Source of the DNA: a bacterium
GTDB lineage: Bacteria; Electryoneota; JAOADG01
Reading direction: 5' to 3'
Length of the DNA: 64,000 bases
NCBI GenBank assembly: GCA_963681965.1
Contig: OY820579.1
Coordinates: 1,472,001-1,536,000, forward strand
A model generated the notes under the pieces. It was not told the origin of the DNA. It did no database searches and saw only the letters and a list, made by a program, of their open reading frames with translations. The translations under genes were made by a program, and so were the position numbers. Position 1 is the first letter of the stretch, and every line of letters begins with the position of its first letter. Positions 1 to 64,000 of this stretch are shown in pieces.

Positions 1-5
1 ACGAA

Positions 6-674
6 GTGGAAATTCAAGGCGGATTTACCGGGTCAGGGAGTGGTGTGTGTCGGGTAGAAACCGATTTTCGAGCACAATTCGTTGACAACCAGACCGTATA
101 TGCTAAAAATGAAGTACACATCAATGGTGAAGTGCGGAATGCTGTTATTGAAGCCGGTAAAGCAATCTTCATTACTGGATCGAAAGGTGTGTTGATTGGT
201 GGTCGAATCGAGGCGATCGAGCGAATCGAGGCGACCGTTTTGGGAAATAATATCGATCTCTCGTGTAAAGTAAATGTCGGTAGACCCAAAGAAATGTATG
301 TCCAGTTAGACGCTTACGAAGAAGAAATTTCGCAGATCGATCAACGCTCGCTCGTCATGCGGCGTCAATTTGGAATTCCCGACGATTTCGATTTAGTCAA
401 TGATAAAACCATCGTGAATAAAGATACCCCCATGGCACGGAGTATTGGTCTGTTAAAGAAAATTATGGACAAGCGACAGGAAATTTCGACCAAACAACAA
501 GCATTACTCGATGAAATCAATCGATTGGCACAGAATTCCTGTGTCGTGGTGTACAAGGCTTGTCACCCGGGGGTTGTAATTCGGATCGGGAATTTAACCA
601 AGACGATCGATACTTTGATTGGTCACACCATCTTCAGGATTATCGAAGGAGAAATTGTCGGTGTTAAAGAATAA
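6..674 (+). CDS. FapA/DUF342-family flagellar assembly protein, C-terminal part (5' end probably outside window)
   Basis: Beta-helix-like repeats (KGVLIGGRIEAIERIEATVLG), coiled coil, C-terminal VVVYKACHPGVVIRIG; frame is open to the window edge; abuts fliP. Confidence 0.75.
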   Translation: MEIQGGFTGSGSGVCRVETDFRAQFVDNQTVYAKNEVHINGEVRNAVIEAGKAIFITGSKGVLIGGRIEAIERIEATVLGNNIDLSCKVNVGRPKEMYVQLDAYEEEISQIDQRSLVMRRQFGIPDDFDLVNDKTIVNKDTPMARSIGLLKKIMDKRQEISTKQQALLDEINRLAQNSCVVVYKACHPGVVIRIGNLTKTIDTLIGHTIFRIIEGEIVGVKE

Positions 675-1425
675 TCGATTGGTTGGAATCTTCGCCATCG
701 TCTTGCTAGTTGCCGGACTATTGCTCCCGATTGCAGCATCTGCGCAAACAGCCTTTCCGAAAGTTACCGTTGGGATCGAAAAAGCGAAAGATGCCGGTGA
801 TTTATCGATTACGCTCCAAATCCTGATTTTGATGACGGTGCTTTCGCTAGCACCATCGATTTTGATCATGATGACCAGTTTTACCAGAATTCTAATCGTC
901 TTGCATTTTTTACGACAGGCGATCGGTACACAGCAGATGCCTCCGAATCAAATCATTGTCGGGTTATCGCTATTTCTCACTTTCTTTGTGATGGGTCCAA
1001 CCTTTACTACGATCTACGACCAAGCATGGACACCGTATCGAGATAAACGTATCACTGCCGAGGAAGGTTACGACCGAGCCGCCAAATCACTACGTGAATT
1101 TATGCTGCGAAATACCCGCGAAAAAGATCTACAACTCTTCGTGAAATTGGATCATAGTCCGCAGCCGCGGAATGTGAAGGATCTTTCGATGCGTGTCGTT
1201 ATTCCCGCATTTGTCACTTCCGAATTGCGCGTTGCCTTTCAGATTGGATTTCTACTCTATTTACCATTTCTTGTGATCGATATGGTGATCTCATCGATTT
1301 TGATGAGTATGGGGATGATGATGTTGCCACCGGTGATGATATCACTTCCATTTAAGATATTATTGTTCGTTCTGGTCGATGGCTGGTATTTAATCGTCAA
1401 TTCATTAGTACAGTCATTTCATTGA
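661..1425 (+). CDS. fliP: Flagellar export gate protein FliP
   Basis: MMTSFTRI, QQMPPNQ, MGMMMLPP and PFKILLFVLVDGW motifs; GTG at 661 after GAAGGAG is the likely start (ORF track starts at 619). Confidence 0.97.
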   Translation: MLKNNRLVGIFAIVLLVAGLLLPIAASAQTAFPKVTVGIEKAKDAGDLSITLQILILMTVLSLAPSILIMMTSFTRILIVLHFLRQAIGTQQMPPNQIIVGLSLFLTFFVMGPTFTTIYDQAWTPYRDKRITAEEGYDRAAKSLREFMLRNTREKDLQLFVKLDHSPQPRNVKDLSMRVVIPAFVTSELRVAFQIGFLLYLPFLVIDMVISSILMSMGMMMLPPVMISLPFKILLFVLVDGWYLIVNSLVQSFH

Positions 1426-1435
1426 GGCACCGGCG

Positions 1436-1705
1436 ATGACACAAGAATTTGCACTTTATATCGTAAAAGAATCGCTTTGGACGGCGCTGATCCTTTCTGC
1501 TCCGATGATTCTAGCGGGACTCATCGTCGGTTTGATCGTTTCGATTTTTCAGGCAGTCACGTCGATTAACGAAATGACGCTGTCGCTGGTAGCGAAAATT
1601 ATCGCCGTTATTTTTGTCGGACTGTTAACGTTTCCGTGGATGGTGACGACTATGGTTAGCTTCACGCAGACGATATTCAATTATATCCCTGTCATGGCAA
1701 AATAA
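1436..1705 (+). CDS. fliQ: Flagellar export protein FliQ
   Basis: 89 aa, GLIVSIFQAVTSINEMTL motif, between fliP and fliR. Confidence 0.96.
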   Translation: MTQEFALYIVKESLWTALILSAPMILAGLIVGLIVSIFQAVTSINEMTLSLVAKIIAVIFVGLLTFPWMVTTMVSFTQTIFNYIPVMAK

Positions 1706-1756
1706 ATAAATTCATTCATTCCCAATTCGAATTCTCACTCGCAAGGAATCGACCTC

Positions 1757-2548
1757 ATGCTCCCAATCCCAATGCAATTATCTTTTCGGGAAGTGGAGTT
1801 CTTTTTCCTAATTTTGGTCCGAACCGCAACCATGTTGATGCTCGTTCCGTTGTTTGGGTATACGACCAACCCGGCACCGGTAAAAATCGGCTTTTCAATT
1901 CTACTCGCGATGATTCTGTTACCCATTGTTCCGATCGCAAATTTTGCACAGAGTACGGGTCTTCCGGGATTTGTCGAACTAATCATTAAAGAAGTGACGG
2001 TTGGATTGATTCTCGGGATGTTGACGTTATTCCTGTTTGTCGGTGTGCAGTTTGCCGGGGAATTGATTGGGATGCAGATGGGTTTCTCGATGGCAAGTAT
2101 GATGGATCCCACGCAGGAAACGAATTTATCGCTCATCGGACAGGTGAATTTTTATATTGCCATGATGCTGTTCTTAGTGATGAATGGTCATCACCGTTGG
2201 ATTGAAGCACTTTACTACAGTTACCAAATAGTACCACCGGGAGCGGCAAAAATCTCCATCCCGCATGTAATGAATGAATGGATCGGTTTAACATCGGGTG
2301 TTTTCGTCATAGCGATTAAAATCGCCGCACCGGTCATGGCGACGCTCTTCTTAACCGATGTGGCATTAGGTCTTCTCTCACGCTCTTCCGAACAATTGAA
2401 TATCTTCTCCGTCGGTTTCGGGGTCAAGATTTTTATCGGTTTATTCGCTATCGTGTCTGGTATTCCACTATTTGCTTATGCTTTCGGCAAGATATTTGCC
2501 GAGTTAATGAAGAAAATGGAATTTTTCCTGTCATTATTGAAGGTTTAA
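1757..2548 (+). CDS. fliR: Flagellar export protein FliR
   Basis: Multi-pass membrane protein, AGELIGMQMGF...DP and MNGHH motifs. Confidence 0.95.
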   Translation: MLPIPMQLSFREVEFFFLILVRTATMLMLVPLFGYTTNPAPVKIGFSILLAMILLPIVPIANFAQSTGLPGFVELIIKEVTVGLILGMLTLFLFVGVQFAGELIGMQMGFSMASMMDPTQETNLSLIGQVNFYIAMMLFLVMNGHHRWIEALYYSYQIVPPGAAKISIPHVMNEWIGLTSGVFVIAIKIAAPVMATLFLTDVALGLLSRSSEQLNIFSVGFGVKIFIGLFAIVSGIPLFAYAFGKIFAELMKKMEFFLSLLKV

Positions 2549-2551
2549 GCA

Positions 2552-3643
2552 GTGGCTGACGAATACGGCGAAAAAACTGAACAGCCCTCAGCACGGCGAA
2601 TTAACAAAGCGCGTAATGAGGGTAATGTCATCCAATCACCAGACTTGGCGAAAGGTACCGGTCTGGTGATGAGTTGGCTAACCTTGCTTATTTTCGGCGG
2701 CTGGGTTTACGATAATATGTTTGTTAGTACCCGCTATATCTTCGCCAATCTGCATTCAATCAATTTTACCAATGAAAATATATCCGTTTTTTTGGGACAA
2801 GGTTCCTTTTTCTTGTTGAAATTGATCCTCCCCTTTTTCGTGATTGCTGCAACTACTGCGATTGTGACCGCGGTTTTCGAACATGGCTGGAATTATACTC
2901 TCAAACCAGTTATGCCAAAGATGTCGAAGATCAATCCAGTTACCGGGTTTTCGAAGCTGTTCAAAGTCCGAGCACTCGTAGAGATGCTAAAGGGTCTGCT
3001 CAAAGTGTTGATCGTTGGATTGGCAATCTGGGGTATCATGTCGAAAGAATTGACTGAGTTTCAATTCATGGTCGATATGACAATTTCCGACATCTTCAAG
3101 AAAATCATGTGGGCAACGACTGTGCTGTTTGCGCGCGTCACATTTATTCTCCTGATTTTAGGTATTGCCGACTATTTTGTATCCAAATATCTGTACATCA
3201 AAGATTTAAAAATGACTAAGCAAGAGGTAAAGGAAGAATATAAAGAGCAAGAAGGCGATCCCAAGATCAAACAAAAAATGCGGCAAGTCGCATTGAACAT
3301 GGCTTACGGTATGACCGTGAAAAATACGAAGAAAGCCACTGTTTTAATCACAAATCCGACACATTTTGCAATTGCATTGCAATATGAACCGGAAACGATG
3401 TCGGCACCGAAAGTAATTGCCAAGGGACAACGTCGAGTTGCCCTGAGAATGCGGGAAATAGCCACTGAGAACAATATCCCTATCGTTGAGAATCCGCCAC
3501 TGGCTCGCGCATTGTATCGAAGCGCAGCTATTGGTCAAGAGATTCCCGGTAATTTCTATCAGGCAGTGGCGGAAGTATTAGCCTATGTCTATCGCCTCCA
3601 AGAAGAAAAGCGCCACCCCAACAATATGGAACAGCCGATCTAG
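2552..3643 (+). CDS. flhB: Flagellar export switch protein FlhB
   Basis: EKTEQPSARR N-terminus, KMTKQEVKEEYKEQEGDP, NPTH autocleavage site. Confidence 0.97.
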   Translation: MADEYGEKTEQPSARRINKARNEGNVIQSPDLAKGTGLVMSWLTLLIFGGWVYDNMFVSTRYIFANLHSINFTNENISVFLGQGSFFLLKLILPFFVIAATTAIVTAVFEHGWNYTLKPVMPKMSKINPVTGFSKLFKVRALVEMLKGLLKVLIVGLAIWGIMSKELTEFQFMVDMTISDIFKKIMWATTVLFARVTFILLILGIADYFVSKYLYIKDLKMTKQEVKEEYKEQEGDPKIKQKMRQVALNMAYGMTVKNTKKATVLITNPTHFAIALQYEPETMSAPKVIAKGQRRVALRMREIATENNIPIVENPPLARALYRSAAIGQEIPGNFYQAVAEVLAYVYRLQEEKRHPNNMEQPI

Positions 3644-3647
3644 CAGT

Positions 3648-3663
3648 TGGCACCCCTTTTGCA
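3648..3663 (+). promoter_or_regulatory. Sigma-54 (-24/-12) promoter upstream of flhA
   Basis: TGGCACCCCTTTTGCA matches TGGCAC-N5-TTGC with correct GG/GC spacing, in the flhB-flhA gap. Confidence 0.85.
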
Positions 3664-3695
3664 TCTAATCATGATGACACTTGCAAGAGGAAAAT

Positions 3696-5777
3696 GTGGC
3701 AGCTGGAACAACCATCGCTAAAAAGCCAGAAAACAGTTTCTTAGCTCATCTAACCACCAAAGCGGACATCTGGTTCGCTGCGGCGGTGATAGCGGTTCTT
3801 TCCATACTTATTCTGCCCCTACCCGCATTCATGATCGACTTAATGCTGACGATTTCGATTACAATTGCACTCTTAATTTTGATGGTTTGTACCTATACCG
3901 AAGAACCCCTCCAATTCAGTGTTTTCCCCGGTTTATTACTTGTCGTTACCCTATTTCGTCTGGCGCTGAATATCTCAACCACACGATTGATTTTGTCCGA
4001 GGGAACCGGTGGACGGATTATTGAAGCATTTGGTACCTTCGTCATCAAAGGGAATTATGTAATTGGACTGGTGATCTTTGCGCTATTGAACATTATCAAT
4101 TTTGTGGTAATTACGAAAGGTTCAAATCGAATTGCGGAAGTCGCTGCCCGGTTTACCCTCGATGCAATGCCGGGTAAACAGATGGCGATTGATGCCGATT
4201 TGAACAATGGTTTGATTGGTGAAGAAGAAGCCAAGGAACGGCGTGATAAAATTACCCGGGAAGCCGACTTTTACGGTGCGATGGATGGTGCTTCGAAATT
4301 CGTCCGGGGCGATGCGGTTGCCGGATTAATTATTACCTTCATTAATATCGTTGGCGGTATCGTTATCGGTGTCGTGCAACGCGGAATGCCGATCGAAAAA
4401 GCGGCTTCATTATACACGACATTGACCGTTGGTGATGGCTTGGTCGCACAGATTCCCGCTCTTATTATTTCGATCGGTGCCGGTATTCTGGTGTCTCGTG
4501 CGGCTTCGAAGGAAAATCTGGGTAGCGGTATCGTCAAGCAGTTATTTGGTTACAAACGTTCGCTGTGGTTGGCTACGGTCGTATTGGTGCTATTCGGGAT
4601 CGTTCCCGGATTTCCATTAATTCCCATGTGGTTACTCGCGGGTGGTTTGGCATGGATCGCTTCGAAATATAATACTGCTGAAAAGAACGATGCTGCAGCG
4701 GTGCTAACTGCAACCAAAGAGACGGCGAAACCGAAAGAGAAACCCGAAGAATTTCTGGCAATCGATCCATTGGAATTGGAAATTGGTTACTCTTTAATAC
4801 CATTGGTTGATACGGCTCAGGATGGGGATTTACTTTCGCGAATTACTTTGATCCGTAAGCAACAAGCGATTCAGATGGGGATTATTATTCCTCCAATCCG
4901 GATTCGCGACAATATTCAATTAAAATCGAACGAATACTCAGTAAAGATCCGGGGGAACGAAGTGGCACGCTCCGAACTCCGGTTAGGTCATTATCTGGCA
5001 CTGAATCCCGGAACGGCAATCGGTGAATTGGAGGGATCAAAGACCCACGAACCGACCTATGGCTTACCGGCGACTTGGATCGCTGAACGGGAGAGGGAGC
5101 GAGCGGAATCGAATGGCTTTACTGTGGTAGAGCCGCCGGCAGTATTATCGACACATTTAGTGGAAATTATTAAGCGGAATGCCCATCGGATCTTGACGCG
5201 ACAGGATGTTCAAACGTTAGTTAACGTCTTAAAACAAGACAGCTCCGCCGTAGTTGAAGAATTGATCCCGAATATGATGTCGATCGGAGGAGTTCATAAA
5301 ATTTTGCAGCGCCTCTTGAAAGAAGGTATTCCAGTTCGCGATCTTGCTACTATCTGCGAAGCGCTGAGCGACTATGCACCATTGACGAAAGATCCCGATT
5401 TGCTAACGGAATATGTCCGGTATGCGTTAAGTCCGACGATCACGCAAAAATTCGTCGATAACGACGGTAAACTTTACGCGTTGACGATGACCCCGCAGGT
5501 TGAAGATGTACTAGCAGAAGAGGTTCAATCGGCAGGCGGTCGAATGCAGCAGATAAACCTGAATCCACAATTTTTACAGACGCTTTACCGGTCGATACAA
5601 TCGAATATCAATATTGTGAAACAGCAGGGTCGGCAGCCTATTATCATCGTTGCCCCCTCTGTTCGCCTGTATGTCCGTCGCTTGCTCGAACCAGTATTGC
5701 CGGAAGTAACTGTGTTGTCGTTTGGCGAGTTGGTAGCAGATGTGTCGGTGGAAAGTTTAGGAAAGATTTCGGTGTAA
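3696..5777 (+). CDS. flhA: Flagellar export protein FlhA
   Basis: RIAEVAARFTLDAMPGKQMAIDADL and FYGAMDGASKFVRGDA motifs; GTG at 3696 follows AGAGGA. Confidence 0.98.
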   Translation: MAAGTTIAKKPENSFLAHLTTKADIWFAAAVIAVLSILILPLPAFMIDLMLTISITIALLILMVCTYTEEPLQFSVFPGLLLVVTLFRLALNISTTRLILSEGTGGRIIEAFGTFVIKGNYVIGLVIFALLNIINFVVITKGSNRIAEVAARFTLDAMPGKQMAIDADLNNGLIGEEEAKERRDKITREADFYGAMDGASKFVRGDAVAGLIITFINIVGGIVIGVVQRGMPIEKAASLYTTLTVGDGLVAQIPALIISIGAGILVSRAASKENLGSGIVKQLFGYKRSLWLATVVLVLFGIVPGFPLIPMWLLAGGLAWIASKYNTAEKNDAAAVLTATKETAKPKEKPEEFLAIDPLELEIGYSLIPLVDTAQDGDLLSRITLIRKQQAIQMGIIIPPIRIRDNIQLKSNEYSVKIRGNEVARSELRLGHYLALNPGTAIGELEGSKTHEPTYGLPATWIAERERERAESNGFTVVEPPAVLSTHLVEIIKRNAHRILTRQDVQTLVNVLKQDSSAVVEELIPNMMSIGGVHKILQRLLKEGIPVRDLATICEALSDYAPLTKDPDLLTEYVRYALSPTITQKFVDNDGKLYALTMTPQVEDVLAEEVQSAGGRMQQINLNPQFLQTLYRSIQSNINIVKQQGRQPIIIVAPSVRLYVRRLLEPVLPEVTVLSFGELVADVSVESLGKISV

Positions 5778-5780
5778 GTC

Positions 5781-7106
5781 ATGGGAATGCGAATCAAGAA
5801 ATTTGTCGCTAGCACGATTAACGAAGCCATGGCGATGGTTCGCAAAGAACTCGGCGAGGATGCGGTCGTCCTCAAAACCGAGAAATTGGAGCATAAATCT
5901 CATCTCGGTCTCCGTAGTAAAACCGAATTTGAAATTACCGCAGCGACTCATGACAACTCGTTACCACCATTAATTGATCGAATGACCCGAAATGCGCAAC
6001 AAGTTCAGGAGCATATTCGCAACCGACCGACTTTGACTGCGACAGGAGAACCCCGATTGACACTGGATCCTGCCAAAGGTAAACCAAGTTCAGGCGTCGC
6101 ACCTCTCAATCAGCCTTATGCATCGGTTGCCGAACATCAAACGGTGAGAACTCTGAAAGCCGAACTGGAAAGTCTGAAGGGAACCGTCCGTGAACTCTCC
6201 GATCAACTTCGCGCAGCTCGGTTACCCGATGTGCCACCGATGCTTGCGGAGATTATTGGTGCGCTGGACGAATCCGGATTGGAAGATCCGGAACGTACTG
6301 AACTAATTATCGAATGCATGCGCAGCAATCCGCATATCGATCGGATGGAGCGCTCGGAACTGATGGGGTGGTGGATTGAGAAACTTGCTACTGCGATGCC
6401 GGTAACACCCGTACCCCAAGATCAAGTAGGACAAGTAGTTTTTGTAATTGGTCCGACTGGTGTAGGTAAAACAACGACTCTGGCAAAACTGGCAACTCAT
6501 CATCGGTTCTGGGGTAAACGAAAGGTGGCTCTCTGCTCGATCGATACCTATCGGGTGGCTGCCATTGAGCAACTTCGGGTCTTTGCCAACATTGCCAACA
6601 TCCCAATGACGACCGCCTTCACTCCAGAAGAATTAAAACAACACGTGACTCGCTTTATAAAGCAGGGTTTTGAAGCGATATTTGTTGATACGCCCGGTCG
6701 GAGTCCAGTCGATGGCTCGGCTCTACCGGACTTAGTCGATTTCTCAAATGCCGTAAATCCTGAAGAAACAATGTTATTGTTATCTGCGTCGAGTGGATTA
6801 TCGGATTTACAGGAGCAATTTAATCGCTATCGCGAATTGCCGGTATCACGAATTATTGCTACTAAGATCGACGAAACCAGCAAACCCGCTCGATGGTATG
6901 GCTTTTGTCGGAGAACTGCACGCTCGATTAGTTATTGGACGGTCGGGCAGAATGTGCCGGATGACATCATGGTTGCCGATCCCCGTTTGTTAGTGCGCGG
7001 AATGTTGCAACCGGATTTGTTCAGCGATTTGAAAGCAGCGCGCTTTAGATTGCACGCAGTCGGCGACGACAATGCCAATCCGCGGGAACGAGAAACAGCA
7101 CGATGA
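5781..7106 (+). CDS. flhF: SRP-type GTPase FlhF
   Basis: IKKFVASTINEAMAMVRKELGEDAVVL N-terminus; GPTGVGKTTT, DTYRVAAIEQL, DTPGR, TKIDET, GQNVPDD. Confidence 0.96.
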   Translation: MGMRIKKFVASTINEAMAMVRKELGEDAVVLKTEKLEHKSHLGLRSKTEFEITAATHDNSLPPLIDRMTRNAQQVQEHIRNRPTLTATGEPRLTLDPAKGKPSSGVAPLNQPYASVAEHQTVRTLKAELESLKGTVRELSDQLRAARLPDVPPMLAEIIGALDESGLEDPERTELIIECMRSNPHIDRMERSELMGWWIEKLATAMPVTPVPQDQVGQVVFVIGPTGVGKTTTLAKLATHHRFWGKRKVALCSIDTYRVAAIEQLRVFANIANIPMTTAFTPEELKQHVTRFIKQGFEAIFVDTPGRSPVDGSALPDLVDFSNAVNPEETMLLLSASSGLSDLQEQFNRYRELPVSRIIATKIDETSKPARWYGFCRRTARSISYWTVGQNVPDDIMVADPRLLVRGMLQPDLFSDLKAARFRLHAVGDDNANPRERETAR

Positions 7107-7125
7107 AGGTAAGAAAGAGGCTCCG

Positions 7126-7989
7126 GTGAACGATCAAGCCGCAAAACTCCGCGACCAATTTAACACCCCTAACTCCAATCGAGTGGGGGCACGCAAAATT
7201 GCGATTACATCCGGTAAGGGCGGAACGGGTAAATCGAACACCTCAGTCAATCTTGCGATCGCCTTGGCTAAGTTGGGACAAAAAGTAATTTTAATTGATG
7301 CCGATAGTAATCTGGCTAACATTGATATTTTGTTGGGAATTTCTCCGAAATTCAGTCTTCTGGATGCCATTAACGGAACTGCAACGTTAGAACAAGTGGT
7401 GATGGATGGTCCGGCTGGCATCAAAGTTCTTCCCGGAACCTCAGGAATCATCGATCTCGTTGGTAACGACGGTATGATGCGCAACGAGATCATGAATGCG
7501 TTATCGGTATTTGAAAAAGAGATGGATATCATGATCATCGATACCGGCGCCGGAATTAACGAAACGGTGGTTCATTTTGTTTCGGCAGCCGACGAAGCGA
7601 TCATTGTCACTCACCCCGAACCGACAGCGCTTGCCGATGCGTATGCATTGATCAAAATTATCTCGGCACGATCGGTTCGAACACGAGTGTATGTGATGGT
7701 CAATGGTGTTCGACGTCCCTCCGATGGTTATGAAGTCTTTGAACAACTGCAATTGGTCGTTCAGAACTTTCTGAATTTGCAAATTCATTTTCTCGGTAAT
7801 ATTCCATTCGATCAGAATGTTCAAGTTGCCGTGAGTCGCCAGCAACCATACTTATTGCATGCACCGAAAGCCGAAGCTTCGATTGCAATATCGGGTATCG
7901 CGCGGAAATTATTGAAACATCCGCCGATTGCTCCCGATGGTAAGAAGGAAACTTTTTTTAGTCGGATTCTGAAAGCGAACCGGACATGA
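7126..7989 (+). CDS. flhG: MinD/ParA-family flagellar number regulator FlhG (FleN)
   Basis: DQAAKLR N-terminal motif, SGKGGTGKS, DTGAG, PEPTALADAY; follows flhF. Confidence 0.94.
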   Translation: MNDQAAKLRDQFNTPNSNRVGARKIAITSGKGGTGKSNTSVNLAIALAKLGQKVILIDADSNLANIDILLGISPKFSLLDAINGTATLEQVVMDGPAGIKVLPGTSGIIDLVGNDGMMRNEIMNALSVFEKEMDIMIIDTGAGINETVVHFVSAADEAIIVTHPEPTALADAYALIKIISARSVRTRVYVMVNGVRRPSDGYEVFEQLQLVVQNFLNLQIHFLGNIPFDQNVQVAVSRQQPYLLHAPKAEASIAISGIARKLLKHPPIAPDGKKETFFSRILKANRT

Positions 7990-8264
7990 AAATCAATGCG
8001 ATCGCTCAGCGGATTTCGATATTAGTCGCGTTATTGGTGATGGTCGTATCGCTACTAGCCCGAAAACCATTGGAAAAAGCCTTGATCGCAATGATCGGGA
8101 CCTGGGTGATCGTATCGATGATTATGTATGTGGTAACGATAGTTACCGGACGTATCGCTACCGATCTACTGATCAAAGAGAAAGAAGAGCGCGAAGCGGA
8201 AGAGAAACGCCTTCAGGAAATGGAAGAATCTTCCAAACAAGGCGAAGCAGTTACGGGAGGATAA
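7986..8264 (+). CDS. Small two-TM hypothetical membrane protein
   Basis: Two hydrophobic helices and a charged tail; ATGA overlap with flhG stop. Confidence 0.65.
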   Translation: MKINAIAQRISILVALLVMVVSLLARKPLEKALIAMIGTWVIVSMIMYVVTIVTGRIATDLLIKEKEEREAEEKRLQEMEESSKQGEAVTGG

Positions 8265-8267
8265 GCC

Positions 8268-9158
8268 GTGAGAATGACAGATGAAGCACTGACGGCTTGT
8301 TGGATTTCGTACCGGCAAAGTCTAAGTGCGGTTTCGAAAGATCGATTGTTAATTCATTATGTGGAATTAGTACATCAAATTGCCGGTCGGATGAAGATCA
8401 CACTTCCTTCGTCAGTGCAGTTCGACGATTTGACATCCTGCGGAACAATGGGATTGATTCGCGCGATTGAGAATTTTGAACCGGATCGTGGTTTCAAATT
8501 CGAAACCTACGCCTCACAAGTTGTTCGGGGTGCAATGCTTGATGGTTTGCGCGAGTACGATTGGTTACCGCGAACCCAGAGGATTAAAAACCGACGTTTG
8601 GAAAATGCGATTCGGGATTTGGAACAACGGCTTGCACGATCGCCCGATGACGAAGAAATTGCCGCTGAACTTGGGATGACAGACGATCAATACCGGCAGT
8701 TGTTGTCGGAAGCTGGTGCGGGAGCGTTACTTTCTCTGGATAATGAAGTATCGGCATTCGAATCCGATAGTGGTAGTTTTCATGAGGTGATTCCCGATAC
8801 AGAAGCGGATAACCCGCATGAATTGATCGAACAGGCTGAAATCAAACGGATCGCTCGAACGCTCTTGGACGAATTACCCGATCAAGCCCGCAAAGTGATG
8901 GCATTGTACTACTTCGAAGAGTTGACGCTGAAGGAAATTGGTCAATTGCTGGGAATAACCGAATCTCGCGTTTGTCAGATTCACAGTAAAATAATACTTC
9001 AATTGCGTGCTAGACTCCGAAGAGTGTTCGAAGAAGATGCCGACGATCCGGTAACTCCGGCAGCAAGACCTCGGGGACGACCGCGGAAAATTATCGAACC
9101 GCTAATGGAAGTTGCAACTTCAATCTTGGAACGGTCTTCTAAGGATTTGTCGCCGTGA
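8268..9158 (+). CDS. fliA: Flagellar sigma factor sigma-28 (FliA/WhiG family)
   Basis: KFETYA...RGAMLDGLREYDWLPR, region 4 LYYFEELTLKEIGQLLGITESRVCQIHSK; C-terminal extension. Confidence 0.95.
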   Translation: MRMTDEALTACWISYRQSLSAVSKDRLLIHYVELVHQIAGRMKITLPSSVQFDDLTSCGTMGLIRAIENFEPDRGFKFETYASQVVRGAMLDGLREYDWLPRTQRIKNRRLENAIRDLEQRLARSPDDEEIAAELGMTDDQYRQLLSEAGAGALLSLDNEVSAFESDSGSFHEVIPDTEADNPHELIEQAEIKRIARTLLDELPDQARKVMALYYFEELTLKEIGQLLGITESRVCQIHSKIILQLRARLRRVFEEDADDPVTPAARPRGRPRKIIEPLMEVATSILERSSKDLSP

Positions 9159-9478
9159 AGATTGCGATGTTGCAGGATTTTTTTTCGAAGCTGCCGTATC
9201 TCTCGCAATTAAATGCCAAACATGCGGTAGAAGCGATTGCAGCAACCGAACGGCAACTTCGCAATACCGACGAGAAAGCTCGAGTAGCTGCGCAGTTGCA
9301 GTTACAAAATTCGCAATCGTCGATTCAAACCGATACAAATCGTCGACACAGTCGAAAATGGTTTCGCTTCGGTTCCCATGACAACAAACAAGAAGATGAG
9401 TCAACTGCATCCACCGAGCAATCGGCTACCGAACAACCAAACACTCAGAAAGGTGGAAAGGTAGACCGTTACGCATGA
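9155..9478 (+). CDS. Hypothetical protein in flagellar operon
   Basis: GTGA and ATGA overlaps with both neighbours; ends KGGKVDRYA. Confidence 0.6.
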   Translation: MKIAMLQDFFSKLPYLSQLNAKHAVEAIAATERQLRNTDEKARVAAQLQLQNSQSSIQTDTNRRHSRKWFRFGSHDNKQEDESTASTEQSATEQPNTQKGGKVDRYA

Positions 9479-10992
9479 AGTCAGCAATGAACATTCGACG
9501 ACTGTTACCAATATTCTGCCTGACAATCGTGATGAGCTTTGTTCCAAAGCTTGTGTTGGCGCTCGCTCCGATCGACCGAGTGGTTCAAATCAATACTAAC
9601 GCGAGCGAGGGATTGGAATTTCGAACCACGGGTACTTTGCTCGTGCAGAAAACCGCTACAGCCGGCGAATATATTTTGACCGGTACTCTTCCAGCAAATG
9701 CAAATACAGCCTATAGTTTTCTCTCCGGTAATTCGGTTACACTCACTCAAGTGTCGAATGGCGTCAAGGTAAAACTTACCGGGCAGACCAAAGGCACCGT
9801 TTCATTGGCGCCATCGAGTCGAGGAATGGTGTTGCGATGGACACCAATCAACGCCAAACCAGATGAACCGGTCGTTTCGGCTGCGAAATCGAATGATCCA
9901 AAAGAACCGAAAAGTAAGAAAGTGTCGGCAACTGATTCGTTGTCGGTGACCATGCAGGCACAGCACTTTATCAATTTGCTCCACAATATTCAACCGACTG
10001 GGATGAAAGAAACCATTCTCGATCAAGGTCGAGAAGCGCTGCAGAAACGCAATTTCGGTCAAGCAATAAAAATCTTTACAGAAGCGAGTAAGGATTCCGG
10101 ATTGGAAACGCAAGCCTTGATGTTGTTAGCGCAAACCTATCAATTAAAAGGTGAAAAGAAGAATTACGAAAAGACTTGGGCGCAGTATCTGGAAGCGGCT
10201 AAACGCAGTTATTCTGGCAGTGGCAAGGATACACTCATTTCCTTATTGAACTTTCATCCACCGGTGATGAGTTCACTTCCACCACTGGAGTTACCGGAGG
10301 GAATGAAAGGATTGAAAGTACCCGGTCAAGAAGAACTCCCTCCTCCAGACACCGTCCAAAAGACCCACTCTCAGGGGAGTGTGGTATCGGAAAATGGATC
10401 CGATAGTGTCGAAAATCGCACAAGTTTCACACCATCTTCGAAAACTGACGCTGCCCATAGTGAGGTGAATAGTCAAGAAACTGCGAATATCCACTACCTG
10501 GATTCACTCAAAAAGATCGCTGAATCCCATTCTGGTTTTCCTTGGATGATTGTCGTCATTACCGCAGTAGTAAGTTTGCTGATTAGCTTCGCAGGTTTCT
10601 ATTTTTGGACGCAACGCAAACCGAAACAAGCAGCGGAAACTTCGATCGAGACATCACCGGAAACACCGCGAGCTGTCCCATCGTTTCTGGCACCACAGGA
10701 AAATCCTGAAACTGTGAAACAACCTGCGGTTCCATCGGGAATGGCGAATGTTGCTTCTTCCTATTCGGCAAATAGTAAATTATCTTCTGATAATAAAACC
10801 GGAGCCAATGAGACTGCGGCAGGTCTTTCCGAAGAAGATGAAGCAGAAGAAGAAGCTGAACTTGAATCGGACGGTAAACGACAGATGATTTACGAACTTG
10901 AAGCTAGTGGTTTATCGATTCGTGAAATAGCGCAGAAAATGGGAATTGGACAAGACGAAGTTAGAACATTTTTAAGTCTTCGAAAGGTGTAG
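9475..10992 (+). CDS. Bitopic membrane protein: signal peptide, TPR-like periplasmic part, TM helix, C-terminal HTH-like domain (DUF6115/SwrB-like)
   Basis: N-terminal signal; TM WMIVVITAVVSLLISFAGFYFW; C-terminal IYELEASGLSIREIAQKMGIGQDEV. Confidence 0.65.
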   Translation: MKSAMNIRRLLPIFCLTIVMSFVPKLVLALAPIDRVVQINTNASEGLEFRTTGTLLVQKTATAGEYILTGTLPANANTAYSFLSGNSVTLTQVSNGVKVKLTGQTKGTVSLAPSSRGMVLRWTPINAKPDEPVVSAAKSNDPKEPKSKKVSATDSLSVTMQAQHFINLLHNIQPTGMKETILDQGREALQKRNFGQAIKIFTEASKDSGLETQALMLLAQTYQLKGEKKNYEKTWAQYLEAAKRSYSGSGKDTLISLLNFHPPVMSSLPPLELPEGMKGLKVPGQEELPPPDTVQKTHSQGSVVSENGSDSVENRTSFTPSSKTDAAHSEVNSQETANIHYLDSLKKIAESHSGFPWMIVVITAVVSLLISFAGFYFWTQRKPKQAAETSIETSPETPRAVPSFLAPQENPETVKQPAVPSGMANVASSYSANSKLSSDNKTGANETAAGLSEEDEAEEEAELESDGKRQMIYELEASGLSIREIAQKMGIGQDEVRTFLSLRKV

Positions 10993-11000
10993 GTGATTAG

Positions 11001-11666
11001 ATGATTGAGCCAACAAATCTGAATTATTCCGATTGGCCTCCTGGAGAAGCGCTGGGATTACGTCGGTTGGCACACGACCTAATGACTCCGATTACCGTTT
11101 TAATGGGTAATTTACAACTCTTTTTAATGCGTAAAGATTTGCCACCTCCCGTCGCTGCGAAAATAGAAGACTTGTACAAACAGGCTCAGCACCTGATGAA
11201 AATGGTCCAGGATTCATCGCAACACGCATACGACACAGTATGGTCCGGCACCAGTGGTTCGATTGCCGAACGTTGGGAAGCTGGTAAGGAAGTCGCCAGC
11301 AGCGTATTGACTCGTGCTGGAGTTGCTGTCGACATCATGCAACCAACGCCGACTGTTATTTGGAATGGTGAACCGGAAGCTTGGCGCGAGTGGATGGGTT
11401 CAGTCTTTGCATCGGTTGCCAATCGTATGGAGCGCGGTGGGAAAATCGAATTATCTGCCACTGACCGCGGATGGAAATTAACCGCTTCGCATTTGAATCT
11501 TGAATCCAATAATTTTCCGGAATGGTTAGCCAGTCTGCGAGCAGAGCAAAGTGATATCAATCTTGCCGGCTACCGACGCTACTGCGAATTATTAGTGATC
11601 AACTCTTGTATTCCACAGGTCAACTTGGAAGGAAAGAACTTGACGATCGAGTACAATCTCGGCTAG
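11001..11666 (+). CDS. HisKA-domain protein with degenerate ATPase domain (histidine phosphotransferase-like)
   Basis: H-box LAHDLMTPITVLMG; no recognisable N/F/G2 boxes; no sensor domain. Confidence 0.6.
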   Translation: MIEPTNLNYSDWPPGEALGLRRLAHDLMTPITVLMGNLQLFLMRKDLPPPVAAKIEDLYKQAQHLMKMVQDSSQHAYDTVWSGTSGSIAERWEAGKEVASSVLTRAGVAVDIMQPTPTVIWNGEPEAWREWMGSVFASVANRMERGGKIELSATDRGWKLTASHLNLESNNFPEWLASLRAEQSDINLAGYRRYCELLVINSCIPQVNLEGKNLTIEYNLG

Positions 11667-11690
11667 TAACCCTTTCTTTATATTTAAACC

Positions 11691-11724
11691 GGTTGTCGTA
11701 TTCAAGGAATTGAATACGGCAATC
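11691..11724 (+). terminator. Stem-loop downstream of the flhA-fliA operon
   Basis: GGTTGTCGTATTCAA-ggaa-TTGAATACGGCAATC inverted repeat; no clear U-tract. Confidence 0.4.
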
Positions 11725-11813
11725 GTTGCCTATAGTAGTCCCTCCATACCTAATATTCCCCCATTATCATCTATAAGTAATTAATTATCAACTCCGCCGA
11801 TGGTGCTCTCGGA

Positions 11814-11829
11814 TGGCACAACCCTTGCT
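11814..11829 (+). promoter_or_regulatory. Sigma-54 (-24/-12) promoter upstream of flgF
   Basis: TGGCACAACCCTTGCT, about 30 bp before the flgF ATG. Confidence 0.85.
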
Positions 11830-11858
11830 CACATTTAAGTGGACAATCAGGGTGACTC

Positions 11859-12593
11859 ATGGTTAAAGGGTTTTATGACGCAACTGCAGGATTGCACGCG
11901 AGATCGATCCAACAGGATACAATCTCGAACAATCTTGCCAACGTGAGTACCGAAGGGTATCGCACGCAACGGTTGGCATTTCGCAATCTACTGGATCACA
12001 AATTGGTTGTGGATCGTCCCGGTGGTACAGTCGAGGCTTGGAACAAATTTGAAGAGGGGCGATACGATATCACCCAGCAAGGTCCACTCCGTTCGACCGG
12101 CAATCCACTGGATATCGCAATCGAGGGGGAAGGGTATTTCTCGATCGAGACTGCCGACGGTCCTGCGTATACCCGCAACGGATGTTTTACCCGCGATGTC
12201 AATGGTCGACTTGTCGCCGCTGGTGGCAATCCGGTACGGATGGAAGGCGGTGGCGAACTGCAACTTCCAGCCGGTTCCGAAGTATTGATTGGCAAAGACG
12301 GTACGGTTCGGATCGATGATTCCGTGGTGGGAAAGTTGGAATTAGTGAATTGGCGTGCGGATGCGAAACTGGAGCGCTTGGGTGAGAATTTAATTCGACC
12401 GATTGATGATACTGCTACTACCGGTGGTGTAGCTGTGCAACAAGGGATGTTGGAAGATTCGAATGTGAACTCGATGCGGGAAATGGTGGATATGATCATG
12501 ACGCAGCGAATGTTCGAGTCGTTGTCGAAGTCGTTGACGACGACTGACGACACGCTTCGCGTGGCAATCAACGATATCGGTCGAACACAATAA
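11859..12593 (+). CDS. flgF: Flagellar basal-body rod protein FlgF
   Basis: SNNLANVSTEGY, TGNPLDIAIEGEGYF, YTRNG, LEDSNVN; precedes flgG. Confidence 0.9.
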   Translation: MVKGFYDATAGLHARSIQQDTISNNLANVSTEGYRTQRLAFRNLLDHKLVVDRPGGTVEAWNKFEEGRYDITQQGPLRSTGNPLDIAIEGEGYFSIETADGPAYTRNGCFTRDVNGRLVAAGGNPVRMEGGGELQLPAGSEVLIGKDGTVRIDDSVVGKLELVNWRADAKLERLGENLIRPIDDTATTGGVAVQQGMLEDSNVNSMREMVDMIMTQRMFESLSKSLTTTDDTLRVAINDIGRTQ

Positions 12594-12610
12594 GAGGTTA
12601 GGAGTTAGTC

Positions 12611-13399
12611 ATGATTCGGGCATTAAGAACAGCAGCCAGCGGAATGTATGCCGAGCAATTGAAGATTGACACCGTTGCCAATAATCTTGCAAATGTCAAT
12701 ACTGCGGGTTTTAAAAAACAGTCAGTGCAATTTCAGGATTTGATTTATCAATCCACACTCGCTGCTTCAGCGGGTCAAGGCGACGGCACGGTCGCGCCCG
12801 TGCCGATTGCCGTCGGACATGGTGTTCGTCCGATTTCTACCGACCGGATCTTTGCACAAGGGACGCCACAAGAGACGAATAATTCACTCGATGTGATGAT
12901 TGAAGGTACCGGATTCTTTCAGGTTCGTCGGGCTGACGGGCGAATTGCCTACACCCGCGACGGCACCTTCAAGCTGAGTTCCGATGGTGCATTGGTGACT
13001 TCCGGCGGGTATCACCTCGAACCCGATGTTCAAATTCCCGAAGATGCTGCCAGTATTGTGATCGGTCGCGATGGCACGATCGCAGTAACGACTGCCAGCA
13101 ATCCTCAGACACAAACGGTGGGTCAATTCGAATTGGCAAAATTTGTGAATAGTGCCGGATTGAAACCGATTGGACAAAATCTATTCGAAGAATCGGCTGC
13201 CTCGGGTACATCGACGGTAACTTCCCCCGGTAAAGAAGGGAATGGAGAATTAGTGCAGGGTTTTGTCGAGGGATCGAACGTGCAGGTTGTCGAGGAAATG
13301 GTATCGATGATTTTGGCACAACGAGCCTACGAAGCGAATACGAAATCCATTCAAACTGCCGATTCGATGTTGCAATTGGTGAATTCACTGAAACGGTAG
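12611..13399 (+). CDS. flgG: Flagellar distal rod protein FlgG
   Basis: MIRALRTAASGM, ANNLANVNTAGFKK, FQDLIYQ, YTRDG, AQRAYEANTK. Confidence 0.97.
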   Translation: MIRALRTAASGMYAEQLKIDTVANNLANVNTAGFKKQSVQFQDLIYQSTLAASAGQGDGTVAPVPIAVGHGVRPISTDRIFAQGTPQETNNSLDVMIEGTGFFQVRRADGRIAYTRDGTFKLSSDGALVTSGGYHLEPDVQIPEDAASIVIGRDGTIAVTTASNPQTQTVGQFELAKFVNSAGLKPIGQNLFEESAASGTSTVTSPGKEGNGELVQGFVEGSNVQVVEEMVSMILAQRAYEANTKSIQTADSMLQLVNSLKR

Positions 13400-13403
13400 C
13401 GCA

Positions 13404-14075
13404 ATGAAAGCACTCGAGACACTCATTCTAATTATGGTAAATGCACTTTTGCTGCAAGCATCCTCATTGAATTCGGATGTAGTCAAGCAGACGATCGAAC
13501 ATGCATTTTCCTACTCGAATTCCGGGAATGGTGTCACATCGTGGAAACTGATCGAACCGGTTCCGCAACTTCCACTATCCGATAGTGTCACGGCGCTTCC
13601 TACAATCATCCACCACAGTGGAATTCACACAGTCTGGTTACAGACTTGGCGAAAAGGATTGCGCTGCAAGACAGTCGGTGTCAAAGTCGATGTAGTGAAG
13701 CAAGCAAAAGTCGCAGTTGTTAAGAAACCAATTAAGTCGGGTGAACCGTTGTCGGGTGCCTTCGATACAATCCTTAGGGAAATCGGTGTATTGAATGATC
13801 GTGCAATCAAACCGGAAGATGCCAATGGAATGGTCGCTGTTCGCGATATCAATGCGGGTGAAGTCGTACAGGTCGGATGGGCAAAACAACCGTATGCCGT
13901 GCGACGTAACTCGCCAGTAACGGTGCTTTCCGGTGCCGACAATGTCTCCGTACAAGTCGACGGTATCGCTTCGATGGACGGTCGAGTCGGCGATCGCGTG
14001 GCAGTAAAAACGAGTGTTTCGAAGCAGTCGCTATGGGGTCGTGTCGAAGGTCCCGGTGTAGTTCGAGTGCAGTAG
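13404..14075 (+). CDS. flgA: P-ring formation chaperone FlgA
   Basis: Signal peptide, SAF-like domain, VRRNSPVTV...GIASMDGRVGDRVAV; between flgG and flgH. Confidence 0.85.
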   Translation: MKALETLILIMVNALLLQASSLNSDVVKQTIEHAFSYSNSGNGVTSWKLIEPVPQLPLSDSVTALPTIIHHSGIHTVWLQTWRKGLRCKTVGVKVDVVKQAKVAVVKKPIKSGEPLSGAFDTILREIGVLNDRAIKPEDANGMVAVRDINAGEVVQVGWAKQPYAVRRNSPVTVLSGADNVSVQVDGIASMDGRVGDRVAVKTSVSKQSLWGRVEGPGVVRVQ

Positions 14076-14092
14076 GAAGAAGGAGCATAAAG

Positions 14093-14665
14093 ATGCGTCA
14101 GATCGGTTTAGTATTGCTGTTACTTCCCATGATTGTGCTGGGACAAGGTCGTGCCGATTGGGCAAATGGGTCGCCGTATTCCGACACTCGATCGATGCAA
14201 ATCGGTGGAATCCTGACCGTGATCATCATGGAATTGTCGCAGGCAACGAACGAAGCGGGATCGAACACCAAAGCCGACATTAAAAATAATCTTGCGTTTA
14301 CACCGAGCGGTATGCTTGCAAAATCAATGCAAGGCGCCGGATTCGATCTACCGCTGAAGCACGAGACCAATAACAATGGCGGTACATCGCAACGCGGAAG
14401 TGTAACCGGTAAACTTACAGTTTTCATAAAAGGGGTTGATTCGACTGGGAATTTTATCATTGAGGGAACGCGGACAGTGAATGTAAACGGTGACAAGCAA
14501 ATCATGACATTGACTGGAAAAGTTCGCCCACAGGACATCAATCCCGATAACACCGTTTATAGTTACAATATCGGTAATGCCGATCTCAATGTAACCGGTA
14601 AAGGCATCTCGCATAGTGCATCGCGTCCCGGTTTTCTGTCACGATTATTCGCTTGGATTCTGTAA
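14093..14665 (+). CDS. flgH: Flagellar L-ring protein FlgH
   Basis: YSDTRS..IGGILTVII, GNFIIEG, GKVRPQDI..DNTV; ATG 14093 follows AAGGAG. Confidence 0.92.
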   Translation: MRQIGLVLLLLPMIVLGQGRADWANGSPYSDTRSMQIGGILTVIIMELSQATNEAGSNTKADIKNNLAFTPSGMLAKSMQGAGFDLPLKHETNNNGGTSQRGSVTGKLTVFIKGVDSTGNFIIEGTRTVNVNGDKQIMTLTGKVRPQDINPDNTVYSYNIGNADLNVTGKGISHSASRPGFLSRLFAWIL

Positions 14666-15804
14666 TGAAGAGGATGAACATGAGGAATAATCCGACCAGT
14701 CGAATATTTTTTGCAATAGCACTGGTTTCTGCGATTGTCGCAGTTGCCGGAGCGGCGACTCGTGTTAAGGATATCGCCGATGTTCTTACTGGTCCGACGG
14801 TAACGTTGCAGGGATACGGTTTAGTGATTGGTTTGGAAGGTTCGGGCGATGGATCGCGAACAGTTTTCACACAGCAATCGCTTGCCAGCTATCTCGACAG
14901 GTTGGGTATTCGCGTCGATCCCAATGTTGTCCGAGTGAAGAATGTTGCTGCTGTGATGGTCACAGCGAAGATGGTGCCATTTTCACGCGCAGGTCAAAAA
15001 TATGATGTCGTGCTTTCATCATTAGGCGATGCCAAATCGTTGAATGGCGGCAATCTGATGGCGACACCGTTATTGGGTCCCGATGGTTTAGTATACGGCA
15101 ATGCGCAAGGTCCGGTTCTTACTGGTGGTTATTCGGTTGAATCCGAAGGGCAGCGCGAAGCCGTAAATCCCTCTGTAGTCGGTCGCATCGTGAGCGGGTT
15201 AACACTGACGAGAACCCCAGCTTCTTCGGTTGCGACCGACTCGGTTATTTTCATGTTGAAAACGCCGGATTTTACTTCCGCCAAGAAGTTATCCGATCGT
15301 CTGCGAGCCGCGACTTCTCTGTTGTCCGGCGGTTTCACTGCCTATCCGGTCGATCCCTCCACAATTGTGATGATGCTCCCCGATACTCTTCAGAATCCTG
15401 CCGGTTGGATGACCGCGGTAGCTGCAGCGGAAACGTTGGAAATCGAAACTGATGTTACTGCGCGAGTAGTCATTAATGAGCGCACTGGAACGGTTGTTGT
15501 CGGCGATCGAGTTCGATTGTTACCCGTCGCGATTGCACATGGCGCACTGTCGATCCGGGTAAAGCAGACACCGGTTGTATCGCAACCGAATGCATTTGGA
15601 CAGGGAACGACCGCACAATCCAATCAAACCGAATTGAATGTATCGCAACAGAATTCCGGATTGCAGGTGTTTCAACAGTCCGCGTCTGTGGGCGATGTTG
15701 CCAATGCATTGAATAAGCTGGGTGTTACTCCCCGCGATGTTGTCGCCATCTTTCAAGCATTGAAAGCTGCCGGAGCATTGCAAGCGGATCTGGTAATCAT
15801 ATAG
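14665..15804 (+). CDS. flgI: Flagellar P-ring protein FlgI
   Basis: RVKDIA, LQGYGLVIGLEGSGD, KNVAAVMVTA, ARVVINERTGTVV, ALKAAGALQA; start is 14665, 14674 or 14680. Confidence 0.97.
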   Translation: MKRMNMRNNPTSRIFFAIALVSAIVAVAGAATRVKDIADVLTGPTVTLQGYGLVIGLEGSGDGSRTVFTQQSLASYLDRLGIRVDPNVVRVKNVAAVMVTAKMVPFSRAGQKYDVVLSSLGDAKSLNGGNLMATPLLGPDGLVYGNAQGPVLTGGYSVESEGQREAVNPSVVGRIVSGLTLTRTPASSVATDSVIFMLKTPDFTSAKKLSDRLRAATSLLSGGFTAYPVDPSTIVMMLPDTLQNPAGWMTAVAAAETLEIETDVTARVVINERTGTVVVGDRVRLLPVAIAHGALSIRVKQTPVVSQPNAFGQGTTAQSNQTELNVSQQNSGLQVFQQSASVGDVANALNKLGVTPRDVVAIFQALKAAGALQADLVII

Positions 15805-15812
15805 GTCGTGCC

Positions 15813-16559
15813 ATGACAGCAATACCCTCGAAATTCGATAAAACTGAAATCGCACCGCTGACCGCTGCGAAGCATGTTCAGACTACTGCTGACCGGAAAA
15901 AAGCCGAGCAAGTCGCCAAGCAATTCGAAGCGGTTCTGGTGGCGACGATGGTGCGCGAGATGCGTCAGGGAACAGAGTTGTTTGGATCAAGCGATCCTTC
16001 GGCAAAAATGTTCGACACCATGTTCGATGAAGCATTGGCGACCCAGATGGGAAGTACTGGCAATGGTTTCGGTATCCGCAAAATGGTGCTGGATGCACTG
16101 GATCGCACGCAACACAAATTTGAGCCGACCAAAGACTTTAAGCCGGGTGTGAAGCAATGGGATCCGATGATCGAAAAAATCGCTACGGAAGAGGGTGTCG
16201 ATCCTAATCTGGTGCGCGCAGTGATGGAACGCGAATCCGGTGGTCATCAGACTGCGAGATCGCGTGCCGGTGCTTGCGGTTTGATGCAGTTAATGCCGGA
16301 TACCGCCCGGTCGCTGGGTGTCAAACAGATTTTCGATCCCGAACAAAACCTGCGCGGCGGCGTCAAGTATCTCAAAGAACAAATCGATCGCTTCGGTCGC
16401 GTCGATCTGGCACTGGCAGCCTACAATGCCGGACCAAATGCGGTTGAGCGACACCGCGGTATACCACCTTTCAGCGAAACACGAAGTTATGTGAGTAGTA
16501 TCATGAACCGACTCCAAAGTACCCTACTACCAACTCGAGAGGAGGACGCAAATGACTGA
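15813..16559 (+). CDS. flgJ: FlgJ rod-binding domain fused to SLT (GH23) lytic transglycosylase
   Basis: AKQFEAVLVATMVREMR rod-binding motif; ESGG, GLMQLMP, AAYNAG, ETRSYV SLT motifs. Confidence 0.88.
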   Translation: MTAIPSKFDKTEIAPLTAAKHVQTTADRKKAEQVAKQFEAVLVATMVREMRQGTELFGSSDPSAKMFDTMFDEALATQMGSTGNGFGIRKMVLDALDRTQHKFEPTKDFKPGVKQWDPMIEKIATEEGVDPNLVRAVMERESGGHQTARSRAGACGLMQLMPDTARSLGVKQIFDPEQNLRGGVKYLKEQIDRFGRVDLALAAYNAGPNAVERHRGIPPFSETRSYVSSIMNRLQSTLLPTREEDAND

Positions 16560-17052
16560 GCAGATTAAGGAATTAATCGAGTTGATTCGTTCCGAAGAAA
16601 ACCTGATGCAGGATTTCTTAACCGTTCTTGATCGCCAGAAAGTACTGTTACTCGAAAATCGACACGAAGAATTCGAAATGACGGTAACCGAACAGGAACG
16701 CTTATTAACCTCCATTCAACATCTCGAACAGAAGCGGATCGAAGTAATCGTAATGATTGCGAGTGGTCTGAAGATCGAAGGTGAAGAACTCACACTGGCA
16801 CGCTTGATCGAGATGACGCTGGGTGAATTCGACGAGGAATTGCGCGAATTAAAACGATCGCTGAATCGCTTGGTCGATCGCATTCGTAAAGCAAATCAGG
16901 TCAATGCGCATCTGGTTCATCGCTCGTTGAATTATCTCCAGAAATCGGTTACGTGGTTGATCGATTCCGGCGACTTAAGCGTGACTTATTCTCAAGCCGG
17001 TGAAATGAATCAATCGGCAGTCGGTGCCGTGTTGTTGAACAAGAAACTGTAG
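16552..17052 (+). CDS. flgN: Flagellar export chaperone FlgN
   Basis: All-helical 166 aa, NQVNAHL and C-terminal TYSQAG; directly before flgK. Confidence 0.85.
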   Translation: MTEQIKELIELIRSEENLMQDFLTVLDRQKVLLLENRHEEFEMTVTEQERLLTSIQHLEQKRIEVIVMIASGLKIEGEELTLARLIEMTLGEFDEELRELKRSLNRLVDRIRKANQVNAHLVHRSLNYLQKSVTWLIDSGDLSVTYSQAGEMNQSAVGAVLLNKKL

Positions 17053-17060
17053 GAGCCTAA

Positions 17061-18416
17061 ATGCCGTCGCTATTGTCTGCACTGCTGTCAGCACGCTCCG
17101 CATTATTGTCGAATCAGTCGAGTATGGCTGTCATTTCGCACAATATGTCGAATGCGAATACCGATGGCTATACCCGTCAATCGGCGGAAATGGTGGCAAT
17201 GGCTGGCATCGGCGATGCCAATGCCGCATACGGATTTGGTGTTGATGTCGCTTCGGTGACGCGGTCGCGAAACGATTATATCGATCGAAGCTTGCGTTCC
17301 GAACAAGGCGAATTAAGTCGCAACGAATATCTGCACGATCAATTATCGCAACTATCGCAAGCGATCGGTGATCCGACCGAAGGCGATTTTGTTACTTCGA
17401 TCAATGAATTCTGGTCGAGTTGGCAGGATTTGGCGAATGCGCCGGAATCGATTGCTGCCCGTGCTTCGGTACAAACCGCCGGTCAGGAAATGTGTGGTGA
17501 ATTTCAGCGCATTGCATTAACGATCGATGACTTGTCTTCCAATGCAAATTCGACGATTGATTCCGCAGTAACGAACGTTAATCAAATTTCGGCATCATTA
17601 GTCGAGCTGAATCGACAAATCGCTCGCGAGACATCGCAAAGTCGGCAACCCAACGACTTGATGGATCAGCGCGATAAACTTCTCGATCAACTTGCCAAAC
17701 TTGGCAATGTTTCAACTTCGACCGGCACCAATGGTGCATTTCGGGTACAATTCGGCGATACGATCCTCGTCGAAGGTGAGAGCGCTATTCAATTGCGCTC
17801 GACTCAATTAGCTGGCAAAACCGTCGTGATGTGGGAAGGCGGCGATCGGGAAGTAAAGCTCTCCTCCGGACAAGTTGCAGGTGCGTGCGATACATCGAAA
17901 CAGCTAAACGATTGGCGAGCAAACCTAGATACAATTGCGAAAACCATCGCCGACAAAGTGAATGAAATTCACCGGGTTGGTCGCGGTCTCGATGGATCGA
18001 CCGGAGTCAATTTCTTTGCTGCTAATATTACCAGCGCCGATCAAATGCGGCTAGATCCTTCGGTTCTTACTAGCGTCAATCGGATCGCTGGTTCAGGTGC
18101 CCAAGGGACAGGCGACGGTTTGACCGCGCGTGCTATCGGTAAACTATCAACGCTCTCGATCATCGATGGCAAAACTGTATCGGCATCCATTTCAGGTTTC
18201 ATCGGTACAGTCGGAACGGTAACGGCAAAAGCGGAAAACGATCGCGCGCAAGCCGAGGCGGGTGTTCAGCAAATGGATACCTGGCAAAAGTCAGTTTCGG
18301 GTGTAAATGTTGATGAAGAATTGATGAATATGATGAAATATCAACAATCGTTTGCGGCAGCAGGAAAAGTGTATACCATCGTGAATTCGATGATGGATAC
18401 TATCCTCAAATTATAG
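17061..18416 (+). CDS. flgK: Hook-associated protein FlgK
   Basis: SHNMSNANTDGYTRQ, NDLMDQRD, SVSGVNVDEE...YQQSF. Confidence 0.96.
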   Translation: MPSLLSALLSARSALLSNQSSMAVISHNMSNANTDGYTRQSAEMVAMAGIGDANAAYGFGVDVASVTRSRNDYIDRSLRSEQGELSRNEYLHDQLSQLSQAIGDPTEGDFVTSINEFWSSWQDLANAPESIAARASVQTAGQEMCGEFQRIALTIDDLSSNANSTIDSAVTNVNQISASLVELNRQIARETSQSRQPNDLMDQRDKLLDQLAKLGNVSTSTGTNGAFRVQFGDTILVEGESAIQLRSTQLAGKTVVMWEGGDREVKLSSGQVAGACDTSKQLNDWRANLDTIAKTIADKVNEIHRVGRGLDGSTGVNFFAANITSADQMRLDPSVLTSVNRIAGSGAQGTGDGLTARAIGKLSTLSIIDGKTVSASISGFIGTVGTVTAKAENDRAQAEAGVQQMDTWQKSVSGVNVDEELMNMMKYQQSFAAAGKVYTIVNSMMDTILKL

Positions 18417-19349
18417 GTGATGACAATGCGAATTACCCAATTATCGCTTTATCAGCAACAGATGTATGAGAATCGAAAGCAGTACGCCAACCTGGCGGAA
18501 TCGCAACTCGGTTCAACTACCGGTACACGAGTCAACACCGCCGAGGACGATCCGAATAATGCAGCGCAATTGGTTCGATTGGCGACCGATAAAGAGCGTA
18601 GTAAACAATATCAGCGGAATATTCAGGATGGTCTGGATCGATTGCAGACGACCGATAATGCCTTGTCGCGTATCGATCAAATACTTACCTCGGCACGTGC
18701 TAAAGCTGTTTCCGGAGGTACCGATTCGATTACCGACGATGATCGTCAGAAGATTGCAACCGATTTGGATCAAATTCTAAATGATCTAGTTGCAACCGTC
18801 AATCAGCAATCGGATGGACGATACCTGTTTGGTGGCGCCACCAACGATAAACCCCCACTACAGATCACGAAAGCCGATGACGGTACGATAACGCAGATTA
18901 CCATGAATTGGGAGGAGATCGCTACCCCGGTGTTGCGCGATATTGGCGACGGTGAGGAAGTGTCGGTGACTGCTAGCCCACTGATGTTTCGATCGGACGA
19001 TTCGGGAACTGCTCCCGATGTATTCACGGAATTAATTCGGTTGCGCGACGATTTACGCGGGAACGGCACAACGACACAAGTTACCACTCACTTGGATGCC
19101 ATCGATAAATACCGCGCGAAAGTAAACGGAACGCAAGCTCAAGTTGGTGAATGGGTTAATCAACTCAATGCCGCCGATATCCGGTGGAAAGATCGCGATC
19201 TGCGCATTACCGATCAAACGAGTAAACTGCAGGATTGGGATACCGCTGAAATCATTATGAAGTACAAACAGGCGGAAACTTCATATTCCAGTTCGCTGCA
19301 GATGACGTCGCAGATCTTCAATTTGTCGTTGTTGAAATATCTTTCCTAG
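18417..19349 (+). CDS. flgL: Hook-associated protein FlgL
   Basis: MRIT N-terminus, EDDP, GRYLFGG, LSLLKYL C-terminus. Confidence 0.95.
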   Translation: MMTMRITQLSLYQQQMYENRKQYANLAESQLGSTTGTRVNTAEDDPNNAAQLVRLATDKERSKQYQRNIQDGLDRLQTTDNALSRIDQILTSARAKAVSGGTDSITDDDRQKIATDLDQILNDLVATVNQQSDGRYLFGGATNDKPPLQITKADDGTITQITMNWEEIATPVLRDIGDGEEVSVTASPLMFRSDDSGTAPDVFTELIRLRDDLRGNGTTTQVTTHLDAIDKYRAKVNGTQAQVGEWVNQLNAADIRWKDRDLRITDQTSKLQDWDTAEIIMKYKQAETSYSSSLQMTSQIFNLSLLKYLS

Positions 19350-19370
19350 CTAGTTGACTAAGGAATCCAT

Positions 19371-21059
19371 ATGCGTGCTCCGGATATCTCGATATTAATT
19401 GCCACCTATAATCGGAAAGATCTCGTACAGGCGTGTCTGGATCGAGTATTCGAACTGGCACCCACTGAACCACCGTTCGAAGTCATTGTGGTTGATAATG
19501 CTTCGACCGATGGAACGGCAGAAATGTTGGAAGCATACCCAAATCCGATTGTATTGGTTCGGAATTCGGTGAATCGCAATTTTTCCGGGGCAAACAATCA
19601 GGCTGCCGAGTTAGCTCGGGGCGATTGGTTGGTCATGTTAAATGCCGACACTTTGCCCGAAGCGGGCTGGTTACAGGCACTTTTAGCCGAAGCGAAACTT
19701 GATCCGAAAATTGGGGTGACAGGCTGCAAGTTGCTCTACCCAGAAGATCGTACAGTACAACATGCCGGAGTGGCAATCGGAGAGCAAAACCATCCGTTCC
19801 ATATTTACCGCAAAGCGCAGGAAGACTCCCCGATCATTAATCATCGCCGGGAATTGCAATCAGTGACTGCCGCGTGTTGGATTGTACCGACGAAATTGTA
19901 TCGCGAGTTGGGGGGATTTGACGAACGATATGTGAATGGCTTCGAAGATGTCGATTTTTGCTTCCGGGTTCGTGAAGCCGGTTTGAAAGTCTTTTACACT
20001 CATTTGGCGACGGTGTTGCATTTCGAAGGGGCGTCTCCGGGAAGAAACAGCAATAACGGTGATAACTGGCAGATCTTTCGCGATCGATGGGAGGGAAAAT
20101 ATTTCCCCGACATCTTGATGATTTATGCGCGAGACGGTCTCCGCGCGATCCCAATCAAATTCAATACCGTACGTCTTATTTCCGACACAGCCCAGCGACA
20201 ATTCGAGATCAACTATGTTTGGGATCTGATTAATCACCAGCAATACGAACTTGCAGCTCAGCAATTACAAATAGTTAAGGAAAAATACCCCGATGAATTT
20301 AATGTTCGGGAATTCGAAATCAAGTTGTTGATTGCAACTGGGCATCTAGTAGAAGCGATTGATTTAGCTGAAATGCAAAGTGCATCGCTACCGATCTGGT
20401 ATCATGCCAAACGCACCATCACACTGGCTAAACGTGCCGGTCAACTGGAGCGTGCTACTCATTTACTCACCGCTTGGGAAACAAAGCTCGAAGAGGATGA
20501 AGATCGAGCCGAATGGTGGGCGTTGCGAGGTGATGTATTTGCCAAACAAAGCGATTGGGTATCAGCCGGTGAGTGTTATCAAAATGCTGCACAACTGCGC
20601 CCGACACTGGAAGAAGTTATGGTCGGGAAAGCGAATATCTTGTTGGCTCAATCGAAGGCTCCCGAGGCTGAATATGCGTATCTGGAAACGATCCATCGAC
20701 ACTGGGAATCGAGCCGGGCACACCTCGGATTGGCACTGAGTTTGCTTATGCAAGGTAGGAAGCACGAGGCATTGGATGCATTTGTTGCATCCCGGAGATA
20801 CGATCCTACCGACTTGAACTGCACACTGTATCTGGTCTCGTTAGCACAAGAACTAGGGCAGTTGACTCTTGCAGAGAAAACTCTGCAAGACGCGCTGAAG
20901 CGAATGCCAAATCATACCGAATTAATGCTGTTTCTGGGTTCGACTAAAGCCAGCGCAGGGGATCGCGACGGCGCTAAAGACATATCGAAGAAAATATTGA
21001 AAATAAACCCGGGTGATCAAGGCGCGAAGAAATTGTTGGCATGGGCGGAATCGTCGTGA
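19371..21059 (+). CDS. GT2 glycosyltransferase with C-terminal TPR repeats
   Basis: ILIATYN, VVDNASTDGT, LNADT, FEDVDFC; TPR-like helices after about aa 270. Confidence 0.9.
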   Translation: MRAPDISILIATYNRKDLVQACLDRVFELAPTEPPFEVIVVDNASTDGTAEMLEAYPNPIVLVRNSVNRNFSGANNQAAELARGDWLVMLNADTLPEAGWLQALLAEAKLDPKIGVTGCKLLYPEDRTVQHAGVAIGEQNHPFHIYRKAQEDSPIINHRRELQSVTAACWIVPTKLYRELGGFDERYVNGFEDVDFCFRVREAGLKVFYTHLATVLHFEGASPGRNSNNGDNWQIFRDRWEGKYFPDILMIYARDGLRAIPIKFNTVRLISDTAQRQFEINYVWDLINHQQYELAAQQLQIVKEKYPDEFNVREFEIKLLIATGHLVEAIDLAEMQSASLPIWYHAKRTITLAKRAGQLERATHLLTAWETKLEEDEDRAEWWALRGDVFAKQSDWVSAGECYQNAAQLRPTLEEVMVGKANILLAQSKAPEAEYAYLETIHRHWESSRAHLGLALSLLMQGRKHEALDAFVASRRYDPTDLNCTLYLVSLAQELGQLTLAEKTLQDALKRMPNHTELMLFLGSTKASAGDRDGAKDISKKILKINPGDQGAKKLLAWAESS

Positions 21060-22363
21060 ATATAGGCGTTTTACAGTTGGCAAGAATGGGCGATTGGGTG
21101 CAGACGATGCCTCTAGTCGCCAATTTGCGCTCAAAATATCCCGATGCGAATATTACACCTATTTGCGATCGTCGCGTCTCAGATCTGGTTACGGAAATCA
21201 CGGATACAACTCCGATCGCGTTACCGATTCCCGAGCGGATGCTGGCTCGTGACGTACCGGCGATGCTTTATTCCATGCTTCATCGATTTTTAGCCGAAGT
21301 TCCGCAATTCGATCTGATCATTCGCTGTAACGATACTCCATTGGCGCGATTATGGCAGCATATCCTTGAAAATCCGTTTCGACAAAATACTCAAGATGCG
21401 AATCTTCGTACCGTTCGTTCGGAAGCTTTGATTCGAATTTTACCGTTGATTGATTCCCGGTTACGACTCCACATCAGTGACCTCTGGCGCTGGCGTGTTG
21501 CCGATTCTCAGACAATTCCACGATCGCATTGGAATGATACCGTTCGACAGATCGCTATCGCAGTCGGTTCCGGTGGTGTGGAACGTGCTTGGGGTGAGGA
21601 TCGATTGCTTCGCACCATCCAGATTGCCAGTGATTCAGCGCCAGTAACACTAATCGGAAGCGAATCGGAACAGGATTTTGCCGGAAATATCGCGCGCCAA
21701 ATCGATCTGAATCGAAATGTTACCAATAAAGTTGGATGCTGGTCGATAAAAACTTTGAATAGTTGGTTAAGTCAGACGGGCGTTGTGTGTGTTGCATTGG
21801 ATACCGGATCACTGCACTTGGCAGCGCTATCGGGAGCAGCAACTTTTGGATGTTATGAGGGTGAAGCGGTTCCCGAAACGACTGGTGCCGTCGGATCTTG
21901 CAGTGCTGGGGTCGAAAACGAAGCATCGATTCCGATCGATCAATGGGAAATAAGCTTACGACGATTCCTGGTTGCTCCGAATCAATTTCTTCCAGAGAAT
22001 GACAGCGAATTTGTGATGGAACAAACCGACCGAATTCGAGTTCTTCGGGCAACATCACTAACTGAAACAGAAATAAAAATTGTCAACTGGTTAATCGACT
22101 TTGTGCACTGTAAAAGTAACTGCACAATGCGCGACTTGCGAGATCCGTGGCGATCGCTCGAGCAGTGGTTGACGAATTGGGAAAACCGATCGAATGAACC
22201 GGGTTGGGAGTTTAAAGAAGTCGTTCCGGAATCACAATTTGAGCACATTTTAACTGCACTCCATTGGTCGGTATTGGAAAGTATCAATCGACCACCTTCA
22301 CTTTTCCAGCGCTCGTCAAATAAACAAGAGGATCGACATGCGTCCGTCGCACTGGCACGTTGA
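21041..22363 (+). CDS. Divergent GT9 (heptosyltransferase-like) glycosyltransferase
   Basis: QLARMGDWVQTMP and DTGSLHLAA motifs. Confidence 0.75.
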   Translation: MGGIVVNIGVLQLARMGDWVQTMPLVANLRSKYPDANITPICDRRVSDLVTEITDTTPIALPIPERMLARDVPAMLYSMLHRFLAEVPQFDLIIRCNDTPLARLWQHILENPFRQNTQDANLRTVRSEALIRILPLIDSRLRLHISDLWRWRVADSQTIPRSHWNDTVRQIAIAVGSGGVERAWGEDRLLRTIQIASDSAPVTLIGSESEQDFAGNIARQIDLNRNVTNKVGCWSIKTLNSWLSQTGVVCVALDTGSLHLAALSGAATFGCYEGEAVPETTGAVGSCSAGVENEASIPIDQWEISLRRFLVAPNQFLPENDSEFVMEQTDRIRVLRATSLTETEIKIVNWLIDFVHCKSNCTMRDLRDPWRSLEQWLTNWENRSNEPGWEFKEVVPESQFEHILTALHWSVLESINRPPSLFQRSSNKQEDRHASVALAR

Positions 22364-24068
22364 AAAAATCGTTGCGTCGGATGGCAATGTAACCGTTCGG
22401 GTGAACGGCAAATTACTGCATAGTAAAGTCGCTCCATTGCGTGAAGCGGATAAATGGGCATCGCAACAACCGGAAGCACCAGCGTATGCGATTGTCGGTG
22501 CTGGGATGGGGTGGGGTGTTCAGGCGCTTCTCAAACGCTTTCCCACTTCGAAAATTGTTGTCCTCGAACCTGTTCCCGGATTAATACCGGATCTCCAGTC
22601 GCAGTTTAATGGTTATAACGGGTCCATTCGAATCGTCTCACTTGCTAATCGAATCAATGCGTCAGTCGCCCTTTCGTCGATCCAGCAACATCTTGGATCC
22701 GACTATCGCATCGTCGAGGGATATCCGAATGCTGCCGAGTGGGATAATAGCGGTATTGTCGATCGATTGCGATTTCGATCGAAACTATCGCAACAACCGC
22801 CTCGGGTATTGGTTGTTACCCCAATTTACGGAGGTTCGTATCCGATTGCGCAGTATTGTGTGAATGGACTGCGAATGCTCGGTTGCACTGTCGAATTACT
22901 CGATAATGCACATCTTGACCCAGCACGGCAGGAAATTGATACAATCACCGACCGACCCGACCATAAACAGCAATTGACTGGAATACTGGTTTCGTTTGCT
23001 GCAGAACGAATCGCCGCGAAAGCTGCTGCCATGAAAGCCGACTTAGTATTGGCGTTGGCACAAGCTCCGGTAACATCTCGGGTTTGGGATGAGTTGCGAA
23101 ATGCGGGTGTAGCTACAGCATTCTGGTTTGTCGAAGATCATCGATTGTTTCCCTACGGATCGAATATTGCCCCACGCGTCGATGCATTCTTTCCAATTCA
23201 ATGCGATGAATGGACCGATGAACTATCAAAGCAGGGTGCACACCTCCATTACTTACCACTTGCTGCAGACGAATCGATACACAGTGAAGTTGAATTGAAC
23301 GAATTCGAACGCGGACGATTTGGTTCCGATCTATCGTTTGTTGGTGCTGGATACTATAATCGCCGGAATGCGTTTCTCACGTTTATCGATCAGAATATGA
23401 AAATTTGGGGTGATGGGTGGCGGAGTGCCGACGGTTTATCACGGTTGGTGCAAGAGGATGGACGACGAATCTCGACCGAAGAATCGATTAAAATCTTCTC
23501 AGCATCGAAGGTGAATATCAATCTTCATTCCAGTACTTACTATCAGGATGTCAGTCCGGATGGCGATTTTGTCAATCCCCGAACGTTCGAAATAGCCGCT
23601 TGTCGCGCCTTTCAAGTAATTGACGAACGCTCGCTATTACCGGAGTTGTTTTCACCCGAAGAAATGCCGACAGCCGGCACCCTTGATCAATTCCGAATGC
23701 AAGTTAATTCGGCACTAGCTGATTCTGGTTATCGACAACAAACCACCGAACTCGCTTATAACCGAGTTGTTGCCGACCATCTATACACCCACCGGATGGA
23801 AGAATTACTGGGCTATGTCTTTCGAAACCGTTCTCCACTGAGCCACTCCGCAATGGGTCAAGTGTCGGTTGAGAAATGGATCGAGGAAGCTGGAGACGAT
23901 CCCGATCTCGTCGAATATCTTACGCGATTTCGCGATCGAAAGCGATTGACGTTATCCGAAATTGCCGAAGAAATTGAATCGCGACGAGAACGTTTGTCTT
24001 CTACAGAATCGGTTTTCTTATTGATGAATGAATTTTACAAGTGGGGAAAAGAGCACGGTGTTATTTAG
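22338..24068 (+). CDS. CgeB/Glyco_trans_1_2-like glycosyltransferase with Maf-like N-terminal domain
   Basis: LHSKVAPLREA, YLPLAAD, SFVGAGYYNR, VNPRTFEIAAC, HLYTHRM. Confidence 0.8.
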   Translation: MRPSHWHVEKIVASDGNVTVRVNGKLLHSKVAPLREADKWASQQPEAPAYAIVGAGMGWGVQALLKRFPTSKIVVLEPVPGLIPDLQSQFNGYNGSIRIVSLANRINASVALSSIQQHLGSDYRIVEGYPNAAEWDNSGIVDRLRFRSKLSQQPPRVLVVTPIYGGSYPIAQYCVNGLRMLGCTVELLDNAHLDPARQEIDTITDRPDHKQQLTGILVSFAAERIAAKAAAMKADLVLALAQAPVTSRVWDELRNAGVATAFWFVEDHRLFPYGSNIAPRVDAFFPIQCDEWTDELSKQGAHLHYLPLAADESIHSEVELNEFERGRFGSDLSFVGAGYYNRRNAFLTFIDQNMKIWGDGWRSADGLSRLVQEDGRRISTEESIKIFSASKVNINLHSSTYYQDVSPDGDFVNPRTFEIAACRAFQVIDERSLLPELFSPEEMPTAGTLDQFRMQVNSALADSGYRQQTTELAYNRVVADHLYTHRMEELLGYVFRNRSPLSHSAMGQVSVEKWIEEAGDDPDLVEYLTRFRDRKRLTLSEIAEEIESRRERLSSTESVFLLMNEFYKWGKEHGVI

Positions 24069-24077
24069 GAGGAATCG

Positions 24078-25355
24078 ATGGAACCGTTGATTGGTATTGT
24101 AATGCTTACGCATAACCGGCTACCGATGTTGAAAATCGCGTTGCCGTCCATGTTGCGCTCCTTGACGCTTCCTGCCGAAGTGATCATTGTCGACAATGCA
24201 TCAACCGACGGAACTGGCGAATTTTTGAAGCGTTTTCAAGCGCGCTACTCCTTGCCGAATGTGTTTTCGTTACGAGTTGATCGCTTACCCGAAAATATCG
24301 GAACAGCCGCCTATAATCACGCGATGAAAGATTTAACGGCTCCGGTATTGATTGAGGTTGATGATGATGTGGTGCAATTTCCCAATGAATGGGATCGAAA
24401 ACTTGTTGACGCATTGATTCACGGCGATCGCATTGGATATGTCTCTACCGATGTCGTGAAAGACGATTGGACCGATGGAAATCGAGCGGATGGTATAACC
24501 TTTGGCACAACCTTCGAACAGCTACCCGATGGCGGTAAGTTGGAAATTGGGGTTGTGGGCGGTTGGTGTGCTGCGACTCCGCGAACGCTGTTTCAAGCAC
24601 TGGGTGGATTCCCAATGCGTGGTGCGGGGCTGTTTGAATTGGAAGATGGTGCTTACGCAAATCTATTGTTTCAATACGGGATGCGATTTGCAATCCATAC
24701 CGATGTTAAAGTATATCACGCCAGTGGTCCGAAGATCGCTAAGGCGATGGGATTGTGGCAAACCTGGTTTGCCAAATACGATCCCGAAGTCGATCCCGCC
24801 TATGCCGACATGCGACTGTTTGGTGAAGCGCAATCAGGCGACGGTGAATTACCAGAGATTCTGCAAATTGACGAATCAGTCAATGACTTAATTCATCTGT
24901 TGCGTCAAGAAGAACGGATGTTGTTGCGATTTGTCGGAATACTTGATCGACAAAAACTGCTTCTGTTCGAACATCGGTACGCCGAGTTCGAAGATTCAGT
25001 TTCTGAGCAGGAAGCGTTGTTGGTGCAATTAAATCGCGTGGAATCGGAACGTAAACGAACGATCCTTAAAATTGCAGAAGCACTTCATATCGGTCACGAA
25101 GAGACAACGTTAAACGATCTTATCTCATCGACGATGGGTCAATTCGAAGAAGAGTGGAGCGAAGCAAGGCGGTTACTTCATCGTATTTCCGAACGATTAA
25201 CGCGAATTGTGAGTGACAGTTCGGTGAAGACTACCAATTCCGTTCAGAATTGGAAGGAATCGATTTCATCATTAATTGCTGTGCGAAGATCGAAAGCGCG
25301 TACGACGCCAGTATTTCAATTACCCAATGATCCCGATTTGGGTATAGCAATTTGA
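24078..25355 (+). CDS. GT2 glycosyltransferase fused to a FlgN-like C-terminal domain
   Basis: LTHNR, IVDNASTDGT, VDDD; aa ~265-375 align without gaps to FlgN at 16552. Confidence 0.85.
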   Translation: MEPLIGIVMLTHNRLPMLKIALPSMLRSLTLPAEVIIVDNASTDGTGEFLKRFQARYSLPNVFSLRVDRLPENIGTAAYNHAMKDLTAPVLIEVDDDVVQFPNEWDRKLVDALIHGDRIGYVSTDVVKDDWTDGNRADGITFGTTFEQLPDGGKLEIGVVGGWCAATPRTLFQALGGFPMRGAGLFELEDGAYANLLFQYGMRFAIHTDVKVYHASGPKIAKAMGLWQTWFAKYDPEVDPAYADMRLFGEAQSGDGELPEILQIDESVNDLIHLLRQEERMLLRFVGILDRQKLLLFEHRYAEFEDSVSEQEALLVQLNRVESERKRTILKIAEALHIGHEETTLNDLISSTMGQFEEEWSEARRLLHRISERLTRIVSDSSVKTTNSVQNWKESISSLIAVRRSKARTTPVFQLPNDPDLGIAI

Positions 25356-25365
25356 GTGTCTGTAA

Positions 25366-27084
25366 ATGAGCCCGATAATTTCACCCAGTCATGCGACAAG
25401 GCATTACCGAAAAGTATTGGTAGTGTCGTGGAATCGTATGGGCGATATGCTCCAGTTGACACCGATATTCGAGTCGTTTAAAAAGTACTCGCCGGAAACT
25501 GAACTGCATCTGACCGTTTCACATAAATTCGAGGACGTTGCAAAGCTGATTGGTGGGGTTTCGAAAATAATTCCCTTCAATTTGAACTGCGTTCTCGAGC
25601 AAGTTCGCAGTACCGATCATACAATTCAATTGCATCGGATGCTAACGAAATTTGTCGATGAATTGCGATGTGAGCAGTACGATTTAGTCTTGAATGTGAC
25701 GCACAACCGGTTAACTGCCCTTTTTATGCATCTGCTGGGTGTTCCCGAAAGTCGGGGACTACTCTACGACGATCACGGATATCGCGCGGTGCGAGATCCC
25801 TGGAGTCGCTTCTTTTTTATTGCCGATCTGATTCGCGGACAAAGTCGGATCAATTTGGTTGAAATACAACTCGGAATTGCCGGATTTCACCCCGACCGAC
25901 CGATGCGAATCGAAATTCCCGAAGAAGTACAACATCGAATTGATGCTGAAATACTTAGCTGGTCGATTGCTACCGACAAGATCGTAGCGATTCAAATTGG
26001 TGCATCGCTGCCGAACAAAGAATGGAATCACGCATCATTTGCCGAAATTGCCCGACGACTTGTAGCGAATGGATTTACACCGATCTGGGTGGGTGCACCA
26101 TCGGAATTGGAAAAGATTGAATCGGTTGCGATGAATGTTCCGGGATCGATCAATCTTGCCGGTAAAACCTCTGTTGCCGAATTAGCCGCAATAATGAAAC
26201 GATGCCGGTTGTTGTTAACGAACGATACCGGAACGATGCATGTTGGTGTGTGTGTTGGAACGCCGATCATCTCGCTGAATGTGGGTACACCACTGTCGCA
26301 TGAGACCGGACCGTATCAAGCGGGATCGACAGTGATTGAACCGAAGATCTCTTGTTATCCGTGCAGTTTTCACGTCGAATGTCCCCACTATCGTTGTCAT
26401 GATGAAGTCGATGTCGATTCCGTCTGGTCGGAAGTAGCTAAATCGCTTGAGATCGCAGTGGATTATGCAATATCAGATCGTGTCCGAGTATGGCGAACAG
26501 CATTCGATGAAAATGGTTTCTGGGAACTTCGTCGCATCAAACCTGAAGCTGCAACTGCCGACGAATTGGCTGCCGTGATGTGGGCTGAGATCTGGAAACG
26601 ATTTCTTGCACACCGACCGATTGAGAAGTCATTGATAGAAGCCATTCAACTGCGCTTCGCTCGCGAATACACGAACGATTCGATAGCACCCGCTTTCGCC
26701 AATTTGTCGGAACGGATGAGCCATCTATCGAAAATGGTTTCGATTGCCCGAAGTGGAATCCAGATTGCCGAAGCATTACGGCGATTGGATCCGATTCGCG
26801 ATGTCGCGAGAATCGTCGAATTGGGTAAACAACTTGAATCAATCGAACAGAATCTTCAACTGGTGGGATTAGTGCACCATATCTGGCGTCCGCTGTTTGC
26901 AATTTTTGTCTTTGGAAAAGACGCGATGGTTGGCGATTCGATCGATGTGTTGGCGAAACAGACAAGTGAATTGTTTCAAGATTTCGTTACTATTGGCGAA
27001 ACGATGCTCGATCAGTCTACGAATTTTTCAAAGCGGTACAGCCGTCCTTTCGATGAACCGGTGCACGTATGCCTTCCGCAATAA
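25366..27084 (+). CDS. GT9 (heptosyltransferase-like) glycosyltransferase with helical C-terminal extension
   Basis: RMGDMLQLTP, GAS..NKEW, LAGKTS, TNDTGTMH, CYPC...C...C. Confidence 0.88.
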   Translation: MSPIISPSHATRHYRKVLVVSWNRMGDMLQLTPIFESFKKYSPETELHLTVSHKFEDVAKLIGGVSKIIPFNLNCVLEQVRSTDHTIQLHRMLTKFVDELRCEQYDLVLNVTHNRLTALFMHLLGVPESRGLLYDDHGYRAVRDPWSRFFFIADLIRGQSRINLVEIQLGIAGFHPDRPMRIEIPEEVQHRIDAEILSWSIATDKIVAIQIGASLPNKEWNHASFAEIARRLVANGFTPIWVGAPSELEKIESVAMNVPGSINLAGKTSVAELAAIMKRCRLLLTNDTGTMHVGVCVGTPIISLNVGTPLSHETGPYQAGSTVIEPKISCYPCSFHVECPHYRCHDEVDVDSVWSEVAKSLEIAVDYAISDRVRVWRTAFDENGFWELRRIKPEAATADELAAVMWAEIWKRFLAHRPIEKSLIEAIQLRFAREYTNDSIAPAFANLSERMSHLSKMVSIARSGIQIAEALRRLDPIRDVARIVELGKQLESIEQNLQLVGLVHHIWRPLFAIFVFGKDAMVGDSIDVLAKQTSELFQDFVTIGETMLDQSTNFSKRYSRPFDEPVHVCLPQ

Positions 27085-28658
27085 TTACCTGTGTCGAATC
27101 GGCGAAAAGCGGAGATTTAACCGCTTATTGGAAGACGCCCTCCGGTGGAAAGCGATATCTTCATAGTCGCGTCGATCCAATCCACGAAGCGCATCAGATT
27201 GCCGCATCGCTTGATTGTTCGTTTAAAGAAGAATTGGTAATCGAGGGGATCGGACTGGGTTATTTGGTCGAGATACTACTAGAAGAAAATCCACAATTGA
27301 TAAAAGTCGAACTCTATGATCCCGATCCCGCTATTACTGAAATTTTGAAACTATTTCGACCAAAAACATCGCTTTTATCCGATCCGAGAATTATCTGGCA
27401 TTCTGGTGAGCAACCTTCGGTAACAGTCAATTACCGGTCACCGGCGGTTTTGGGACTGCAATACAAGGATTCGAAAACGACCCAATCGAGAGTAATGTAT
27501 CCTCGATCGCACCGACCTACGGTTATTTATCTCAAATCGGGATACTTCATTGAACGAGAATTGCTCGCAGCATTGGCTGCCGAAGGTATTCGCACTTTCG
27601 CATTGGATTACAAAGAGGGACACAGCTTTATCGAGCAGTTACTGGAGATTGCGCTCCATGAGCATCCGGATTTTTTATTGACGGTAAATCATTTTGGATT
27701 CGATTGCAACGGCGAACTAATCCGGCTGCTTGAGAAAATCAATTTGCCGGTAGCAAGCTGGTTTGTCGATTCACCGAGTTACATCTTATTGAATCACACC
27801 GAAAATCGGTCCGGGTTGGTGACCCCGTTTCTCTGGGAAGAAGCGTATGCCGAGCGGTTAAAGGGATGGTTCGATACCCCCGTTTGGCTCCCCTTGGCGG
27901 GTGATGAAACCCGATTGGTGAAAGACATACAATTCCATGAACAACCGGGTATTTTTGTCGGAGATAGTCAACTGGTAGCCGCTGCCGGATGGCGGAAGAT
28001 GTTGCCTACCGATTCGATTTGGGATATGCGAATCGAAACCGGTGTTCAAGCGATTCGGAGTTACCGACAACCTGTGTGGAATGTAACGGACTCGATCAGG
28101 TGTTCGAACCTAAAAGAACAACTCGATCTCGAGTCGGCAATCGTATTGGAAGCAACGCGACGTCAGCGGTGGGAAGGCGTGAAGGATCTTTCTGATGCGG
28201 TAGCATTGACCGTGGTTGGTGACGAAGGATGGTTGAAAGTACCCGGCAATATTTCGATCCACAACACAGTCGATTTCTACGAGACGCTCCCGGAGTGGTA
28301 TGCTAATGCAGCCTTTGTGGTTAACTGGACTAGTTATCAAATGCCGACTGCGGTTAATCAGCGGATTTTCGATGTACCGCTGTGTGGTGGCTATCTAGTG
28401 ACTGATTCACAGACTGATCTAAGTCGGTTGTTTTCACCTGAATCGTACCCAGTATTCAATCATTCGGGTGAGTTAGTTGGATTGGTACAATGGTTGCTCA
28501 GGAATCAAGCAGCAGCGGAGACGCTGCGTCGAAAACAGGTCGAGCAGATTCTAAGTAATCACACCTACCGGCATCGCATTCGATCACTGTTACGAACAAT
28601 GAGTACAAAAAGATCGCACTCTACAACTGTATCTCATTGGGAAACCGTTGGTATTTAG
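27069..28658 (+). CDS. CgeB/DUF3880-like glycosyltransferase with Maf-like N-terminal domain
   Basis: LHSRVDPIHEA, SWFVDSP, WLPLAGD, VNQRIFDVP, HTYRHRI. Confidence 0.8.
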   Translation: MPSAIITCVESAKSGDLTAYWKTPSGGKRYLHSRVDPIHEAHQIAASLDCSFKEELVIEGIGLGYLVEILLEENPQLIKVELYDPDPAITEILKLFRPKTSLLSDPRIIWHSGEQPSVTVNYRSPAVLGLQYKDSKTTQSRVMYPRSHRPTVIYLKSGYFIERELLAALAAEGIRTFALDYKEGHSFIEQLLEIALHEHPDFLLTVNHFGFDCNGELIRLLEKINLPVASWFVDSPSYILLNHTENRSGLVTPFLWEEAYAERLKGWFDTPVWLPLAGDETRLVKDIQFHEQPGIFVGDSQLVAAAGWRKMLPTDSIWDMRIETGVQAIRSYRQPVWNVTDSIRCSNLKEQLDLESAIVLEATRRQRWEGVKDLSDAVALTVVGDEGWLKVPGNISIHNTVDFYETLPEWYANAAFVVNWTSYQMPTAVNQRIFDVPLCGGYLVTDSQTDLSRLFSPESYPVFNHSGELVGLVQWLLRNQAAAETLRRKQVEQILSNHTYRHRIRSLLRTMSTKRSHSTTVSHWETVGI

Positions 28659-28678
28659 AAGCATGAAAAGAGGAAAAT

Positions 28679-29317
28679 ATGAAAATCAGCGTTGACAATC
28701 AGCTTCGTCAAATCAATCTCGATCCCTCGATACAACTCCGAGTGGGCATCAAAGAATTGGTGGATAGCCTGACTGAATCGCGGAGACGGGTTGTTCGAAT
28801 TGTCGTCGATGACGTAGAGATCACCGGAAAATTCGATCACGAGAAGTACGATTTGTCGTTTTCGGATGTCGAGAAAATCGAATTGTTCACCGCCGATCCA
28901 TTTGTATTAGCACTCGATTCAATTCCGATGCTGCAAGACTTTATCATGAAAATGAAGCTTGAAATCGGGTCAGCGACTGAATGGTATCGCTTTGGAAGAG
29001 TTGATGAAGCCAGCAATTCAATGGCTCGAATCGCCGATGGATTGACATTGATCACTCACACGATTGAACGACTTCGCAGCTTGTTAGAGCTTGATTTTTC
29101 TTGTCTGATTTTCAATGAGAAACCGATTCTGGATCATTATTCGAAACTTGCCGAAATGATCGAAGAGTTGATCGGTGCTCAAAATGAAACGGATTGGATT
29201 CTCGTAGCCGATCTGCTCGAGTATGAATTACTGCCTGTAATTGAGGACTGGGATGGTATCCTCGGTCTGTTGTCGCAAAAAGGATCGGAACTGCTCAATG
29301 TCGCAGCAATTGCTTGA
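28679..29317 (+). CDS. Hypothetical helical protein of flagellar glycosylation loci
   Basis: Good RBS (GAGG); C-terminal DWILVADLLEYELLP. Confidence 0.65.
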   Translation: MKISVDNQLRQINLDPSIQLRVGIKELVDSLTESRRRVVRIVVDDVEITGKFDHEKYDLSFSDVEKIELFTADPFVLALDSIPMLQDFIMKMKLEIGSATEWYRFGRVDEASNSMARIADGLTLITHTIERLRSLLELDFSCLIFNEKPILDHYSKLAEMIEELIGAQNETDWILVADLLEYELLPVIEDWDGILGLLSQKGSELLNVAAIA

Positions 29318-29603
29318 ACAGCAGTATGAAGCTCTGACTGATCAACTGTTGTTAGCCGCTAGAGCAGCCGACTGGAATCTGTGTGCTCATCTTCTCGAGG
29401 AGCGCGAGCGATTGATTCCATTGAAATTGTTAAACAATCGCTTAAAGGTAATTCAATCGGATCAGGCGATTCTCACTCTTCTAGAGAACGAAAAAAACAC
29501 AATCGGTAAGCGAATATCGTGTCTAAACCGCGGATATTCATTAATTGATCGGTACTTGTCAGGATCGGTGATGAATGGACGGCGCTTCATGGTTGAAGGT
29601 TAG
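29298..29603 (+). CDS. Small helical protein, possibly FliT-like
   Basis: AARAADWNLCAHLLEERERL resembles FliT helices; ATG 29298 overlaps the previous gene. Confidence 0.5.
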   Translation: MSQQLLEQQYEALTDQLLLAARAADWNLCAHLLEERERLIPLKLLNNRLKVIQSDQAILTLLENEKNTIGKRISCLNRGYSLIDRYLSGSVMNGRRFMVEG

Positions 29604-29736
29604 TTGTAATCTTACTTGAAGAAACGGATAGGTAAGTTAGTGAATAAAGGTTATTCAAAGAGTGGAATTACTTTACAGAATTGAATCGATAATTTCAGAG
29701 AAACACTATAAGTATTTATAAATCAATATATTACTG

Positions 29737-29764
29737 TAAAGTTTGGTTCTCCTCCTGTCGAAGG
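29737..29764 (+). promoter_or_regulatory. Putative sigma-28 promoter of fliC
   Basis: TAAAGTTT...GTCGAAGG, i.e. TAAA-N16-GTCGA, versus consensus TAAA-N15/16-GCCGATAA. Confidence 0.6.
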
Positions 29765-29801
29765 GATTGGTGAAGAGGGGTCACCACCCGAGGAGGAGAA
29801 A

Positions 29802-30632
29802 ATGAGTACCCGTATTAATCATAATATTCTTTCCCTGACAGGTCAGAGGAATATTTATGCAACTCAGAAGTCATTAGACACTGCAATCAATCGCTTGTCG
29901 AGTGGCTTACGTATTAACAATGCCTGGGACGATCCAGCAGGTTTGGCAGTATCCGAGCGTTTCCGTGCTCAAATCTCTTCAATGGACGAAGCAGAGAAGA
30001 ACATGGAATATGGCACGAATCTGTTGTCGACGGCTGAAGGTTCGTTGTTGATCCGCATCCGCATGCGATCGTTGTCAGTTCAAGCCTCGAATGGCACATT
30101 GACTGGTAACGACCGAGCAGCACTTGACGTTGAGTTCCAACAGCTCAAGAGCGAAATCACTCGTATCGCCAATGTGACGAATTATAACGGTCTCTATTTG
30201 CTGAACGGAACGTATTCCGGTTCAGGTCAAAACGGCATCAAGCTGCATATCGGTACGAATAATGTCCAGAATCAGGACTATTATCACGTGTCGATGGGTA
30301 ACATGACTGCCTCGGCGCTCGGTCTGAGCGCGACGAACGTGTTGGACACCGTTGCCAGCCAGGCTGCGATCGACACTTTGGATACGGCAATCAATTCGAA
30401 GGATACAGAGCGAACTCGTCTCGGTTCCTACGTCAGCCGTCTCCAGAATTCGATCACGAATATCCAGATCGCCCATGAAAACGCTGTTGCGTCCGAATCG
30501 CAAATCCGCGATGCCGACATTGCCGAAGAAATGTCTAGCTTTGTTCGCGCGCAGATTTTAATGCAGACTGGCATCTCGATGCTGGCTCAGGCGAATCAGA
30601 CACCACAGCAAGTAGCGCAGTTGGTGGGATAA
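29802..30632 (+). CDS. fliC: Flagellin (short, without large D2/D3 domains)
   Basis: RINHN, RLSSGLRIN..DDPAGLA, SESQIRDADIAEEM, SMLAQANQ; strong RBS AGGAGG. Confidence 0.96.
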   Translation: MSTRINHNILSLTGQRNIYATQKSLDTAINRLSSGLRINNAWDDPAGLAVSERFRAQISSMDEAEKNMEYGTNLLSTAEGSLLIRIRMRSLSVQASNGTLTGNDRAALDVEFQQLKSEITRIANVTNYNGLYLLNGTYSGSGQNGIKLHIGTNNVQNQDYYHVSMGNMTASALGLSATNVLDTVASQAAIDTLDTAINSKDTERTRLGSYVSRLQNSITNIQIAHENAVASESQIRDADIAEEMSSFVRAQILMQTGISMLAQANQTPQQVAQLVG

Positions 30633-30696
30633 CACCCAATCGCATTTGACCGGAGGGGCGCGGTGCGGTAGGGTGGCGCGGATTACGCGAGGCTCT

Positions 30697-30734
30697 GCCG
30701 CACCTCCGGTCTGATTACCGGAGTTGCGGCTTTT
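30697..30734 (+). terminator. Intrinsic terminator after fliC
   Basis: GCCGCACCTCCGGT-ctgatt-ACCGGAGTTGCGGC followed by TTTT (13 of 14 bp paired). Confidence 0.7.
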
Positions 30735-30851
30735 GGAAACAGTCTTTCGGCAGTTCGGAAGTACGTGTAATGTTACACGTACGATTTTTCGCAACTGGTC
30801 CGAGTCTTGATACTAATCAAGGGAAAGATTGTATCGGGTTCCGGAGGTCGT

Positions 30852-32528
30852 ATGGCAATACAAAATATGTCCGGCATTTCGTCCGGGTACGATTGGCAAA
30901 AGCTGATCGATTTACAGATTCAACAAAAATCTATTCATCTTAACAATCTCCAACAGACTAAGTCGGATGATTCGTCCAAACTCACCCTTTGGAACTCAAT
31001 CGAAGGGGCAATGGGTTCGCTGAAATCGTCTGCCGATGCAATTGCCAAATCTTCCGGGTTCATAGCAAAATTTACCACCTCCAGCGACTCCGATAAAGTT
31101 GCACTGGATGCTTCCGACACAGCCGTAAACGGAAATCACTCGATCCTGATCAATCAATTGGCTAGAAATAACGTGCAAATGCATGCCGGATGGATCGATA
31201 GCGATACTACAGCGATTAACACTAGTGGATCCGATCAAGTATTCAGCTATTCTTACAAAGACATTACTCGTAATATCACGATTCCCAATGGCACGACACT
31301 CGAAGGGCTGGTGGGATTGATCAATTCGGATTCGGCATCGGTCGTATTGGATGAAGAAGAGACTGAAACCAATAAGAACCTTGGTATTTCGGCGTCGATT
31401 GTAAACGATGGAACCGGAGGAGCAACAGCCTATCACCTTGTCTTATCTGGAAATAATACCGGAGGCGAGTATTCGATTACGATCAACGATGGTGCAACGA
31501 CACTGGGGGGAGCGGGGTGGCAAACCTCGGGATTTACTGTAACGCAGACATCGCAAAATTCAAAGTTTCGATTAGATGGAATTCCTCCGGGATCATGGAT
31601 CGAATCGATCACGAACGATGTCTCGGATGCTGTACCCGGTTTAACTTTTCATTTGAAAGCAGTTACCACGGAAACTGATCCGGTTTATCTGACAGTGGCA
31701 CAAGATGACGGTACAATCAAAAATCGAATAAAAAACTTTGTTGAAGCCTATAATACCGTCGTCCAGCAACTTAGAAACTTGTCGTCGTATGATACCGAGA
31801 ATAAAAAAGCGGCTGCTTTATTCGGCGATGCAAATATCTCTTCGATCAAAGCGGAATTGAATTTTCTTGTTTCAAGCACATTTCCGGGAATTCCGGGGGG
31901 GTCGAATTATACAAGCTTGACGGCGATCGGAATTTCGCCCAATACTGACGGGGATTTGGAAATTGACAACAAGAAGTTATCGGATGCATTGACCAGAGAC
32001 CCGACAAATGTGGCGAATGCGTTCGTTTTCTCAACTTCTACCACCAATCCCAATCTAAAACACTTATATCACAACGATATGACTGTCGGGGGAAATTACG
32101 CAGTCGTAGCGTCTTACCTCGGAACCGGATTGCTCGATTCTTCGGGAACGAATACGATTGGTGGATATCCAGCGACGATCGAAAACGGAAAGACGCTTGT
32201 CGGAAAAAAGGGTACTCCAGTAGAGGGATTACGAATTTCCTTCAGCTATCCCGGAGGCGGAGCCGGTTCTTTGTCCGGTACGATTCGGATCGGCAAAGGC
32301 GCAGCGGCACTTTTCAGCGATACATTGAAACGCGAACTAGATTCCGATACCGGAACTACGACTTCGGCAAAAAAAACACTCAATAGTGAGATGGATTCGC
32401 TCGATACAAGAATAGCAGACGAGCAAAAGCGAATCGAAGAGTATCGCACCATGCTCCAACGCAAATACCAGGCGGCGGAGGAAATGATTTCGAAAATTAA
32501 GAATCAAATGAGTTCTGTAACTGGTTGA
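30852..32528 (+). CDS. fliD: Flagellar filament cap FliD
   Basis: SGISSGYDWQKLID, SITNDVSDAVPGLTFHL, IKNFVEAYN, C-terminal coiled coil; ATG 30852 follows GGAGG. Confidence 0.95.
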   Translation: MAIQNMSGISSGYDWQKLIDLQIQQKSIHLNNLQQTKSDDSSKLTLWNSIEGAMGSLKSSADAIAKSSGFIAKFTTSSDSDKVALDASDTAVNGNHSILINQLARNNVQMHAGWIDSDTTAINTSGSDQVFSYSYKDITRNITIPNGTTLEGLVGLINSDSASVVLDEEETETNKNLGISASIVNDGTGGATAYHLVLSGNNTGGEYSITINDGATTLGGAGWQTSGFTVTQTSQNSKFRLDGIPPGSWIESITNDVSDAVPGLTFHLKAVTTETDPVYLTVAQDDGTIKNRIKNFVEAYNTVVQQLRNLSSYDTENKKAAALFGDANISSIKAELNFLVSSTFPGIPGGSNYTSLTAIGISPNTDGDLEIDNKKLSDALTRDPTNVANAFVFSTSTTNPNLKHLYHNDMTVGGNYAVVASYLGTGLLDSSGTNTIGGYPATIENGKTLVGKKGTPVEGLRISFSYPGGGAGSLSGTIRIGKGAAALFSDTLKRELDSDTGTTTSAKKTLNSEMDSLDTRIADEQKRIEEYRTMLQRKYQAAEEMISKIKNQMSSVTG

Positions 32529-32541
32529 TATTGAGGTAAGA

Positions 32542-32955
32542 ATGGCACGGTTTAACCCTTACGAACAGTATTTGAACATCGATGCGGAAACTACCGATCA
32601 GGTCGGATTAATCATTTTATTGTATGACGCCGCGATTAGGTATCTCCGCGAGGCGAGGGGTAATTTTGACCGAAATGAACCGGCGACTGCTGGTGCATCC
32701 TTAGAAAAGGCACGAGCGACGATTTCCGAACTACGCGCCACCCTGAACCTAGAAAAAGGGGGAGAGATTGCAACTAGTTTGATGAAGTTGTACAATTTTG
32801 TCAATCACGAAATACTCTTGACAAATGCGATGCGCGAACCCCATCGTTTAGACAACGTCATAAAAGTCTTGGCGAATATTCGCGAAGGCTGGTTGAGTAT
32901 TGCCAAACCGAACTCACAACCACAACCGCGCGTCGCGACGAATTTCTCGGTCTGA
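32542..32955 (+). CDS. fliS: Flagellin chaperone FliS
   Basis: LIILLYDAAI, LNLEKGGEIATSLMKLYNF, IREGW. Confidence 0.96.
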   Translation: MARFNPYEQYLNIDAETTDQVGLIILLYDAAIRYLREARGNFDRNEPATAGASLEKARATISELRATLNLEKGGEIATSLMKLYNFVNHEILLTNAMREPHRLDNVIKVLANIREGWLSIAKPNSQPQPRVATNFSV

Positions 32956-32996
32956 TCCGGGCGATTCAAGGATAATAGAAGGAAGTAGGAGTAATC

Positions 32997-33494
32997 ATGG
33001 CTATCACCCCACTGCAAGGACCACTTGACCCAAGACGCTTGCGGGAGGCGGCAGGAACTGCGCAGACCGAAAAAGTCGCAGGAACCGAGAAATCAACTCG
33101 GGAAGTTGGCGACCGATTGGCGGCAAGCACGGATCGTACGTCGTTTGCGCAGGATGCAATCGAACTTCAGCACGAAGTTACCGTAGCCAAAGCTGCACTG
33201 GAAAATGTTCCCGATGTCCGTGCCGACCGAATGGCTGCGGTGCAGGAGCGACTTGCGAATGGTTTTTACGATCGACCCGAGGTGCTGGACGAGGTCGCGA
33301 ATCGAATGGCGGGCGATCCGGCAATATATCCAACCGATGACGATCTCGACGAGACAAAACCGCAGCAAGCTGCATCGCGAGGGGCAATCGAAAAACGTTT
33401 GGCAACCGGTTATTACGATCAAACGAAAGTGAAGAATGAAATTGCCGAGCGGTTGGCGCAAGACGTTTCCAATCGGGTTGACACGAAATCGTAA
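32997..33494 (+). CDS. flgM: Anti-sigma-28 factor FlgM-like protein with duplicated C-terminal motif
   Basis: DRTSFA...PDVRADRMAAVQERLANGFY, then a second AIEKRLATGYY motif. Confidence 0.75.
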   Translation: MAITPLQGPLDPRRLREAAGTAQTEKVAGTEKSTREVGDRLAASTDRTSFAQDAIELQHEVTVAKAALENVPDVRADRMAAVQERLANGFYDRPEVLDEVANRMAGDPAIYPTDDDLDETKPQQAASRGAIEKRLATGYYDQTKVKNEIAERLAQDVSNRVDTKS

Positions 33495-33511
33495 CATCTT
33501 CTTTTTGGAAG

Positions 33512-33545
33512 AAAAAAAAACGACGGAGTTTCCGTCGTTTTTTTT
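33512..33545 (+). terminator. Intrinsic terminator ending the flagellar cluster
   Basis: A-tract, CGACGGA-gtt-TCCGTCG, T-tract. Confidence 0.9.
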
Positions 33546-33711
33546 GTTTCAAATTTCTCGTCAAAGCGTTATTCACCTAATTAATCCCGTATCTCCGTGC
33601 TCAGAATAGATTACTAGTCTCGGTAAATTTCTTAGTTTTTGGAATTTTGAATTGTATGTAATAAAATATTTGTTTAGTTTATGTTCTTAGTAATCTTCCA
33701 TTTGGGTCGCT

Positions 33712-36012
33712 ATGAAACCGCTCTCCTTTCAATTGCACCGTTTCGCAATGATAATATTTCTTTGCGTTACACTGTCATCATCACTATCCGCTCACACTAT
33801 CCGAGTCAGCTCGCTCAATCCCGATCGGTCAGTCAATAGCACTCTTCATTATCAAGGTCTTCCAGTTCCGGCAGGAAATTTGATTCAAGTGATTAAACCG
33901 GATCCTGACGGTGTACTCAATCCTCCCGAGAATAATGGATATGTTTCGAGACACAACCGACTGGTGGGAAGTTACGCGATGGGCGATTCCGCCGCTGGTG
34001 ACGGAAACTTCGATTTTTCGCTATTCGGTCATAACACTTATACCAAATTCCTCTACTTAACTGACAATGACGGCAGTAATATCCGATTTGTTACCGGCGA
34101 TACGTTAGATGGTCCCGTCCATACTAACACCTATTTCACGATGGATGGGCGACCAGCGTTTTTAAGCGCGATCTCGAGTTCCGGAGTTTATTCCAGCTCA
34201 AGTCCATATAATCGATATTCGACTTCGACTGACCCCTACTTTGCAGTTACACCGGTGTGGGGTGGAGCAACAATCTACCTTCCCGCAACAGTCGATTCTT
34301 TTCGCACTGCGGCGCAAAATGGTGGAATAGTTTACACCAATCAGACATTATATGTGCAATTCAACGAAGACGGAACATATTCTACAAAAACCACTTCAAC
34401 TGGATCGTGGATCGTACACACCCGACCTTGGAATGGCATCATTTTCGTCGGTCCTGCAGACGGCACTTCCACTACATATACCGGGTATGTGCAGGGTGTT
34501 GTTCGTGGTAGCTATACCCTTGCCTGTCAAGGCAATATCAACATCACTGGCAATCTAGTATACTCCACCGATCCAAGCAATTCCAATTCAACCGATATTC
34601 TAGCGCTAGTTGCGCAATTGAATGTTGCGTTGACGAACAGTGTTGCGGATAGCGATCGAACGATCATGTCATTCATTATGACTATAAACGAATCTGCCGT
34701 CAACAATACCAGCAATTTTTATAATAGTCAGTACACTTCTGTCAAATCCGGCTACCTTCACTTATATGGTGGACTGGCGATGAGAAAACGGGGTGCGATG
34801 GGTCAGGGTACCGGCAGCACACGAACCGGTTACTTGAAAGACTATCATTACGACACCCGCTTATACCAACTTGTTCCGCCCGGATTTACCAATGACTCGC
34901 TTACTTCGCCATATCTATCCTCTGATCAACAATTCTACTTGCGCTGTTGGGCGGATGTGCCGCTATCGGGAGTATTTCAACCCAATTCTCACTATACCGA
35001 TATCGGACCGTTTACTTTTGGGATGGCGAATCTATATAGCATCGATCTGACGACACCCGTTTGGCATAATCTCAAAGGTATTAACTTAATCAATACTCAC
35101 AGTGGCGATACATTGATCATTGGCACGAGTACGAATATTTATTGGTCGGCAGATACCTTGATTCCGCGAGTTAATATCCTACTGAATCGCCACTACCCCG
35201 TGGGGACTTGGGATACGATCGCGACCCATATTTCTTCCACTACCAGCTATTGCACTTGGCAAGTGATCGGTGAATCGACCAATGAAGCACGAATTCGCAT
35301 CGAATCCGCCGACGATCCCAGTGTGTTCGATATGTCCAGAAACAATTTTTTAATCCAACCGATGCTTACATTGATGAATCTTCAAGGTGGCGATTCGATC
35401 TCGGTGGGAAACACAATCATCTTTTTTTGGGATGCACCGACTTACGTTAACCATTTCCATGTTTTGTTGAATCGCCACTATCCCGAAAGTACATGGGATA
35501 CCTTGGCAGCAAACTATTCCTATAACACCTCCGGACCTTTCACGTGGCAAGTTGTGGGTGAATTAACAAATTCTGCGCGCTTCCGCATCGAATGGGCGAA
35601 TAATCCCCTCGTCTACGATATGTCCTCTTCCAATATCGTCATTCGCTGCAGTACTCCCGCACCACCCGGCAACCTCACGATTTCACTGCATGACAATGAC
35701 GCGATCCTAAATTGGGATCGTGTGGATACCACTATTCTCGGCGATCCGGTGTATGTCTATGGCTATGGGATCTACTACCGATTCCAATCGGATGAAGGCT
35801 GGCGCTATCTTGATTTTGTCGATGCACCGACATTGACCTTTATCCTCGTAGGGGCTGTGCAACTAGACTCAGCGATGTATTATCGAGTGAAGGCGTATGT
35901 CACTCAAATGTCAAGTGACTCCTTCGAACGAATACGCCAAACGATCCCGGTGGATCCATTGAAACTCGAAAACACACATGGCAGACAGAGTGATCCGATC
36001 CGTCGGAAGTAG
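33712..36012 (+). CDS. Secreted multidomain protein: DUF4900-like core, two Ig-like repeats, FN3-like C-terminal domain
   Basis: Signal peptide; GDTLDGPVHTN, GYLKDYHYDTRL...PPGF; two ~95-aa repeats with LLNRHYP..TWDT. Confidence 0.65.
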   Translation: MKPLSFQLHRFAMIIFLCVTLSSSLSAHTIRVSSLNPDRSVNSTLHYQGLPVPAGNLIQVIKPDPDGVLNPPENNGYVSRHNRLVGSYAMGDSAAGDGNFDFSLFGHNTYTKFLYLTDNDGSNIRFVTGDTLDGPVHTNTYFTMDGRPAFLSAISSSGVYSSSSPYNRYSTSTDPYFAVTPVWGGATIYLPATVDSFRTAAQNGGIVYTNQTLYVQFNEDGTYSTKTTSTGSWIVHTRPWNGIIFVGPADGTSTTYTGYVQGVVRGSYTLACQGNINITGNLVYSTDPSNSNSTDILALVAQLNVALTNSVADSDRTIMSFIMTINESAVNNTSNFYNSQYTSVKSGYLHLYGGLAMRKRGAMGQGTGSTRTGYLKDYHYDTRLYQLVPPGFTNDSLTSPYLSSDQQFYLRCWADVPLSGVFQPNSHYTDIGPFTFGMANLYSIDLTTPVWHNLKGINLINTHSGDTLIIGTSTNIYWSADTLIPRVNILLNRHYPVGTWDTIATHISSTTSYCTWQVIGESTNEARIRIESADDPSVFDMSRNNFLIQPMLTLMNLQGGDSISVGNTIIFFWDAPTYVNHFHVLLNRHYPESTWDTLAANYSYNTSGPFTWQVVGELTNSARFRIEWANNPLVYDMSSSNIVIRCSTPAPPGNLTISLHDNDAILNWDRVDTTILGDPVYVYGYGIYYRFQSDEGWRYLDFVDAPTLTFILVGAVQLDSAMYYRVKAYVTQMSSDSFERIRQTIPVDPLKLENTHGRQSDPIRRK

Positions 36013-36015
36013 GTT

Positions 36016-36555
36016 TTACAGGATGTCTCGAAGTTTACGCCATTCGATCAATTTGTCTTGATAGGTCAACCCAACTCCACCGGTGCTTCCAGCTCGACCG
36101 CTGCTGGAGGGGAGTATCCAGATCCGCGTAGTCGTATCGCCCAATAGCCCAGCATCGCCGTACTGCTTTAAGAGTTTCTGCTGCGTTAATATCCGCCCGA
36201 TTCCTAATCCATTGGCTGCGAGCCACACTGGATGCAATTGGCGAACATGCTTTAATATCTTCTCGCGACCGGAAAGTAGTTCCGATGTTGTTAGTTCGTT
36301 ACCACTTACCGTTGGGCGATCCACTAAATCGATCAATCCCAACTGATATTGATTCAATCGCGATACTTCACTCGGAATGAGTAGGGTTTCAGTAAATCCA
36401 GCATCGAACAGCAACCGCCAAAATCGATTGATGGGATGTGCATAGGGGCATTGCGTTTCAAATGATCGGATGCCAGGATTGTAACCGACAAACCAGCATC
36501 GATCTGATAAAGAAATATGGGGCTTCCAAACCGAAAATTTATCACAGTGTATCAT
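36016..36555 (-). CDS. mug: Mismatch-specific (G:U/G:T) uracil-DNA glycosylase
   Basis: FVGYNPG, YAHPINRFWRLL, ILPSSSG. Confidence 0.85.
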   Translation of the reverse strand: MIHCDKFSVWKPHISLSDRCWFVGYNPGIRSFETQCPYAHPINRFWRLLFDAGFTETLLIPSEVSRLNQYQLGLIDLVDRPTVSGNELTTSELLSGREKILKHVRQLHPVWLAANGLGIGRILTQQKLLKQYGDAGLLGDTTTRIWILPSSSGRAGSTGGVGLTYQDKLIEWRKLRDIL

Positions 36556-36675
36556 TATTAACCACTACCTGACAAATTGGATAAAATATAATCACTCTGA
36601 AAAATACTCTCACGATCTTTAGACACTTGATGATTTGATGCGAAGTAAAAAAAATTCCAATTACCGACCAGACTG

Positions 36676-36704
36676 TTGACTTGGTTCATTACAATGGGTA
36701 CAAT
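36676..36704 (+). promoter_or_regulatory. Sigma-70-type promoter
   Basis: TTGACT-N17-TACAAT upstream of the CDS at 36746. Confidence 0.7.
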
Positions 36705-36745
36705 ATAGAGCAGTTATGATGAACTGTCGAAAAGGAGATGGTAAC

Positions 36746-37168
36746 GTGAAACGATTAGTTGTATTTGTTATTTTGATGCTGCTGGCTACAGCAGCTCTCG
36801 CCCAAACGACTATTTGTGGGTATGTTTATTTGAATGGTCCGGAAGTGCGCCCCTTGGCACGACCGCTACCGGGAGTCGTGGTCACTCTTTCATACCGAAT
36901 CTCGCCGTCAGGTATGACTCGGATGCTACAAACGATCACGCGTGAGGACGGATCGTATGCTTTCCCCAATTTAGGTCCGGGAAATTATATGTTAGCGACT
37001 GCTGCACGCGGCTTGGTTTCGCGACCAGTTGTCGTAACAGTCCGACGACCTGCACCAGCGCAACGAATGATTGTCAACCTGTATATGTATCGTTTGATTC
37101 GACCGATTGTACCTGAGCCGATCGACGCAACACAACCGATTATTACTTCTTCGACAAATACCCAATAA
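36746..37168 (+). CDS. Secreted carboxypeptidase-regulatory-like (prealbumin-fold) domain protein
   Basis: Signal peptide ending ALA-Q; PLPGVVVTL, TREDGSYAFPNLGPGNY; GTG follows AAGGAG. Confidence 0.7.
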   Translation: MKRLVVFVILMLLATAALAQTTICGYVYLNGPEVRPLARPLPGVVVTLSYRISPSGMTRMLQTITREDGSYAFPNLGPGNYMLATAARGLVSRPVVVTVRRPAPAQRMIVNLYMYRLIRPIVPEPIDATQPIITSSTNTQ

Positions 37169-37192
37169 GAGTTTTTCATTGAGTAAAACAAT

Positions 37193-37217
37193 AAGGGGCA
37201 GCAGTGCTGCCCCTTTT
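37193..37217. terminator. Bidirectional terminator between convergent genes
   Basis: AAGGGGCAGCA-g-TGCTGCCCCTTTT. Confidence 0.8.
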
Positions 37218-37235
37218 GTATTGATATCGAATTGA

Positions 37236-37781
37236 CTACTTGATATCGATCAGTTCAACTTCGAACACTAGCGTTGAGTTGGCGGGAATTAATCCACCAC
37301 CGACATCGCGATCGCCGTATCCGAGTGTTGGCGGGATAAACAACTTACGCACGCCACCCTTTTTCATCGACATGACGCCTTCGTCCCACCCTTTAATGAC
37401 TTGACCGACGCCGATCTGAAAGCTAAATGGTTCATTGCGGTCTTTGCTGCTGTCGAATTTCTTGCCGTCCTTCAACCAGCCGGTATAATGCACGACTACA
37501 TTCTTTTCCGCGACTGGAGATTCACCGGTTCCGACTTTGATGTCTTGCCATTCCAAGCCACTCTCAGCTTTATGCATTTTTAATTTCGGTACGGCTGCTG
37601 CTGGATTCATGTTCTTCTTTTCCGCTTTCTTGGTTTCGGTTTTGGCTGCTTTTTCCGCTTGGACATCGACCTTGGGGGTCTCTTCCGTTGCAGTAGTTTC
37701 TCCAGCCCCTTCGGGATCGCCTGCTAATGCGATGCCACCGGTAAATGCGACTGCTAAAGCTAGAATTGCGACTTTCTTCAT
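37236..37781 (-). CDS. Exported FKBP-type peptidyl-prolyl isomerase
   Basis: Signal peptide; [38 protein letters not shown]. Confidence 0.95.
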
Positions 37782-37983
37782 GCGATTTCCTTTCTGGTTG
37801 AATTTCGAACGGTAGAATATAATGAAAAAACGTTACCGGAAGACAAAAATGAGATTGATGTCTGATTTCGCTTGTTGCGAGACAGACTTGGTGTCTATCT
37901 TACAGAGTCGGTAGCGATCGGGAAGTGTGCCCCCCGATTGCTGAGGATGCCGTTCGACAAGCACTGTTTAGCGAGATATAACC

Positions 37984-40905
37984 ATGAATTCGAACAGTCG
38001 TTTTCCGGTATCGGTGATTATACTGATAACGTTCCTACTGGTTCCCGCGGTTTTTGCCCAGACAGACAATATTGTTTATCCAACCGATTCGCGACAACTC
38101 ACGATTACTCCTATCGATGGAAAGGGTTATCGACTCGAGTGGACCCGCGAATCGAGCGAGAATGGCTGGATTGTGCAATCGTCGACCAATCCTTATGTGT
38201 CTTCTCCGCAGTGGCAAACCGTACTGCGAACCAGTGCACTGACTTGCGACTTGGATCCATTCGATAGCACTCTCTATTACCGCGTCGTAGCGGATCCTTC
38301 GGCGGCGGTTATCTCCGAATTTAACTGGCTTACAATTGATTCATCGATCACGCTATCGAGTTATGGTACTGGCGACGTCGACACGGCTGCTTGGTCGGTG
38401 GTTCCGGGAGGGGACAATGGGCTTGCCCTGCGACTGACCGGAAATTCGTGGAAAGTCCTGCAATTACAGACACCTCGACGAATCACGCGCGATTTTGCAG
38501 TCGGTGTCTCGGTGAAGCGCGAAACCAAATCGGAATGGCAAGCAATTGGATTTGTCGATAGCAGTGGACATGCCGCTTGGTTCACTTTTGGTGGAAAAGA
38601 GACCCGCTGGGGTGATTCGATTTACAATTCATGGTCGGAAGTACCGCCATTTAATTACTGGTCACGGTGGCGGTTACCAGTGGGCGAACAATTCGCTTCG
38701 TTCTATCAGCGCAATGGCTACTTGACTCAAATTGTTTTCGTCAACGACAATGACACGACCAATCCTGACGGGATCTGGCAGATCAGCCGATTAACCGATG
38801 CCACCGGCGATCAATATCTCCAACCGGAGCTATCTGCGCGAATTTCTTCGAGCGAAAATATGAGTGTATCGCTTGAAGCATTGAGCAATGGTCAACCCAT
38901 TACCCGCGGGGTTGTGACTTGGGAAGGGGATGCCGAAACAAGAGCGCAAGGGCAGACAGCACAACTTTCTTTCCGACAAGGTGGCGATAAAAAAATACTC
39001 TGCCGCTGGATTGATGTCGACCGAGTTGAACGCTGGATCTGGTTATCGGTTCATATCGATGCGACACCACTACCGAAAACATCTTTTACCTATTGTGCTG
39101 TCGGCGATATCATGATTGCCCGCCGAATCGTGGATGAAGGGGTTCTCAACCGTGTCGGTCTCGATGGATTATTTGGTAGAGTGAGTTCGTATCTCCGCGG
39201 ATTCGACTTAACCACCGGTAATACCGAATGCGCCTATTCGATTGTTGCCAACCAACACCCCAATAAGACCTATACTTTCAAAGGTCTACCAGATTATGTG
39301 CCGGTTTTTACCCGCAACGGGATTCAGATTGCCAGTCTCGCTAATAATCATACAGGAGACTATGGTGACGATGCATTGCGCGAAACCTTCGATCATTACA
39401 ATGAGAACGGATTGATGTACACTGGTGCCGGGTTGAACGACGGCGAAGCGTGGCGACCGGCGATTGTTTATCGAGGTGGTCAGCGGATTGCCGTTTTTGG
39501 GTATTGCACGTTGACTGGACGCGATCAAAACCAAGCACCTTACCTCGACGCAGCACCTCATAAAGGGGGCTTCAACTGGGCTCGTCGTGATATTATCGAC
39601 GAACAATTCGCCAAAGTACGACCCTATGTCGATTTCATTATTGTTCAATTCCATATCGGATTGACCGAATATGTAACTGATCCCGATGCCGGTCCGCATA
39701 CCAGTATGGTTCAAGATCCTGAGGAAGATGCTTACGAATTGGCTAGCAGCGATACGATGGGTGTCAACCTTGCCGATTATATGCTCGACCACGGTGCCGA
39801 TTTGGTGATCTGCCATGGACCGCACGTTCCGCAAGGTGTCGTGAAGCGTCCCAACGGAAAGTATATCGCTTACTCGTTGGGAAATTTCCTTTTCGATCAA
39901 TATCTACCTGAAACGTTTCCATCGATCTCATTCGAAGCCGATGTCAATCGCTTCAGTCGTGTGCGCGAGGCACGGATTCGTCCGATCTATATCGATGGTT
40001 ATCTTCCCGGTCCCGCCTCAGGTAGAGTGGCGACCCGGATTTTAAATCATATCGGGGCATTGTCGGTACAATTCGGAACAGCTTTAGTCGAACCAGCCGA
40101 TGGATCGCAACTTCGGGTCATTGGCGATAGCGCGTACTTTACCAGTATTTCACTACCCAACGATACTCTGACTATTCCACTCGATACGTCAGGATCGATC
40201 CGGATTTCAGCACCAATTCAATTCAGCGATACCGGTGTCGTAGATCGAGTTGAACTGATTTCTCCCGATACTGGAACAGTGAGTTATCGACTCGGTACCG
40301 ACCAATTATACGGTGTCGGCGATATGGAAGATGAAGGGTCTCCAACGTTCCTCACGTTCCCAACAACGGGTGCGTTACTCGACGATTCGCTATCGTTTGC
40401 CGGTAGACGTTCGCTCCGGCTGCGAAGAACTTCCGGAACATCGACATTATCAATTCCGACCGTCCAACGCTGGGTGATCGATCGCAACAGCAACTATACC
40501 GTGTGTCTCAGAGTACTACCGGGCGCTGCTGCAGGAACGAACCTCCGATTGGATTGGTGGCGAGCACGGGTCGGCGATTATGGCAATGGGAACCTGCTTA
40601 TCTTCCAACCAGCCCCAGGCAATCAATGGCTGTATATGTATGCCGATCTTAATTCAAGTAATATTCCCGACCGCACAAACTGCCTGCAATTCCGTTTCCG
40701 GCAAGCTAGCACCGGTGTGACGTCGGCGTATTTCGACGATCTTGCGTTTGTGCTATGGGGTTTCGATTGGACCAGTCAGACAACATTCACATTACCCAAT
40801 CCACATGAATGGACGCATCTTCAGGTGCAAACTTCCAATTACAATTCGACTTCGATGCGTGTGATTCTGCATCGATCGAGATTGGTTGCGACTTCCCGCG
40901 ATTAA
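37984..40905 (+). CDS. Secreted CapA/PGA_cap-family metallophosphoesterase with flanking beta-sandwich domains
   Basis: AVGDIM, GNTEC, LANNHTGDYG, FHIG, HGPHVPQ, YSLGNFLFDQ. Confidence 0.82.
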   Translation: MNSNSRFPVSVIILITFLLVPAVFAQTDNIVYPTDSRQLTITPIDGKGYRLEWTRESSENGWIVQSSTNPYVSSPQWQTVLRTSALTCDLDPFDSTLYYRVVADPSAAVISEFNWLTIDSSITLSSYGTGDVDTAAWSVVPGGDNGLALRLTGNSWKVLQLQTPRRITRDFAVGVSVKRETKSEWQAIGFVDSSGHAAWFTFGGKETRWGDSIYNSWSEVPPFNYWSRWRLPVGEQFASFYQRNGYLTQIVFVNDNDTTNPDGIWQISRLTDATGDQYLQPELSARISSSENMSVSLEALSNGQPITRGVVTWEGDAETRAQGQTAQLSFRQGGDKKILCRWIDVDRVERWIWLSVHIDATPLPKTSFTYCAVGDIMIARRIVDEGVLNRVGLDGLFGRVSSYLRGFDLTTGNTECAYSIVANQHPNKTYTFKGLPDYVPVFTRNGIQIASLANNHTGDYGDDALRETFDHYNENGLMYTGAGLNDGEAWRPAIVYRGGQRIAVFGYCTLTGRDQNQAPYLDAAPHKGGFNWARRDIIDEQFAKVRPYVDFIIVQFHIGLTEYVTDPDAGPHTSMVQDPEEDAYELASSDTMGVNLADYMLDHGADLVICHGPHVPQGVVKRPNGKYIAYSLGNFLFDQYLPETFPSISFEADVNRFSRVREARIRPIYIDGYLPGPASGRVATRILNHIGALSVQFGTALVEPADGSQLRVIGDSAYFTSISLPNDTLTIPLDTSGSIRISAPIQFSDTGVVDRVELISPDTGTVSYRLGTDQLYGVGDMEDEGSPTFLTFPTTGALLDDSLSFAGRRSLRLRRTSGTSTLSIPTVQRWVIDRNSNYTVCLRVLPGAAAGTNLRLDWWRARVGDYGNGNLLIFQPAPGNQWLYMYADLNSSNIPDRTNCLQFRFRQASTGVTSAYFDDLAFVLWGFDWTSQTTFTLPNPHEWTHLQVQTSNYNSTSMRVILHRSRLVATSRD

Positions 40906-40924
40906 GAGACTATAGGCGTGAATC

Positions 40925-40954
40925 AAAAAGCCTTGAGCAATCAAGGCTTTTTTT
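40925..40954. terminator. Bidirectional terminator
   Basis: AAAAAGCCTTGA-gcaa-TCAAGGCTTTTTTT between the capA-like gene and the tRNA. Confidence 0.85.
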
Positions 40955-40973
40955 GTAAGTAATGATGGGGTAG

Positions 40974-41046
40974 TAGCGCATAGGGGGTTCGAACCCCTGT
41001 TACCGGCGTGAGAGGCCGACGTCCTAGACCACTAGACGAATGCGCC
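40974..41046 (-). tRNA. tRNA-Glu (anticodon CTC), CCA not encoded
   Basis: Minus strand GGCGCATTCGTCTAGTGGTCTAGGACGTCGGCCTCTCACGCCGGTAACAGGGGTTCGAACCCCCTATGCGCTA folds as a cloverleaf; anticodon loop CT-CTC-AC; T-loop GTTCGAA. Confidence 0.95.
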
Positions 41047-41062
41047 AAAGCTTCGAGTTGTC

Positions 41063-41091
41063 AAGGTACATTATCCTGTTGCGCCTGTCAA
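41063..41091 (-). promoter_or_regulatory. Sigma-70-type promoter of tRNA-Glu
   Basis: Minus strand TTGACA-N17-TACCTT ending about 16 nt before the tRNA 5' end. Confidence 0.6.
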
Positions 41092-41198
41092 GCTCGATCT
41101 TATCTCTCGTGCAACTCGAGTTTTGTCGCTAATCGTCGATCGAAACATCACAATGTTTCGATTCTAAATAAATGAGAATGCTTCGGAAAGATACCGGT

Positions 41199-41723
41199 TT
41201 ATTGCCTTGGTGGTATCGATTCCCGAACAGCTTTCGCAATTTCATCGGCTGGAAGTGAATAGTGCATCATCACGTTGATCCACTTGCCTTCGCGCTTTTC
41301 CAGCACTCCTGTCCAACGGGCATGAACCCAATCGGTCGGATGCCCATCCCATTCCCCCCGATCGTCCAAAATACAGGCATACCATGCGACATTCCCCGAA
41401 TACCAGATCTTCAGATCCTTGATCTCGGTGCCTTTGGCTTGGAATTTGGGATTGAGATAGACCTGTTCGGCAAGTTGATGAAATGGTTCGAATCCATCGA
41501 TAATGTCGGTCGAATTGGGCATGAAAATGAAAAACGAAGTATCTTTTGCGCAGACATTATACAATCGATTGATGTCTTTCGTCGGATACGGCCACATGAC
41601 CACCGATCGAATAGCGGTTTCGATTTGAGCCAGCTCCAGCGCATCGGTAGGATTGGAAATTGCTGTCATCGGTACTCCTAGAATGAAGATAAGTGAAAGC
41701 ACTAGTATTGATCGAGAAATCAT
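41199..41723 (-). CDS. Exported SnoaL/NTF2-like protein
   Basis: Signal peptide; RWTGVLEKREGKWINVMMHYS. Confidence 0.75.
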   Translation of the reverse strand: MISRSILVLSLIFILGVPMTAISNPTDALELAQIETAIRSVVMWPYPTKDINRLYNVCAKDTSFFIFMPNSTDIIDGFEPFHQLAEQVYLNPKFQAKGTEIKDLKIWYSGNVAWYACILDDRGEWDGHPTDWVHARWTGVLEKREGKWINVMMHYSLPADEIAKAVRESIPPRQ

Positions 41724-41895
41724 ATATAACTCCTTCTGCAGATCGTATCTTCGGCATGAATTTATTGCCTTCAGAAATAAAGTAATTGCAATGCAAAGGA
41801 ATGTATAATTCGGTCATTCACGATTATGACCACTTGATTCGTTTGTGCTGTATGAATTATCGACAACGTTTCGGGAATTATACTTGAAATTATAT

Positions 41896-41997
41896 TTCTT
41901 GAAAATAAGTTGTTATCGGTAGTAGGGGCGGACCCCCGCGTCCGCCCGCAGGTCAGGCGAAGCTTGACACCTAATCATGACAACTTATTTTCAAGAA
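41896..41997. repeat. 102-bp inverted-repeat element containing a GTAG-type REP hairpin
   Basis: 21-bp terminal inverted repeats (20/21 match) around GTAG-GGGCGGAC-ccccgc-GTCCGCCC. Confidence 0.65.
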
Positions 41998-42013
41998 CGA
42001 CTATAGAATAACG

Positions 42014-42040
42014 AAACGCCCGGTTTTTTACCGGGCGTTT
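42014..42040 (-). terminator. Terminator of the proline dehydrogenase gene
   Basis: AAACGCCCGGT-ttttt-ACCGGGCGTTT. Confidence 0.75.
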
Positions 42041-42067
42041 AATACAACACGGAATATATTGATGCGA

Positions 42068-42997
42068 TCAGTTATAGCGACCGAAGCGGAACATTGCCTT
42101 GATAATGTGACCCGCCATATCTGGATTTTCTTTCAATCGACGTACGCTATACGCATACCACTTCTCACCGAATGGGACATACAATCGCAAGGGATGACTC
42201 TGATCGACAATGCGTTGTCCTAAATTCGGCAACACGCCAAGAAGCATCTGGAATTCGTATTTCTCTTTCGGAATATTCCGTTTCTTGATCTGCTGAATGG
42301 CATATTCGATTAAAGGTTCATCGTGAGTGGCGATACCGACAGTAATGTCAAGATCGAAGATGCGATCGAGCGACTTCTTGTAGTTATCGCGGACCGGCTC
42401 TTTTCCCTTAAATGCAATCGCTTCCGGTTCGACATAAATTCCCTTACAGAGGCGAATGTGCTTGCCACCGGAAGCTTGCTTTCCGGACATCAAGTCAGCG
42501 AGATTTTCGATGTCGGATACTGTTCGTTTCAGATAAGCCTGAAACACCATACCGACATTGGTAAAGCCTTCACCGCGCAGTGACCGATACAGTTCGATCG
42601 TTAAATCGGTAAATGGCGAATCTTCCATATCGATTCGAATAAACGAATTAATATCCTGAGTGCGTTGCAACAATTTTCGATAAATGTCAAGGGCGAATTT
42701 CTTGTCGATCCCGAGACCCATTTGAGTCGGTTTGACCGAAACATTGCCGTTGATTTTATCTTTTCCAATCCGATCGATCACTTCGAAATATTCGGCGGAC
42801 GCTAAATCGGCTTCGCGAAGATCGGCAATGTTTTCTCCGAGTACATCGATCGTGACGACCCGTTTGGTTGCATTCAGCTTTTTACTTTCGGAAATGGCAT
42901 CGTCAAGTTTTGGACCAGCAATATAGCGTTTCGCGACTGCATACACGATCGGTTTCGGAACTAGCGGAAGCGATTTTGCTATCAATGAATTGATCAT
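42068..42997 (-). CDS. putB: Monofunctional proline dehydrogenase
   Basis: RYIAG, DVLGE, SVKPTQMG, IDMED, RLCKGIY.EP, ATHD, FQMLLG, YVPFG..WYAYSVRRLKENP. Confidence 0.93.
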   Translation of the reverse strand: MINSLIAKSLPLVPKPIVYAVAKRYIAGPKLDDAISESKKLNATKRVVTIDVLGENIADLREADLASAEYFEVIDRIGKDKINGNVSVKPTQMGLGIDKKFALDIYRKLLQRTQDINSFIRIDMEDSPFTDLTIELYRSLRGEGFTNVGMVFQAYLKRTVSDIENLADLMSGKQASGGKHIRLCKGIYVEPEAIAFKGKEPVRDNYKKSLDRIFDLDITVGIATHDEPLIEYAIQQIKKRNIPKEKYEFQMLLGVLPNLGQRIVDQSHPLRLYVPFGEKWYAYSVRRLKENPDMAGHIIKAMFRFGRYN

Positions 42998-43097
42998 GTT
43001 ATCCTCTCACAGCTCGCGGGTTGCCCGATAATCGGAGGGGGTGGTGCGGGTAAAATCGAGGAGCTGATTCGAGCCTAAATATGCAACGAAAATCTGG

Positions 43098-44072
43098 TTA
43101 TTGCAAAGGTTCCGATTCGATCCAATCGGCGATTCCCTGGCGTAAATCGCGAAAATGAATTCCCAGTAGTCTTCGCGCTTTGGTCGACTGAAATGCCCAA
43201 TCGCATTGAGCCATGCGCATTAAAGTGGGAGTGATGGGAAGTTCGATTCCAAAAAGTCCCGCAACTTGAGCAGGAAATTTCAACCATTGCTCTAGTTTTC
43301 GAGCGGAGAGTTGGATGGACGGTGCTTTTCCACCTGTTTGTCGGGCAAGTTCGACAAAAAATCCTTGCAGAGTAGAAATTTCTCCACCAGCGATGAACTC
43401 ATCCTCTTCGCGGCGTTTAATCATTTCAATCGCTGCTTCGACCACATCTTCAATGTGCACAAAACTGGCTCGCGAGGAACCGTTGACAAGTGCTGGTAGC
43501 CGTTTGTGTGCTACTGCTCGCGCGTATTTCGTCAGCGAACCGTGGGCTCCCGGACCATAAATGATGCCCGGATGCAGGATACCGCAGCGTTTTCCGTTCA
43601 TGGCAGCATCGCGAACAAACATGGTTGCAGCACGCTTGGTCACTTCGTACGGCGAACGGTAGTCGACCGGAAACACTTGGCGTTCGTCCCCGGGCACATC
43701 ACCGGTCGGACCATACACAACTACCGATCCGATATAGAGAAAATACGTCGATGGCAAAAGTGCACGAACCAGAGCGGAAGTACTTTCGACATTGGTTCGC
43801 TGCATTGATGAGAGACGCGTTTCGCGAAGACTGACGTGTGCGGCGGCATGGATGACGATTGAGGCATCGGAAAGATAGGGAGTAACGTCAACCGATTCAG
43901 AACTAAAATCGATTTCTACCAATTCAACGGTATTTTGATCAGCGAATTCAGGAAATGCTCGATGAAAGCTAGATGTCGACCGAACCAATAATCGAATCGG
44001 CTCTTCCCATTCCATCAGTCGTCGGAAGAGATTCTTTCCAAAAAAACCTGTTGCACCAGTCAGTACAATCAT
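43098..44072 (-). CDS. NAD-dependent epimerase/dehydratase (extended SDR)
   Basis: TGATGFFG, HAAA, YEVTK, YGPG. Confidence 0.88.
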   Translation of the reverse strand: MIVLTGATGFFGKNLFRRLMEWEEPIRLLVRSTSSFHRAFPEFADQNTVELVEIDFSSESVDVTPYLSDASIVIHAAAHVSLRETRLSSMQRTNVESTSALVRALLPSTYFLYIGSVVVYGPTGDVPGDERQVFPVDYRSPYEVTKRAATMFVRDAAMNGKRCGILHPGIIYGPGAHGSLTKYARAVAHKRLPALVNGSSRASFVHIEDVVEAAIEMIKRREEDEFIAGGEISTLQGFFVELARQTGGKAPSIQLSARKLEQWLKFPAQVAGLFGIELPITPTLMRMAQCDWAFQSTKARRLLGIHFRDLRQGIADWIESEPLQ

Positions 44073-44337
44073 CGAAAAAATTACCTGCTGTAGATTAGTA
44101 TATTTGGTTTCGTGCACTAAGGTAGATTGCGCGAGTGGCTATTGCAACAAGTTGTATCGGGGAACTTAAGCGAGAACTTAGTGGATTCTTATAAAAACCA
44201 ATTGATCGAAAATCATTATTTATTCGCTGAGCTTTTTAGGGTGACTCAGATATGAATCTAGCAGAAATCACTAATTGATCATCCCCAATCACATCAGCAT
44301 ACTACTTGTCTCACCGAGGCGCATCATTCTCTTATGA

Positions 44338-44676
44338 TTAATCTCGGATGTGTACAGCAAAAACTACTTCATTTTTATCTGGTAGTTTGTTATACTCATC
44401 AACAGCTTGAAGTGTTTGATAAATTTCAAGATGAATTTCTTTCTCCTCGATCGCCAACCGAATATTCGGTGAAACCGAAAGCATTCGATAGAGTCCGTTT
44501 GCAATAATAATTCGTTTCGGTTTTAGTGCAATGGCTTTCGACAGGTCGTCCAACTGCACACGCATTCCCTCTTTACGCCACCAGGGAGTGATTTCGTTAT
44601 TGGGATAAATGATGATATCGCTGTCATAAGTCTTGCCATCAACTTTGATTACGCCGAATTTAATTTCATCTATCAT
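44338..44676 (-). CDS. Mth938-like (DUF498) domain protein
   Basis: FGVIKVDGKTYDSDIIIYP, WWRKEG, TLQAVDEYN. Confidence 0.8.
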   Translation of the reverse strand: MIDEIKFGVIKVDGKTYDSDIIIYPNNEITPWWRKEGMRVQLDDLSKAIALKPKRIIIANGLYRMLSVSPNIRLAIEEKEIHLEIYQTLQAVDEYNKLPDKNEVVFAVHIRD

Positions 44677-45351
44677 GATTGCCTCAAATAAATATTTGTA
44701 TTGATTAACTAAGAATGAGATTGCATTACACAACAATTGTTGATAATAAGAGACTTTAATTCTCGATTTCGGATCTAAGGAGGAAGAAGCTAGGTTCGAA
44801 TAGAATGATGATAAGTCTAATATAATTAGGGTACTGATTAAAGATAGAGCTTCTTCGTAGCATAGTCAAGAAACGTTTTGCAGACACAAATAAATTATGG
44901 AAAATTTGAGCTGAATTCAGATGACCAAGACACAAGTAGATGTGAGATAAGATTGAATTTGATTTTATGAGTATGATAATTAATGAGTTGTAAGAAAACA
45001 GAGTAGCCCAAAATTCAGGATGTGAGTATGGTTTTTAAAGATTATTTACCAATTGTTTACATTTGTTACTGGTTTTTGAGAAATGACTTAGTTACTAGTC
45101 AGTAGGTAATATGTTTTTTGAAAATCGGGATTCAGATTGACAGTCTGGGTAAATATTACGATATTTAAATTTGTTATTTTTTACATTGCACACGCAATTT
45201 TCAAAAATTTTATTGATTCTGTTACGAATGCAACATGAAAGCGTAAGCTTTTTGGCTGCCGTAAATTGACATAGAAAATCATCTCATCGATTGATGACAA
45301 ACAAATAACAATTATTCCCTCGATTTCGAATTGTGCCGGGGGGGAGAGCTA

Positions 45352-48300
45352 GTGAAATCGTTGAATACGGAATCCATTCGGTTCGGTCACCCGATGTTCG
45401 ATCCCAACGAAATGGATACATTTGCCGATTTATTACCCCAACCGGTTTTTGAGACCGACCGTTCCGGTCGTCTACGATATGCCAATCGCGCTGCGATGAA
45501 TTGTTTCGATTTTCCCGTCGAACAATTGAACAATGGATTATCCGTTCTCGAAGTTATCAGCGAAACCGATCGCGATCGTGCATCGCAAGTTTTCCAGAAA
45601 TTGGTTGACGGCAAAATATCGCGAATCGATTCAGAATTTACGGTTCGAAATTTTCGCGGTGTTACATTTCCGATCGTTGCGATTTTATCTTCAGTTATCG
45701 TAAATAATGAAACGATTGGTGTTCGCGGTGTTCTAATCGAATTTTCAAAAACGGGTCATTCCAATCAGTTGTACACTCAATCCGATGATCGATACCGGTC
45801 ATTGTATGCGAATCTCGCGATCGGAACGATTTACCATACCGAAAAAGGCTTAATTGATGCAGCCAATCCAGCTGCTGCGGCGATATTGGGTACAACCGTA
45901 AACGAATTGATCGGTCGATCCAGTTTCGATTCCCGAACATCGATTTACAGTGAAGTCGGAGCGACGATTGGTTCCGATGAGTTTCCTTCAACTGTAGCGT
46001 TAACGACCGGAAAATTAACCGAACGTATCTGCGGAGTTCGGCTCCCGAGTTCAACTCACACCCGCTGGTACAAAGTAACTGCGATACCGCAATTACGGTT
46101 TTCCGAAGAGCGTGCCTATCAAGTCGTTACAAGTTTCGAAGATATTACCGCGCGCAAGAAATTAAGTGAAGCCGTAGCTGCAATTCTGGGAAAAGAAAGC
46201 GATCCATCCGGAATCGAATATCTTCGATTTCTAGCCCAAGAACTTGCGATAATTCTCGAAACGAAATACGCTTTCATTGGTGAATTGACGACTACTGTAC
46301 CTGGTCGATTTTCAACAGTTGGAATTTGGTCGGATGATCGCTTTGCCGAAGATGAAGAATTTTCACTGAAGAATACGATTGTCGAAACGGCAATTAAAAA
46401 GAAATTGTTTTATCAGAATAAAATCAACGCTCAAGATTTCCCGAAAGATAAATTCTTAAAACAGTTTAATGCCACTGATTTTTGCAGCCAAATTCTAACC
46501 GGTCATAATCACATTCCGATTGGTCTAATTGCGGTATTGAACGATCGACCGATCGCTGAAATTGAAATTGCAAAAAGCATTATGGCGCTGTTTGCGTTAC
46601 GAATTTCTTCTGAGATCGAACGACGACGTATCGATGAAGAACTTCAAAACGCCAATTATAAGTTTAAGACCCTGCTCAGCGAGATGACTGAAGGGGTAGC
46701 ATTTCACGAAGTAATTTACGATTCCAGCGGAAAACCAATCAATTATCGCGTCATCGAAGTAAACACAGCGTTTTTGAATATCCTCGGGTTTCAGCGCGAC
46801 AAAGTCATTGGAAAATTGGCTACGGAAATATTCGGTGTCGATTATCCGCCGTATTTAAAAGAATATTCTGCGACTGCTGTATCGCGCGTACCGTACCGCT
46901 TTGAAATTTATTTTGAACCGCTTCGAAAGCACTTTGATATCAATGTTGTATCGATTCAAAAAGGGTTCTTCACCACCATCTTTACCGATATCACCGATCG
47001 AAAGGCAACCGAATCGGAACTTCAAAAAAATACCGAGTATTACACCTTTTTGACTGACAGTATCAACGATATCGTTGCGCAAGTCGATCGCGATCTGGTC
47101 TATACTTTTTTAAGTCGGTCTTTACTGATGATATTGGGGTTTGACAATAAATCACTAATCGGACAAAGTTTTACTGCCAACATCCATCCCGAGGACCGTC
47201 CTCGGATCGAATCGACCATCCGGACATGTGCTCTAGCCAAAGCCACTCGACTTACATTGGAATACCGGCACTTTACTGTCGACGGTGATTTGAAATGGAT
47301 TGAGAGTACTACCAGAGTTCTTTACGATTCCAACAATGAATTTGACGGCTGCGTTCTGAGTTCTCGCGATATCACTGATCGTAAGCGCGCACAGCAAGCT
47401 TTGAAAATGTCGGAATCGCAATTCCGGGCACTGGCGGAAGGCGCAAAAGACGCAATATTTATTAAAGACTCGAATCTTCGATATGTTTTCGTTAATCCGG
47501 TAATGGCTAGTCTACTCGGACTTGCAGTTGAAAATATGATCGGAAAAACCGATCACGAACTGCTCGGAGAACGCTCGAATTCCTATGAAATTGCCGATCA
47601 AGAAGTATTGCTTGGGAAAACCGTAGAAACCGAGCCGACCGAGCGGATTCATGGCGTGTGGAAAACGATGCACACGATCAAGGTTCCGCTCCGAACTTCG
47701 CAAGGCGAAATTATCGGTATCTGTGGTATTGCCCGCGATGTCACCGAGCGCAATCAATCGGAATTGGCTTTGCGAGAAAGCGAAGAGCGCTATCGATTAT
47801 TAGTCGATTCACTGCCCGTTGGAATCGTTGCGCATTGCGAAGGAAAGATTGTTTTCGTCAATCAAACCGTCGTTAAAATGATCGGTGTCGAATCGGTTTT
47901 GGACTTGTTGGGTAAGAGTGCGATCGAATTTGTGCATCCCGAAGATCGACAGCGTGTTGCTACGCGAATGCGAGCTGTAATAGAAAATCGCGAAATGCAG
48001 CCATCGATAGAAGAACGATTTGTCCGATCCGACGGTTCGTTATTCGAGGCTGAGGTCACCTCTGTTCCATTCATGTATCACAATAAACCAGCAGCACAAA
48101 TTGTGTTGGTCGATATCTCGGAACGCAAACGTGCCGAAGATGAACGACGCAAGCTTGAATCGCAAATTCAGCATACTCAGAAATTGGAAAGTTTGGGAGT
48201 ATTAGCTGGAGGAATTGCCCACGACTTTAACAATCTGTTAGTCGGAATTCTCGGTAATGCCGGTTTGGCATTAATGGAACTGCCCACTGACTCGCCTACG

Positions 48301-49311
48301 CGGAAATCGATCGAATCGATTGAAACAGCCGCCATTCGCGCATCTGAACTAACAAAGCAAATGTTGGCATACTCCGGTAAGGGTAAGTTCTTAATCAATC
48401 AATTAAATCTATCGAAAGTTGTCGAAGAGATTTCGCATTTATTGGAAGTGTCGATCTCGAAACGAGTCGTATTGTCGTATCATTTCGCCGATAATTTGCC
48501 GAATATCGAGGGGGATGTTACACAAATTCGTCAGGTTGTAATGAATCTGATTACCAATGCTTCCGAGGCGATCGGCGATCGGAATGGAATGGTATCAATT
48601 ACGACCGGTAGTTTTTATGCGGATCGTGGGTACTTCGAGAATTCGTATGTCAGCGAGAACATGACCGAGGGTCATTACATCTTTATCGAAGTGAAAGATA
48701 CCGGGTCAGGAATGGACGAAGAGACCCTGAAGCGAATCTTCGATCCCTTTTTTACCACGAAATTTACCGGTCGAGGGTTGGGTCTTGCAGCCGTGATTGG
48801 AATCGTTCGCGGTCACCACGGTACGATAAAAGTCACTAGCGAACTAGGCGTGGGAACTACGTTTCGCGTGCTATTTCCGGTATCGAATGAAGAGTTAAAA
48901 TCGGAAAGTACTCAGTCGTCTACGAACCATCCGGAATGGAAATCGACTGGATCCGTTTTGGTGGTTGACGATGAACCAAGTGTCTTAGTATTGGCAAAGC
49001 AATTATTCGAGATGAAGGGATTTACCGTTATCACAGCTAGTGACGGATTAGAGGCAATTTCGCAATTCCGACAATTCATCGATCAAATACAATTTGTTTT
49101 ACTCGATTTAACCCTGCCAAAAATGAGTGGCGAAGAAGTATTCCGGGAAATTCGTCAACTCAAACCGGATGCCCGAATAATTCTTTCCAGCGGATACAAC
49201 GAACAAGAAGTAACTAGTCTGTTTGAAGGAAAAGGGATTGCCGGCTTTATTCAAAAACCGTACCGGATTCAGGAATTGTTGGATAAAATTCGCGAAATCT
49301 TAGAACAATAA
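45352..49311 (+). CDS. Cytoplasmic hybrid sensor kinase (about 6 PAS, 1 GAF, HisKA, HATPase, REC)
   Basis: Repeated PAS/PAC ends (DITxRK); LAGGIAHDFNNLL, MNLITNA, DTGSGM, FDPFFTTK, GRGLGL; receiver VDDE...LLDLTLP...KP; no TM segment. Confidence 0.93.
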   Translation: MKSLNTESIRFGHPMFDPNEMDTFADLLPQPVFETDRSGRLRYANRAAMNCFDFPVEQLNNGLSVLEVISETDRDRASQVFQKLVDGKISRIDSEFTVRNFRGVTFPIVAILSSVIVNNETIGVRGVLIEFSKTGHSNQLYTQSDDRYRSLYANLAIGTIYHTEKGLIDAANPAAAAILGTTVNELIGRSSFDSRTSIYSEVGATIGSDEFPSTVALTTGKLTERICGVRLPSSTHTRWYKVTAIPQLRFSEERAYQVVTSFEDITARKKLSEAVAAILGKESDPSGIEYLRFLAQELAIILETKYAFIGELTTTVPGRFSTVGIWSDDRFAEDEEFSLKNTIVETAIKKKLFYQNKINAQDFPKDKFLKQFNATDFCSQILTGHNHIPIGLIAVLNDRPIAEIEIAKSIMALFALRISSEIERRRIDEELQNANYKFKTLLSEMTEGVAFHEVIYDSSGKPINYRVIEVNTAFLNILGFQRDKVIGKLATEIFGVDYPPYLKEYSATAVSRVPYRFEIYFEPLRKHFDINVVSIQKGFFTTIFTDITDRKATESELQKNTEYYTFLTDSINDIVAQVDRDLVYTFLSRSLLMILGFDNKSLIGQSFTANIHPEDRPRIESTIRTCALAKATRLTLEYRHFTVDGDLKWIESTTRVLYDSNNEFDGCVLSSRDITDRKRAQQALKMSESQFRALAEGAKDAIFIKDSNLRYVFVNPVMASLLGLAVENMIGKTDHELLGERSNSYEIADQEVLLGKTVETEPTERIHGVWKTMHTIKVPLRTSQGEIIGICGIARDVTERNQSELALRESEERYRLLVDSLPVGIVAHCEGKIVFVNQTVVKMIGVESVLDLLGKSAIEFVHPEDRQRVATRMRAVIENREMQPSIEERFVRSDGSLFEAEVTSVPFMYHNKPAAQIVLVDISERKRAEDERRKLESQIQHTQKLESLGVLAGGIAHDFNNLLVGILGNAGLALMELPTDSPTRKSIESIETAAIRASELTKQMLAYSGKGKFLINQLNLSKVVEEISHLLEVSISKRVVLSYHFADNLPNIEGDVTQIRQVVMNLITNASEAIGDRNGMVSITTGSFYADRGYFENSYVSENMTEGHYIFIEVKDTGSGMDEETLKRIFDPFFTTKFTGRGLGLAAVIGIVRGHHGTIKVTSELGVGTTFRVLFPVSNEELKSESTQSSTNHPEWKSTGSVLVVDDEPSVLVLAKQLFEMKGFTVITASDGLEAISQFRQFIDQIQFVLLDLTLPKMSGEEVFREIRQLKPDARIILSSGYNEQEVTSLFEGKGIAGFIQKPYRIQELLDKIREILEQ

Positions 49312-49331
49312 TTTATCGATGTTTTCCTGAT

Positions 49332-50822
49332 CTAGTCCATTTTACGATAATTCACTCCTAATCGGTCAAGCAGAGGAAGATGTCTCACTAGACGTCGCTT
49401 GAAATCACCGAATTCCCGATTGGATTCCTGACTCCACAATACTTCCGACATCGCACACACGCGCGGAAATAGCATATATTCGACTTGTCGCCAATCAGGC
49501 ATGTACTCAGTCCATAGATTTCCCTGACCACCTAGGATATGTTTTCGGTCGATATCTGATAACTCCGCTGGAACCGGTTCGAATGCATATACTTGTTCCA
49601 ATGGTAAATCGTTCGGAAATGCTTTCGGTTCTGTTTCACGGTTTCCTTGATAGTAGTCGAAATAGCAGTGTCGAGTTGGCGACATTACGACATCGTGTCC
49701 CATAGTTGCCGCAGCAATTCCCCCTTCGAAACCACGCCACGACATCACTGCGGCTTGAGTAGCTAATCCCCCTTCGAGAATTTCATCCCAACCAATTGCC
49801 CTTTTTCCGCGTTGCGACAAAAAGGCTGCGATCCGTTTAACGAAATAACTCTGTAGTTCATATTCGTTTGCTAGTTTCTCTGATTTGATGCGATGCTGGC
49901 AGAGTGGACACTCTCGCCACCGGGTTTTCGGACATTCATCGCCGCCGATATGAATAAATTCATTCGGAAACAGATCGATCACTTCGTCCAACAGCCGTTC
50001 GAGAAAAGTGAAGGTATGATCATTACCAGCACAATATACATTATCGAAGATACCCCACTCGGTTGCAACTGAAATTGTCGATCCGGTACAAGAATACTCC
50101 GGGTATGCCGCTAGTGAAGAGGTTGCATGACCGGGCATCTCAATCTCGGGAACGATTTCGATGAATCGCGAAGTGGCAAATTGCACAATCTCTTTGATAT
50201 CGGACTGCGAATAGTAACCCCCGTATCGCGATCCATTAGCTTCAATTCGCCAGGCTCCGATCTCAGTTAATTTTGGGAATACCCGGCTCTCGATTCGCCA
50301 TCCTTGGTCGTCACAGAGGTGCCAATGAAATCGATTGAATTTGTATCGCGCTAGATGATCGATGAATCGTTTAATGTCGTCGACTGGGAAGAAATGTCGG
50401 GAAACATCGAGATGCATCCCGCGCCATGAAAATCGTGGTGAATCGACGATGCAACATCCTGCAATAGAAATTGAATCGTGGTGAATGGGTGAATTCGAAA
50501 TCAATTGAAGAAGCGATTGAATTCCGTGAAAGATACCGATCTGATCGTTGGCTCGTATGTTAATATTCAGATCACTGATTTCGAGGTGATAACCTTCCCA
50601 GTCAATTTCCGGAGATTGATCAATAATTTCCAACAAAATATCGTTGGAATTTGTATCGCCAATCGAAGCGATCGGCAAAGTGAGTTGCGTTTCGGTCGCA
50701 AGCTTCTCTTGCAGATACTTGGCTAGATGTCGTATCGAAGATTGAGTGGTGATTTGGCACGCAGAATTTAGAGAGTAACTACAATTGCGTGTTTCATAAT
50801 GTTGAGGTTTTGGAATAATCAT
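49332..50822 (-). CDS. Beta-N-acetylhexosaminidase (GH20)
   Basis: DSPRFSWRGMHLDVSRHF, FHWHLCDDQGWR, HIGGDE, GWDE, LWTEY; likely start MIIPKP at 50822; no signal peptide. Confidence 0.93.
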   Translation of the reverse strand: MIIPKPQHYETRNCSYSLNSACQITTQSSIRHLAKYLQEKLATETQLTLPIASIGDTNSNDILLEIIDQSPEIDWEGYHLEISDLNINIRANDQIGIFHGIQSLLQLISNSPIHHDSISIAGCCIVDSPRFSWRGMHLDVSRHFFPVDDIKRFIDHLARYKFNRFHWHLCDDQGWRIESRVFPKLTEIGAWRIEANGSRYGGYYSQSDIKEIVQFATSRFIEIVPEIEMPGHATSSLAAYPEYSCTGSTISVATEWGIFDNVYCAGNDHTFTFLERLLDEVIDLFPNEFIHIGGDECPKTRWRECPLCQHRIKSEKLANEYELQSYFVKRIAAFLSQRGKRAIGWDEILEGGLATQAAVMSWRGFEGGIAAATMGHDVVMSPTRHCYFDYYQGNRETEPKAFPNDLPLEQVYAFEPVPAELSDIDRKHILGGQGNLWTEYMPDWRQVEYMLFPRVCAMSEVLWSQESNREFGDFKRRLVRHLPLLDRLGVNYRKMD

Positions 50823-50826
50823 CTCA

Positions 50827-51855
50827 TCACCTATTCTGCCAGAGATTCGGGATTTTATCCCATCCCACGAGATATGCGGAAACTCGCCAGTAACCAAAGT
50901 CCCCTTTTTCGTTTTTGGGACGCATTCTTTCAATTGCGAATTTAATTGAGTGTTTTCCGGTGGTAAGAGCATCGGAAAGATCGATTTCATAAGGCTTCAC
51001 TTCGCAACCGGGACACCATCCACTGCGGCTATAGTCGGATGACCAACTCCCATCTGCCCAGTGTGAAGTATATGGATTGCGTTCGCGATATTGTCGGCAA
51101 TCGTCCCGCCAGGGATAAAACCGCTCGACGACGTTTCCATCGACCCGAATCACATTCGCTTTCGATACAAATTCATCTTCATTGGTTCCATCGGTACAGT
51201 GACCGGTGGTAAAATAAATCATCGCAACACGTTTCAATCCATCCGGTATCGAGATCTCGGTTTCAGCACCATTAGGTTGATCTTGTTGATTAAAGGAATC
51301 ATTATAATAGACCGGAGTTGCCCAAGTGGCATTGTCGTAGTCGCGTGATGTCTCGTAGCGTAACGAGAAGCTAACGATCCATCCCGGAGAAGTCCAGGTA
51401 TCGATAAATGTGCGAAAAGTTTGTTCGCCTTGTAATAACGGTGCAATATAACTAACATCGGTTTCATGTTCAGTTCGTCCGCCATACGATGTCATGAAAC
51501 GCATGATTTCTAGATCGGGCTTCCCCTCGATTGCCAACCGGATATTTCCCGCGCGGTCCCATCGATCGAACACCGTTCGCTCGTCTTTGTAGATCGGTTG
51601 AAGGATCACATGCGCAAAGATTCGAACCGATGAATCGGGGGAAGGTAGCTTCGATTTGGTTGATAAGATCCGCCCGTTATCACTTGCGATCAGACCTTTC
51701 TCCGCATATTTGGATGCGGAATCGGGTTGGAAATGAAGAGTGACAGTTTGAAAGATCGGAATCGTTATCGTATCGGGATTGGAAACGGCAGAACAGACGC
51801 CAGCGAGGAACAACAAGAGAATGGTCAAATTGAATCGACCGAAATTCCTTAACAT
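50827..51855 (-). CDS. Secreted peptide-N-glycosidase F (PNGase F)-like protein
   Basis: DRWDR, EIMRFMTSYG, TGH, DEF, SRSGWCPG resemble PNGase F motifs; signal peptide from ATG 51855. Confidence 0.78.
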   Translation of the reverse strand: MLRNFGRFNLTILLLFLAGVCSAVSNPDTITIPIFQTVTLHFQPDSASKYAEKGLIASDNGRILSTKSKLPSPDSSVRIFAHVILQPIYKDERTVFDRWDRAGNIRLAIEGKPDLEIMRFMTSYGGRTEHETDVSYIAPLLQGEQTFRTFIDTWTSPGWIVSFSLRYETSRDYDNATWATPVYYNDSFNQQDQPNGAETEISIPDGLKRVAMIYFTTGHCTDGTNEDEFVSKANVIRVDGNVVERFYPWRDDCRQYRERNPYTSHWADGSWSSDYSRSGWCPGCEVKPYEIDLSDALTTGKHSIKFAIERMRPKNEKGDFGYWRVSAYLVGWDKIPNLWQNR

Positions 51856-52065
51856 AATCACCTCAGTGAATTCAATTTGAATCCAATTCAATTCTTGAGT
51901 GAAGTTGCACTTCGCTAAAAGTAAGCTCCCGTCTAATTTATTCCAACAATGATCTTTCAAATATGGATTTCACTGAAAATTTCTTCAATTTGCTCTTCAG
52001 CATGATATTTGATTGAAGTGTGTTGTATCTTGTCTTTGAAGATGTCACATCTACCCGGAACAACC

Positions 52066-52857
52066 ATGAATCGAGTTCAGAAGATCAGTTTATTCCTTAT
52101 CCATTGGAAACCCATAGAAGCCGAAACGCACATTCGGCATTTGGAACAGCTTGGATACACTGTCAAAATACTGGAACAAACAGGACCGAAAGGACTGCAA
52201 TGTATCGATGCGTTGCAACCGAAAGCGATTCTCATCGATTTAACTCGCCTCCCATCACATGGACGCGAAATCGGTATGGCGCTGAGGCAACGAAAGACGA
52301 CTCGTACTATTCCTTTGCTTTTTCTTGAGGGTGATCCTGAAAAAGTCGACCGTATTCGATCGGTTCTGCCCGATGCGATCTTTTCGTCCTGGGATCAGGT
52401 TGATTCAGCGATTACAGTAACTATAGCCTCACCCAACTTACAACCGATTATTCCCCCCAATTCGATGGAATCTTATGGATCCGTTCCGTTGTGTAAGAAG
52501 TTAGGAATTCGCGAGCGGATGTCGGTTGTACTCTTGCAGGCTCCGATGAAATTTAAATCTCTAATCGAACCACTACCTGAAGGGGTGAAAATATTCACAC
52601 GTAATCGCAAATCGCGAAATATGACACTATGGTTTGTTCTCGATCAAAATCAATTCAAGAATGATTTTGCTAATGTCGCGGAGCAGGCTGCCGGCGCACC
52701 ATTGTGGATTATTTGGACGAAGAAAAGTAGTAAGTATGCAACCGATTTAAGTGAAACGATCGTGCGTGCAACCGGATTGGCTGCAGGATGGGTCGATTAT
52801 AAAATCTGTCGGATCGATGACGATTGGTCGGGTCTGCTCTTTAAATATCGGGGTTAA
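52066..52857 (+). CDS. Atypical receiver-like domain fused to DUF3052-like domain
   Basis: PKAILIDL..LPSHGREI...TRTIPLLFL; C-terminal PLCKKLGI...VDYKICRIDDDWSGL. Confidence 0.6.
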   Translation: MNRVQKISLFLIHWKPIEAETHIRHLEQLGYTVKILEQTGPKGLQCIDALQPKAILIDLTRLPSHGREIGMALRQRKTTRTIPLLFLEGDPEKVDRIRSVLPDAIFSSWDQVDSAITVTIASPNLQPIIPPNSMESYGSVPLCKKLGIRERMSVVLLQAPMKFKSLIEPLPEGVKIFTRNRKSRNMTLWFVLDQNQFKNDFANVAEQAAGAPLWIIWTKKSSKYATDLSETIVRATGLAAGWVDYKICRIDDDWSGLLFKYRG

Positions 52858-52940
52858 GTTTCTTGTAGATTCCAGAAAATTATTGTGGTTTTACCCAGAT
52901 TATTCATTATATTTCGCGATTATTAATATCAGAGGATCCT

Positions 52941-53564
52941 GTGCGAACTTATCCAGATAACCGTTATTTATTGTTACTATTATCTTTTGTTGCACTGGTC
53001 ATGTTTTGGTCGGTGGTTCAACCAAAAGACCTTTACACATGGTTTCTGGAAGTGTTTCCGATATTTATCGGTCTTCCGATCTTGTTTTTTACCCGAAATC
53101 GAATGCCACTTACAACCTTTACTTACACAGTGATTTCGCTACACTGTTGTATTTTGATGGTAGGTGGTCATTACACCTATGCGGAAGTACCACTCGGAGA
53201 ATGGTTCAAAGATTGGTTTGGATTTACACGCAATCATTACGATCGCATCGGACACTTCGCACAAGGATTCGTCCCCGCGTTGATTGCACGTGAAATTTAT
53301 TTGCGAAAAACATCGATGCATCCCGGTGGCTATCTGACTTTGACAGTGGCAGCAATTCCATTGGCAGTCAGCTTACTTTACGAATTACTTGAATTTGGAG
53401 TGGCGATTGCATCCGGCGCTGCTTCCGACGCCTTTCTCGGTACGCAGGGTGATATCTGGGATACGCAGAAGGATATGCTGCAGGCAAGTATTGGAATGAT
53501 AGCGGCACAGCTTTTCTGTTCCCGGTACCAGAATCGAGTCGTTGTCAGGGAATTGATGAAATAA
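52941..53564 (+). CDS. DUF2238 (YjdF-like) inner membrane protein
   Basis: TWFLE, GGHYTYAEVP, RNHYDRIGHFAQG, FLGTQGDIWDTQKDM. Confidence 0.88.
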   Translation: MRTYPDNRYLLLLLSFVALVMFWSVVQPKDLYTWFLEVFPIFIGLPILFFTRNRMPLTTFTYTVISLHCCILMVGGHYTYAEVPLGEWFKDWFGFTRNHYDRIGHFAQGFVPALIAREIYLRKTSMHPGGYLTLTVAAIPLAVSLLYELLEFGVAIASGAASDAFLGTQGDIWDTQKDMLQASIGMIAAQLFCSRYQNRVVVRELMK

Positions 53565-53696
53565 CGAGAATAGATCGGCAGCCATGGAATTACATTACCA
53601 TAATTCAATTTGTAAATCTATACGAAACAATATTGTACACTCATTTTCGGTTTCCGGCTCGGCGATGTATATTAGTCAAGTATTGGAAGGATCGAT

Positions 53697-53972
53697 ATGG
53701 CAATGAACTTAACGACTCGCGCACTCTATTTCCGTGATGGAAAAAATGTGATTGTGCTATCTCCGGAATTGGGTGTTACTTCTTGGGGCACTTCAGTCGA
53801 TGATGCGACCCGCAATTTAAAAGAAGCGGTGAAACTATACTGCGAGACGGCTCGCGATCAGAATGAACTGGAAGATGTATTGGAAGAGGCAGGGTATCAA
53901 CATGAAGGAACGATGTGGGTACCACCAGCGCTCGTCGATCAACAGGACGTGGAAGTAGAGATCAATGAGTAG
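53697..53972 (+). CDS. hicB: HicB-family antitoxin (short, no DNA-binding domain)
   Basis: SPELGVTSWGTSVDDATRNLKEAVKLY. Confidence 0.8.
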   Translation: MAMNLTTRALYFRDGKNVIVLSPELGVTSWGTSVDDATRNLKEAVKLYCETARDQNELEDVLEEAGYQHEGTMWVPPALVDQQDVEVEINE

Positions 53973-54303
53973 CAAAACGATACCGGCAAAATTCGTGCTT
54001 CGCGCATTGGAAATGGATGGCTACCTTCCGAAGCGGGGTGAAGGAAATCATGTGATCTATGCCGGACGGCATGGCGGAAATCTAATCGTGTTACGCAATA
54101 CGGGAGATACGCCTACGATTCAGATTCGCTGGATCCTCGAAACGGCGGGTATTCCGCGGGCACGTTTTCTGGCAAATGTCGCAAAGGCTAAACAGGAACC
54201 ACGTCGACGCTATACCTTGTTGGGAACGATTTTTGCCAAACCGGCAGAAACGCTTGAGAAGAAACAGGAACCGGAAATTCCGATTCCGCCGCGAAAAAAA
54301 TAG
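53965..54303 (+). CDS. hicA: HicA-family toxin-like protein with C-terminal extension
   Basis: LRALEMDGY...GNHVIY...ILETAGI; overlaps hicB by 8 bp. Confidence 0.65.
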   Translation: MSSKTIPAKFVLRALEMDGYLPKRGEGNHVIYAGRHGGNLIVLRNTGDTPTIQIRWILETAGIPRARFLANVAKAKQEPRRRYTLLGTIFAKPAETLEKKQEPEIPIPPRKK

Positions 54304-54321
54304 GTGTTCGGAATATTGTTA

Positions 54322-54355
54322 GAAAACCGGCAACCCTCTCGGATTGCCGGTTTTT
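54322..54355. terminator. Bidirectional terminator between hicA and the cytochrome cluster
   Basis: GAAAACCGGCAA...TTGCCGGTTTTTC. Confidence 0.8.
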
Positions 54356-54395
54356 CATTTTGTTAAATGAACTAATTACATCAAACTGTTGCTTG

Positions 54396-55847
54396 TTAGC
54401 TTACCGGGATCATCCTAGTCACAATTTCAACACCCATCTGCGTTAAGAAATCATTCGGCGACTCGCCACCGAGTAGTAAGAACGAATAGTCGTTTGGCAC
54501 CGATTTTTCGCTCCCGTCTTTCAACTTCAAGACGACATCTTTCTCATTTATCCGAATCACATTCGATTCGAAATAAGAGATAATTCGTTTCTCACTGATT
54601 GCGCGGTCGATTGCCTCACGGTTCCGTGGCATGATCCGGTCGAATTTGTTGCGACGATAGCTGATTGATACCCGATTCGATTTCTGATTTGCCAGTCCAA
54701 CTGCCGCTTCGACAGCGCTATCGCCACCTCCCACGATCAAAACATCGCAGTTTGTGTAGTCATTGGCATCGTAAAGCTGGTAAGTCACTTTCGCTAAATC
54801 TTCGCCCGGTACATCCAACTTCCGCGGAGTTCCGCGACGCCCGATTGCGAGGATCACGCGTTGACTGATCAGGTTTCCGTGATTGGTTTTCACTGCGAAA
54901 GTGCCGTCCGATTGTTTCATGACGCCTTCGCAACGGGTGTGTTCGCGGACTTCTATTCCGGTGTTCGCGACGATTGTTTGCCAGACTGTTAGCAACCCCT
55001 CTTTCGAGCTGTCCTGAACCCAGAGATTACCATAGAGTGGAATGTCAATCGGTTCCGCCATCACGAATTTATTTCGGGGATACTTCCGAATGGTCGATGC
55101 GAGTTCTTCGGCTTCGATCGTGATTGTATTGAAATTGTATTTTTTTGCTGAGAGCGCTGCCGACAGACCCGCCGGACCAGCGCCAACGACGATGATATCG
55201 GCGATTCCTTCGCGCGGACGAAGGTTGCTGCGAATGCGTTCGACTACGTTTCGTCCTTCATTCACAGCATGCTTGATCAGTGCCATCCCACCTAATTCAC
55301 CAACGATATAGAGACCTTCAACATTAGTTTCGTAATTTTCTTTTACAAATGGTACTTGAATTTTTCGACCACTACCTACTCGAACAAGGACTAACGCACC
55401 CGTCGGACAGACGGTGCCGCATTTGCCGGCACTCGTACAGAGATCGGCATCCGGTAGCACTGCTTTGTGATTAACCAAAGCCAAGGCATTTTCCGGACAG
55501 ACCGAAACACAAGTACCGCAGCCAATACAACTGGAGATATCAATCGCTGGTTTTAGCGGAGCCGACTCATCTTCCGGAGCATTCGGATCGACAATCGGTG
55601 CTCGCTTCAGATCGTACATTGCGAGTGGAGTACCGCACTTGGGACAAAAGATCGTTCCTTTCGGAATCGGTGTTGAACACTGTGCACACGGAATCGAGGG
55701 CAAAGCCGTCTTCATTCCGGTGACAGTCGCCGATTTACCGCTGTTGGTGGGTGCTTTCGCAGCTTGGTCCCGCAATTTCTTTAAGTGAAGATGAATCGGG
55801 ATTGCCATCAACATCAAGGCAAATACAAAAAATATCAAAGTTTCCAT
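54396..55847 (-). CDS. Membrane-anchored zinc-ribbon + ferredoxin + TrxR-like FAD/NAD(P)H oxidoreductase
   Basis: N-terminal TM; CAQC...CPKC; CIGCGTCVSVCP and CTSAGKCGTVCP; VGAGPAGLSAA; VGGGDSA...YRR. Confidence 0.88.
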   Translation of the reverse strand: METLIFFVFALMLMAIPIHLHLKKLRDQAAKAPTNSGKSATVTGMKTALPSIPCAQCSTPIPKGTIFCPKCGTPLAMYDLKRAPIVDPNAPEDESAPLKPAIDISSCIGCGTCVSVCPENALALVNHKAVLPDADLCTSAGKCGTVCPTGALVLVRVGSGRKIQVPFVKENYETNVEGLYIVGELGGMALIKHAVNEGRNVVERIRSNLRPREGIADIIVVGAGPAGLSAALSAKKYNFNTITIEAEELASTIRKYPRNKFVMAEPIDIPLYGNLWVQDSSKEGLLTVWQTIVANTGIEVREHTRCEGVMKQSDGTFAVKTNHGNLISQRVILAIGRRGTPRKLDVPGEDLAKVTYQLYDANDYTNCDVLIVGGGDSAVEAAVGLANQKSNRVSISYRRNKFDRIMPRNREAIDRAISEKRIISYFESNVIRINEKDVVLKLKDGSEKSVPNDYSFLLLGGESPNDFLTQMGVEIVTRMIPVS

Positions 55848-55872
55848 CGGTACAATCCTTGAGCAAGATCGA

Positions 55873-56799
55873 CTAGAAGATCCAGCGATAACCCAGCAAG
55901 ACAACGACAATTACATGAACCATCAATGTGCCATACATCAGGAATGTGAGTGGTTTGTGGAACACATGCCACCAATCGAATAGTGCATGTGCCGCACCTA
56001 GTAATTGAATTTTACGCATCAGTAGCGATTTCCGTCGAGCGAGAAGTACAATTTCATCGACTTTCGCTCGATCCATATTTTCTTTTTGTAAAGTATGGCG
56101 CAATTCGCGAATCTGTCGGAACCGGCTGAGATCGTCTCGCATCATAAACTTCAATGCACCCAGGGCACCGGTATCTGCAATATTTTCGTCGACCGACGAT
56201 ATTTTATCGATGTGTTCGAATACTGGATGCGTTAATCCAAGTTCTTTACGCAATGCACCGACCAATCGGCGGTCTTCAGTTTCCAGCTCTTGCATCGATA
56301 ATTCGGTACCAGCGAGTGTTTTTGGAATTTGACTATACAACCATCGACCGATGATGCCTGATAAAACTACTCCGACCATTGCCCAAAAGCTCAACGCGGG
56401 AAGCTGTGAATCAAGTTTTCCAGTGGAATGGTACAAAACAAACATCGGACCGCATAATCCCATCGTAATATGAAGCTGTAACCAAACTCGCAACGATCCC
56501 CAATTCCGCATGAATTTCAACCGTTTCCGCGCAACATAAATATAAATCGAGAGCATCATCAGTGTCCCGATAACACCGAGTGTATGTCCGATCGAACCGC
56601 GTGAACTCCACTGCGCGTGCATCGGATGAAACATCCGTCCGGGAGCGTCGGGTGTGTCGAAGATTGGAGTTAAATAATATGCCTTACCCTTCAACGCGAG
56701 GATGACGAAGAACAATGTCATCACCACAGTTAGGATGTAAGGTAAAACTTTCACGAATGTGACTGCTCGAGGGGCAGTGTCGGTTCTTGGATTTGCCAT
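55873..56799 (-). CDS. Ferric-reductase-like (cytochrome b) membrane protein
   Basis: About 5 TM helices; two His pairs 14 residues apart (LHITMGLCGPMFVLYH, FHKPLTFLMYGTLMVH). Confidence 0.72.
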   Translation of the reverse strand: MANPRTDTAPRAVTFVKVLPYILTVVMTLFFVILALKGKAYYLTPIFDTPDAPGRMFHPMHAQWSSRGSIGHTLGVIGTLMMLSIYIYVARKRLKFMRNWGSLRVWLQLHITMGLCGPMFVLYHSTGKLDSQLPALSFWAMVGVVLSGIIGRWLYSQIPKTLAGTELSMQELETEDRRLVGALRKELGLTHPVFEHIDKISSVDENIADTGALGALKFMMRDDLSRFRQIRELRHTLQKENMDRAKVDEIVLLARRKSLLMRKIQLLGAAHALFDWWHVFHKPLTFLMYGTLMVHVIVVVLLGYRWIF

Positions 56800-56889
56800 A
56801 GATTGAATATAAGGTATCTAGTTGAAAGAGTTCAGTAAATTTCTTCGAGTTGACTGATTTCTTGAACTATCTCCTGAGATAATAATAAA

Positions 56890-58176
56890 TTACTTCTTGT
56901 GACTAGGAATCCGATATCCGAGATCGAACAATATGACTTTGTCTTGTTGAGAATTGGCAGTTGTCAATTCCCCGGTAACTCCTGCGCTCCAATCGTTCAA
57001 CCAATACCACAATGATAGCTCCCATCGGTTGGAGTCATAGCGGCTCTCACCACCACCAAATCCGCTTTTGTACTCGTTACGTTCAATATAATATCCGAGT
57101 CGTGGTGATAAACCTGCCAACAACTCTTTCTCGAGTGAGATTGAATAACTGGAACCGCGATAATAGAGGTTGTTATTGAATCCAGCATCAATGAAGGTAT
57201 ACAACGGTTTAATCTGCTTTGTATTGGCAGTCAGACCTAGTCCATAAGATGTACCGTTGTCGTTGTTTTTTTCGCGTCGTTGGAAGCGGACATTACTATG
57301 CCAGTCGATTTGCGGGATCATCCGATAATTGATGCCCGCGGAATAATCGTAGACCGGTTCCGATTCGAATAACGTATCGGCGATGTCTCGCATCGATCTG
57401 AGTAATTTGAAACCGCGCCGAAATCCGACCGATTGTTGAAATCGCCACTTCTGACCGGAAGATTCGCTGGCGTTAATCTGGAAATTGGAAATGCGAATAC
57501 CCGACTTGTCGGAATTGTTATCGCGATAGGCAAAGTCGAGTTCCAGCGTTTGATAGAGGTAGCTTCGGGCAAATGGCGTGAAGGATAGATTTTGTGTTAA
57601 CAATCTGCGATCCAGTTTTCCCTGACACTGTTGTTCTAATATCGAAACACCCCAACTGTGTGAATAATCGATCGCGTGTCCACTTACCGCAACACCAAAT
57701 TTGCTGATATCTTTTCCTAAGCCGAAAGTGTTTAAGTCTGGTTCATTGCCACCATACACCGAAAGTTCAAGTTTCGGTTCCGGCGAATAAATGATCCGAC
57801 CGCCATCGAGAAACCCGATCCCACCGAATCCCCTGCTACCCAATCGACCGGCTTGGACATCCCATTTCGGTGAGAGTCGCCACCCGAGCCATGCTTCGTA
57901 TACTCGCGATTGTTCGATTTTCGTTGAAACATCATGGCGGATTCGCGCATCGAGTGCGCCATGGATCGATTCTGTGAACAAATGATCGACATTAACAAAT
58001 CCGCGAAACGATGGCTCGACGCGTTTTTCACCGATGTCCGGGTACAATGAGTAAACACCGACTCCGAACCGACCGGAAAATTGCGGTGGAGTCTGACTAA
58101 AGCAAAACTGCACTAGTGCGATGATAGCTAAAACAACAGTGATTAATCGATTCACTTTCCGAGCTTGGAGGATCAT
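56890..58176 (-). CDS. Outer-membrane beta-barrel (porin-like) protein
   Basis: Signal peptide, amphipathic strands with aromatic girdles, terminal ILFDLGYRI strand; ATGA overlap with the cytochrome gene. Confidence 0.75.
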   Translation of the reverse strand: MILQARKVNRLITVVLAIIALVQFCFSQTPPQFSGRFGVGVYSLYPDIGEKRVEPSFRGFVNVDHLFTESIHGALDARIRHDVSTKIEQSRVYEAWLGWRLSPKWDVQAGRLGSRGFGGIGFLDGGRIIYSPEPKLELSVYGGNEPDLNTFGLGKDISKFGVAVSGHAIDYSHSWGVSILEQQCQGKLDRRLLTQNLSFTPFARSYLYQTLELDFAYRDNNSDKSGIRISNFQINASESSGQKWRFQQSVGFRRGFKLLRSMRDIADTLFESEPVYDYSAGINYRMIPQIDWHSNVRFQRREKNNDNGTSYGLGLTANTKQIKPLYTFIDAGFNNNLYYRGSSYSISLEKELLAGLSPRLGYYIERNEYKSGFGGGESRYDSNRWELSLWYWLNDWSAGVTGELTTANSQQDKVILFDLGYRIPSHKK

Positions 58177-61100
58177 TTATTGGTTCCTCCAGTTGGAAGT
58201 TTAGGAGCTGTAGGCGATATTCCGCGCTGTGGGAGTAATCGTCCTCCACCACCACCCCTACCGTGACAAGCAGTAGTAATGCATGAATTGCTGTTGCAGA
58301 TAAATCCGGAAACTCCGTTGTGTTGGTTCTGTAGCCGGGTACATCCGTTATGGCATGTGATGCAATCGAGTTGGATATAAGTGGCAGTGTTCGGATGACA
58401 TCGGTCGCAGGATACATTGTGATCGCCGGTTAAAATAAACCAACTGTGGCTTGAGAGACGTCCTTGTTGCCAAGTCGTGTTCGACACTCCATGGCAGGGA
58501 CTGCAATTGATTCCGAAGACTGTTGGTGAAGCGGTATGATTCGCCGGATAAACCGGTTGCTGGCAATAATTCGAAGAACTTGAACTGTGACAATAGCGAC
58601 AATCCGTCGTCGCCCCGGTGATTGTTCGATTTTGGTGACAGTTTACACACGTTTGTTGGGCATGAATACCTTGCCCGAAAACACCGTCGTTGGTGTGAGT
58701 CCAGCCGTGAGTAGGTGTCCAACCATTGGTTGCGGCAGGATCATGGCAATTACCGCAATTATCGCCAATCTGTCTACGCCACAGATCGTCCTGACTTCGA
58801 GTCCAATGACACGTGAAGCAGTCGGTCGGGGTATTGGAATACTGATTGTTCACATGACATTGAACGCAAGTCGTAGTGCTGTGCCGACCATTCAAAGCAA
58901 ATACCGTGCTGTGATTAAAAGTTGCCGGTCGCCAAGCGTCCCTTCCGGGATGACAGGTTCCGCACTGAGAAGTCGGAAATATCGTCGGATTGGCGTGATG
59001 CGACGGATTGGATGTTGTGTCGTAAGCAGTAGTATGGCAGCGATAACAATCGGTCGGAGTATTCGAATAGGTTCCGTGATGACAGTCGTTGCAAGCTGCG
59101 GTAGCATGTCTTCCCGACAGTGGATAGACGGTTGTGTGGTTGAAATTCGCTTGCGTCCATTGTCCGCCGCTGGTATGACACGTTCCACACTGCGCGGTTG
59201 GAAAGATCGTCGGGTTGGCACTATGCGATGGATTCGACGTCGTATCGTATTCGGTAGTATGACAATGATAACAATTAGTCGGAGTATTCATATAGGTCCC
59301 GTGATGACACTCATTGCAGGTAGCGGTAGCGTGTCTTCCCGATAGTGGATAGACGGTTGTATGGTTGAAATTCGCTTGCGTCCATTGTCCACCACTGGTA
59401 TGACAGGTTCCGCACTGCGCGGTCGGAAATATCGTCGGGTTGGCACTATGCGATGGATTCGACGTCGTGTCGTACTCGGTTCGATGACAAGAGTAGCACA
59501 CCTGCGAAGTAGTATTATAGTTTCCGTGATGACAATCGTTACAACTTGCCGTGGCGTGTCTGCCTGTTAACGGATACACCGCAGTATGATTGAAATTCGC
59601 CTGCGACCATTGTCCACCACTGGTATGACACGTTCCGCACTGAGATGTCGGATAAACCGTCTGATTGGTACGATGTGTTGGATTAGAGGTTGTATCGTAT
59701 TCGGTTGTATGACAAGTGTAGCAATCGGATGAAGTTCCTGAATACCGCGTGGTGTGGCAACTATTGCATGCCGTCGGTTGCGGAGATGCATGACGACCGC
59801 TTAATGGAAATAAAGTGTGAGCGTAATTCGCTGCAAACCAAGTTTGATCGGCGTCGCTATGGCAGGTTGCACATTGAGTGTTGAAGCCAGCTAACTGATG
59901 GTTTGGATTTGCTGAGCTATTGTAGACAGTCTGATGGCACCCTACGCAATTCGTTTTACGCGAATCAGAAGCTGGCGTTCGAGTCGTATGGCAATCGATA
60001 CACAATTTTTGAGCATGCTTCCCTTGAAGTTGGTAATGTGCAACAGTGTTGTGGTCAAATTGCACATTTTGAGTCCAACCGCCGGTGTTGTGACATGTTC
60101 CGCAATTGGTACCGTTCGCCAATCGCCAGAGGTCGGATTGCGTTCTGGTCCAATGACAGGTATAGCAGTCGGTGGGGGTTCCGGCATACTGATTGTTCAA
60201 ATGGCACTGAGTGCAAGTAACCTGAGTTGCGTGCCGTCCGGTAAGTGGAAAGTTGGTGTGAGTGAATGTGGTTTGCTCCCAACTGGACGCCGATTGTTGA
60301 TGACAGGTTGTGCAATCGCGGGGATATGTTAGATGAGCAGGATGTTCCGCACCGGCGCGAGTGAAATCGGAGGAATGACACCCGTTACATTCTCTTGTCG
60401 TTCCGCTATAATGTCCGTTGACATGGCATTGTGTACAAGAAGTATAGGCAAGACTATGTTTTCCGACCAACGCATATGAAGTGTGGGAAAAATTCTGTGC
60501 ACGCCAGTCTGGACCGCCATTACGATGACATTGTACACACTCTGTTTTCGCGAATCCGGCAGCAGCATGATTCGGATCCGTCATCCGATCGTATTCTTTC
60601 TGGTGGCAACTGTAGCATTCGGTGGATGCATCGGCAAATCGCTGGGTCTTGTGGCACTCAGTGCAATTTGTGGTCTGATGCTTATTCTGCAGCGGAAAAT
60701 TCGTTCGTGTATGAGAGAATTGCAGGTCATTCCATCGCGAGGGTCGATGGCAATCGGTACAGGTTTGCGATAAATACCCTTGATGCACATCGGTATGACA
60801 ACGATTGCATTCCATCGGTATTCCGGCATATTTCCCGGAACTATGGCACTGTTTGCAATCTACTGACTGATGTGTCCCTTCCAGTGGAAAACGGGTCAAG
60901 CGATGATTGAAAACTATGCCACTCTTCCAACCCATCGGAGAGTGACATTGTTCGCAATTCTTCCCGAAAGTACCATTGTGGTGATCGTTTTTCGCGTGGC
61001 AATTGTTACAACTTAATTCACTGGCAGCGAATTTGAATTTGCCATCCTTGTGGCATTCGGTACAATTTGTCGTTGCATGTTTCCCGATCAAAGCAAATTG

Positions 61101-62471
61101 TGTGGTTGCGTGTTGTGTTACACCGAAATTGGATGGTTTCCAGCTTTGATTGGAATGACATTGAGTACACTGCGAACTTAGTTGTCCCTTGTGCTGGTCT
61201 TTATGGCATCCCAGGCATTCACGTTGCTGTGCGGTAAACGCAAACCGGTTGTCTTTATGGCAATCGTTACAGGCGAGGGTTGCATGTTTCCCGGCTAATC
61301 GAAAATGCGACGTGTCATGCTGCGTTTGGGTAAATGTCGAGGGTTTGAAGTGATCGACCGTATGACAAATCTGGCAATTCGTCGATAATTGACCTTTGTG
61401 TTGATCTTGATGACAACTGTTGCACTTCTTTTGATCGGATGTGAATTTGAATCGGTTTTCCTTATGACATTTATTGCACGCTTGATCCAGATGTTTTCCT
61501 GCCAGTTGAAAACCGGTCTGATTGTGTTTAACGGTAGTATAAAGCGATGGAATAAATTTTGTCTCGTTGTGACACGTCTTGCAGTCGTTGCCGAGCTGTC
61601 CTTGGTGACGGTCGGTATGACAAGCCACGCAGGAACGCTGATTGAGAACTGGTTTTAGTTTTGGATTATGACAGGCATCGCAACGTAGTAGCGCGTGTGC
61701 TTCATTTAACGTAAAACCGGTTTTTGTGTGATCGAAACCGGCTAACTTATTCCATCCACCGGGAGAGTGGCATTCAGTGCAATTTTGGTTGAATTTTCCT
61801 TTATGTGGATCGTTGTGACAAGACCGGCAGTCCTTGGATAGCGAATTCCACTTGTTTTCCTTATGGCATTGCGCGCAGGCAACTTCAACATGTTTTCCTG
61901 TTAATTTCCAGGAAGTCTTACTGTGATCAAATTGTGGCGCCGGAGTCTTCCAACCGAGATTGGAGTGACAATCGAGACATCCTCGTTTTAAATCAGAACC
62001 ATGTTGATCCTTATGACAACTCAGACATTCGGATTTTAAACCGGAATAGCTGTCTTTTTTCTTATGACATTCGGTACAATTCAGGGTTTGATGTTTTCCG
62101 TCTAATTTCCATCCGGTTTCTTCATGTTTAAATGCTTTGGGGTCCCATCGAATTAACCGTCCACTTACACCGATGTGTTCTTTATGACATGTTGCGCAAT
62201 TGCGCGATTGTTTGGCGTGGTATCCACGATTCTTGTCGATACTGGTTCGAATCCCATCATGGCAAGCAAGACAAAGATTCGTCGATATTCCTTGTTTCCC
62301 GGACCCTTCATGACATGCGACGCAATTATTGGAACCCTCCAGCGAGGAGTGAACTTTGGTCAACGGTCCCGGAGAAATAACACTGGCTACGCTGAGTTTT
62401 ATTGCTACTGCAGATAGCAGCAGTATAGCATAAAACAAGTATACCTTGGATCGGTGGAACGGAGGTTTCAT
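58173..62471 (-). CDS. Giant multiheme c-type cytochrome (56 CxxCH + 1 CX4CH)
   Basis: Signal peptide or anchor then SPGPL; heme motifs counted by hand; repeating H...H-CxxCH-CxxCH-H-CxxCH triheme units. Confidence 0.95.
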   Translation of the reverse strand: MKPPFHRSKVYLFYAILLLSAVAIKLSVASVISPGPLTKVHSSLEGSNNCVACHEGSGKQGISTNLCLACHDGIRTSIDKNRGYHAKQSRNCATCHKEHIGVSGRLIRWDPKAFKHEETGWKLDGKHQTLNCTECHKKKDSYSGLKSECLSCHKDQHGSDLKRGCLDCHSNLGWKTPAPQFDHSKTSWKLTGKHVEVACAQCHKENKWNSLSKDCRSCHNDPHKGKFNQNCTECHSPGGWNKLAGFDHTKTGFTLNEAHALLRCDACHNPKLKPVLNQRSCVACHTDRHQGQLGNDCKTCHNETKFIPSLYTTVKHNQTGFQLAGKHLDQACNKCHKENRFKFTSDQKKCNSCHQDQHKGQLSTNCQICHTVDHFKPSTFTQTQHDTSHFRLAGKHATLACNDCHKDNRFAFTAQQRECLGCHKDQHKGQLSSQCTQCHSNQSWKPSNFGVTQHATTQFALIGKHATTNCTECHKDGKFKFAASELSCNNCHAKNDHHNGTFGKNCEQCHSPMGWKSGIVFNHRLTRFPLEGTHQSVDCKQCHSSGKYAGIPMECNRCHTDVHQGYLSQTCTDCHRPSRWNDLQFSHTRTNFPLQNKHQTTNCTECHKTQRFADASTECYSCHQKEYDRMTDPNHAAAGFAKTECVQCHRNGGPDWRAQNFSHTSYALVGKHSLAYTSCTQCHVNGHYSGTTRECNGCHSSDFTRAGAEHPAHLTYPRDCTTCHQQSASSWEQTTFTHTNFPLTGRHATQVTCTQCHLNNQYAGTPTDCYTCHWTRTQSDLWRLANGTNCGTCHNTGGWTQNVQFDHNTVAHYQLQGKHAQKLCIDCHTTRTPASDSRKTNCVGCHQTVYNSSANPNHQLAGFNTQCATCHSDADQTWFAANYAHTLFPLSGRHASPQPTACNSCHTTRYSGTSSDCYTCHTTEYDTTSNPTHRTNQTVYPTSQCGTCHTSGGQWSQANFNHTAVYPLTGRHATASCNDCHHGNYNTTSQVCYSCHRTEYDTTSNPSHSANPTIFPTAQCGTCHTSGGQWTQANFNHTTVYPLSGRHATATCNECHHGTYMNTPTNCYHCHTTEYDTTSNPSHSANPTIFPTAQCGTCHTSGGQWTQANFNHTTVYPLSGRHATAACNDCHHGTYSNTPTDCYRCHTTAYDTTSNPSHHANPTIFPTSQCGTCHPGRDAWRPATFNHSTVFALNGRHSTTTCVQCHVNNQYSNTPTDCFTCHWTRSQDDLWRRQIGDNCGNCHDPAATNGWTPTHGWTHTNDGVFGQGIHAQQTCVNCHQNRTITGATTDCRYCHSSSSSNYCQQPVYPANHTASPTVFGINCSPCHGVSNTTWQQGRLSSHSWFILTGDHNVSCDRCHPNTATYIQLDCITCHNGCTRLQNQHNGVSGFICNSNSCITTACHGRGGGGGRLLPQRGISPTAPKLPTGGTNK
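58960..59715 (-). repeat. 225-bp (75-aa) tandem repeats inside the cytochrome gene
   Basis: TGAAATTCGC recurs at 59141, 59366 and 59591; near-identical peptide units. Confidence 0.9.
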
Positions 62472-62803
62472 ATAACACCACGAGCTGATACTGGATTTAG
62501 GGATTTAAATGAATGATTATCGTACAAGTAACGAAAAGATCTTCCACTCTGCAACGATTTATGTGATGATTTTGAAATAGAATTCATATCATTTAACCGT
62601 GAATTCTACAAAACACATGTTAACAAGGTCGTCACTCGTTTTCCGATAGTAAAGAAGATTGAAAACTGTTACTTTGAATTTGGATTCGTAAAATGCGTGT
62701 TATTAATTGTTGATGTTTGTCACTTCAGAATGATGAAGAAATATATTGTATATATGTAATTAATTATTCAAAGTATAAATGAATATTTGATAGGGAACTG
62801 ATT

Positions 62804-63502
62804 ATGTCGAAATTCGGACTGCTTGGAACCGCTCACCATCGCGAACCGTGGGAACGCTTTCTTCATGAGTCACAAATTGAAACCGTTGCTATCGATCGTG
62901 CACCACTCCAATCGTTACACGAATTAGAAGTTGTGATTGTCGTCGATACCGATTTTCGATCATCGGTGTTACAAAAAATTTGGTTATTCGAAGCGCATAT
63001 GGATCCAACTGCACCAATCTTTGCGAATCTGGTTGCCAGCAATGCCGCACATCTTGCTGCACTCTGTACGAAGCATCCCGAACGTGTTCTGGGGTTTGCC
63101 TGTTGTCCGCCATTGGGTAAGTATGCCATCGAAATTTCTCGAACCGAATTGACAAGCGAGACGACTTTTCAAGCGGGTTTGAACTATCTGGAACAAATGC
63201 ATCTACCGATACATCTAGTTGCCGATCGTGCCGGAGGGATCTTTTCTCGAACCTTGGCAATGTTAATCAATGAAGCTTGTGTGATGTTACAGGAAGGAAT
63301 TGCAGATTCTGATAGCATCGATTGTGCAATTCGCCATGAATCCGATTTGCCGCATGGTGCACTGGATTGGGGTGAAGCGATCGGCTCCGCGTATCTTCTA
63401 GACGTACTGCAAGGTATTTTCGATGAGACTGGAGATAGTCGTTATCGACCGTCTGCCTACTTAAAGCGTTGTGTCGATCTGAATATATCGTTGAAGCATT
63501 GA
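62804..63502 (+). CDS. 3-hydroxyacyl-CoA dehydrogenase family protein with degenerate N-terminal domain
   Basis: HPERVLGF, DRAGGIFSRTLAMLINEA, IDCAI, RYRPSAYL; no GxGxxG. Confidence 0.75.
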   Translation: MSKFGLLGTAHHREPWERFLHESQIETVAIDRAPLQSLHELEVVIVVDTDFRSSVLQKIWLFEAHMDPTAPIFANLVASNAAHLAALCTKHPERVLGFACCPPLGKYAIEISRTELTSETTFQAGLNYLEQMHLPIHLVADRAGGIFSRTLAMLINEACVMLQEGIADSDSIDCAIRHESDLPHGALDWGEAIGSAYLLDVLQGIFDETGDSRYRPSAYLKRCVDLNISLKH

Positions 63503-63515
63503 GATTTTGGTAGGA

Positions 63516-64000
63516 TTAAATCGCAGATAAATCGTCAGAAGTCACTTCGGAACTAGGCTTATCCCACAAAATAGTTCCACATTTAAGGGCGATGATACGG
63601 TTACAGACTGTCATGAGTAATTCATGATCATGACCGGCGATCGCATACCCTCCCGGATGCTGTGCGAGTACTTTCGCAATTGCGAGACTTCCTGCCGGGT
63701 CCAGTGCTGCAGTCGGTTCATCCCACAGCAAAAAAGTATCTTCCGAATGAAGCGTTGCTGCCAATGCCACCCGACGTGCCTCGCCACCCGAAAGGGAATA
63801 GGGATCGCGATGCAGAAACTGTTCCGGTTCCAATCCAAATTTCAGTAGTCGCTCGCTGGCAATCTTTTCGCTTACGACGGGATCGGGTCCGCCGATCTCT
63901 TCCCGAACATTCATCGTCAGAAATGCTTGTTCCTGAAATTGGAAGGAGAGCGATGTGAGGGGAAATCCGGATGACTTGTCAATCCTGCCACGATCCGGTT
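63516..64000 (-). CDS. ABC ATPase, ECF-transporter A-component-like (3' part; 5' end outside window)
   Basis: RDPYSLSGGEARRVALA, LLWDEPTAALDP, GHD switch. Confidence 0.8.
   Translation of the reverse strand, partial: PDRGRIDKSSGFPLTSLSFQFQEQAFLTMNVREEIGGPDPVVSEKIASERLLKFGLEPEQFLHRDPYSLSGGEARRVALAATLHSEDTFLLWDEPTAALDPAGSLAIAKVLAQHPGGYAIAGHDHELLMTVCNRIIALKCGTILWDKPSSEVTSDDLSAI

Follow-up and report, generated by a model that had tools for sequence, protein, structure and literature searches.

Our understanding of the way in which O-glycosyltransferases of the cytoplasm select their flagellar proteins is at an early stage. The solutions known to us so far are TPR domains, as in FlmG and Maf-1, and GlfM, a small adaptor that resembles a chaperone. 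In some flagellin glycosylation islands, such as that of Pseudomonas aeruginosa, several glycosyltransferase genes separate flgL from the gene for flagellin. We know of no glycosyltransferase with a chaperone domain in such flgL–fliC islands, and a literature search likewise returned none. FlgK and FlgL are the cognate substrates of the canonical chaperone FlgN. To our knowledge, these hook-filament junction proteins represent a class of flagellar glycoproteins that lacks a known dedicated enzyme.

According to published descriptions, a fused TPR domain binds the acceptor flagellin and confers specificity in FlmG of Caulobacter and in Maf-1 (PMC7591256; bioRxiv 10.1101/2023.12.03.569772). In Shewanella, GlfM, a helical bundle homologous to FliS/FliT by HHpred, is reported to serve as a specificity adaptor between Maf-2 and flagellin (bioRxiv 10.1101/2023.12.03.569772). 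The protein studied here resembles FlmG and Maf-1, as they are described, in that a catalytic domain is fused to an all-helical module, and a neighbouring gene (19371..21059) itself encodes a GT2-TPR protein. The module is, however, a duplicated chaperone rather than a TPR domain, and the catalytic domain belongs to another family. With the GlfM/Maf-2 pair, the protein shares a small chaperone-like helical bundle encoded in a flagellar cluster. GlfM, which we liken to it by description, differs in being a separate protein of 89 residues that is FliS/FliT-like and not FlgN-like, and Maf-2 is described as a MAF_flag10/DUF115 sialic-acid-type transferase, whereas the enzyme here is of the GT2 type. 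Like the genes of the modular flagellin O-glycosyltransferases, the fusion gene belongs to a flagellar cluster and has flagellin encoded nearby.

A GT2–FlgN fusion gene in a flagellar glycosylation island

The window, that is, the whole stretch of 64,000 nucleotides analysed here, belongs to the genome designated G000. Its glycosyltransferase island (Table 1) occupies the same position between flgL and the flagellin gene as the islands of the P. aeruginosa type, but no sugar-nucleotide synthesis genes, including those of the Pse/Leg type, were detected among the island proteins with Pfam and NCBIfam. The upstream island genes (19371..24068) are tightly packed or overlapping, and orthologues of the downstream ones (25366..29317) occur in further families of this phylum. 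The fusion gene is packed into an operon-like run, which extends from flgN to the gene of the 212-aa protein and ends just upstream of fliC; the true flgN precedes the part that encodes the fused FlgN domain by 7 kb. A promoter and terminator scan of positions 16000-31000 gave fewer sites than shuffled sequences. Genes for FliD, FliS, and a FlgM-like protein (Pfam FliD, FliS, FlgM) follow 3' of the flagellin gene. The island layout between flgL and fliC was identical in all three other-family loci examined, and the DUF3880 glycosyltransferase of the island occurs in 65 of the 79 genomes of the phylum. This is a phylum-wide flagellar glycosylation island.

Table 1. Features of the flgN–fliC region, with positions in the window
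Feature	Position	Strand	Basis or remark
Free flgN, 166 aa, paralogue/source of the fused domain	16552..17052	+	Pfam FlgN, E 4e-22
flgK, candidate partner	17061..18416	+	Pfam FlgK_D1, Flg_bbr_C, Flagellin_N/C across flgK and flgL
flgL, candidate partner of the fused domain	18417..19349	+	Pfam
GT2-TPR, upstream island part	19371..21059	+	Pfam, NCBIfam
440-aa protein, weakly heptosyltransferase-like, upstream island part	21041..22363	+	Pfam, NCBIfam
DUF3880 + Glyco_trans_1_2 protein, upstream island part	22338..24068	+	Pfam, NCBIfam
GT2 + FlgN-like fusion, whole gene, 425 aa	24078..25355 (stop codon included)	+	Single ORF; Pfam PF00535 and PF05130; syntenic G003 orthologue
GT-A fold GT2 domain, residues 1-250	24078..24827	+	Pfam, conserved motifs, AF2, Foldseek
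Linker GEAQSGDGE, residues 251-259	24828..24854	+	AF2: no helix at 252-259
FlgN-derived helical domain, residues 260-406	24855..25295	+	BLASTP, Pfam, hhalign, AF2, structural match
Low-confidence tail, residues 407-425, in place of the FlgN C-terminus (VTYxxxG ... NK tail)	25296..25352	+	
GT9, downstream island part	25366..27084	+	Pfam, NCBIfam
Glyco_trans_1_2 protein, downstream island part	27069..28658	+	Pfam, NCBIfam
212-aa protein, no family match, downstream island part	28679..29317	+	Pfam, NCBIfam
Flagellin, 276 aa, candidate acceptor	29802..30632	+	Pfam Flagellin_N/C; 86% identical to a G003 flagellin

A sequence-only reading of the window had described the gene as a fusion of a glycosyltransferase with a second FlgN copy and had named a stop codon or frameshift at the junction, in reads or relatives, as an observation that would speak against it. 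Neither was found. The orthologue in G003, a genome of another genus in the same family, encodes 418 aa in one open frame and aligns without stops to residues 1-383 of the fusion protein. Both genomes have the same gene order, flgN-flgK-flgL-GT2-TPR-x-DUF3880GT-fusion-GT9. Logan contigs from runs X1 and X3 cover positions 24000-25500 with 0 differences, although these runs may be the source data of the assembly and thus possibly not independent; a contig from run X4 spans 24792-25287, i.e. from residue 239 via the linker into the FlgN-like part. Inspection of the nucleotide sequence revealed no in-frame ATG or GTG within the linker. That a sequencing or assembly error had joined a separate GT2 gene to a second flgN, or that the FlgN similarity reflects chance resemblance between coiled coils, is thus barely credible, and we rejected the former on the basis of the shared architecture and the uninterrupted frame. 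We conclude that the GT2–FlgN fusion is real and positionally conserved in two genera.

The catalytic domain

Residues 7-173 matched Glycos_transf_2 (PF00535) with an E value of 6.6e-18 and 65.6 bits, against a cut-off of 23.3. Glycos_transf_2 and related GT2 models were the sole Pfam matches of the catalytic part, with no model of the MAF_flag10/DUF115 or FlmG type among them; thus, the enzyme may at most work like the FlmG and Maf enzymes and is not a member of their families. The domain carries the nucleotide-binding motif DNASTDGT and, with DDD (D95-D97), an intact DxD motif. N40, S42, D95, and D97 were invariant in 33/33 aligned homologues, the window protein included, and D44 was nearly invariant among the same sequences. 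In the AF2 model of the fusion protein (pLDDT 84.4, mostly >90 in the GT2 domain), strands alternate with helices over residues 1-235, and Foldseek retrieved the GT-A enzymes PcManGT (6yv7), ppGalNAc-T2, TarS, and RmlT with E values of 8.6e-10 to 3e-08. Judging from the invariant motifs and the modelled GT-A fold, this cytoplasmic GT-A glycosyltransferase is probably active. The nearest relatives of this part are stand-alone enzymes of about 270-320 aa, and the closest one, P0003 (60% identity), has no FlgN-like domain.

The C-terminal domain derives from a lineage-specific flgN duplicate

By hand, the sequence-only reading had counted about 49 identities in 110 gapless residues between the C-terminal part and the FlgN encoded at 16552. 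BLASTP reproduced this count almost exactly: residues 266-376 aligned to residues 3-113 of the free FlgN with 49/111 identities, 74/111 positives, and 0 gaps. The E value of 2e-26 was computed with composition-based statistics, which argues against a chance coiled-coil similarity. A longer gapless BLASTP alignment of the C-terminal piece covered 137 residues at 39% identity, and that with FlgN of G003 covered 143 residues at 42%. The Pfam FlgN model (PF05130) recognised residues 268-373 with 32.4 bits (cut-off 30.5), matching model positions 3-107 of 147 only; the fused copy of G003 remained below the cut-off. With a profile of 10 free FlgNs, hhalign assigned residues 265-400 at 99% probability (E 2.6e-18). 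The same profile was compared with nine other island proteins, and a FlgN-like part was rejected for all of them (hhalign E 0.063 to 0.73).

AF2 predicts helices at residues 260-297, 301-335, 345-355, 358-380, and 388-406, followed by residues with pLDDT <50 (408-425). Among 48,161 chains in a wide VIA search, the top structural match of this domain was P. aeruginosa FlgN (2fup_A; Z 13.0, rmsd 2.0 Å, 115/128 residues), ahead of a second-ranked chain with Z 11.8; according to the tool's own note, helical bundles can attain values such as Z 13 by chance. Foldseek retrieved no PDB match at E <= 0.001, and the nearest ESM Atlas clusters were FlgN, with scores of 0.79-0.80 that lie under the level that counts. 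A phmmer search of PDB sequences with the free FlgN gave nothing relevant, and the profile of 10 FlgNs gave a single match, 3opc (E 5.8e-05). Taken together, the domain shares with FlgN a homology over about 137 residues and the helical fold of the P. aeruginosa protein. It differs in its setting: FlgN is a free protein of about 140-170 aa, encoded by a free-standing gene beside flgK or flgM, whereas the fused copy is not so placed and forms part of a 425-aa enzyme.

In a phylogenetic tree, the two fused domains and the two free FlgNs of the family split from eight FlgNs of other families with a support of 94/100, and the two fused copies were sisters (74/81). Because the fused domain groups with the family's own FlgN, it is a lineage-specific flgN duplicate. 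Its origin dates back to the ancestor of a single family within an uncultured candidate phylum of the FCB type. The fused gene was found in only 2 of 79 genomes, namely the two flagellated genomes of this family, and at the same position in both. We found no further GT2–FlgN fusion in public protein collections or in a literature search, in line with the sequence-only reading, which had known of none. A search of genome contigs with the fusion alignment gave 131 pattern matches, 0 of them confirmed, and that of metagenome contigs led to a single locus, where a GT2-only homologue has non-flagellar surroundings.

Rapid but patterned divergence of the fused domain

Between G000 and G003, the FlgN-like domain is only 22% identical (33/148), with a 13-residue deletion in G003. 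The corresponding values are 64% for the GT2 domain, 80% for the free FlgN, 55% for FlgK, 42% for FlgL, and 82-86% for flagellin, which makes the fused domain the fastest-evolving segment of the region. The terminal branches of the fused copies measure 2.16 and about 10 substitutions per site, where the median is 0.26. The domain evolves at least ten times faster than free FlgN. Of 40 invariant FlgN positions, the G000 copy retains 22 and has lost 18, and the G003 copy retains six and has lost 34.

Together with the absence of any such domain from P0003, these values would fit a relic: the FlgN-derived part would recognise no flagellar protein and persist as a drifting helical appendage serving stability, oligomerisation, or packing against the glycosyltransferase domain. 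We regard this as a rather improbable explanation. Both genera have, despite saturation, preserved an open frame of ~168 codons, whereas only 2/20,000 (G003) and 0/20,000 (G000) shuffles were free of stops. The losses are, moreover, patterned and not uniform: in the N-terminal two thirds, the G000 copy kept 20 of 29 invariant positions, in the C-terminal third 2 of 11. Fast divergence is also seen in the TPR part of the GT2-TPR protein encoded close by (20-40% identity in 50-residue blocks), so that accessory modules of this island typically evolve at such a pace. The G003 copy may nevertheless be decaying, given its six remaining invariant positions and its failure to match the Pfam FlgN model.

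Loss of the presumed FlhA-docking residue

Tyr-122 of Salmonella FlgN is reported to be required for docking on FlhA (PMC8527033). Tyr146 is its presumed equivalent in the phylum, as judged from PDB 3opc and from a weak hhalign match to the E. coli protein (E 0.016). Tyr146 is invariant in 10/10 free FlgNs of the phylum but replaced by Thr in the G000 fused copy and by Ser in that of G003; the missing C-terminal TY motif had already been noticed in the sequence-only reading. Apart from Y146, the G000 copy also lacks G150 and N163. The fused copy kept the N-terminal two thirds of FlgN, whereas the conserved C-terminal third is lost and, with it, the invariant Tyr. These losses disfavour positioning of the enzyme at the export gate via FlhA, one of two roles proposed in the sequence-only reading. 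Its broader idea, a duplicated chaperone co-opted by the enzyme, agrees with the tree as far as the duplication is concerned and has a precedent in GlfM.

The second half of helix α3, VN..L..RS in the phylum, has changed as well: V117, N118, L121, and R124 have given way to D, S, K, and N, and S125 alone is retained. In work by Kinoshita and colleagues from 2016, the Salmonella residues matching N118, L121, and R124 reportedly contact FlgK. In the G003 copy, FlgN 60-113 is the sole part still recognised by the free-FlgN profile (E 4.8e-4). By the weak alignment to E. coli FlgN (hhalign E 0.016), this segment, which the two fused copies share, falls on the end of α2 and the start of α3. Helix α3 is reported to carry subunit- and FliJ-binding sites, with the FliJ site at residues 70-102 (bioRxiv 10.1101/2020.01.10.902387), and FlgN is described as binding FliJ and FliH2FliI (PMC5789064). 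The structural matches also include a FlgN-FliJ fusion (8ftx, Z 8.7). The domain might, like FlgN, still bind FliJ or the ATPase complex of FliH and FliI and park the enzyme at the flagellar base, where late substrates arrive. We judge this role quite unlikely; the residue mapping comes from the weak alignment mentioned above. Leu occupies the position aligned with Trp-78, the FliJ determinant of the Salmonella protein, in free and fused copies alike, so that little can be read from it.

A putative recognition module for flagellar axial proteins

At about even confidence, we favour the view that the domain serves a glycosyltransferase of flagellar proteins as a recognition module of chaperone origin and has ceased to dock at the export gate. 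The flgN duplicate became joined to a GT2 enzyme of which the nearest relatives stand alone. Much as TPR domains do in FlmG and Maf-1, and GlfM with its FliS/FliT likeness does for Maf-2, the helical domain would act as an adaptor. It would lead the catalytic part to an axial protein of the flagellum that is unfolded and awaits export, be it FlgK/FlgL or flagellin, a paralogue of FlgL. Lacking the docking Tyr, such a module would leave FlhA to the true chaperone without competing for it. The selective retention of N-terminal over C-terminal invariant positions and the open frame count in favour of a recognition module. A conserved interface with conserved partners would, on the other hand, be expected to restrain divergence of the domain, and the replacement of the conserved α3 residues N118, L121, and R124 likewise speaks against it. 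The neighbouring GT2-TPR protein could, furthermore, already provide acceptor recognition.

A narrower form of the recognition module, in which it still recognises the clients of FlgN, so that the enzyme would be a dedicated FlgK/FlgL glycosyltransferase handing its client back to the true chaperone, appears unlikely to us. With 22% identity for the fused domain against 80% for the free FlgN, the divergence does not fit binding through the same interface as in the real chaperone. Co-folding of the C-terminal domain with the last 100 residues of FlgK, run without controls, gave a score of 0.10 against a mark of 0.32, which we count neither for nor against this reading. If the clients were nevertheless FlgK and FlgL, the fusion would point to glycosylation of the junction proteins. 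It would also be a natural case in which a secretion chaperone, having given up the site for docking at the export gate, came to select the substrates of a modifying enzyme.

More generally, a glycosyltransferase joined in cis to a duplicated export chaperone would demonstrate the reuse of chaperone folds for acceptor recognition, and the loss of the FlhA-docking Tyr would indicate the change needed to separate client binding from client delivery. The fusion offers a compact pair of domain and candidate client from a phylum without a cultured model. As the island adjoins fliC and is a phylum-wide island of flagellar glycosylation, flagellin is at least as likely a candidate acceptor as FlgK or FlgL.

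Sequence evidence for the GT2-FlgN fusion

The fused protein combines a Glycos_transf_2 domain (residues 7-173, E = 6.6e-18) with a FlgN domain (PF05130, residues 268-373), the latter passing its Pfam cut-off narrowly with 32.4 bits against 30.5. In BLASTP, the fused protein and the free FlgN of the same cluster shared 49 identities over 111 residues without a gap (E = 2e-26), which is exactly the similarity counted by hand in the sequence-only reading. The C-terminal piece alone aligned ungapped with this FlgN over 137 residues (39% identity) and with the free FlgN of G003, a relative from another genus of the same family, over 143 residues (42%). A profile of ten free FlgNs gave a probability of 99% (E = 2.6e-18) for residues 265-400 and E-values of 0.063 or worse for nine other island and late-flagellar proteins, in which no FlgN-like part was found. 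Only two loci of the 4.24-Mb single-contig genome (G000) passed the FlgN cut-off, the free flgN and the fusion.

The linker of the fused gene contained no stop, frameshift or in-frame ATG or GTG. Logan contigs of the public sequencing runs X1 and X3 spanned positions 24000-25500 with zero differences (two studies, possibly the source data), and a contig of run X4 spanned 24792-25287, that is, from residue 239 across the linker into the FlgN-like part. In G003, the orthologue is a 418-aa ORF that matched residues 1-383 without stops, and the gene order is identical (flgF-G-A-H-I-J-N-K-L, GT2-TPR, 459-aa protein, DUF3880-GT, fusion, GT9). The proposed check for an interrupted junction thus revealed none, either in the contigs of the three runs or in the relative. 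We conclude that the fusion is real; an artefact is extremely improbable.

Features of the flagellar region (window positions)
Feature	Position	Strand	Remarks
fliA	8268..9158		
505-aa protein	9475..10992		weak DUF6115 match only
221-aa protein	11001..11666		HisKA domain; ATPase domain not detected
flgJ homologue	15813..16559		rod-binding and SLT lytic transglycosylase domains, not glucosaminidase
Free flgN	16552..17052		
GT2-TPR gene	19371..21059		562 aa
GT2-FlgN fusion gene	24078..25355	+	single 425-aa frame
GT9 gene	25366..27084		572 aa
Second Glyco_trans_1_2 gene	27069..28658		529 aa
Flagellin gene	29802..30632		
Large ORF	33712..36012		weak DUF4900 match
Large ORF	37984..40905		
Large ORF	45331..49311		
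Large ORF	58173..62471		

Predicted structure

The AF2 model of the FlgN-derived C-domain, computed with FlgN rows, had a mean pLDDT of 81, helices at positions 3-42, 46-80, 90-96, 102-125 and 132-145, and a disordered tail. The full-length model (mean pLDDT 84.4, pTM 0.76) comprised a GT-A domain up to residue ~235 and helices between residues 260 and 406. In a wide structural search of 48,161 chains, the C-domain matched Pseudomonas aeruginosa FlgN (2fup_A) first (Z = 13.0, rmsd 2.0 Å, 115 of 128 residues), followed by syntaxin-type bundles (Z = 11.8); the FlgN-FliJ fusion 8ftx was also among the matches (Z = 8.7). Since such Z values are indecisive for helical bundles, the homology to FlgN is carried by the sequence evidence. 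Among the GT-A enzymes that the catalytic part resembles are polypeptide GalNAc-transferases, TarS, RmlT and PcManGT. The glycosyltransferase domain is probably active, because the DxD motif and the nucleotide-binding residues, invariant in 33 of 33 homologues, are kept.

Distribution and origin

Among 79 species genomes of the phylum, the fused form was present in G000 and G003 only; GT2-only homologues (~33% identity) occurred in five genomes of family f6. Neither FlgN nor FlgK had a match in G001 (same genus, 96% complete, 720 contigs) or in G002 (same family, 2.2 Mb, 100% complete). Both are probably aflagellate, so that the fusion occurs in two of the two flagellated family members seen. 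Apparently, only part of this family is flagellated.

A search of a 5.8-billion-protein collection with the whole protein returned 47 matches, and only the query itself and its G003 orthologue reached the C-domain. P0003, the nearest GT2 at 60% identity, stops at residue 268 and lies in a non-flagellar context. Looking for the C-domain in other longer proteins, a sequence search recovered only the fused protein itself (692 candidates) and a profile search only this protein and its orthologue (8000 scored candidates). An exhaustive phmmer search of 1.84 billion representatives with the C-domain gave 12 matches at E <= 0.001, all of free-FlgN size (119-173 aa). The earlier statement that no described GT2-FlgN fusion was known agrees with these results and with a full-text literature search, in which none appeared as judged by titles and abstracts. 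The gene of this nearest GT2 homologue (268 aa, without the C-terminal domain) lies on the metagenome contig L022 (4543-5349), where its neighbours encode a Rossmann-type protein of 316 aa and another protein of 480 aa.

A maximum-likelihood tree was computed from the two fused domains and ten free FlgNs. One of its branches, with support of 94/100, set the four sequences of the family (both fused copies and its two free FlgNs) apart from the eight FlgNs of other families. The proposal that a duplicated chaperone had been co-opted is hereby upheld as far as the duplication is concerned. The fused copies were sisters (74/81), a relation made uncertain by their long branches (2.16 and about 10, compared to a median of 0.26). 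On the simplest reading, a single flgN duplication in the family ancestor would have been followed by joining to a GT2 and then by rapid divergence.

Glycosyltransferase island between flgL and fliC

Downstream of flgF, flgG, flgA, flgH, flgI, an SLT-type flgJ, flgN, flgK and flgL lies a glycosyltransferase island of seven packed or overlapping genes, encoding GT2-TPR, a weakly heptosyltransferase-like 440-aa protein, DUF3880 plus Glyco_trans_1_2, the fusion, GT9, a second Glyco_trans_1_2 and a 212-aa protein for which a family match was sought and none found. After a 485-nt gap follow flagellin, fliD, fliS and a FlgM-like gene. The flagellin glycosylation island of P. aeruginosa occupies the same flgL-fliC position. 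The island is old: DUF3880-GT had matches at E <= 1e-30 in 65 of the 79 genomes, and the same island without the GT2-FlgN gene was present between flgL and fliC in all three loci examined from other families (G015, G024, G029). The relatives are uncultured MAGs labelled by their depositors as Electryoneota, LCP-89, Calditrichaeota or Zixibacteria.

GT9 and the second Glyco_trans_1_2, two ORFs with a 16-nt overlap here, form one protein of ~1000-1024 aa in three other families (loci L059 13437-16448, L060 13523-16597 and L061 8134-11196). Thus, glycosyltransferase modules in this island have undergone fusion as well as fission. GT2-TPR has 560 aa in G003 and ~1100 aa in family f3 (L059 3467-6763, L060 3324-6644), where ~570 extra N-terminal residues precede the homologous part. 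Families f3 and f5 carry an additional 540-622-aa protein directly before DUF3880-GT; this additional protein is absent from the window and had no match among the island proteins there.

Divergence of the C-domain

Identity between G000 and G003 was 64% for the GT2 domain and 22% (33/148) for the C-domain, where 13 residues are also deleted. The corresponding values were 80% for free FlgN, 81% for FlgG, 55% for FlgK, 42% for FlgL, 82-86% for the flagellins and 41-60% for the other island proteins. No other segment of the region evolves as fast as the C-domain, which might be regarded as a drifting structural relic. Against such decay, its frame is free of stops over 168 and 170 codons, while only 2 and 0 of 20,000 shuffles, respectively, stayed open. 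Moreover, the TPR part of the adjacent GT2-TPR is similarly poorly conserved (20-40% per 50-residue block), indicating that accessory modules in the island evolve fast in general. We consider a relic less likely than a recognition domain.

Retained and lost FlgN residues

Of 40 positions invariant in the ten free FlgNs of the phylum, the G000 copy retains 22, namely 20 of 29 in FlgN 1-113 and 2 of 11 in FlgN 114-166. The G003 copy retains six in the former part and none in the latter. The VTYxxxG motif is gone, and so are the residues VN..L..R that free FlgNs carry in the second half of alpha3; the sequence-only reading had recognised the loss of the C-terminal TY. Tyr146 of free FlgN, invariant in the phylum, was matched by a Tyr in PDB 3opc. 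A weak hhalign alignment (E = 0.016) also paired it with the Tyr counted as E. coli FlgN residue 120. The E. coli residue is treated as corresponding to Salmonella Tyr-122, which docks on FlhA (PMC8527033). Since this Tyr is missing from the fused domain, canonical export-gate docking has very probably been lost, which disfavours the suggestion that the domain positions the enzyme at the gate via FlhA.

Salmonella FlgN Asn-92, Asn-95 and Ile-103 are said to contact FlgK (work of Kinoshita et al. from 2016). Their equivalents are changed in the fused copy according to a weak alignment, and canonical FlgK binding is therefore doubtful. In the G003 copy, the free-FlgN profile recognised only the stretch FlgN 60-113 (E = 4.8e-4), which runs from the end of alpha2 through the first half of alpha3. 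[quoted passage not shown] Thus, the part common to both copies overlaps a portion of the known binding helix. A localiser binding FliJ or the ATPase, to which the FliJ site of this helix is relevant, appears less probable still than a relic.

Proposed function

We give about even weight to the C-domain being a chaperone-derived recognition domain of a flagellar-island glycosyltransferase that works without engaging FlhA. This reading keeps the co-opted flgN duplicate of the earlier interpretation and abandons its gate docking. The domain would recognise a still unfolded flagellar protein, or else a partner from the island, and present it to the catalytic domain. Candidate clients are FlgK and FlgL, which are FlgN's own, or flagellin, which is a paralogue of FlgL and would be expected as the acceptor for islands of this type. 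Modular flagellar glycosyltransferases are already known. Specificity of FlmG resides in its flagellin-binding domain (PMC7591256). Maf-1 uses a C-terminal TPR domain, and Maf-2 depends on GlfM, a four-helix bundle of 89 residues that resembles FliS or FliT in HHpred and links the enzyme to flagellin (bioRxiv 10.1101/2023.12.03.569772). The fused protein would represent a counterpart derived from FlgN and joined in cis, a form seen in two uncultured genera only.

Other features of the region

G000 and G003 each possess three flagellin genes. Those of G000 are short (about 276-280 aa); the two outside the window (C1:3094643-3095482 and 3096280-3097119), which lie 1.6 Mb away, share 86% and 67% identity with the copy in the cluster. 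The 505-aa and 221-aa proteins are encoded between fliA and flgF. Downstream of the flagellar cluster, several very large ORFs were observed, encoding 766 to 1432 aa, and the GC content falls to 38% near 44-46 kb.

Follow-up and report, generated by a model that had tools for sequence, protein, structure and literature searches.

A PCC3-type gene cluster with a 57-heme fused cytochrome and a membrane-anchored flavoprotein: a candidate NAD(P)H-fed electron conduit across the cell envelope

Can the products of four adjacent genes carry electrons from the cytoplasm to the outside of a bacterium? This question is raised by a locus in the window, that is, the whole 64,000-nucleotide stretch of DNA analyzed here (GCA_963681965.1 OY820579.1:1472001-1536000). 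The locus consists of four co-oriented minus-strand genes, which code in turn for a multiheme cytochrome, a barrel-type protein, a membrane protein with five helices and an Fe-S flavoprotein anchored in the membrane. The initial annotation had correctly identified and placed all four, and had read them as a quinone-independent path from NAD(P)H to the exterior, distinct from the porin-cytochrome systems already known.

The layout of the genes is operon-like (Table 1). As first annotated, the TGA of the cytochrome gene and the ATG of the barrel gene overlap as ATGA; gaps of 90 bp (barrel gene to membrane-protein gene) and 25 bp (membrane-protein gene to flavoprotein gene, counted from ATG 55847) follow, and the flanking genes on both sides are unrelated and lie on the opposite strand. 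The longest flavoprotein ORF begins upstream, at TTG 55910, an unlikely start; all orthologues begin at the equivalent of ATG 55847. The proposed terminator is also seen, as a terminator-like hairpin whose G+C core starts 46 nt past the flavoprotein stop codon; the region 54400-54250 (minus strand) folds at -47.3 kcal/mol (z = -4.52), and none of 200 shuffles was as stable. As for the proposed AT-rich promoter region, the AT-richness stands (GC 0.348 at 62500-62999 versus about 0.44-0.51 within the four genes), and the promoter itself, presumed to lie in the intergenic region, was not recognized by its motifs: sigma-70-like sites occur there at chance level (17 found, 14.7 expected), and a search upstream of the cytochrome gene for TANNTTTG found none. 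Cytochrome c maturation is provided for elsewhere in the genome by the system II genes CcsA and ResB. Cytochrome c biogenesis genes also lie beside several related clusters (CcsBA in Emticicia, ccm in Methylophaga), and another biogenesis-type neighbor of such clusters is a TPR protein with a weak CcmH/CycH-type match.

Table 1. Coordinates of the features of the locus, counted from the first nucleotide of the window
Feature	Position	Strand	Basis or remark
Terminator-like hairpin	54323..54354	-	10-bp G+C-rich core and A/U pair extension, then UUUUCU
Membrane-anchored Fe-S flavoprotein, 483 aa from ATG 55847	54396..55847	-	Pfam/NCBIfam matches, 28-orthologue alignment
Putative diheme cytochrome b (PCC3-type inner-membrane protein), 308 aa	55873..56799	-	Motifs and hydropathy
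Putative outer-membrane beta-barrel (porin part), 428 aa	56890..58176	-	hhalign to barrels of related clusters
Multiheme cytochrome, 1432 aa	62471..58173	-	56 CXXCH + 1 CX4CH = 57 sites
Cytochrome residues 496-1432: 37-heme Thr-rich module	58173..60986	-	Alignment to large cytochromes of relatives
Tandem array of 225-bp (75-aa, three-heme) units within cytochrome gene	58950..59716	-	Period 225, 3.4 copies, 81% matches
Cytochrome residues 1-495: signal peptide and 20-heme Lys-rich module	60987..62471	-	Alignment to 20-heme orthologues
AT-rich intergenic region 5' of cytochrome gene	62472..62803	.	Common to divergent plus-strand gene

Most of these parts have a published counterpart. In their description of PCC3, He et al. 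(2017; PMC5566968) list a porin, a periplasmic cytochrome of about 21 hemes (21-27), a larger cytochrome predicted to be extracellular, to which they ascribe Thr/Ser/Ala/Gly-rich, internally repeated sequence, and a five-helix inner-membrane protein about 300 aa long, whose TM4 carries SGXXG and whose TM3 and TM5 each carry WX3HX13H. For this last protein they already proposed two b hemes, a resemblance to ferric reductase domains and an exchange of electrons with quinones. PCC3 is termed functionally unverified in later sources (PMC9900912; the Sideroxydans CL21 preprint 10.1101/2025.02.27.639646). We class the four genes as a variant of the published PCC3 kind, because the membrane-protein motifs are exact and the two modules of the cytochrome match the periplasmic and extracellular cytochromes; the likeness comprises a putative porin-like barrel, a module of the 21-heme type, a larger, repeat-rich and Thr-rich cytochrome part, and a five-helix, motif-bearing membrane protein. 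It is drawn from published descriptions; on the proteobacterial side, sequence homology was found to plasmid-borne membrane proteins (of PCC4-like or cytochrome-associated loci). The initial annotation did not recognize the cytochromes, porin and membrane protein as the cluster published in 2017. Relative to PCC3 as published, the new elements would be the flavoprotein partner and the fusion of 20- and 37-heme cytochromes accompanied by a shortened barrel; the host, an uncultured relative of Bacteroidota, is likewise not a proteobacterium.

The cytochrome carries the 57 heme sites originally counted, the single CX4CH site (residue 1397) being a canonical CXXCH in the two closest orthologues. 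It has 125 His, 25.1 aa per heme and a single N-terminal hydrophobic segment; Pfam Cytochrome_C7 matches 12 of its stretches, and it also matches TIGR04257 (nanowire_3heme). The initial annotation counted a single giant wire, which comparison with relatives resolves into two parts. Separate 20-heme cytochromes of related clusters (about 570 aa) aligned best from residues 1-16 through 493-576 in 15 of 15 cases tested, an alignment that takes in the signal peptide and the start ISPG..L..H..LEG..NC..CH; the 20th CXXCH is at residue 488. Alignment to the large cytochromes of relatives begins at about residue 500, and their N-terminal motif NPHG..W.C..CH...SW recurs at residues ~497-516. Lys makes up 10% of residues 1-560, and residues 561-1432 contain 15.7% Thr and few charged residues. 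On these alignments we regard residues 1-495 as orthologous to the separate 20-heme periplasmic-type cytochrome of related clusters, residues 496-1432 as orthologous to their separate large extracellular-type cytochrome, and the whole as a lineage-specific fusion of two proteins that are distinct in relatives. In PCC3 terms, the N-terminal module corresponds to the ~21-heme periplasmic cytochrome, while the Thr content and the 225-bp units of the remainder fit the large cytochrome, which here is joined to the periplasmic-type module.

Such a fusion poses a topological problem, namely the route by which 37 heme-loaded units would reach the cell exterior. It would be easiest to accommodate if the outer membrane did not come between the two cytochromes, the protein being a wholly periplasmic capacitor or reductase and the barrel being otherwise employed. 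In a related scheme, the membrane protein and flavoprotein would supply reductant for the making or upkeep of heme-rich proteins, and the biogenesis genes beside related clusters (CcsBA, ccm, the CcmH/CycH-like TPR gene) are in keeping with this. We consider either arrangement distinctly unlikely. Of the 35 genomes with the membrane protein, 32 also encode the barrel, and the other three are fragmented assemblies; in related clusters the barrel gene directly follows the large cytochrome gene. Solved heme wires advance by roughly 0.8-1 nm per heme, at which a 57-heme chain would be far longer than the periplasm is wide. Moreover, the composition of the C-terminal module is that ascribed to extracellular cytochromes by He et al. 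(PMC5566968), and this module may be exposed at the cell surface.

The barrel protein has a hydrophobic, signal-like N-terminus and matched no Pfam or NCBIfam model; its profile likewise matched no solved porin. Its assignment comes from an hhalign comparison with 21 barrels from related clusters (99.8%, E 5e-28). Residues 28-423 align there with positions 132-539 of 540, so that the N-terminal domain of ~110 aa seen in the usual ~530-aa form is missing, a further difference from PCC3. A crude alternating-hydrophobicity scan gave about 23 candidate strands, and most of the related barrels end in GYRF (consensus). The nearest named Atlas clusters are also outer-membrane barrels (score 0.92), which is a lead only.

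The membrane protein agrees with the published PCC3 protein in length and in all three motifs (W106x3H110x13H124, S147G148xxG151 and W277x3H281x13H295). It has five TM helices, of which hydropathy picks up TM1, TM2, TM4 and TM5, the polar TM3 staying below threshold; TM4 and TM5 are separated by a helical insert of ~110 aa on the cytoplasmic side. In 65 relatives (26-72% identity), drawn from a family of 4832 representatives at E<=1e-3, H110, H124, H281, H295 and W277 are invariant and the other motif residues invariant or nearly so. Thirteen residues separate the two His of each pair (H110/H124 and H281/H295), an arrangement that would place four axial-type His in cross-membrane pairs on two TM helices, as in Ferric_reduct/NOX (PF01794), DUF4405 (PF14358) and cytochrome b561 (PF01292) proteins. 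Among the 65 members, weak Pfam matches are to DUF4405 (42 members, best E 5.7e-6), Ferric_reduct (25, 2.8e-5) and Ni_hydr_CYTB, the prokaryotic cytochrome b561 family (22, 2.7e-4); two Ferric_reduct matches that were checked reached 18.5-19 bits against a Pfam cut-off of 28, and the 308-aa protein itself matched none of the DUF4405, Ferric_reduct and Ni_hydr_CYTB models at E<=1. The invariant His and the convergence of these matches on diheme-b families support the annotation of the protein as a putative diheme cytochrome b.

In the flavoprotein, a TM helix is followed by a Zn ribbon, two Fe-S motifs (Fer4 dicluster) and a permuted YpdA/TrxR-like FAD and NAD(P)H domain (Pyr_redox_3). The N-terminal TM helix and the basic residues after it recur in all 28 aligned orthologues, so the bulk of the protein should face the cytoplasm. 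The closest solved structures are those of YpdA/Bdr (7a7b, E 1e-26), which is NADPH-dependent, and of a TrxR-like ferredoxin-NADP reductase (3ab1, E 1.6e-15); both align over ~260 residues, FAD and NAD(P)H domains included. The flavin domain differs from both in being circularly permuted, the C-terminal FAD segment preceding the first GxGxxG, and in its fusion to a ferredoxin-like domain, Zn ribbon and TM anchor. Membership of the YpdA/Bdr family proper (TIGR04018) was rejected (174.6 bits, cut-off 339.9), the two being related only. GGGDSAxE and the Arg at the end of the SYR(K/R) strand are invariant in the 28 orthologues, and we take them, from what is known of TrxR, to form an NADPH-type site. 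In the alignment with 7a7b an Ala occupies the Cys position of the YpdA GGGPCG, and a search of the flavin domain for CxxC found none; the protein is therefore not a disulfide reductase of the YpdA or TrxR kinds. The second Fe-S motif reads C-x5-C-x3-CP and has Ala at a position that is His in most orthologues, and the second Cys of motif 1 is missing in other families of the phylum; these deviations make the cluster types uncertain.

Co-conservation of the four families, the first check named in the initial annotation, is strong. Of 79 genomes of the phylum, 35 have the membrane protein; these same 35, and none of the remaining 44, give full-length flavoprotein matches (E<=1e-158), and this joint distribution is patchy across five families. 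Of 20 loci fetched, 19 contain the flavoprotein by tblastn, and in 15 its gene directly adjoins that of the membrane protein, 13 of these adjacencies coming from ORF maps and two (L029 and L039) from tblastn coordinates only. In other phyla (by record title Zixibacteria, Calditrichota, Ignavibacteria, Acidobacteriota, KSB1 and Bacteroidota), a cytochrome of at least 10 hemes, a barrel and the flavoprotein were all present in 33 of the 37 loci whose sequence extends 8 kb or more beyond the membrane-protein gene on its downstream side. In a Gemmatimonadota-like subgroup, the flavoprotein was present in 18, and an ORF with at least 10 heme sites in 25, of the 30 metagenome loci mapped. Compared with PCC3 as published, the flavoprotein is a constant fifth gene (the fourth here).

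Proteobacterial plasmids encode homologues of the membrane protein as well (hhalign 99.8%, E 1e-28), directly downstream of two other flavoprotein kinds and with a multiheme cytochrome gene next in both. In Alteromonas and Methylophaga, the upstream gene encodes an FNR-type FAD_binding_6, NAD_binding_1 and 2Fe-2S flavoprotein; in Sphingobium, it encodes a Pyr_redox_3, cNMP and Fer4 (Fer4_11) protein whose flavin domain is homologous to that of the present flavoprotein (E 7e-30), and the cytochrome has 10 hemes. The Sphingobium locus looks like PCC4, for which the published description gives an inner-membrane protein with the PCC3 motifs, three small periplasmic cytochromes (4, 5 and 10 hemes, against the 57-heme fusion here) and no extracellular one, a quinone link, and in subgroup II an Fe-S (pfam13247) gene directly upstream along with other redox genes (PMC5566968). 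The repeated placing of homologous membrane proteins beside different NAD(P)H-type Fe-S flavoproteins lends indirect support to electron transfer from NAD(P)H to heme b.

These pairings also bear on the source of the electrons. The membrane protein might instead be a quinol- or quinone-linked cytochrome b, with the flavoprotein as an optional second input or regulator. Ni_hydr_CYTB-type proteins are quinone-reactive in known enzymes, and some relatives match this type weakly. Oxidases of a quinol-based chain are encoded in the genome (two of the cytochrome bd and two of the heme-copper type), so a quinone link is possible. A quinone-active cytochrome b is what He et al. propose, and in the cluster descriptions of three sources proteobacterial PCC3 comprises four genes, none a flavoprotein (PMC5566968, PMC9900912, 10.1101/2025.02.27.639646). 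We nevertheless judge this unlikely, given the perfect co-occurrence of flavoprotein and membrane protein across 79 genomes, the other flavoprotein pairings, and the fact that no quinone site is defined in the membrane-protein family.

Two known conduits, MtrCAB with CymA in Shewanella and OmbB-OmaB-OmcB with ImcH/CbcL in Geobacter, resemble the present cluster in passing electrons along a multiheme chain through an outer-membrane barrel to outside acceptors. They draw on quinol via separate inner-membrane c-type cytochromes, have 8-12 hemes per protein, and are encoded with neither a diheme-b protein nor a flavoprotein alongside. The 57-heme cytochrome matches MtrC/MtrF domains II/IV and the DmsE family weakly; assignment to these types was rejected on scores (DmsE 35.9 bits, cut-off 192.2; OmcA/MtrC 16.2, cut-off 209.3) and on the missing match to solved porins. 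NOX/FRE enzymes supply a transmembrane stack of two b hemes from an NAD(P)H/FAD domain; here the flavin module is a separate TrxR/YpdA-like Fe-S protein rather than a fused FNR-like domain, and the proposed acceptor is a c-type heme wire rather than O2 or chelated Fe(III).

An NAD(P)H-fed, outward and quinone-independent route is the best-supported reading of the cluster, and we put the chance that it forms a PCC3-type envelope-spanning conduit with a dedicated cytoplasmic entry module of this kind at about even. NAD(P)H would reduce the FAD of the flavoprotein at the cytoplasmic face; by way of its two Fe-S sites, electrons would reach a cytoplasmic-side heme b of the membrane protein (H110 and H281), and from there a periplasmic-side heme b (H124 and H295). 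The 20-heme module, spanning the periplasm, would relay them to the 37-heme module, held in or threaded through the barrel, and so to an acceptor outside the cell, for instance Fe(III)/Mn(IV) minerals, humics or a partner cell.

In principle a multiheme wire can conduct either way, and flow could run inward, from extracellular Fe(II), minerals or a cathode through the cytochromes, membrane protein and flavoprotein to NAD(P)+ or another cytoplasmic acceptor. PCC3 was found first in Fe(II) oxidizers and modeled as an uptake route (PMC5566968, PMC9900912, 10.1101/2025.02.27.639646). For the present cluster we hold inward flow to be very improbable: from standard potentials, raising electrons to about -320 mV against the inside-negative potential would need a very low-potential donor, and most hosts named in record titles are not known Fe(II) oxidizers. 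Outward flow is favored because the potential of NAD(P)H is low and the membrane potential negative inside; on this view the step would serve to shed reducing equivalents and would not conserve energy. That the outward route would dissipate membrane potential, with no obvious benefit to an oxidase-bearing organism, counts against it.

Judged by sequence, the four genes form a porin-cytochrome c cluster of the PCC3 kind, known from genome analysis since 2017. In the accessible sections of He et al. (2017, PMC5566968), PCC3 consists of four parts: a porin, an extracellular multiheme cytochrome (median of 34 hemes, rich in Thr, Ser, Ala and Gly, and internally repeated), a periplasmic cytochrome (median of 21 hemes), and an inner-membrane protein, conserved and about 300 aa long, that has five helices and carries SGXXG on TM4 and WX3HX13H on both TM3 and TM5. 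The membrane protein of the window matches these motifs exactly (W106x3H110x13H124, S147GxxG151 and W277x3H281x13H295). The same sections liken the PCC3 protein to ferric-reductase domains and propose that it is a quinone-active diheme cytochrome b; later papers, in their accessible text, still give PCC3 as four genes of unverified function (PMC9900912; 10.1101/2025.02.27.639646). A membrane-anchored Fe-S/FAD flavoprotein is a constant partner of this membrane protein; the window itself contributes a fused 57-heme form of the cytochrome, with a shortened barrel. No description of the flavoprotein partner, of the fusion or of occurrence in the phyla considered here was found in the accessible parts of the open-access and bioRxiv literature, including PMC7399161, PMC5317091, PMC13013709, PMC7005843, PMC11323493 and the main article of He et al.

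All four ORFs are on the minus strand in head-to-tail order, as the initial annotation had it, and the overlap of the barrel start with the cytochrome stop codon agrees with the translational coupling proposed there (see table). The start of the flavoprotein gene was placed where it is because all orthologues begin at an equivalent Met-Glu...hydrophobic helix. Of the promoter and terminator that had been thought to bound the cluster, the terminator has a likely counterpart in a strong hairpin followed by a U-run 46 nt past the last stop codon; no promoter was found, consensus sites upstream of the cytochrome gene being at chance level and the Bacteroidota-type TANNTTTG motif being absent there. 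An Rfam search of 53500-63600 gave no match. On either side, the flanking genes are unrelated to the cluster and use the opposite strand; those downstream are a HicAB-like pair and DUF2238, and the one upstream resembles 3-hydroxyacyl-CoA dehydrogenase. The HicB-like and HicA-like ORFs, which converge on the terminator region, possibly encode a toxin-antitoxin pair. Further out, the adjoining GH20 and PNGase F-like genes point to glycan or glycoprotein degradation; their longest frames share about 160 bases, and the true start of the first gene may be further in. The cluster is single-copy in the complete 4.24-Mb genome, in which 19 frames have at least three CXXCH motifs. Cytochrome c maturation genes, which the initial annotation had noted as lying outside the window, are present elsewhere in the genome and belong to system II.

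Coordinates of the cluster, its surroundings and related loci
Feature	Sequence	Coordinates	Strand	Details
Cytochrome gene	window	62471..58173	-	1432 aa
Three-heme tandem repeat in cytochrome gene	window	58950-59716		225-bp unit (75 aa, three heme sites), 3.4 copies, 81% identity
Putative barrel gene	window	58176..56890	-	428 aa; ATG inside cytochrome stop codon as ATGA
Membrane-protein gene	window	56799..55873	-	308 aa; 90-bp gap before it
Flavoprotein gene	window	55847..54396	-	likeliest start ATG 55847, 25 bp past membrane-protein gene
HicB-like and HicA-like ORFs	window	53697-54303	+	two short ORFs (91 and 112 aa) that overlap; weak matches
GH20 beta-hexosaminidase and PNGase F-like protein	window	49332-51960	-	adjoining; longest frames 49332-50990 and 50827-51960
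Hybrid sensor kinase	window	45331-49311	+	1326 aa; many PAS domains, HisKA, HATPase, receiver domain
Emticicia oligotrophica DSM 17448 gene set	plasmid pEMTOL02 (L132, NC_018749.1)	78197-89995		100-kb plasmid
Alteromonas macleodii triad	plasmid (L133, NZ_OX335041.1)	59717-65278		
Methylophaga pinxianii triad	plasmid (L134, NZ_CP095734.1)			
112-heme cytochrome ORF	G063:C1, same phylum (L043)	359-8566		single ORF, 2735 aa, 112 CXXCH
TM-anchored TPR protein	related locus L025	15170-15757		~195 aa; also in L028, L035, L038 and L023

The association of flavoprotein and membrane protein was examined across the 79 genomes of the phylum, which include related genomes and are therefore not independent samples. 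The membrane-protein profile matches 35 of them. Full-length flavoprotein (E<=1e-158) is confined to these 35 and present in every one; among the remaining 44, a single genome has a flavoprotein paralogue, which is shorter (2e-45). Because the 35 are scattered over five of the nine families, the two genes have been gained or lost together several times. The barrel profile matches 32 of the 35 genomes with the membrane protein and two of the 44 without it. When 20 loci around the membrane-protein gene were searched by tblastn, flavoprotein and multiheme cytochromes were each present in 19, the exception being genome G016, where the flavoprotein and a barrel fragment are on another contig; the flavoprotein and membrane-protein genes are direct neighbours in 15 of the 20, often overlapping or only a few bases apart.

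The initial annotation had supposed that similar clusters may exist in other genomes, and this is the case. In a pattern scan, a relative of the membrane protein turned up at 338 loci, of which the best 80 have titles that name Zixibacteria, Calditrichota, Ignavibacteria, Acidobacteriota, KSB1, Krumholzibacteriota and Bacteroidota. A cytochrome of at least 10 hemes, a barrel and a flavoprotein accompany it in 33 of the 37 loci outside the phylum with at least 8 kb downstream (exceptions: L058, L076, L078 and L127). Metagenomes gave 547 relatives of a divergent subgroup in which the members with a name are Gemmatimonadales; among the 80 of these that were retained, the 30 loci of at least 7 kb were mapped, with flavoprotein in 18 and an ORF of at least 10 hemes in 25. 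Co-conservation of the set is thus observed both within and beyond the phylum.

A word-indexed search returned only 17 relatives of the membrane protein (P0003), and a profile search of 1.84 billion representatives returned 4832 with E<=1e-3, 1084 of them with E<=1e-30, so that it belongs to a large family without a Pfam model. P0003 itself matched no Pfam model. Among 65 members (26-72% identity to P0003), H110, H124, H281, H295, W277, G75, Y88, G148 and G151 are invariant, so that the two His pairs noticed at the outset recur throughout. Hydropathy and basic loops suggest a topology with the N-terminus inside, TM1, a conserved periplasmic loop (YY.TP...), TM2, a basic RKR loop inside, TM3 with H110 and H124, TM4 with SGxxG, a helical cytoplasmic insert of about 110 aa, and TM5 with H281 and H295. 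This topology would put H110 and H281 near the cytoplasmic face and H124 and H295 near the periplasmic one, as in a pair of stacked b hemes. Pfam matches of the 65 members at E<=1 converge on DUF4405 (42 members), Ferric_reduct (25) and prokaryotic cytochrome b561 (22), ahead of DUF6713 (3), PepSY_TM, TMIE and DUF3708 (2 each) and others (1 each). That the matches centre on diheme-b families supports the diheme-b reading, though only as remote homology. A PDB search with the family profile gave no meaningful relative, and a complex prediction of membrane protein, flavoprotein and two hemes scored 0.03, the mark being 0.32, which speaks neither for nor against the pairing. A 418-aa protein, P0123, was considered as a natural fusion of the two partners and rejected: it is a chimera that combines the first four membrane-protein helices with a stretch resembling cytochrome and with the terminal part of the flavin domain, and is probably a metagenome ORF that was mis-called or frameshifted.

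By Pfam, the flavoprotein consists of a TM helix, a Zn ribbon (an insertion peculiar to the window's family), a ferredoxin-like domain and a Pyr_redox_3 flavin domain. Since the helix is followed by basic residues in all 28 aligned orthologues, the catalytic part is expected on the cytoplasmic side. In the window the first Fe-S motif reads CxxCxxCxxxCP, and in the other families of the phylum it lacks its second Cys; the second, C-x2-(H/A)-x2-C-x3-CP, has His in most orthologues and Ala in the window's family. Two 4Fe-4S clusters are for these reasons not certain, and the exit site may have a cluster that is His-ligated or has three irons. Among solved chains, the closest to the flavin part are the NADPH-dependent YpdA/Bdr (7a7b, E 1e-26) and TrxR-like ferredoxin-NADP reductase (3ab1). 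The protein scores far below the YpdA cut-off, has Ala in place of the Cys of YpdA GGGPCG, and lacks a CxxC; we read it as a likely NAD(P)H:Fe-S oxidoreductase and not a disulfide reductase. Its flavin domain shows a circular permutation: the FAD-binding segment found at the end of YpdA comes here ahead of the first GxGxxG. Invariant among orthologues are GGGDSAxE and an Arg ending the following strand, which from TrxR structures we take to be an NADPH-type site.

Plasmids provide further relatives, some of them with other partners. A tblastn search with the membrane protein matched 28 plasmid records. The cultured Emticicia oligotrophica carries, in order, a CcsBA-type cytochrome c biogenesis gene (1028 aa), the membrane protein, an 'NAD(P)-binding' flavoprotein, a 23-heme cytochrome, a 40-heme cytochrome and a barrel of 538 aa; also encoded in this neighbourhood are a Rieske protein, a DUF5777 barrel and a c-type cytochrome. 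On plasmids of Alteromonas macleodii and Methylophaga pinxianii, a 252-aa homologue directly follows a 612-644-aa FNR-like flavoprotein (FAD_binding_6, NAD_binding_1 and 2Fe-2S) and precedes a 7-heme cytochrome; the Alteromonas triad is directly upstream of [NiFe] hydrogenase and hyp genes, and the Methylophaga triad is near ccm genes. In Sphingobium, an 841-aa protein (Pyr_redox_3, two cNMP domains and Fer4_11), which ends with the segment permuted in our family, is followed by a 292-aa homologue with both WX3HX13H motifs and then by a 10-heme cytochrome. This locus resembles PCC4 of He et al., where, in the accessible text, an Fe-S gene is upstream of the membrane protein. All three proteobacterial proteins are homologous to the family studied here (hhalign 99.8%, E 1e-28). 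Three NAD(P)H-type Fe-S flavoprotein architectures, one of a different fold, hence adjoin membrane proteins of one kind together with a multiheme cytochrome, and this pairing is the best indirect argument that the family may link cytoplasmic pyridine nucleotides to periplasmic hemes. The published model links the membrane protein to quinones instead; it is consistent with the quinol chain of the organism, which has two bd and two heme-copper oxidases, and with the four-gene proteobacterial PCC3 clusters that the accessible literature describes without a flavoprotein.

The cytochrome has 56 CXXCH motifs and one CX4CH (residue 1397). The latter is a canonical CXXCH in the two closest orthologues, which makes the 57 heme sites counted initially a fair number. 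There are 125 His, sufficient for bis-His ligation of all hemes, and 25.1 residues per heme; 12 Cytochrome_C7 stretches (Pfam) and a triheme 'nanowire' domain (NCBIfam) were matched, and a PDB sequence search gave no meaningful relative. In the comparison set of 20 loci of the phylum, 10 of them extended downstream, the usual order is membrane protein, flavoprotein, in some cases a TM-anchored TPR protein, a 20-heme cytochrome of ~570 aa, a cytochrome with 31 to 112 hemes and a barrel of ~530 aa. The TPR protein, absent from the window, weakly matches the TPR domain of CcmH/CycH and may assist in maturation. The 112-heme ORF follows a separate 20-heme cytochrome and precedes a barrel gene.

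A single 57- to 60-heme protein is found only in the window's own family, three of whose four genomes carry the cluster (G000, G042 and G044). Four observations show that it is a fusion of periplasmic-type and extracellular-type cytochromes: for 15 of 15 tested 20-heme orthologues, the best alignment is to its first ~495-575 residues and takes in the signal peptide; the N-terminal motif of the large cytochromes, NPHG..W.C..CH...SW, recurs at residues ~497-516, right past the 20th heme site; composition switches from a Lys-rich first 560 residues to a remainder with 15.7% Thr; and 20 + 37 makes 57, a separate 37-heme protein being present in several relatives. The giant ORF of the initial annotation is confirmed, and its single heme wire corresponds to two separate cytochromes in relatives. 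L076 and L078 (67 and 73 hemes) were rejected as further fusions: both start with the large-cytochrome N-terminus and not the 20-heme one, so that fusion is seen only in the window's family. The tandem three-heme repeat accounts for the drift of heme numbers (57 here, 57 and 60 in the two closest relatives), which seem to evolve by unit duplication.

The putative barrel protein has a signal-like N-terminus, matches no Pfam or NCBIfam family, and gave no meaningful relative in a PDB search with its profile. It is homologous to the ~530-aa barrels of related clusters (hhalign 99.8%, E 5e-28), most of which end in GYRF; the match covers only their residues 132-539, so that the barrel of the fused form lacks an N-terminal domain of ~110 aa. 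A crude periodicity scan gives ~23 candidate strands, and the nearest named Atlas clusters, a lead only, are outer-membrane barrels. The barrel genes of two genomes of the phylum (G064 and G073) were found by profile search. The fusion raises a puzzle, namely by what way a 37-heme module already loaded with heme would get across the outer membrane: the genome has two secretin genes, and even so the fused cytochrome could not be simply secreted. Either the cytochrome stays periplasmic or the barrel forms around the wire.

We favour a path from NAD(P)H to the outside through flavoprotein, membrane protein, cytochrome and barrel. Electrons would pass from NAD(P)H to FAD, the Fe-S centres and two b hemes, then to 20 periplasmic c hemes, 37 further c hemes in or through the barrel, and an outside acceptor. 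On textbook values, both the low-potential donor NAD(P)H and the inside-negative membrane favour outward flow, and inward flow to NAD(P)+ would have to overcome the two. Such a route would conserve no energy at this step and would act as a redox valve. The published quinone model, the oxidases, the four-gene clusters described without a flavoprotein and the puzzle of the fusion speak against this path. A bolder idea, in line with the resemblance first noted, is that the genes encode an NAD(P)H:extracellular-acceptor oxidoreductase, split and NOX-like, that bypasses the quinone pool altogether; we hold this to be less likely than not. To our knowledge, all well-studied Gram-negative routes for respiratory electrons outward start at the quinol pool.

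Representatives of the membrane-protein family number in the thousands and occur in FCB-group phyla, Acidobacteriota, Gemmatimonadota-like lineages and Proteobacteria. Whether the two cytochromes make one continuous wire through the barrel is a question for which the fused 57-heme form serves as a natural experiment, and the idea as a whole is testable, since the same gene set is on a plasmid of the cultured and harmless Emticicia oligotrophica DSM 17448. If the membrane protein is fed by the flavoprotein, a very widespread heme-conduit family would be a direct NAD(P)H-to-outside valve, which would change how conduits are modelled in metal, humic and interspecies electron transfer.
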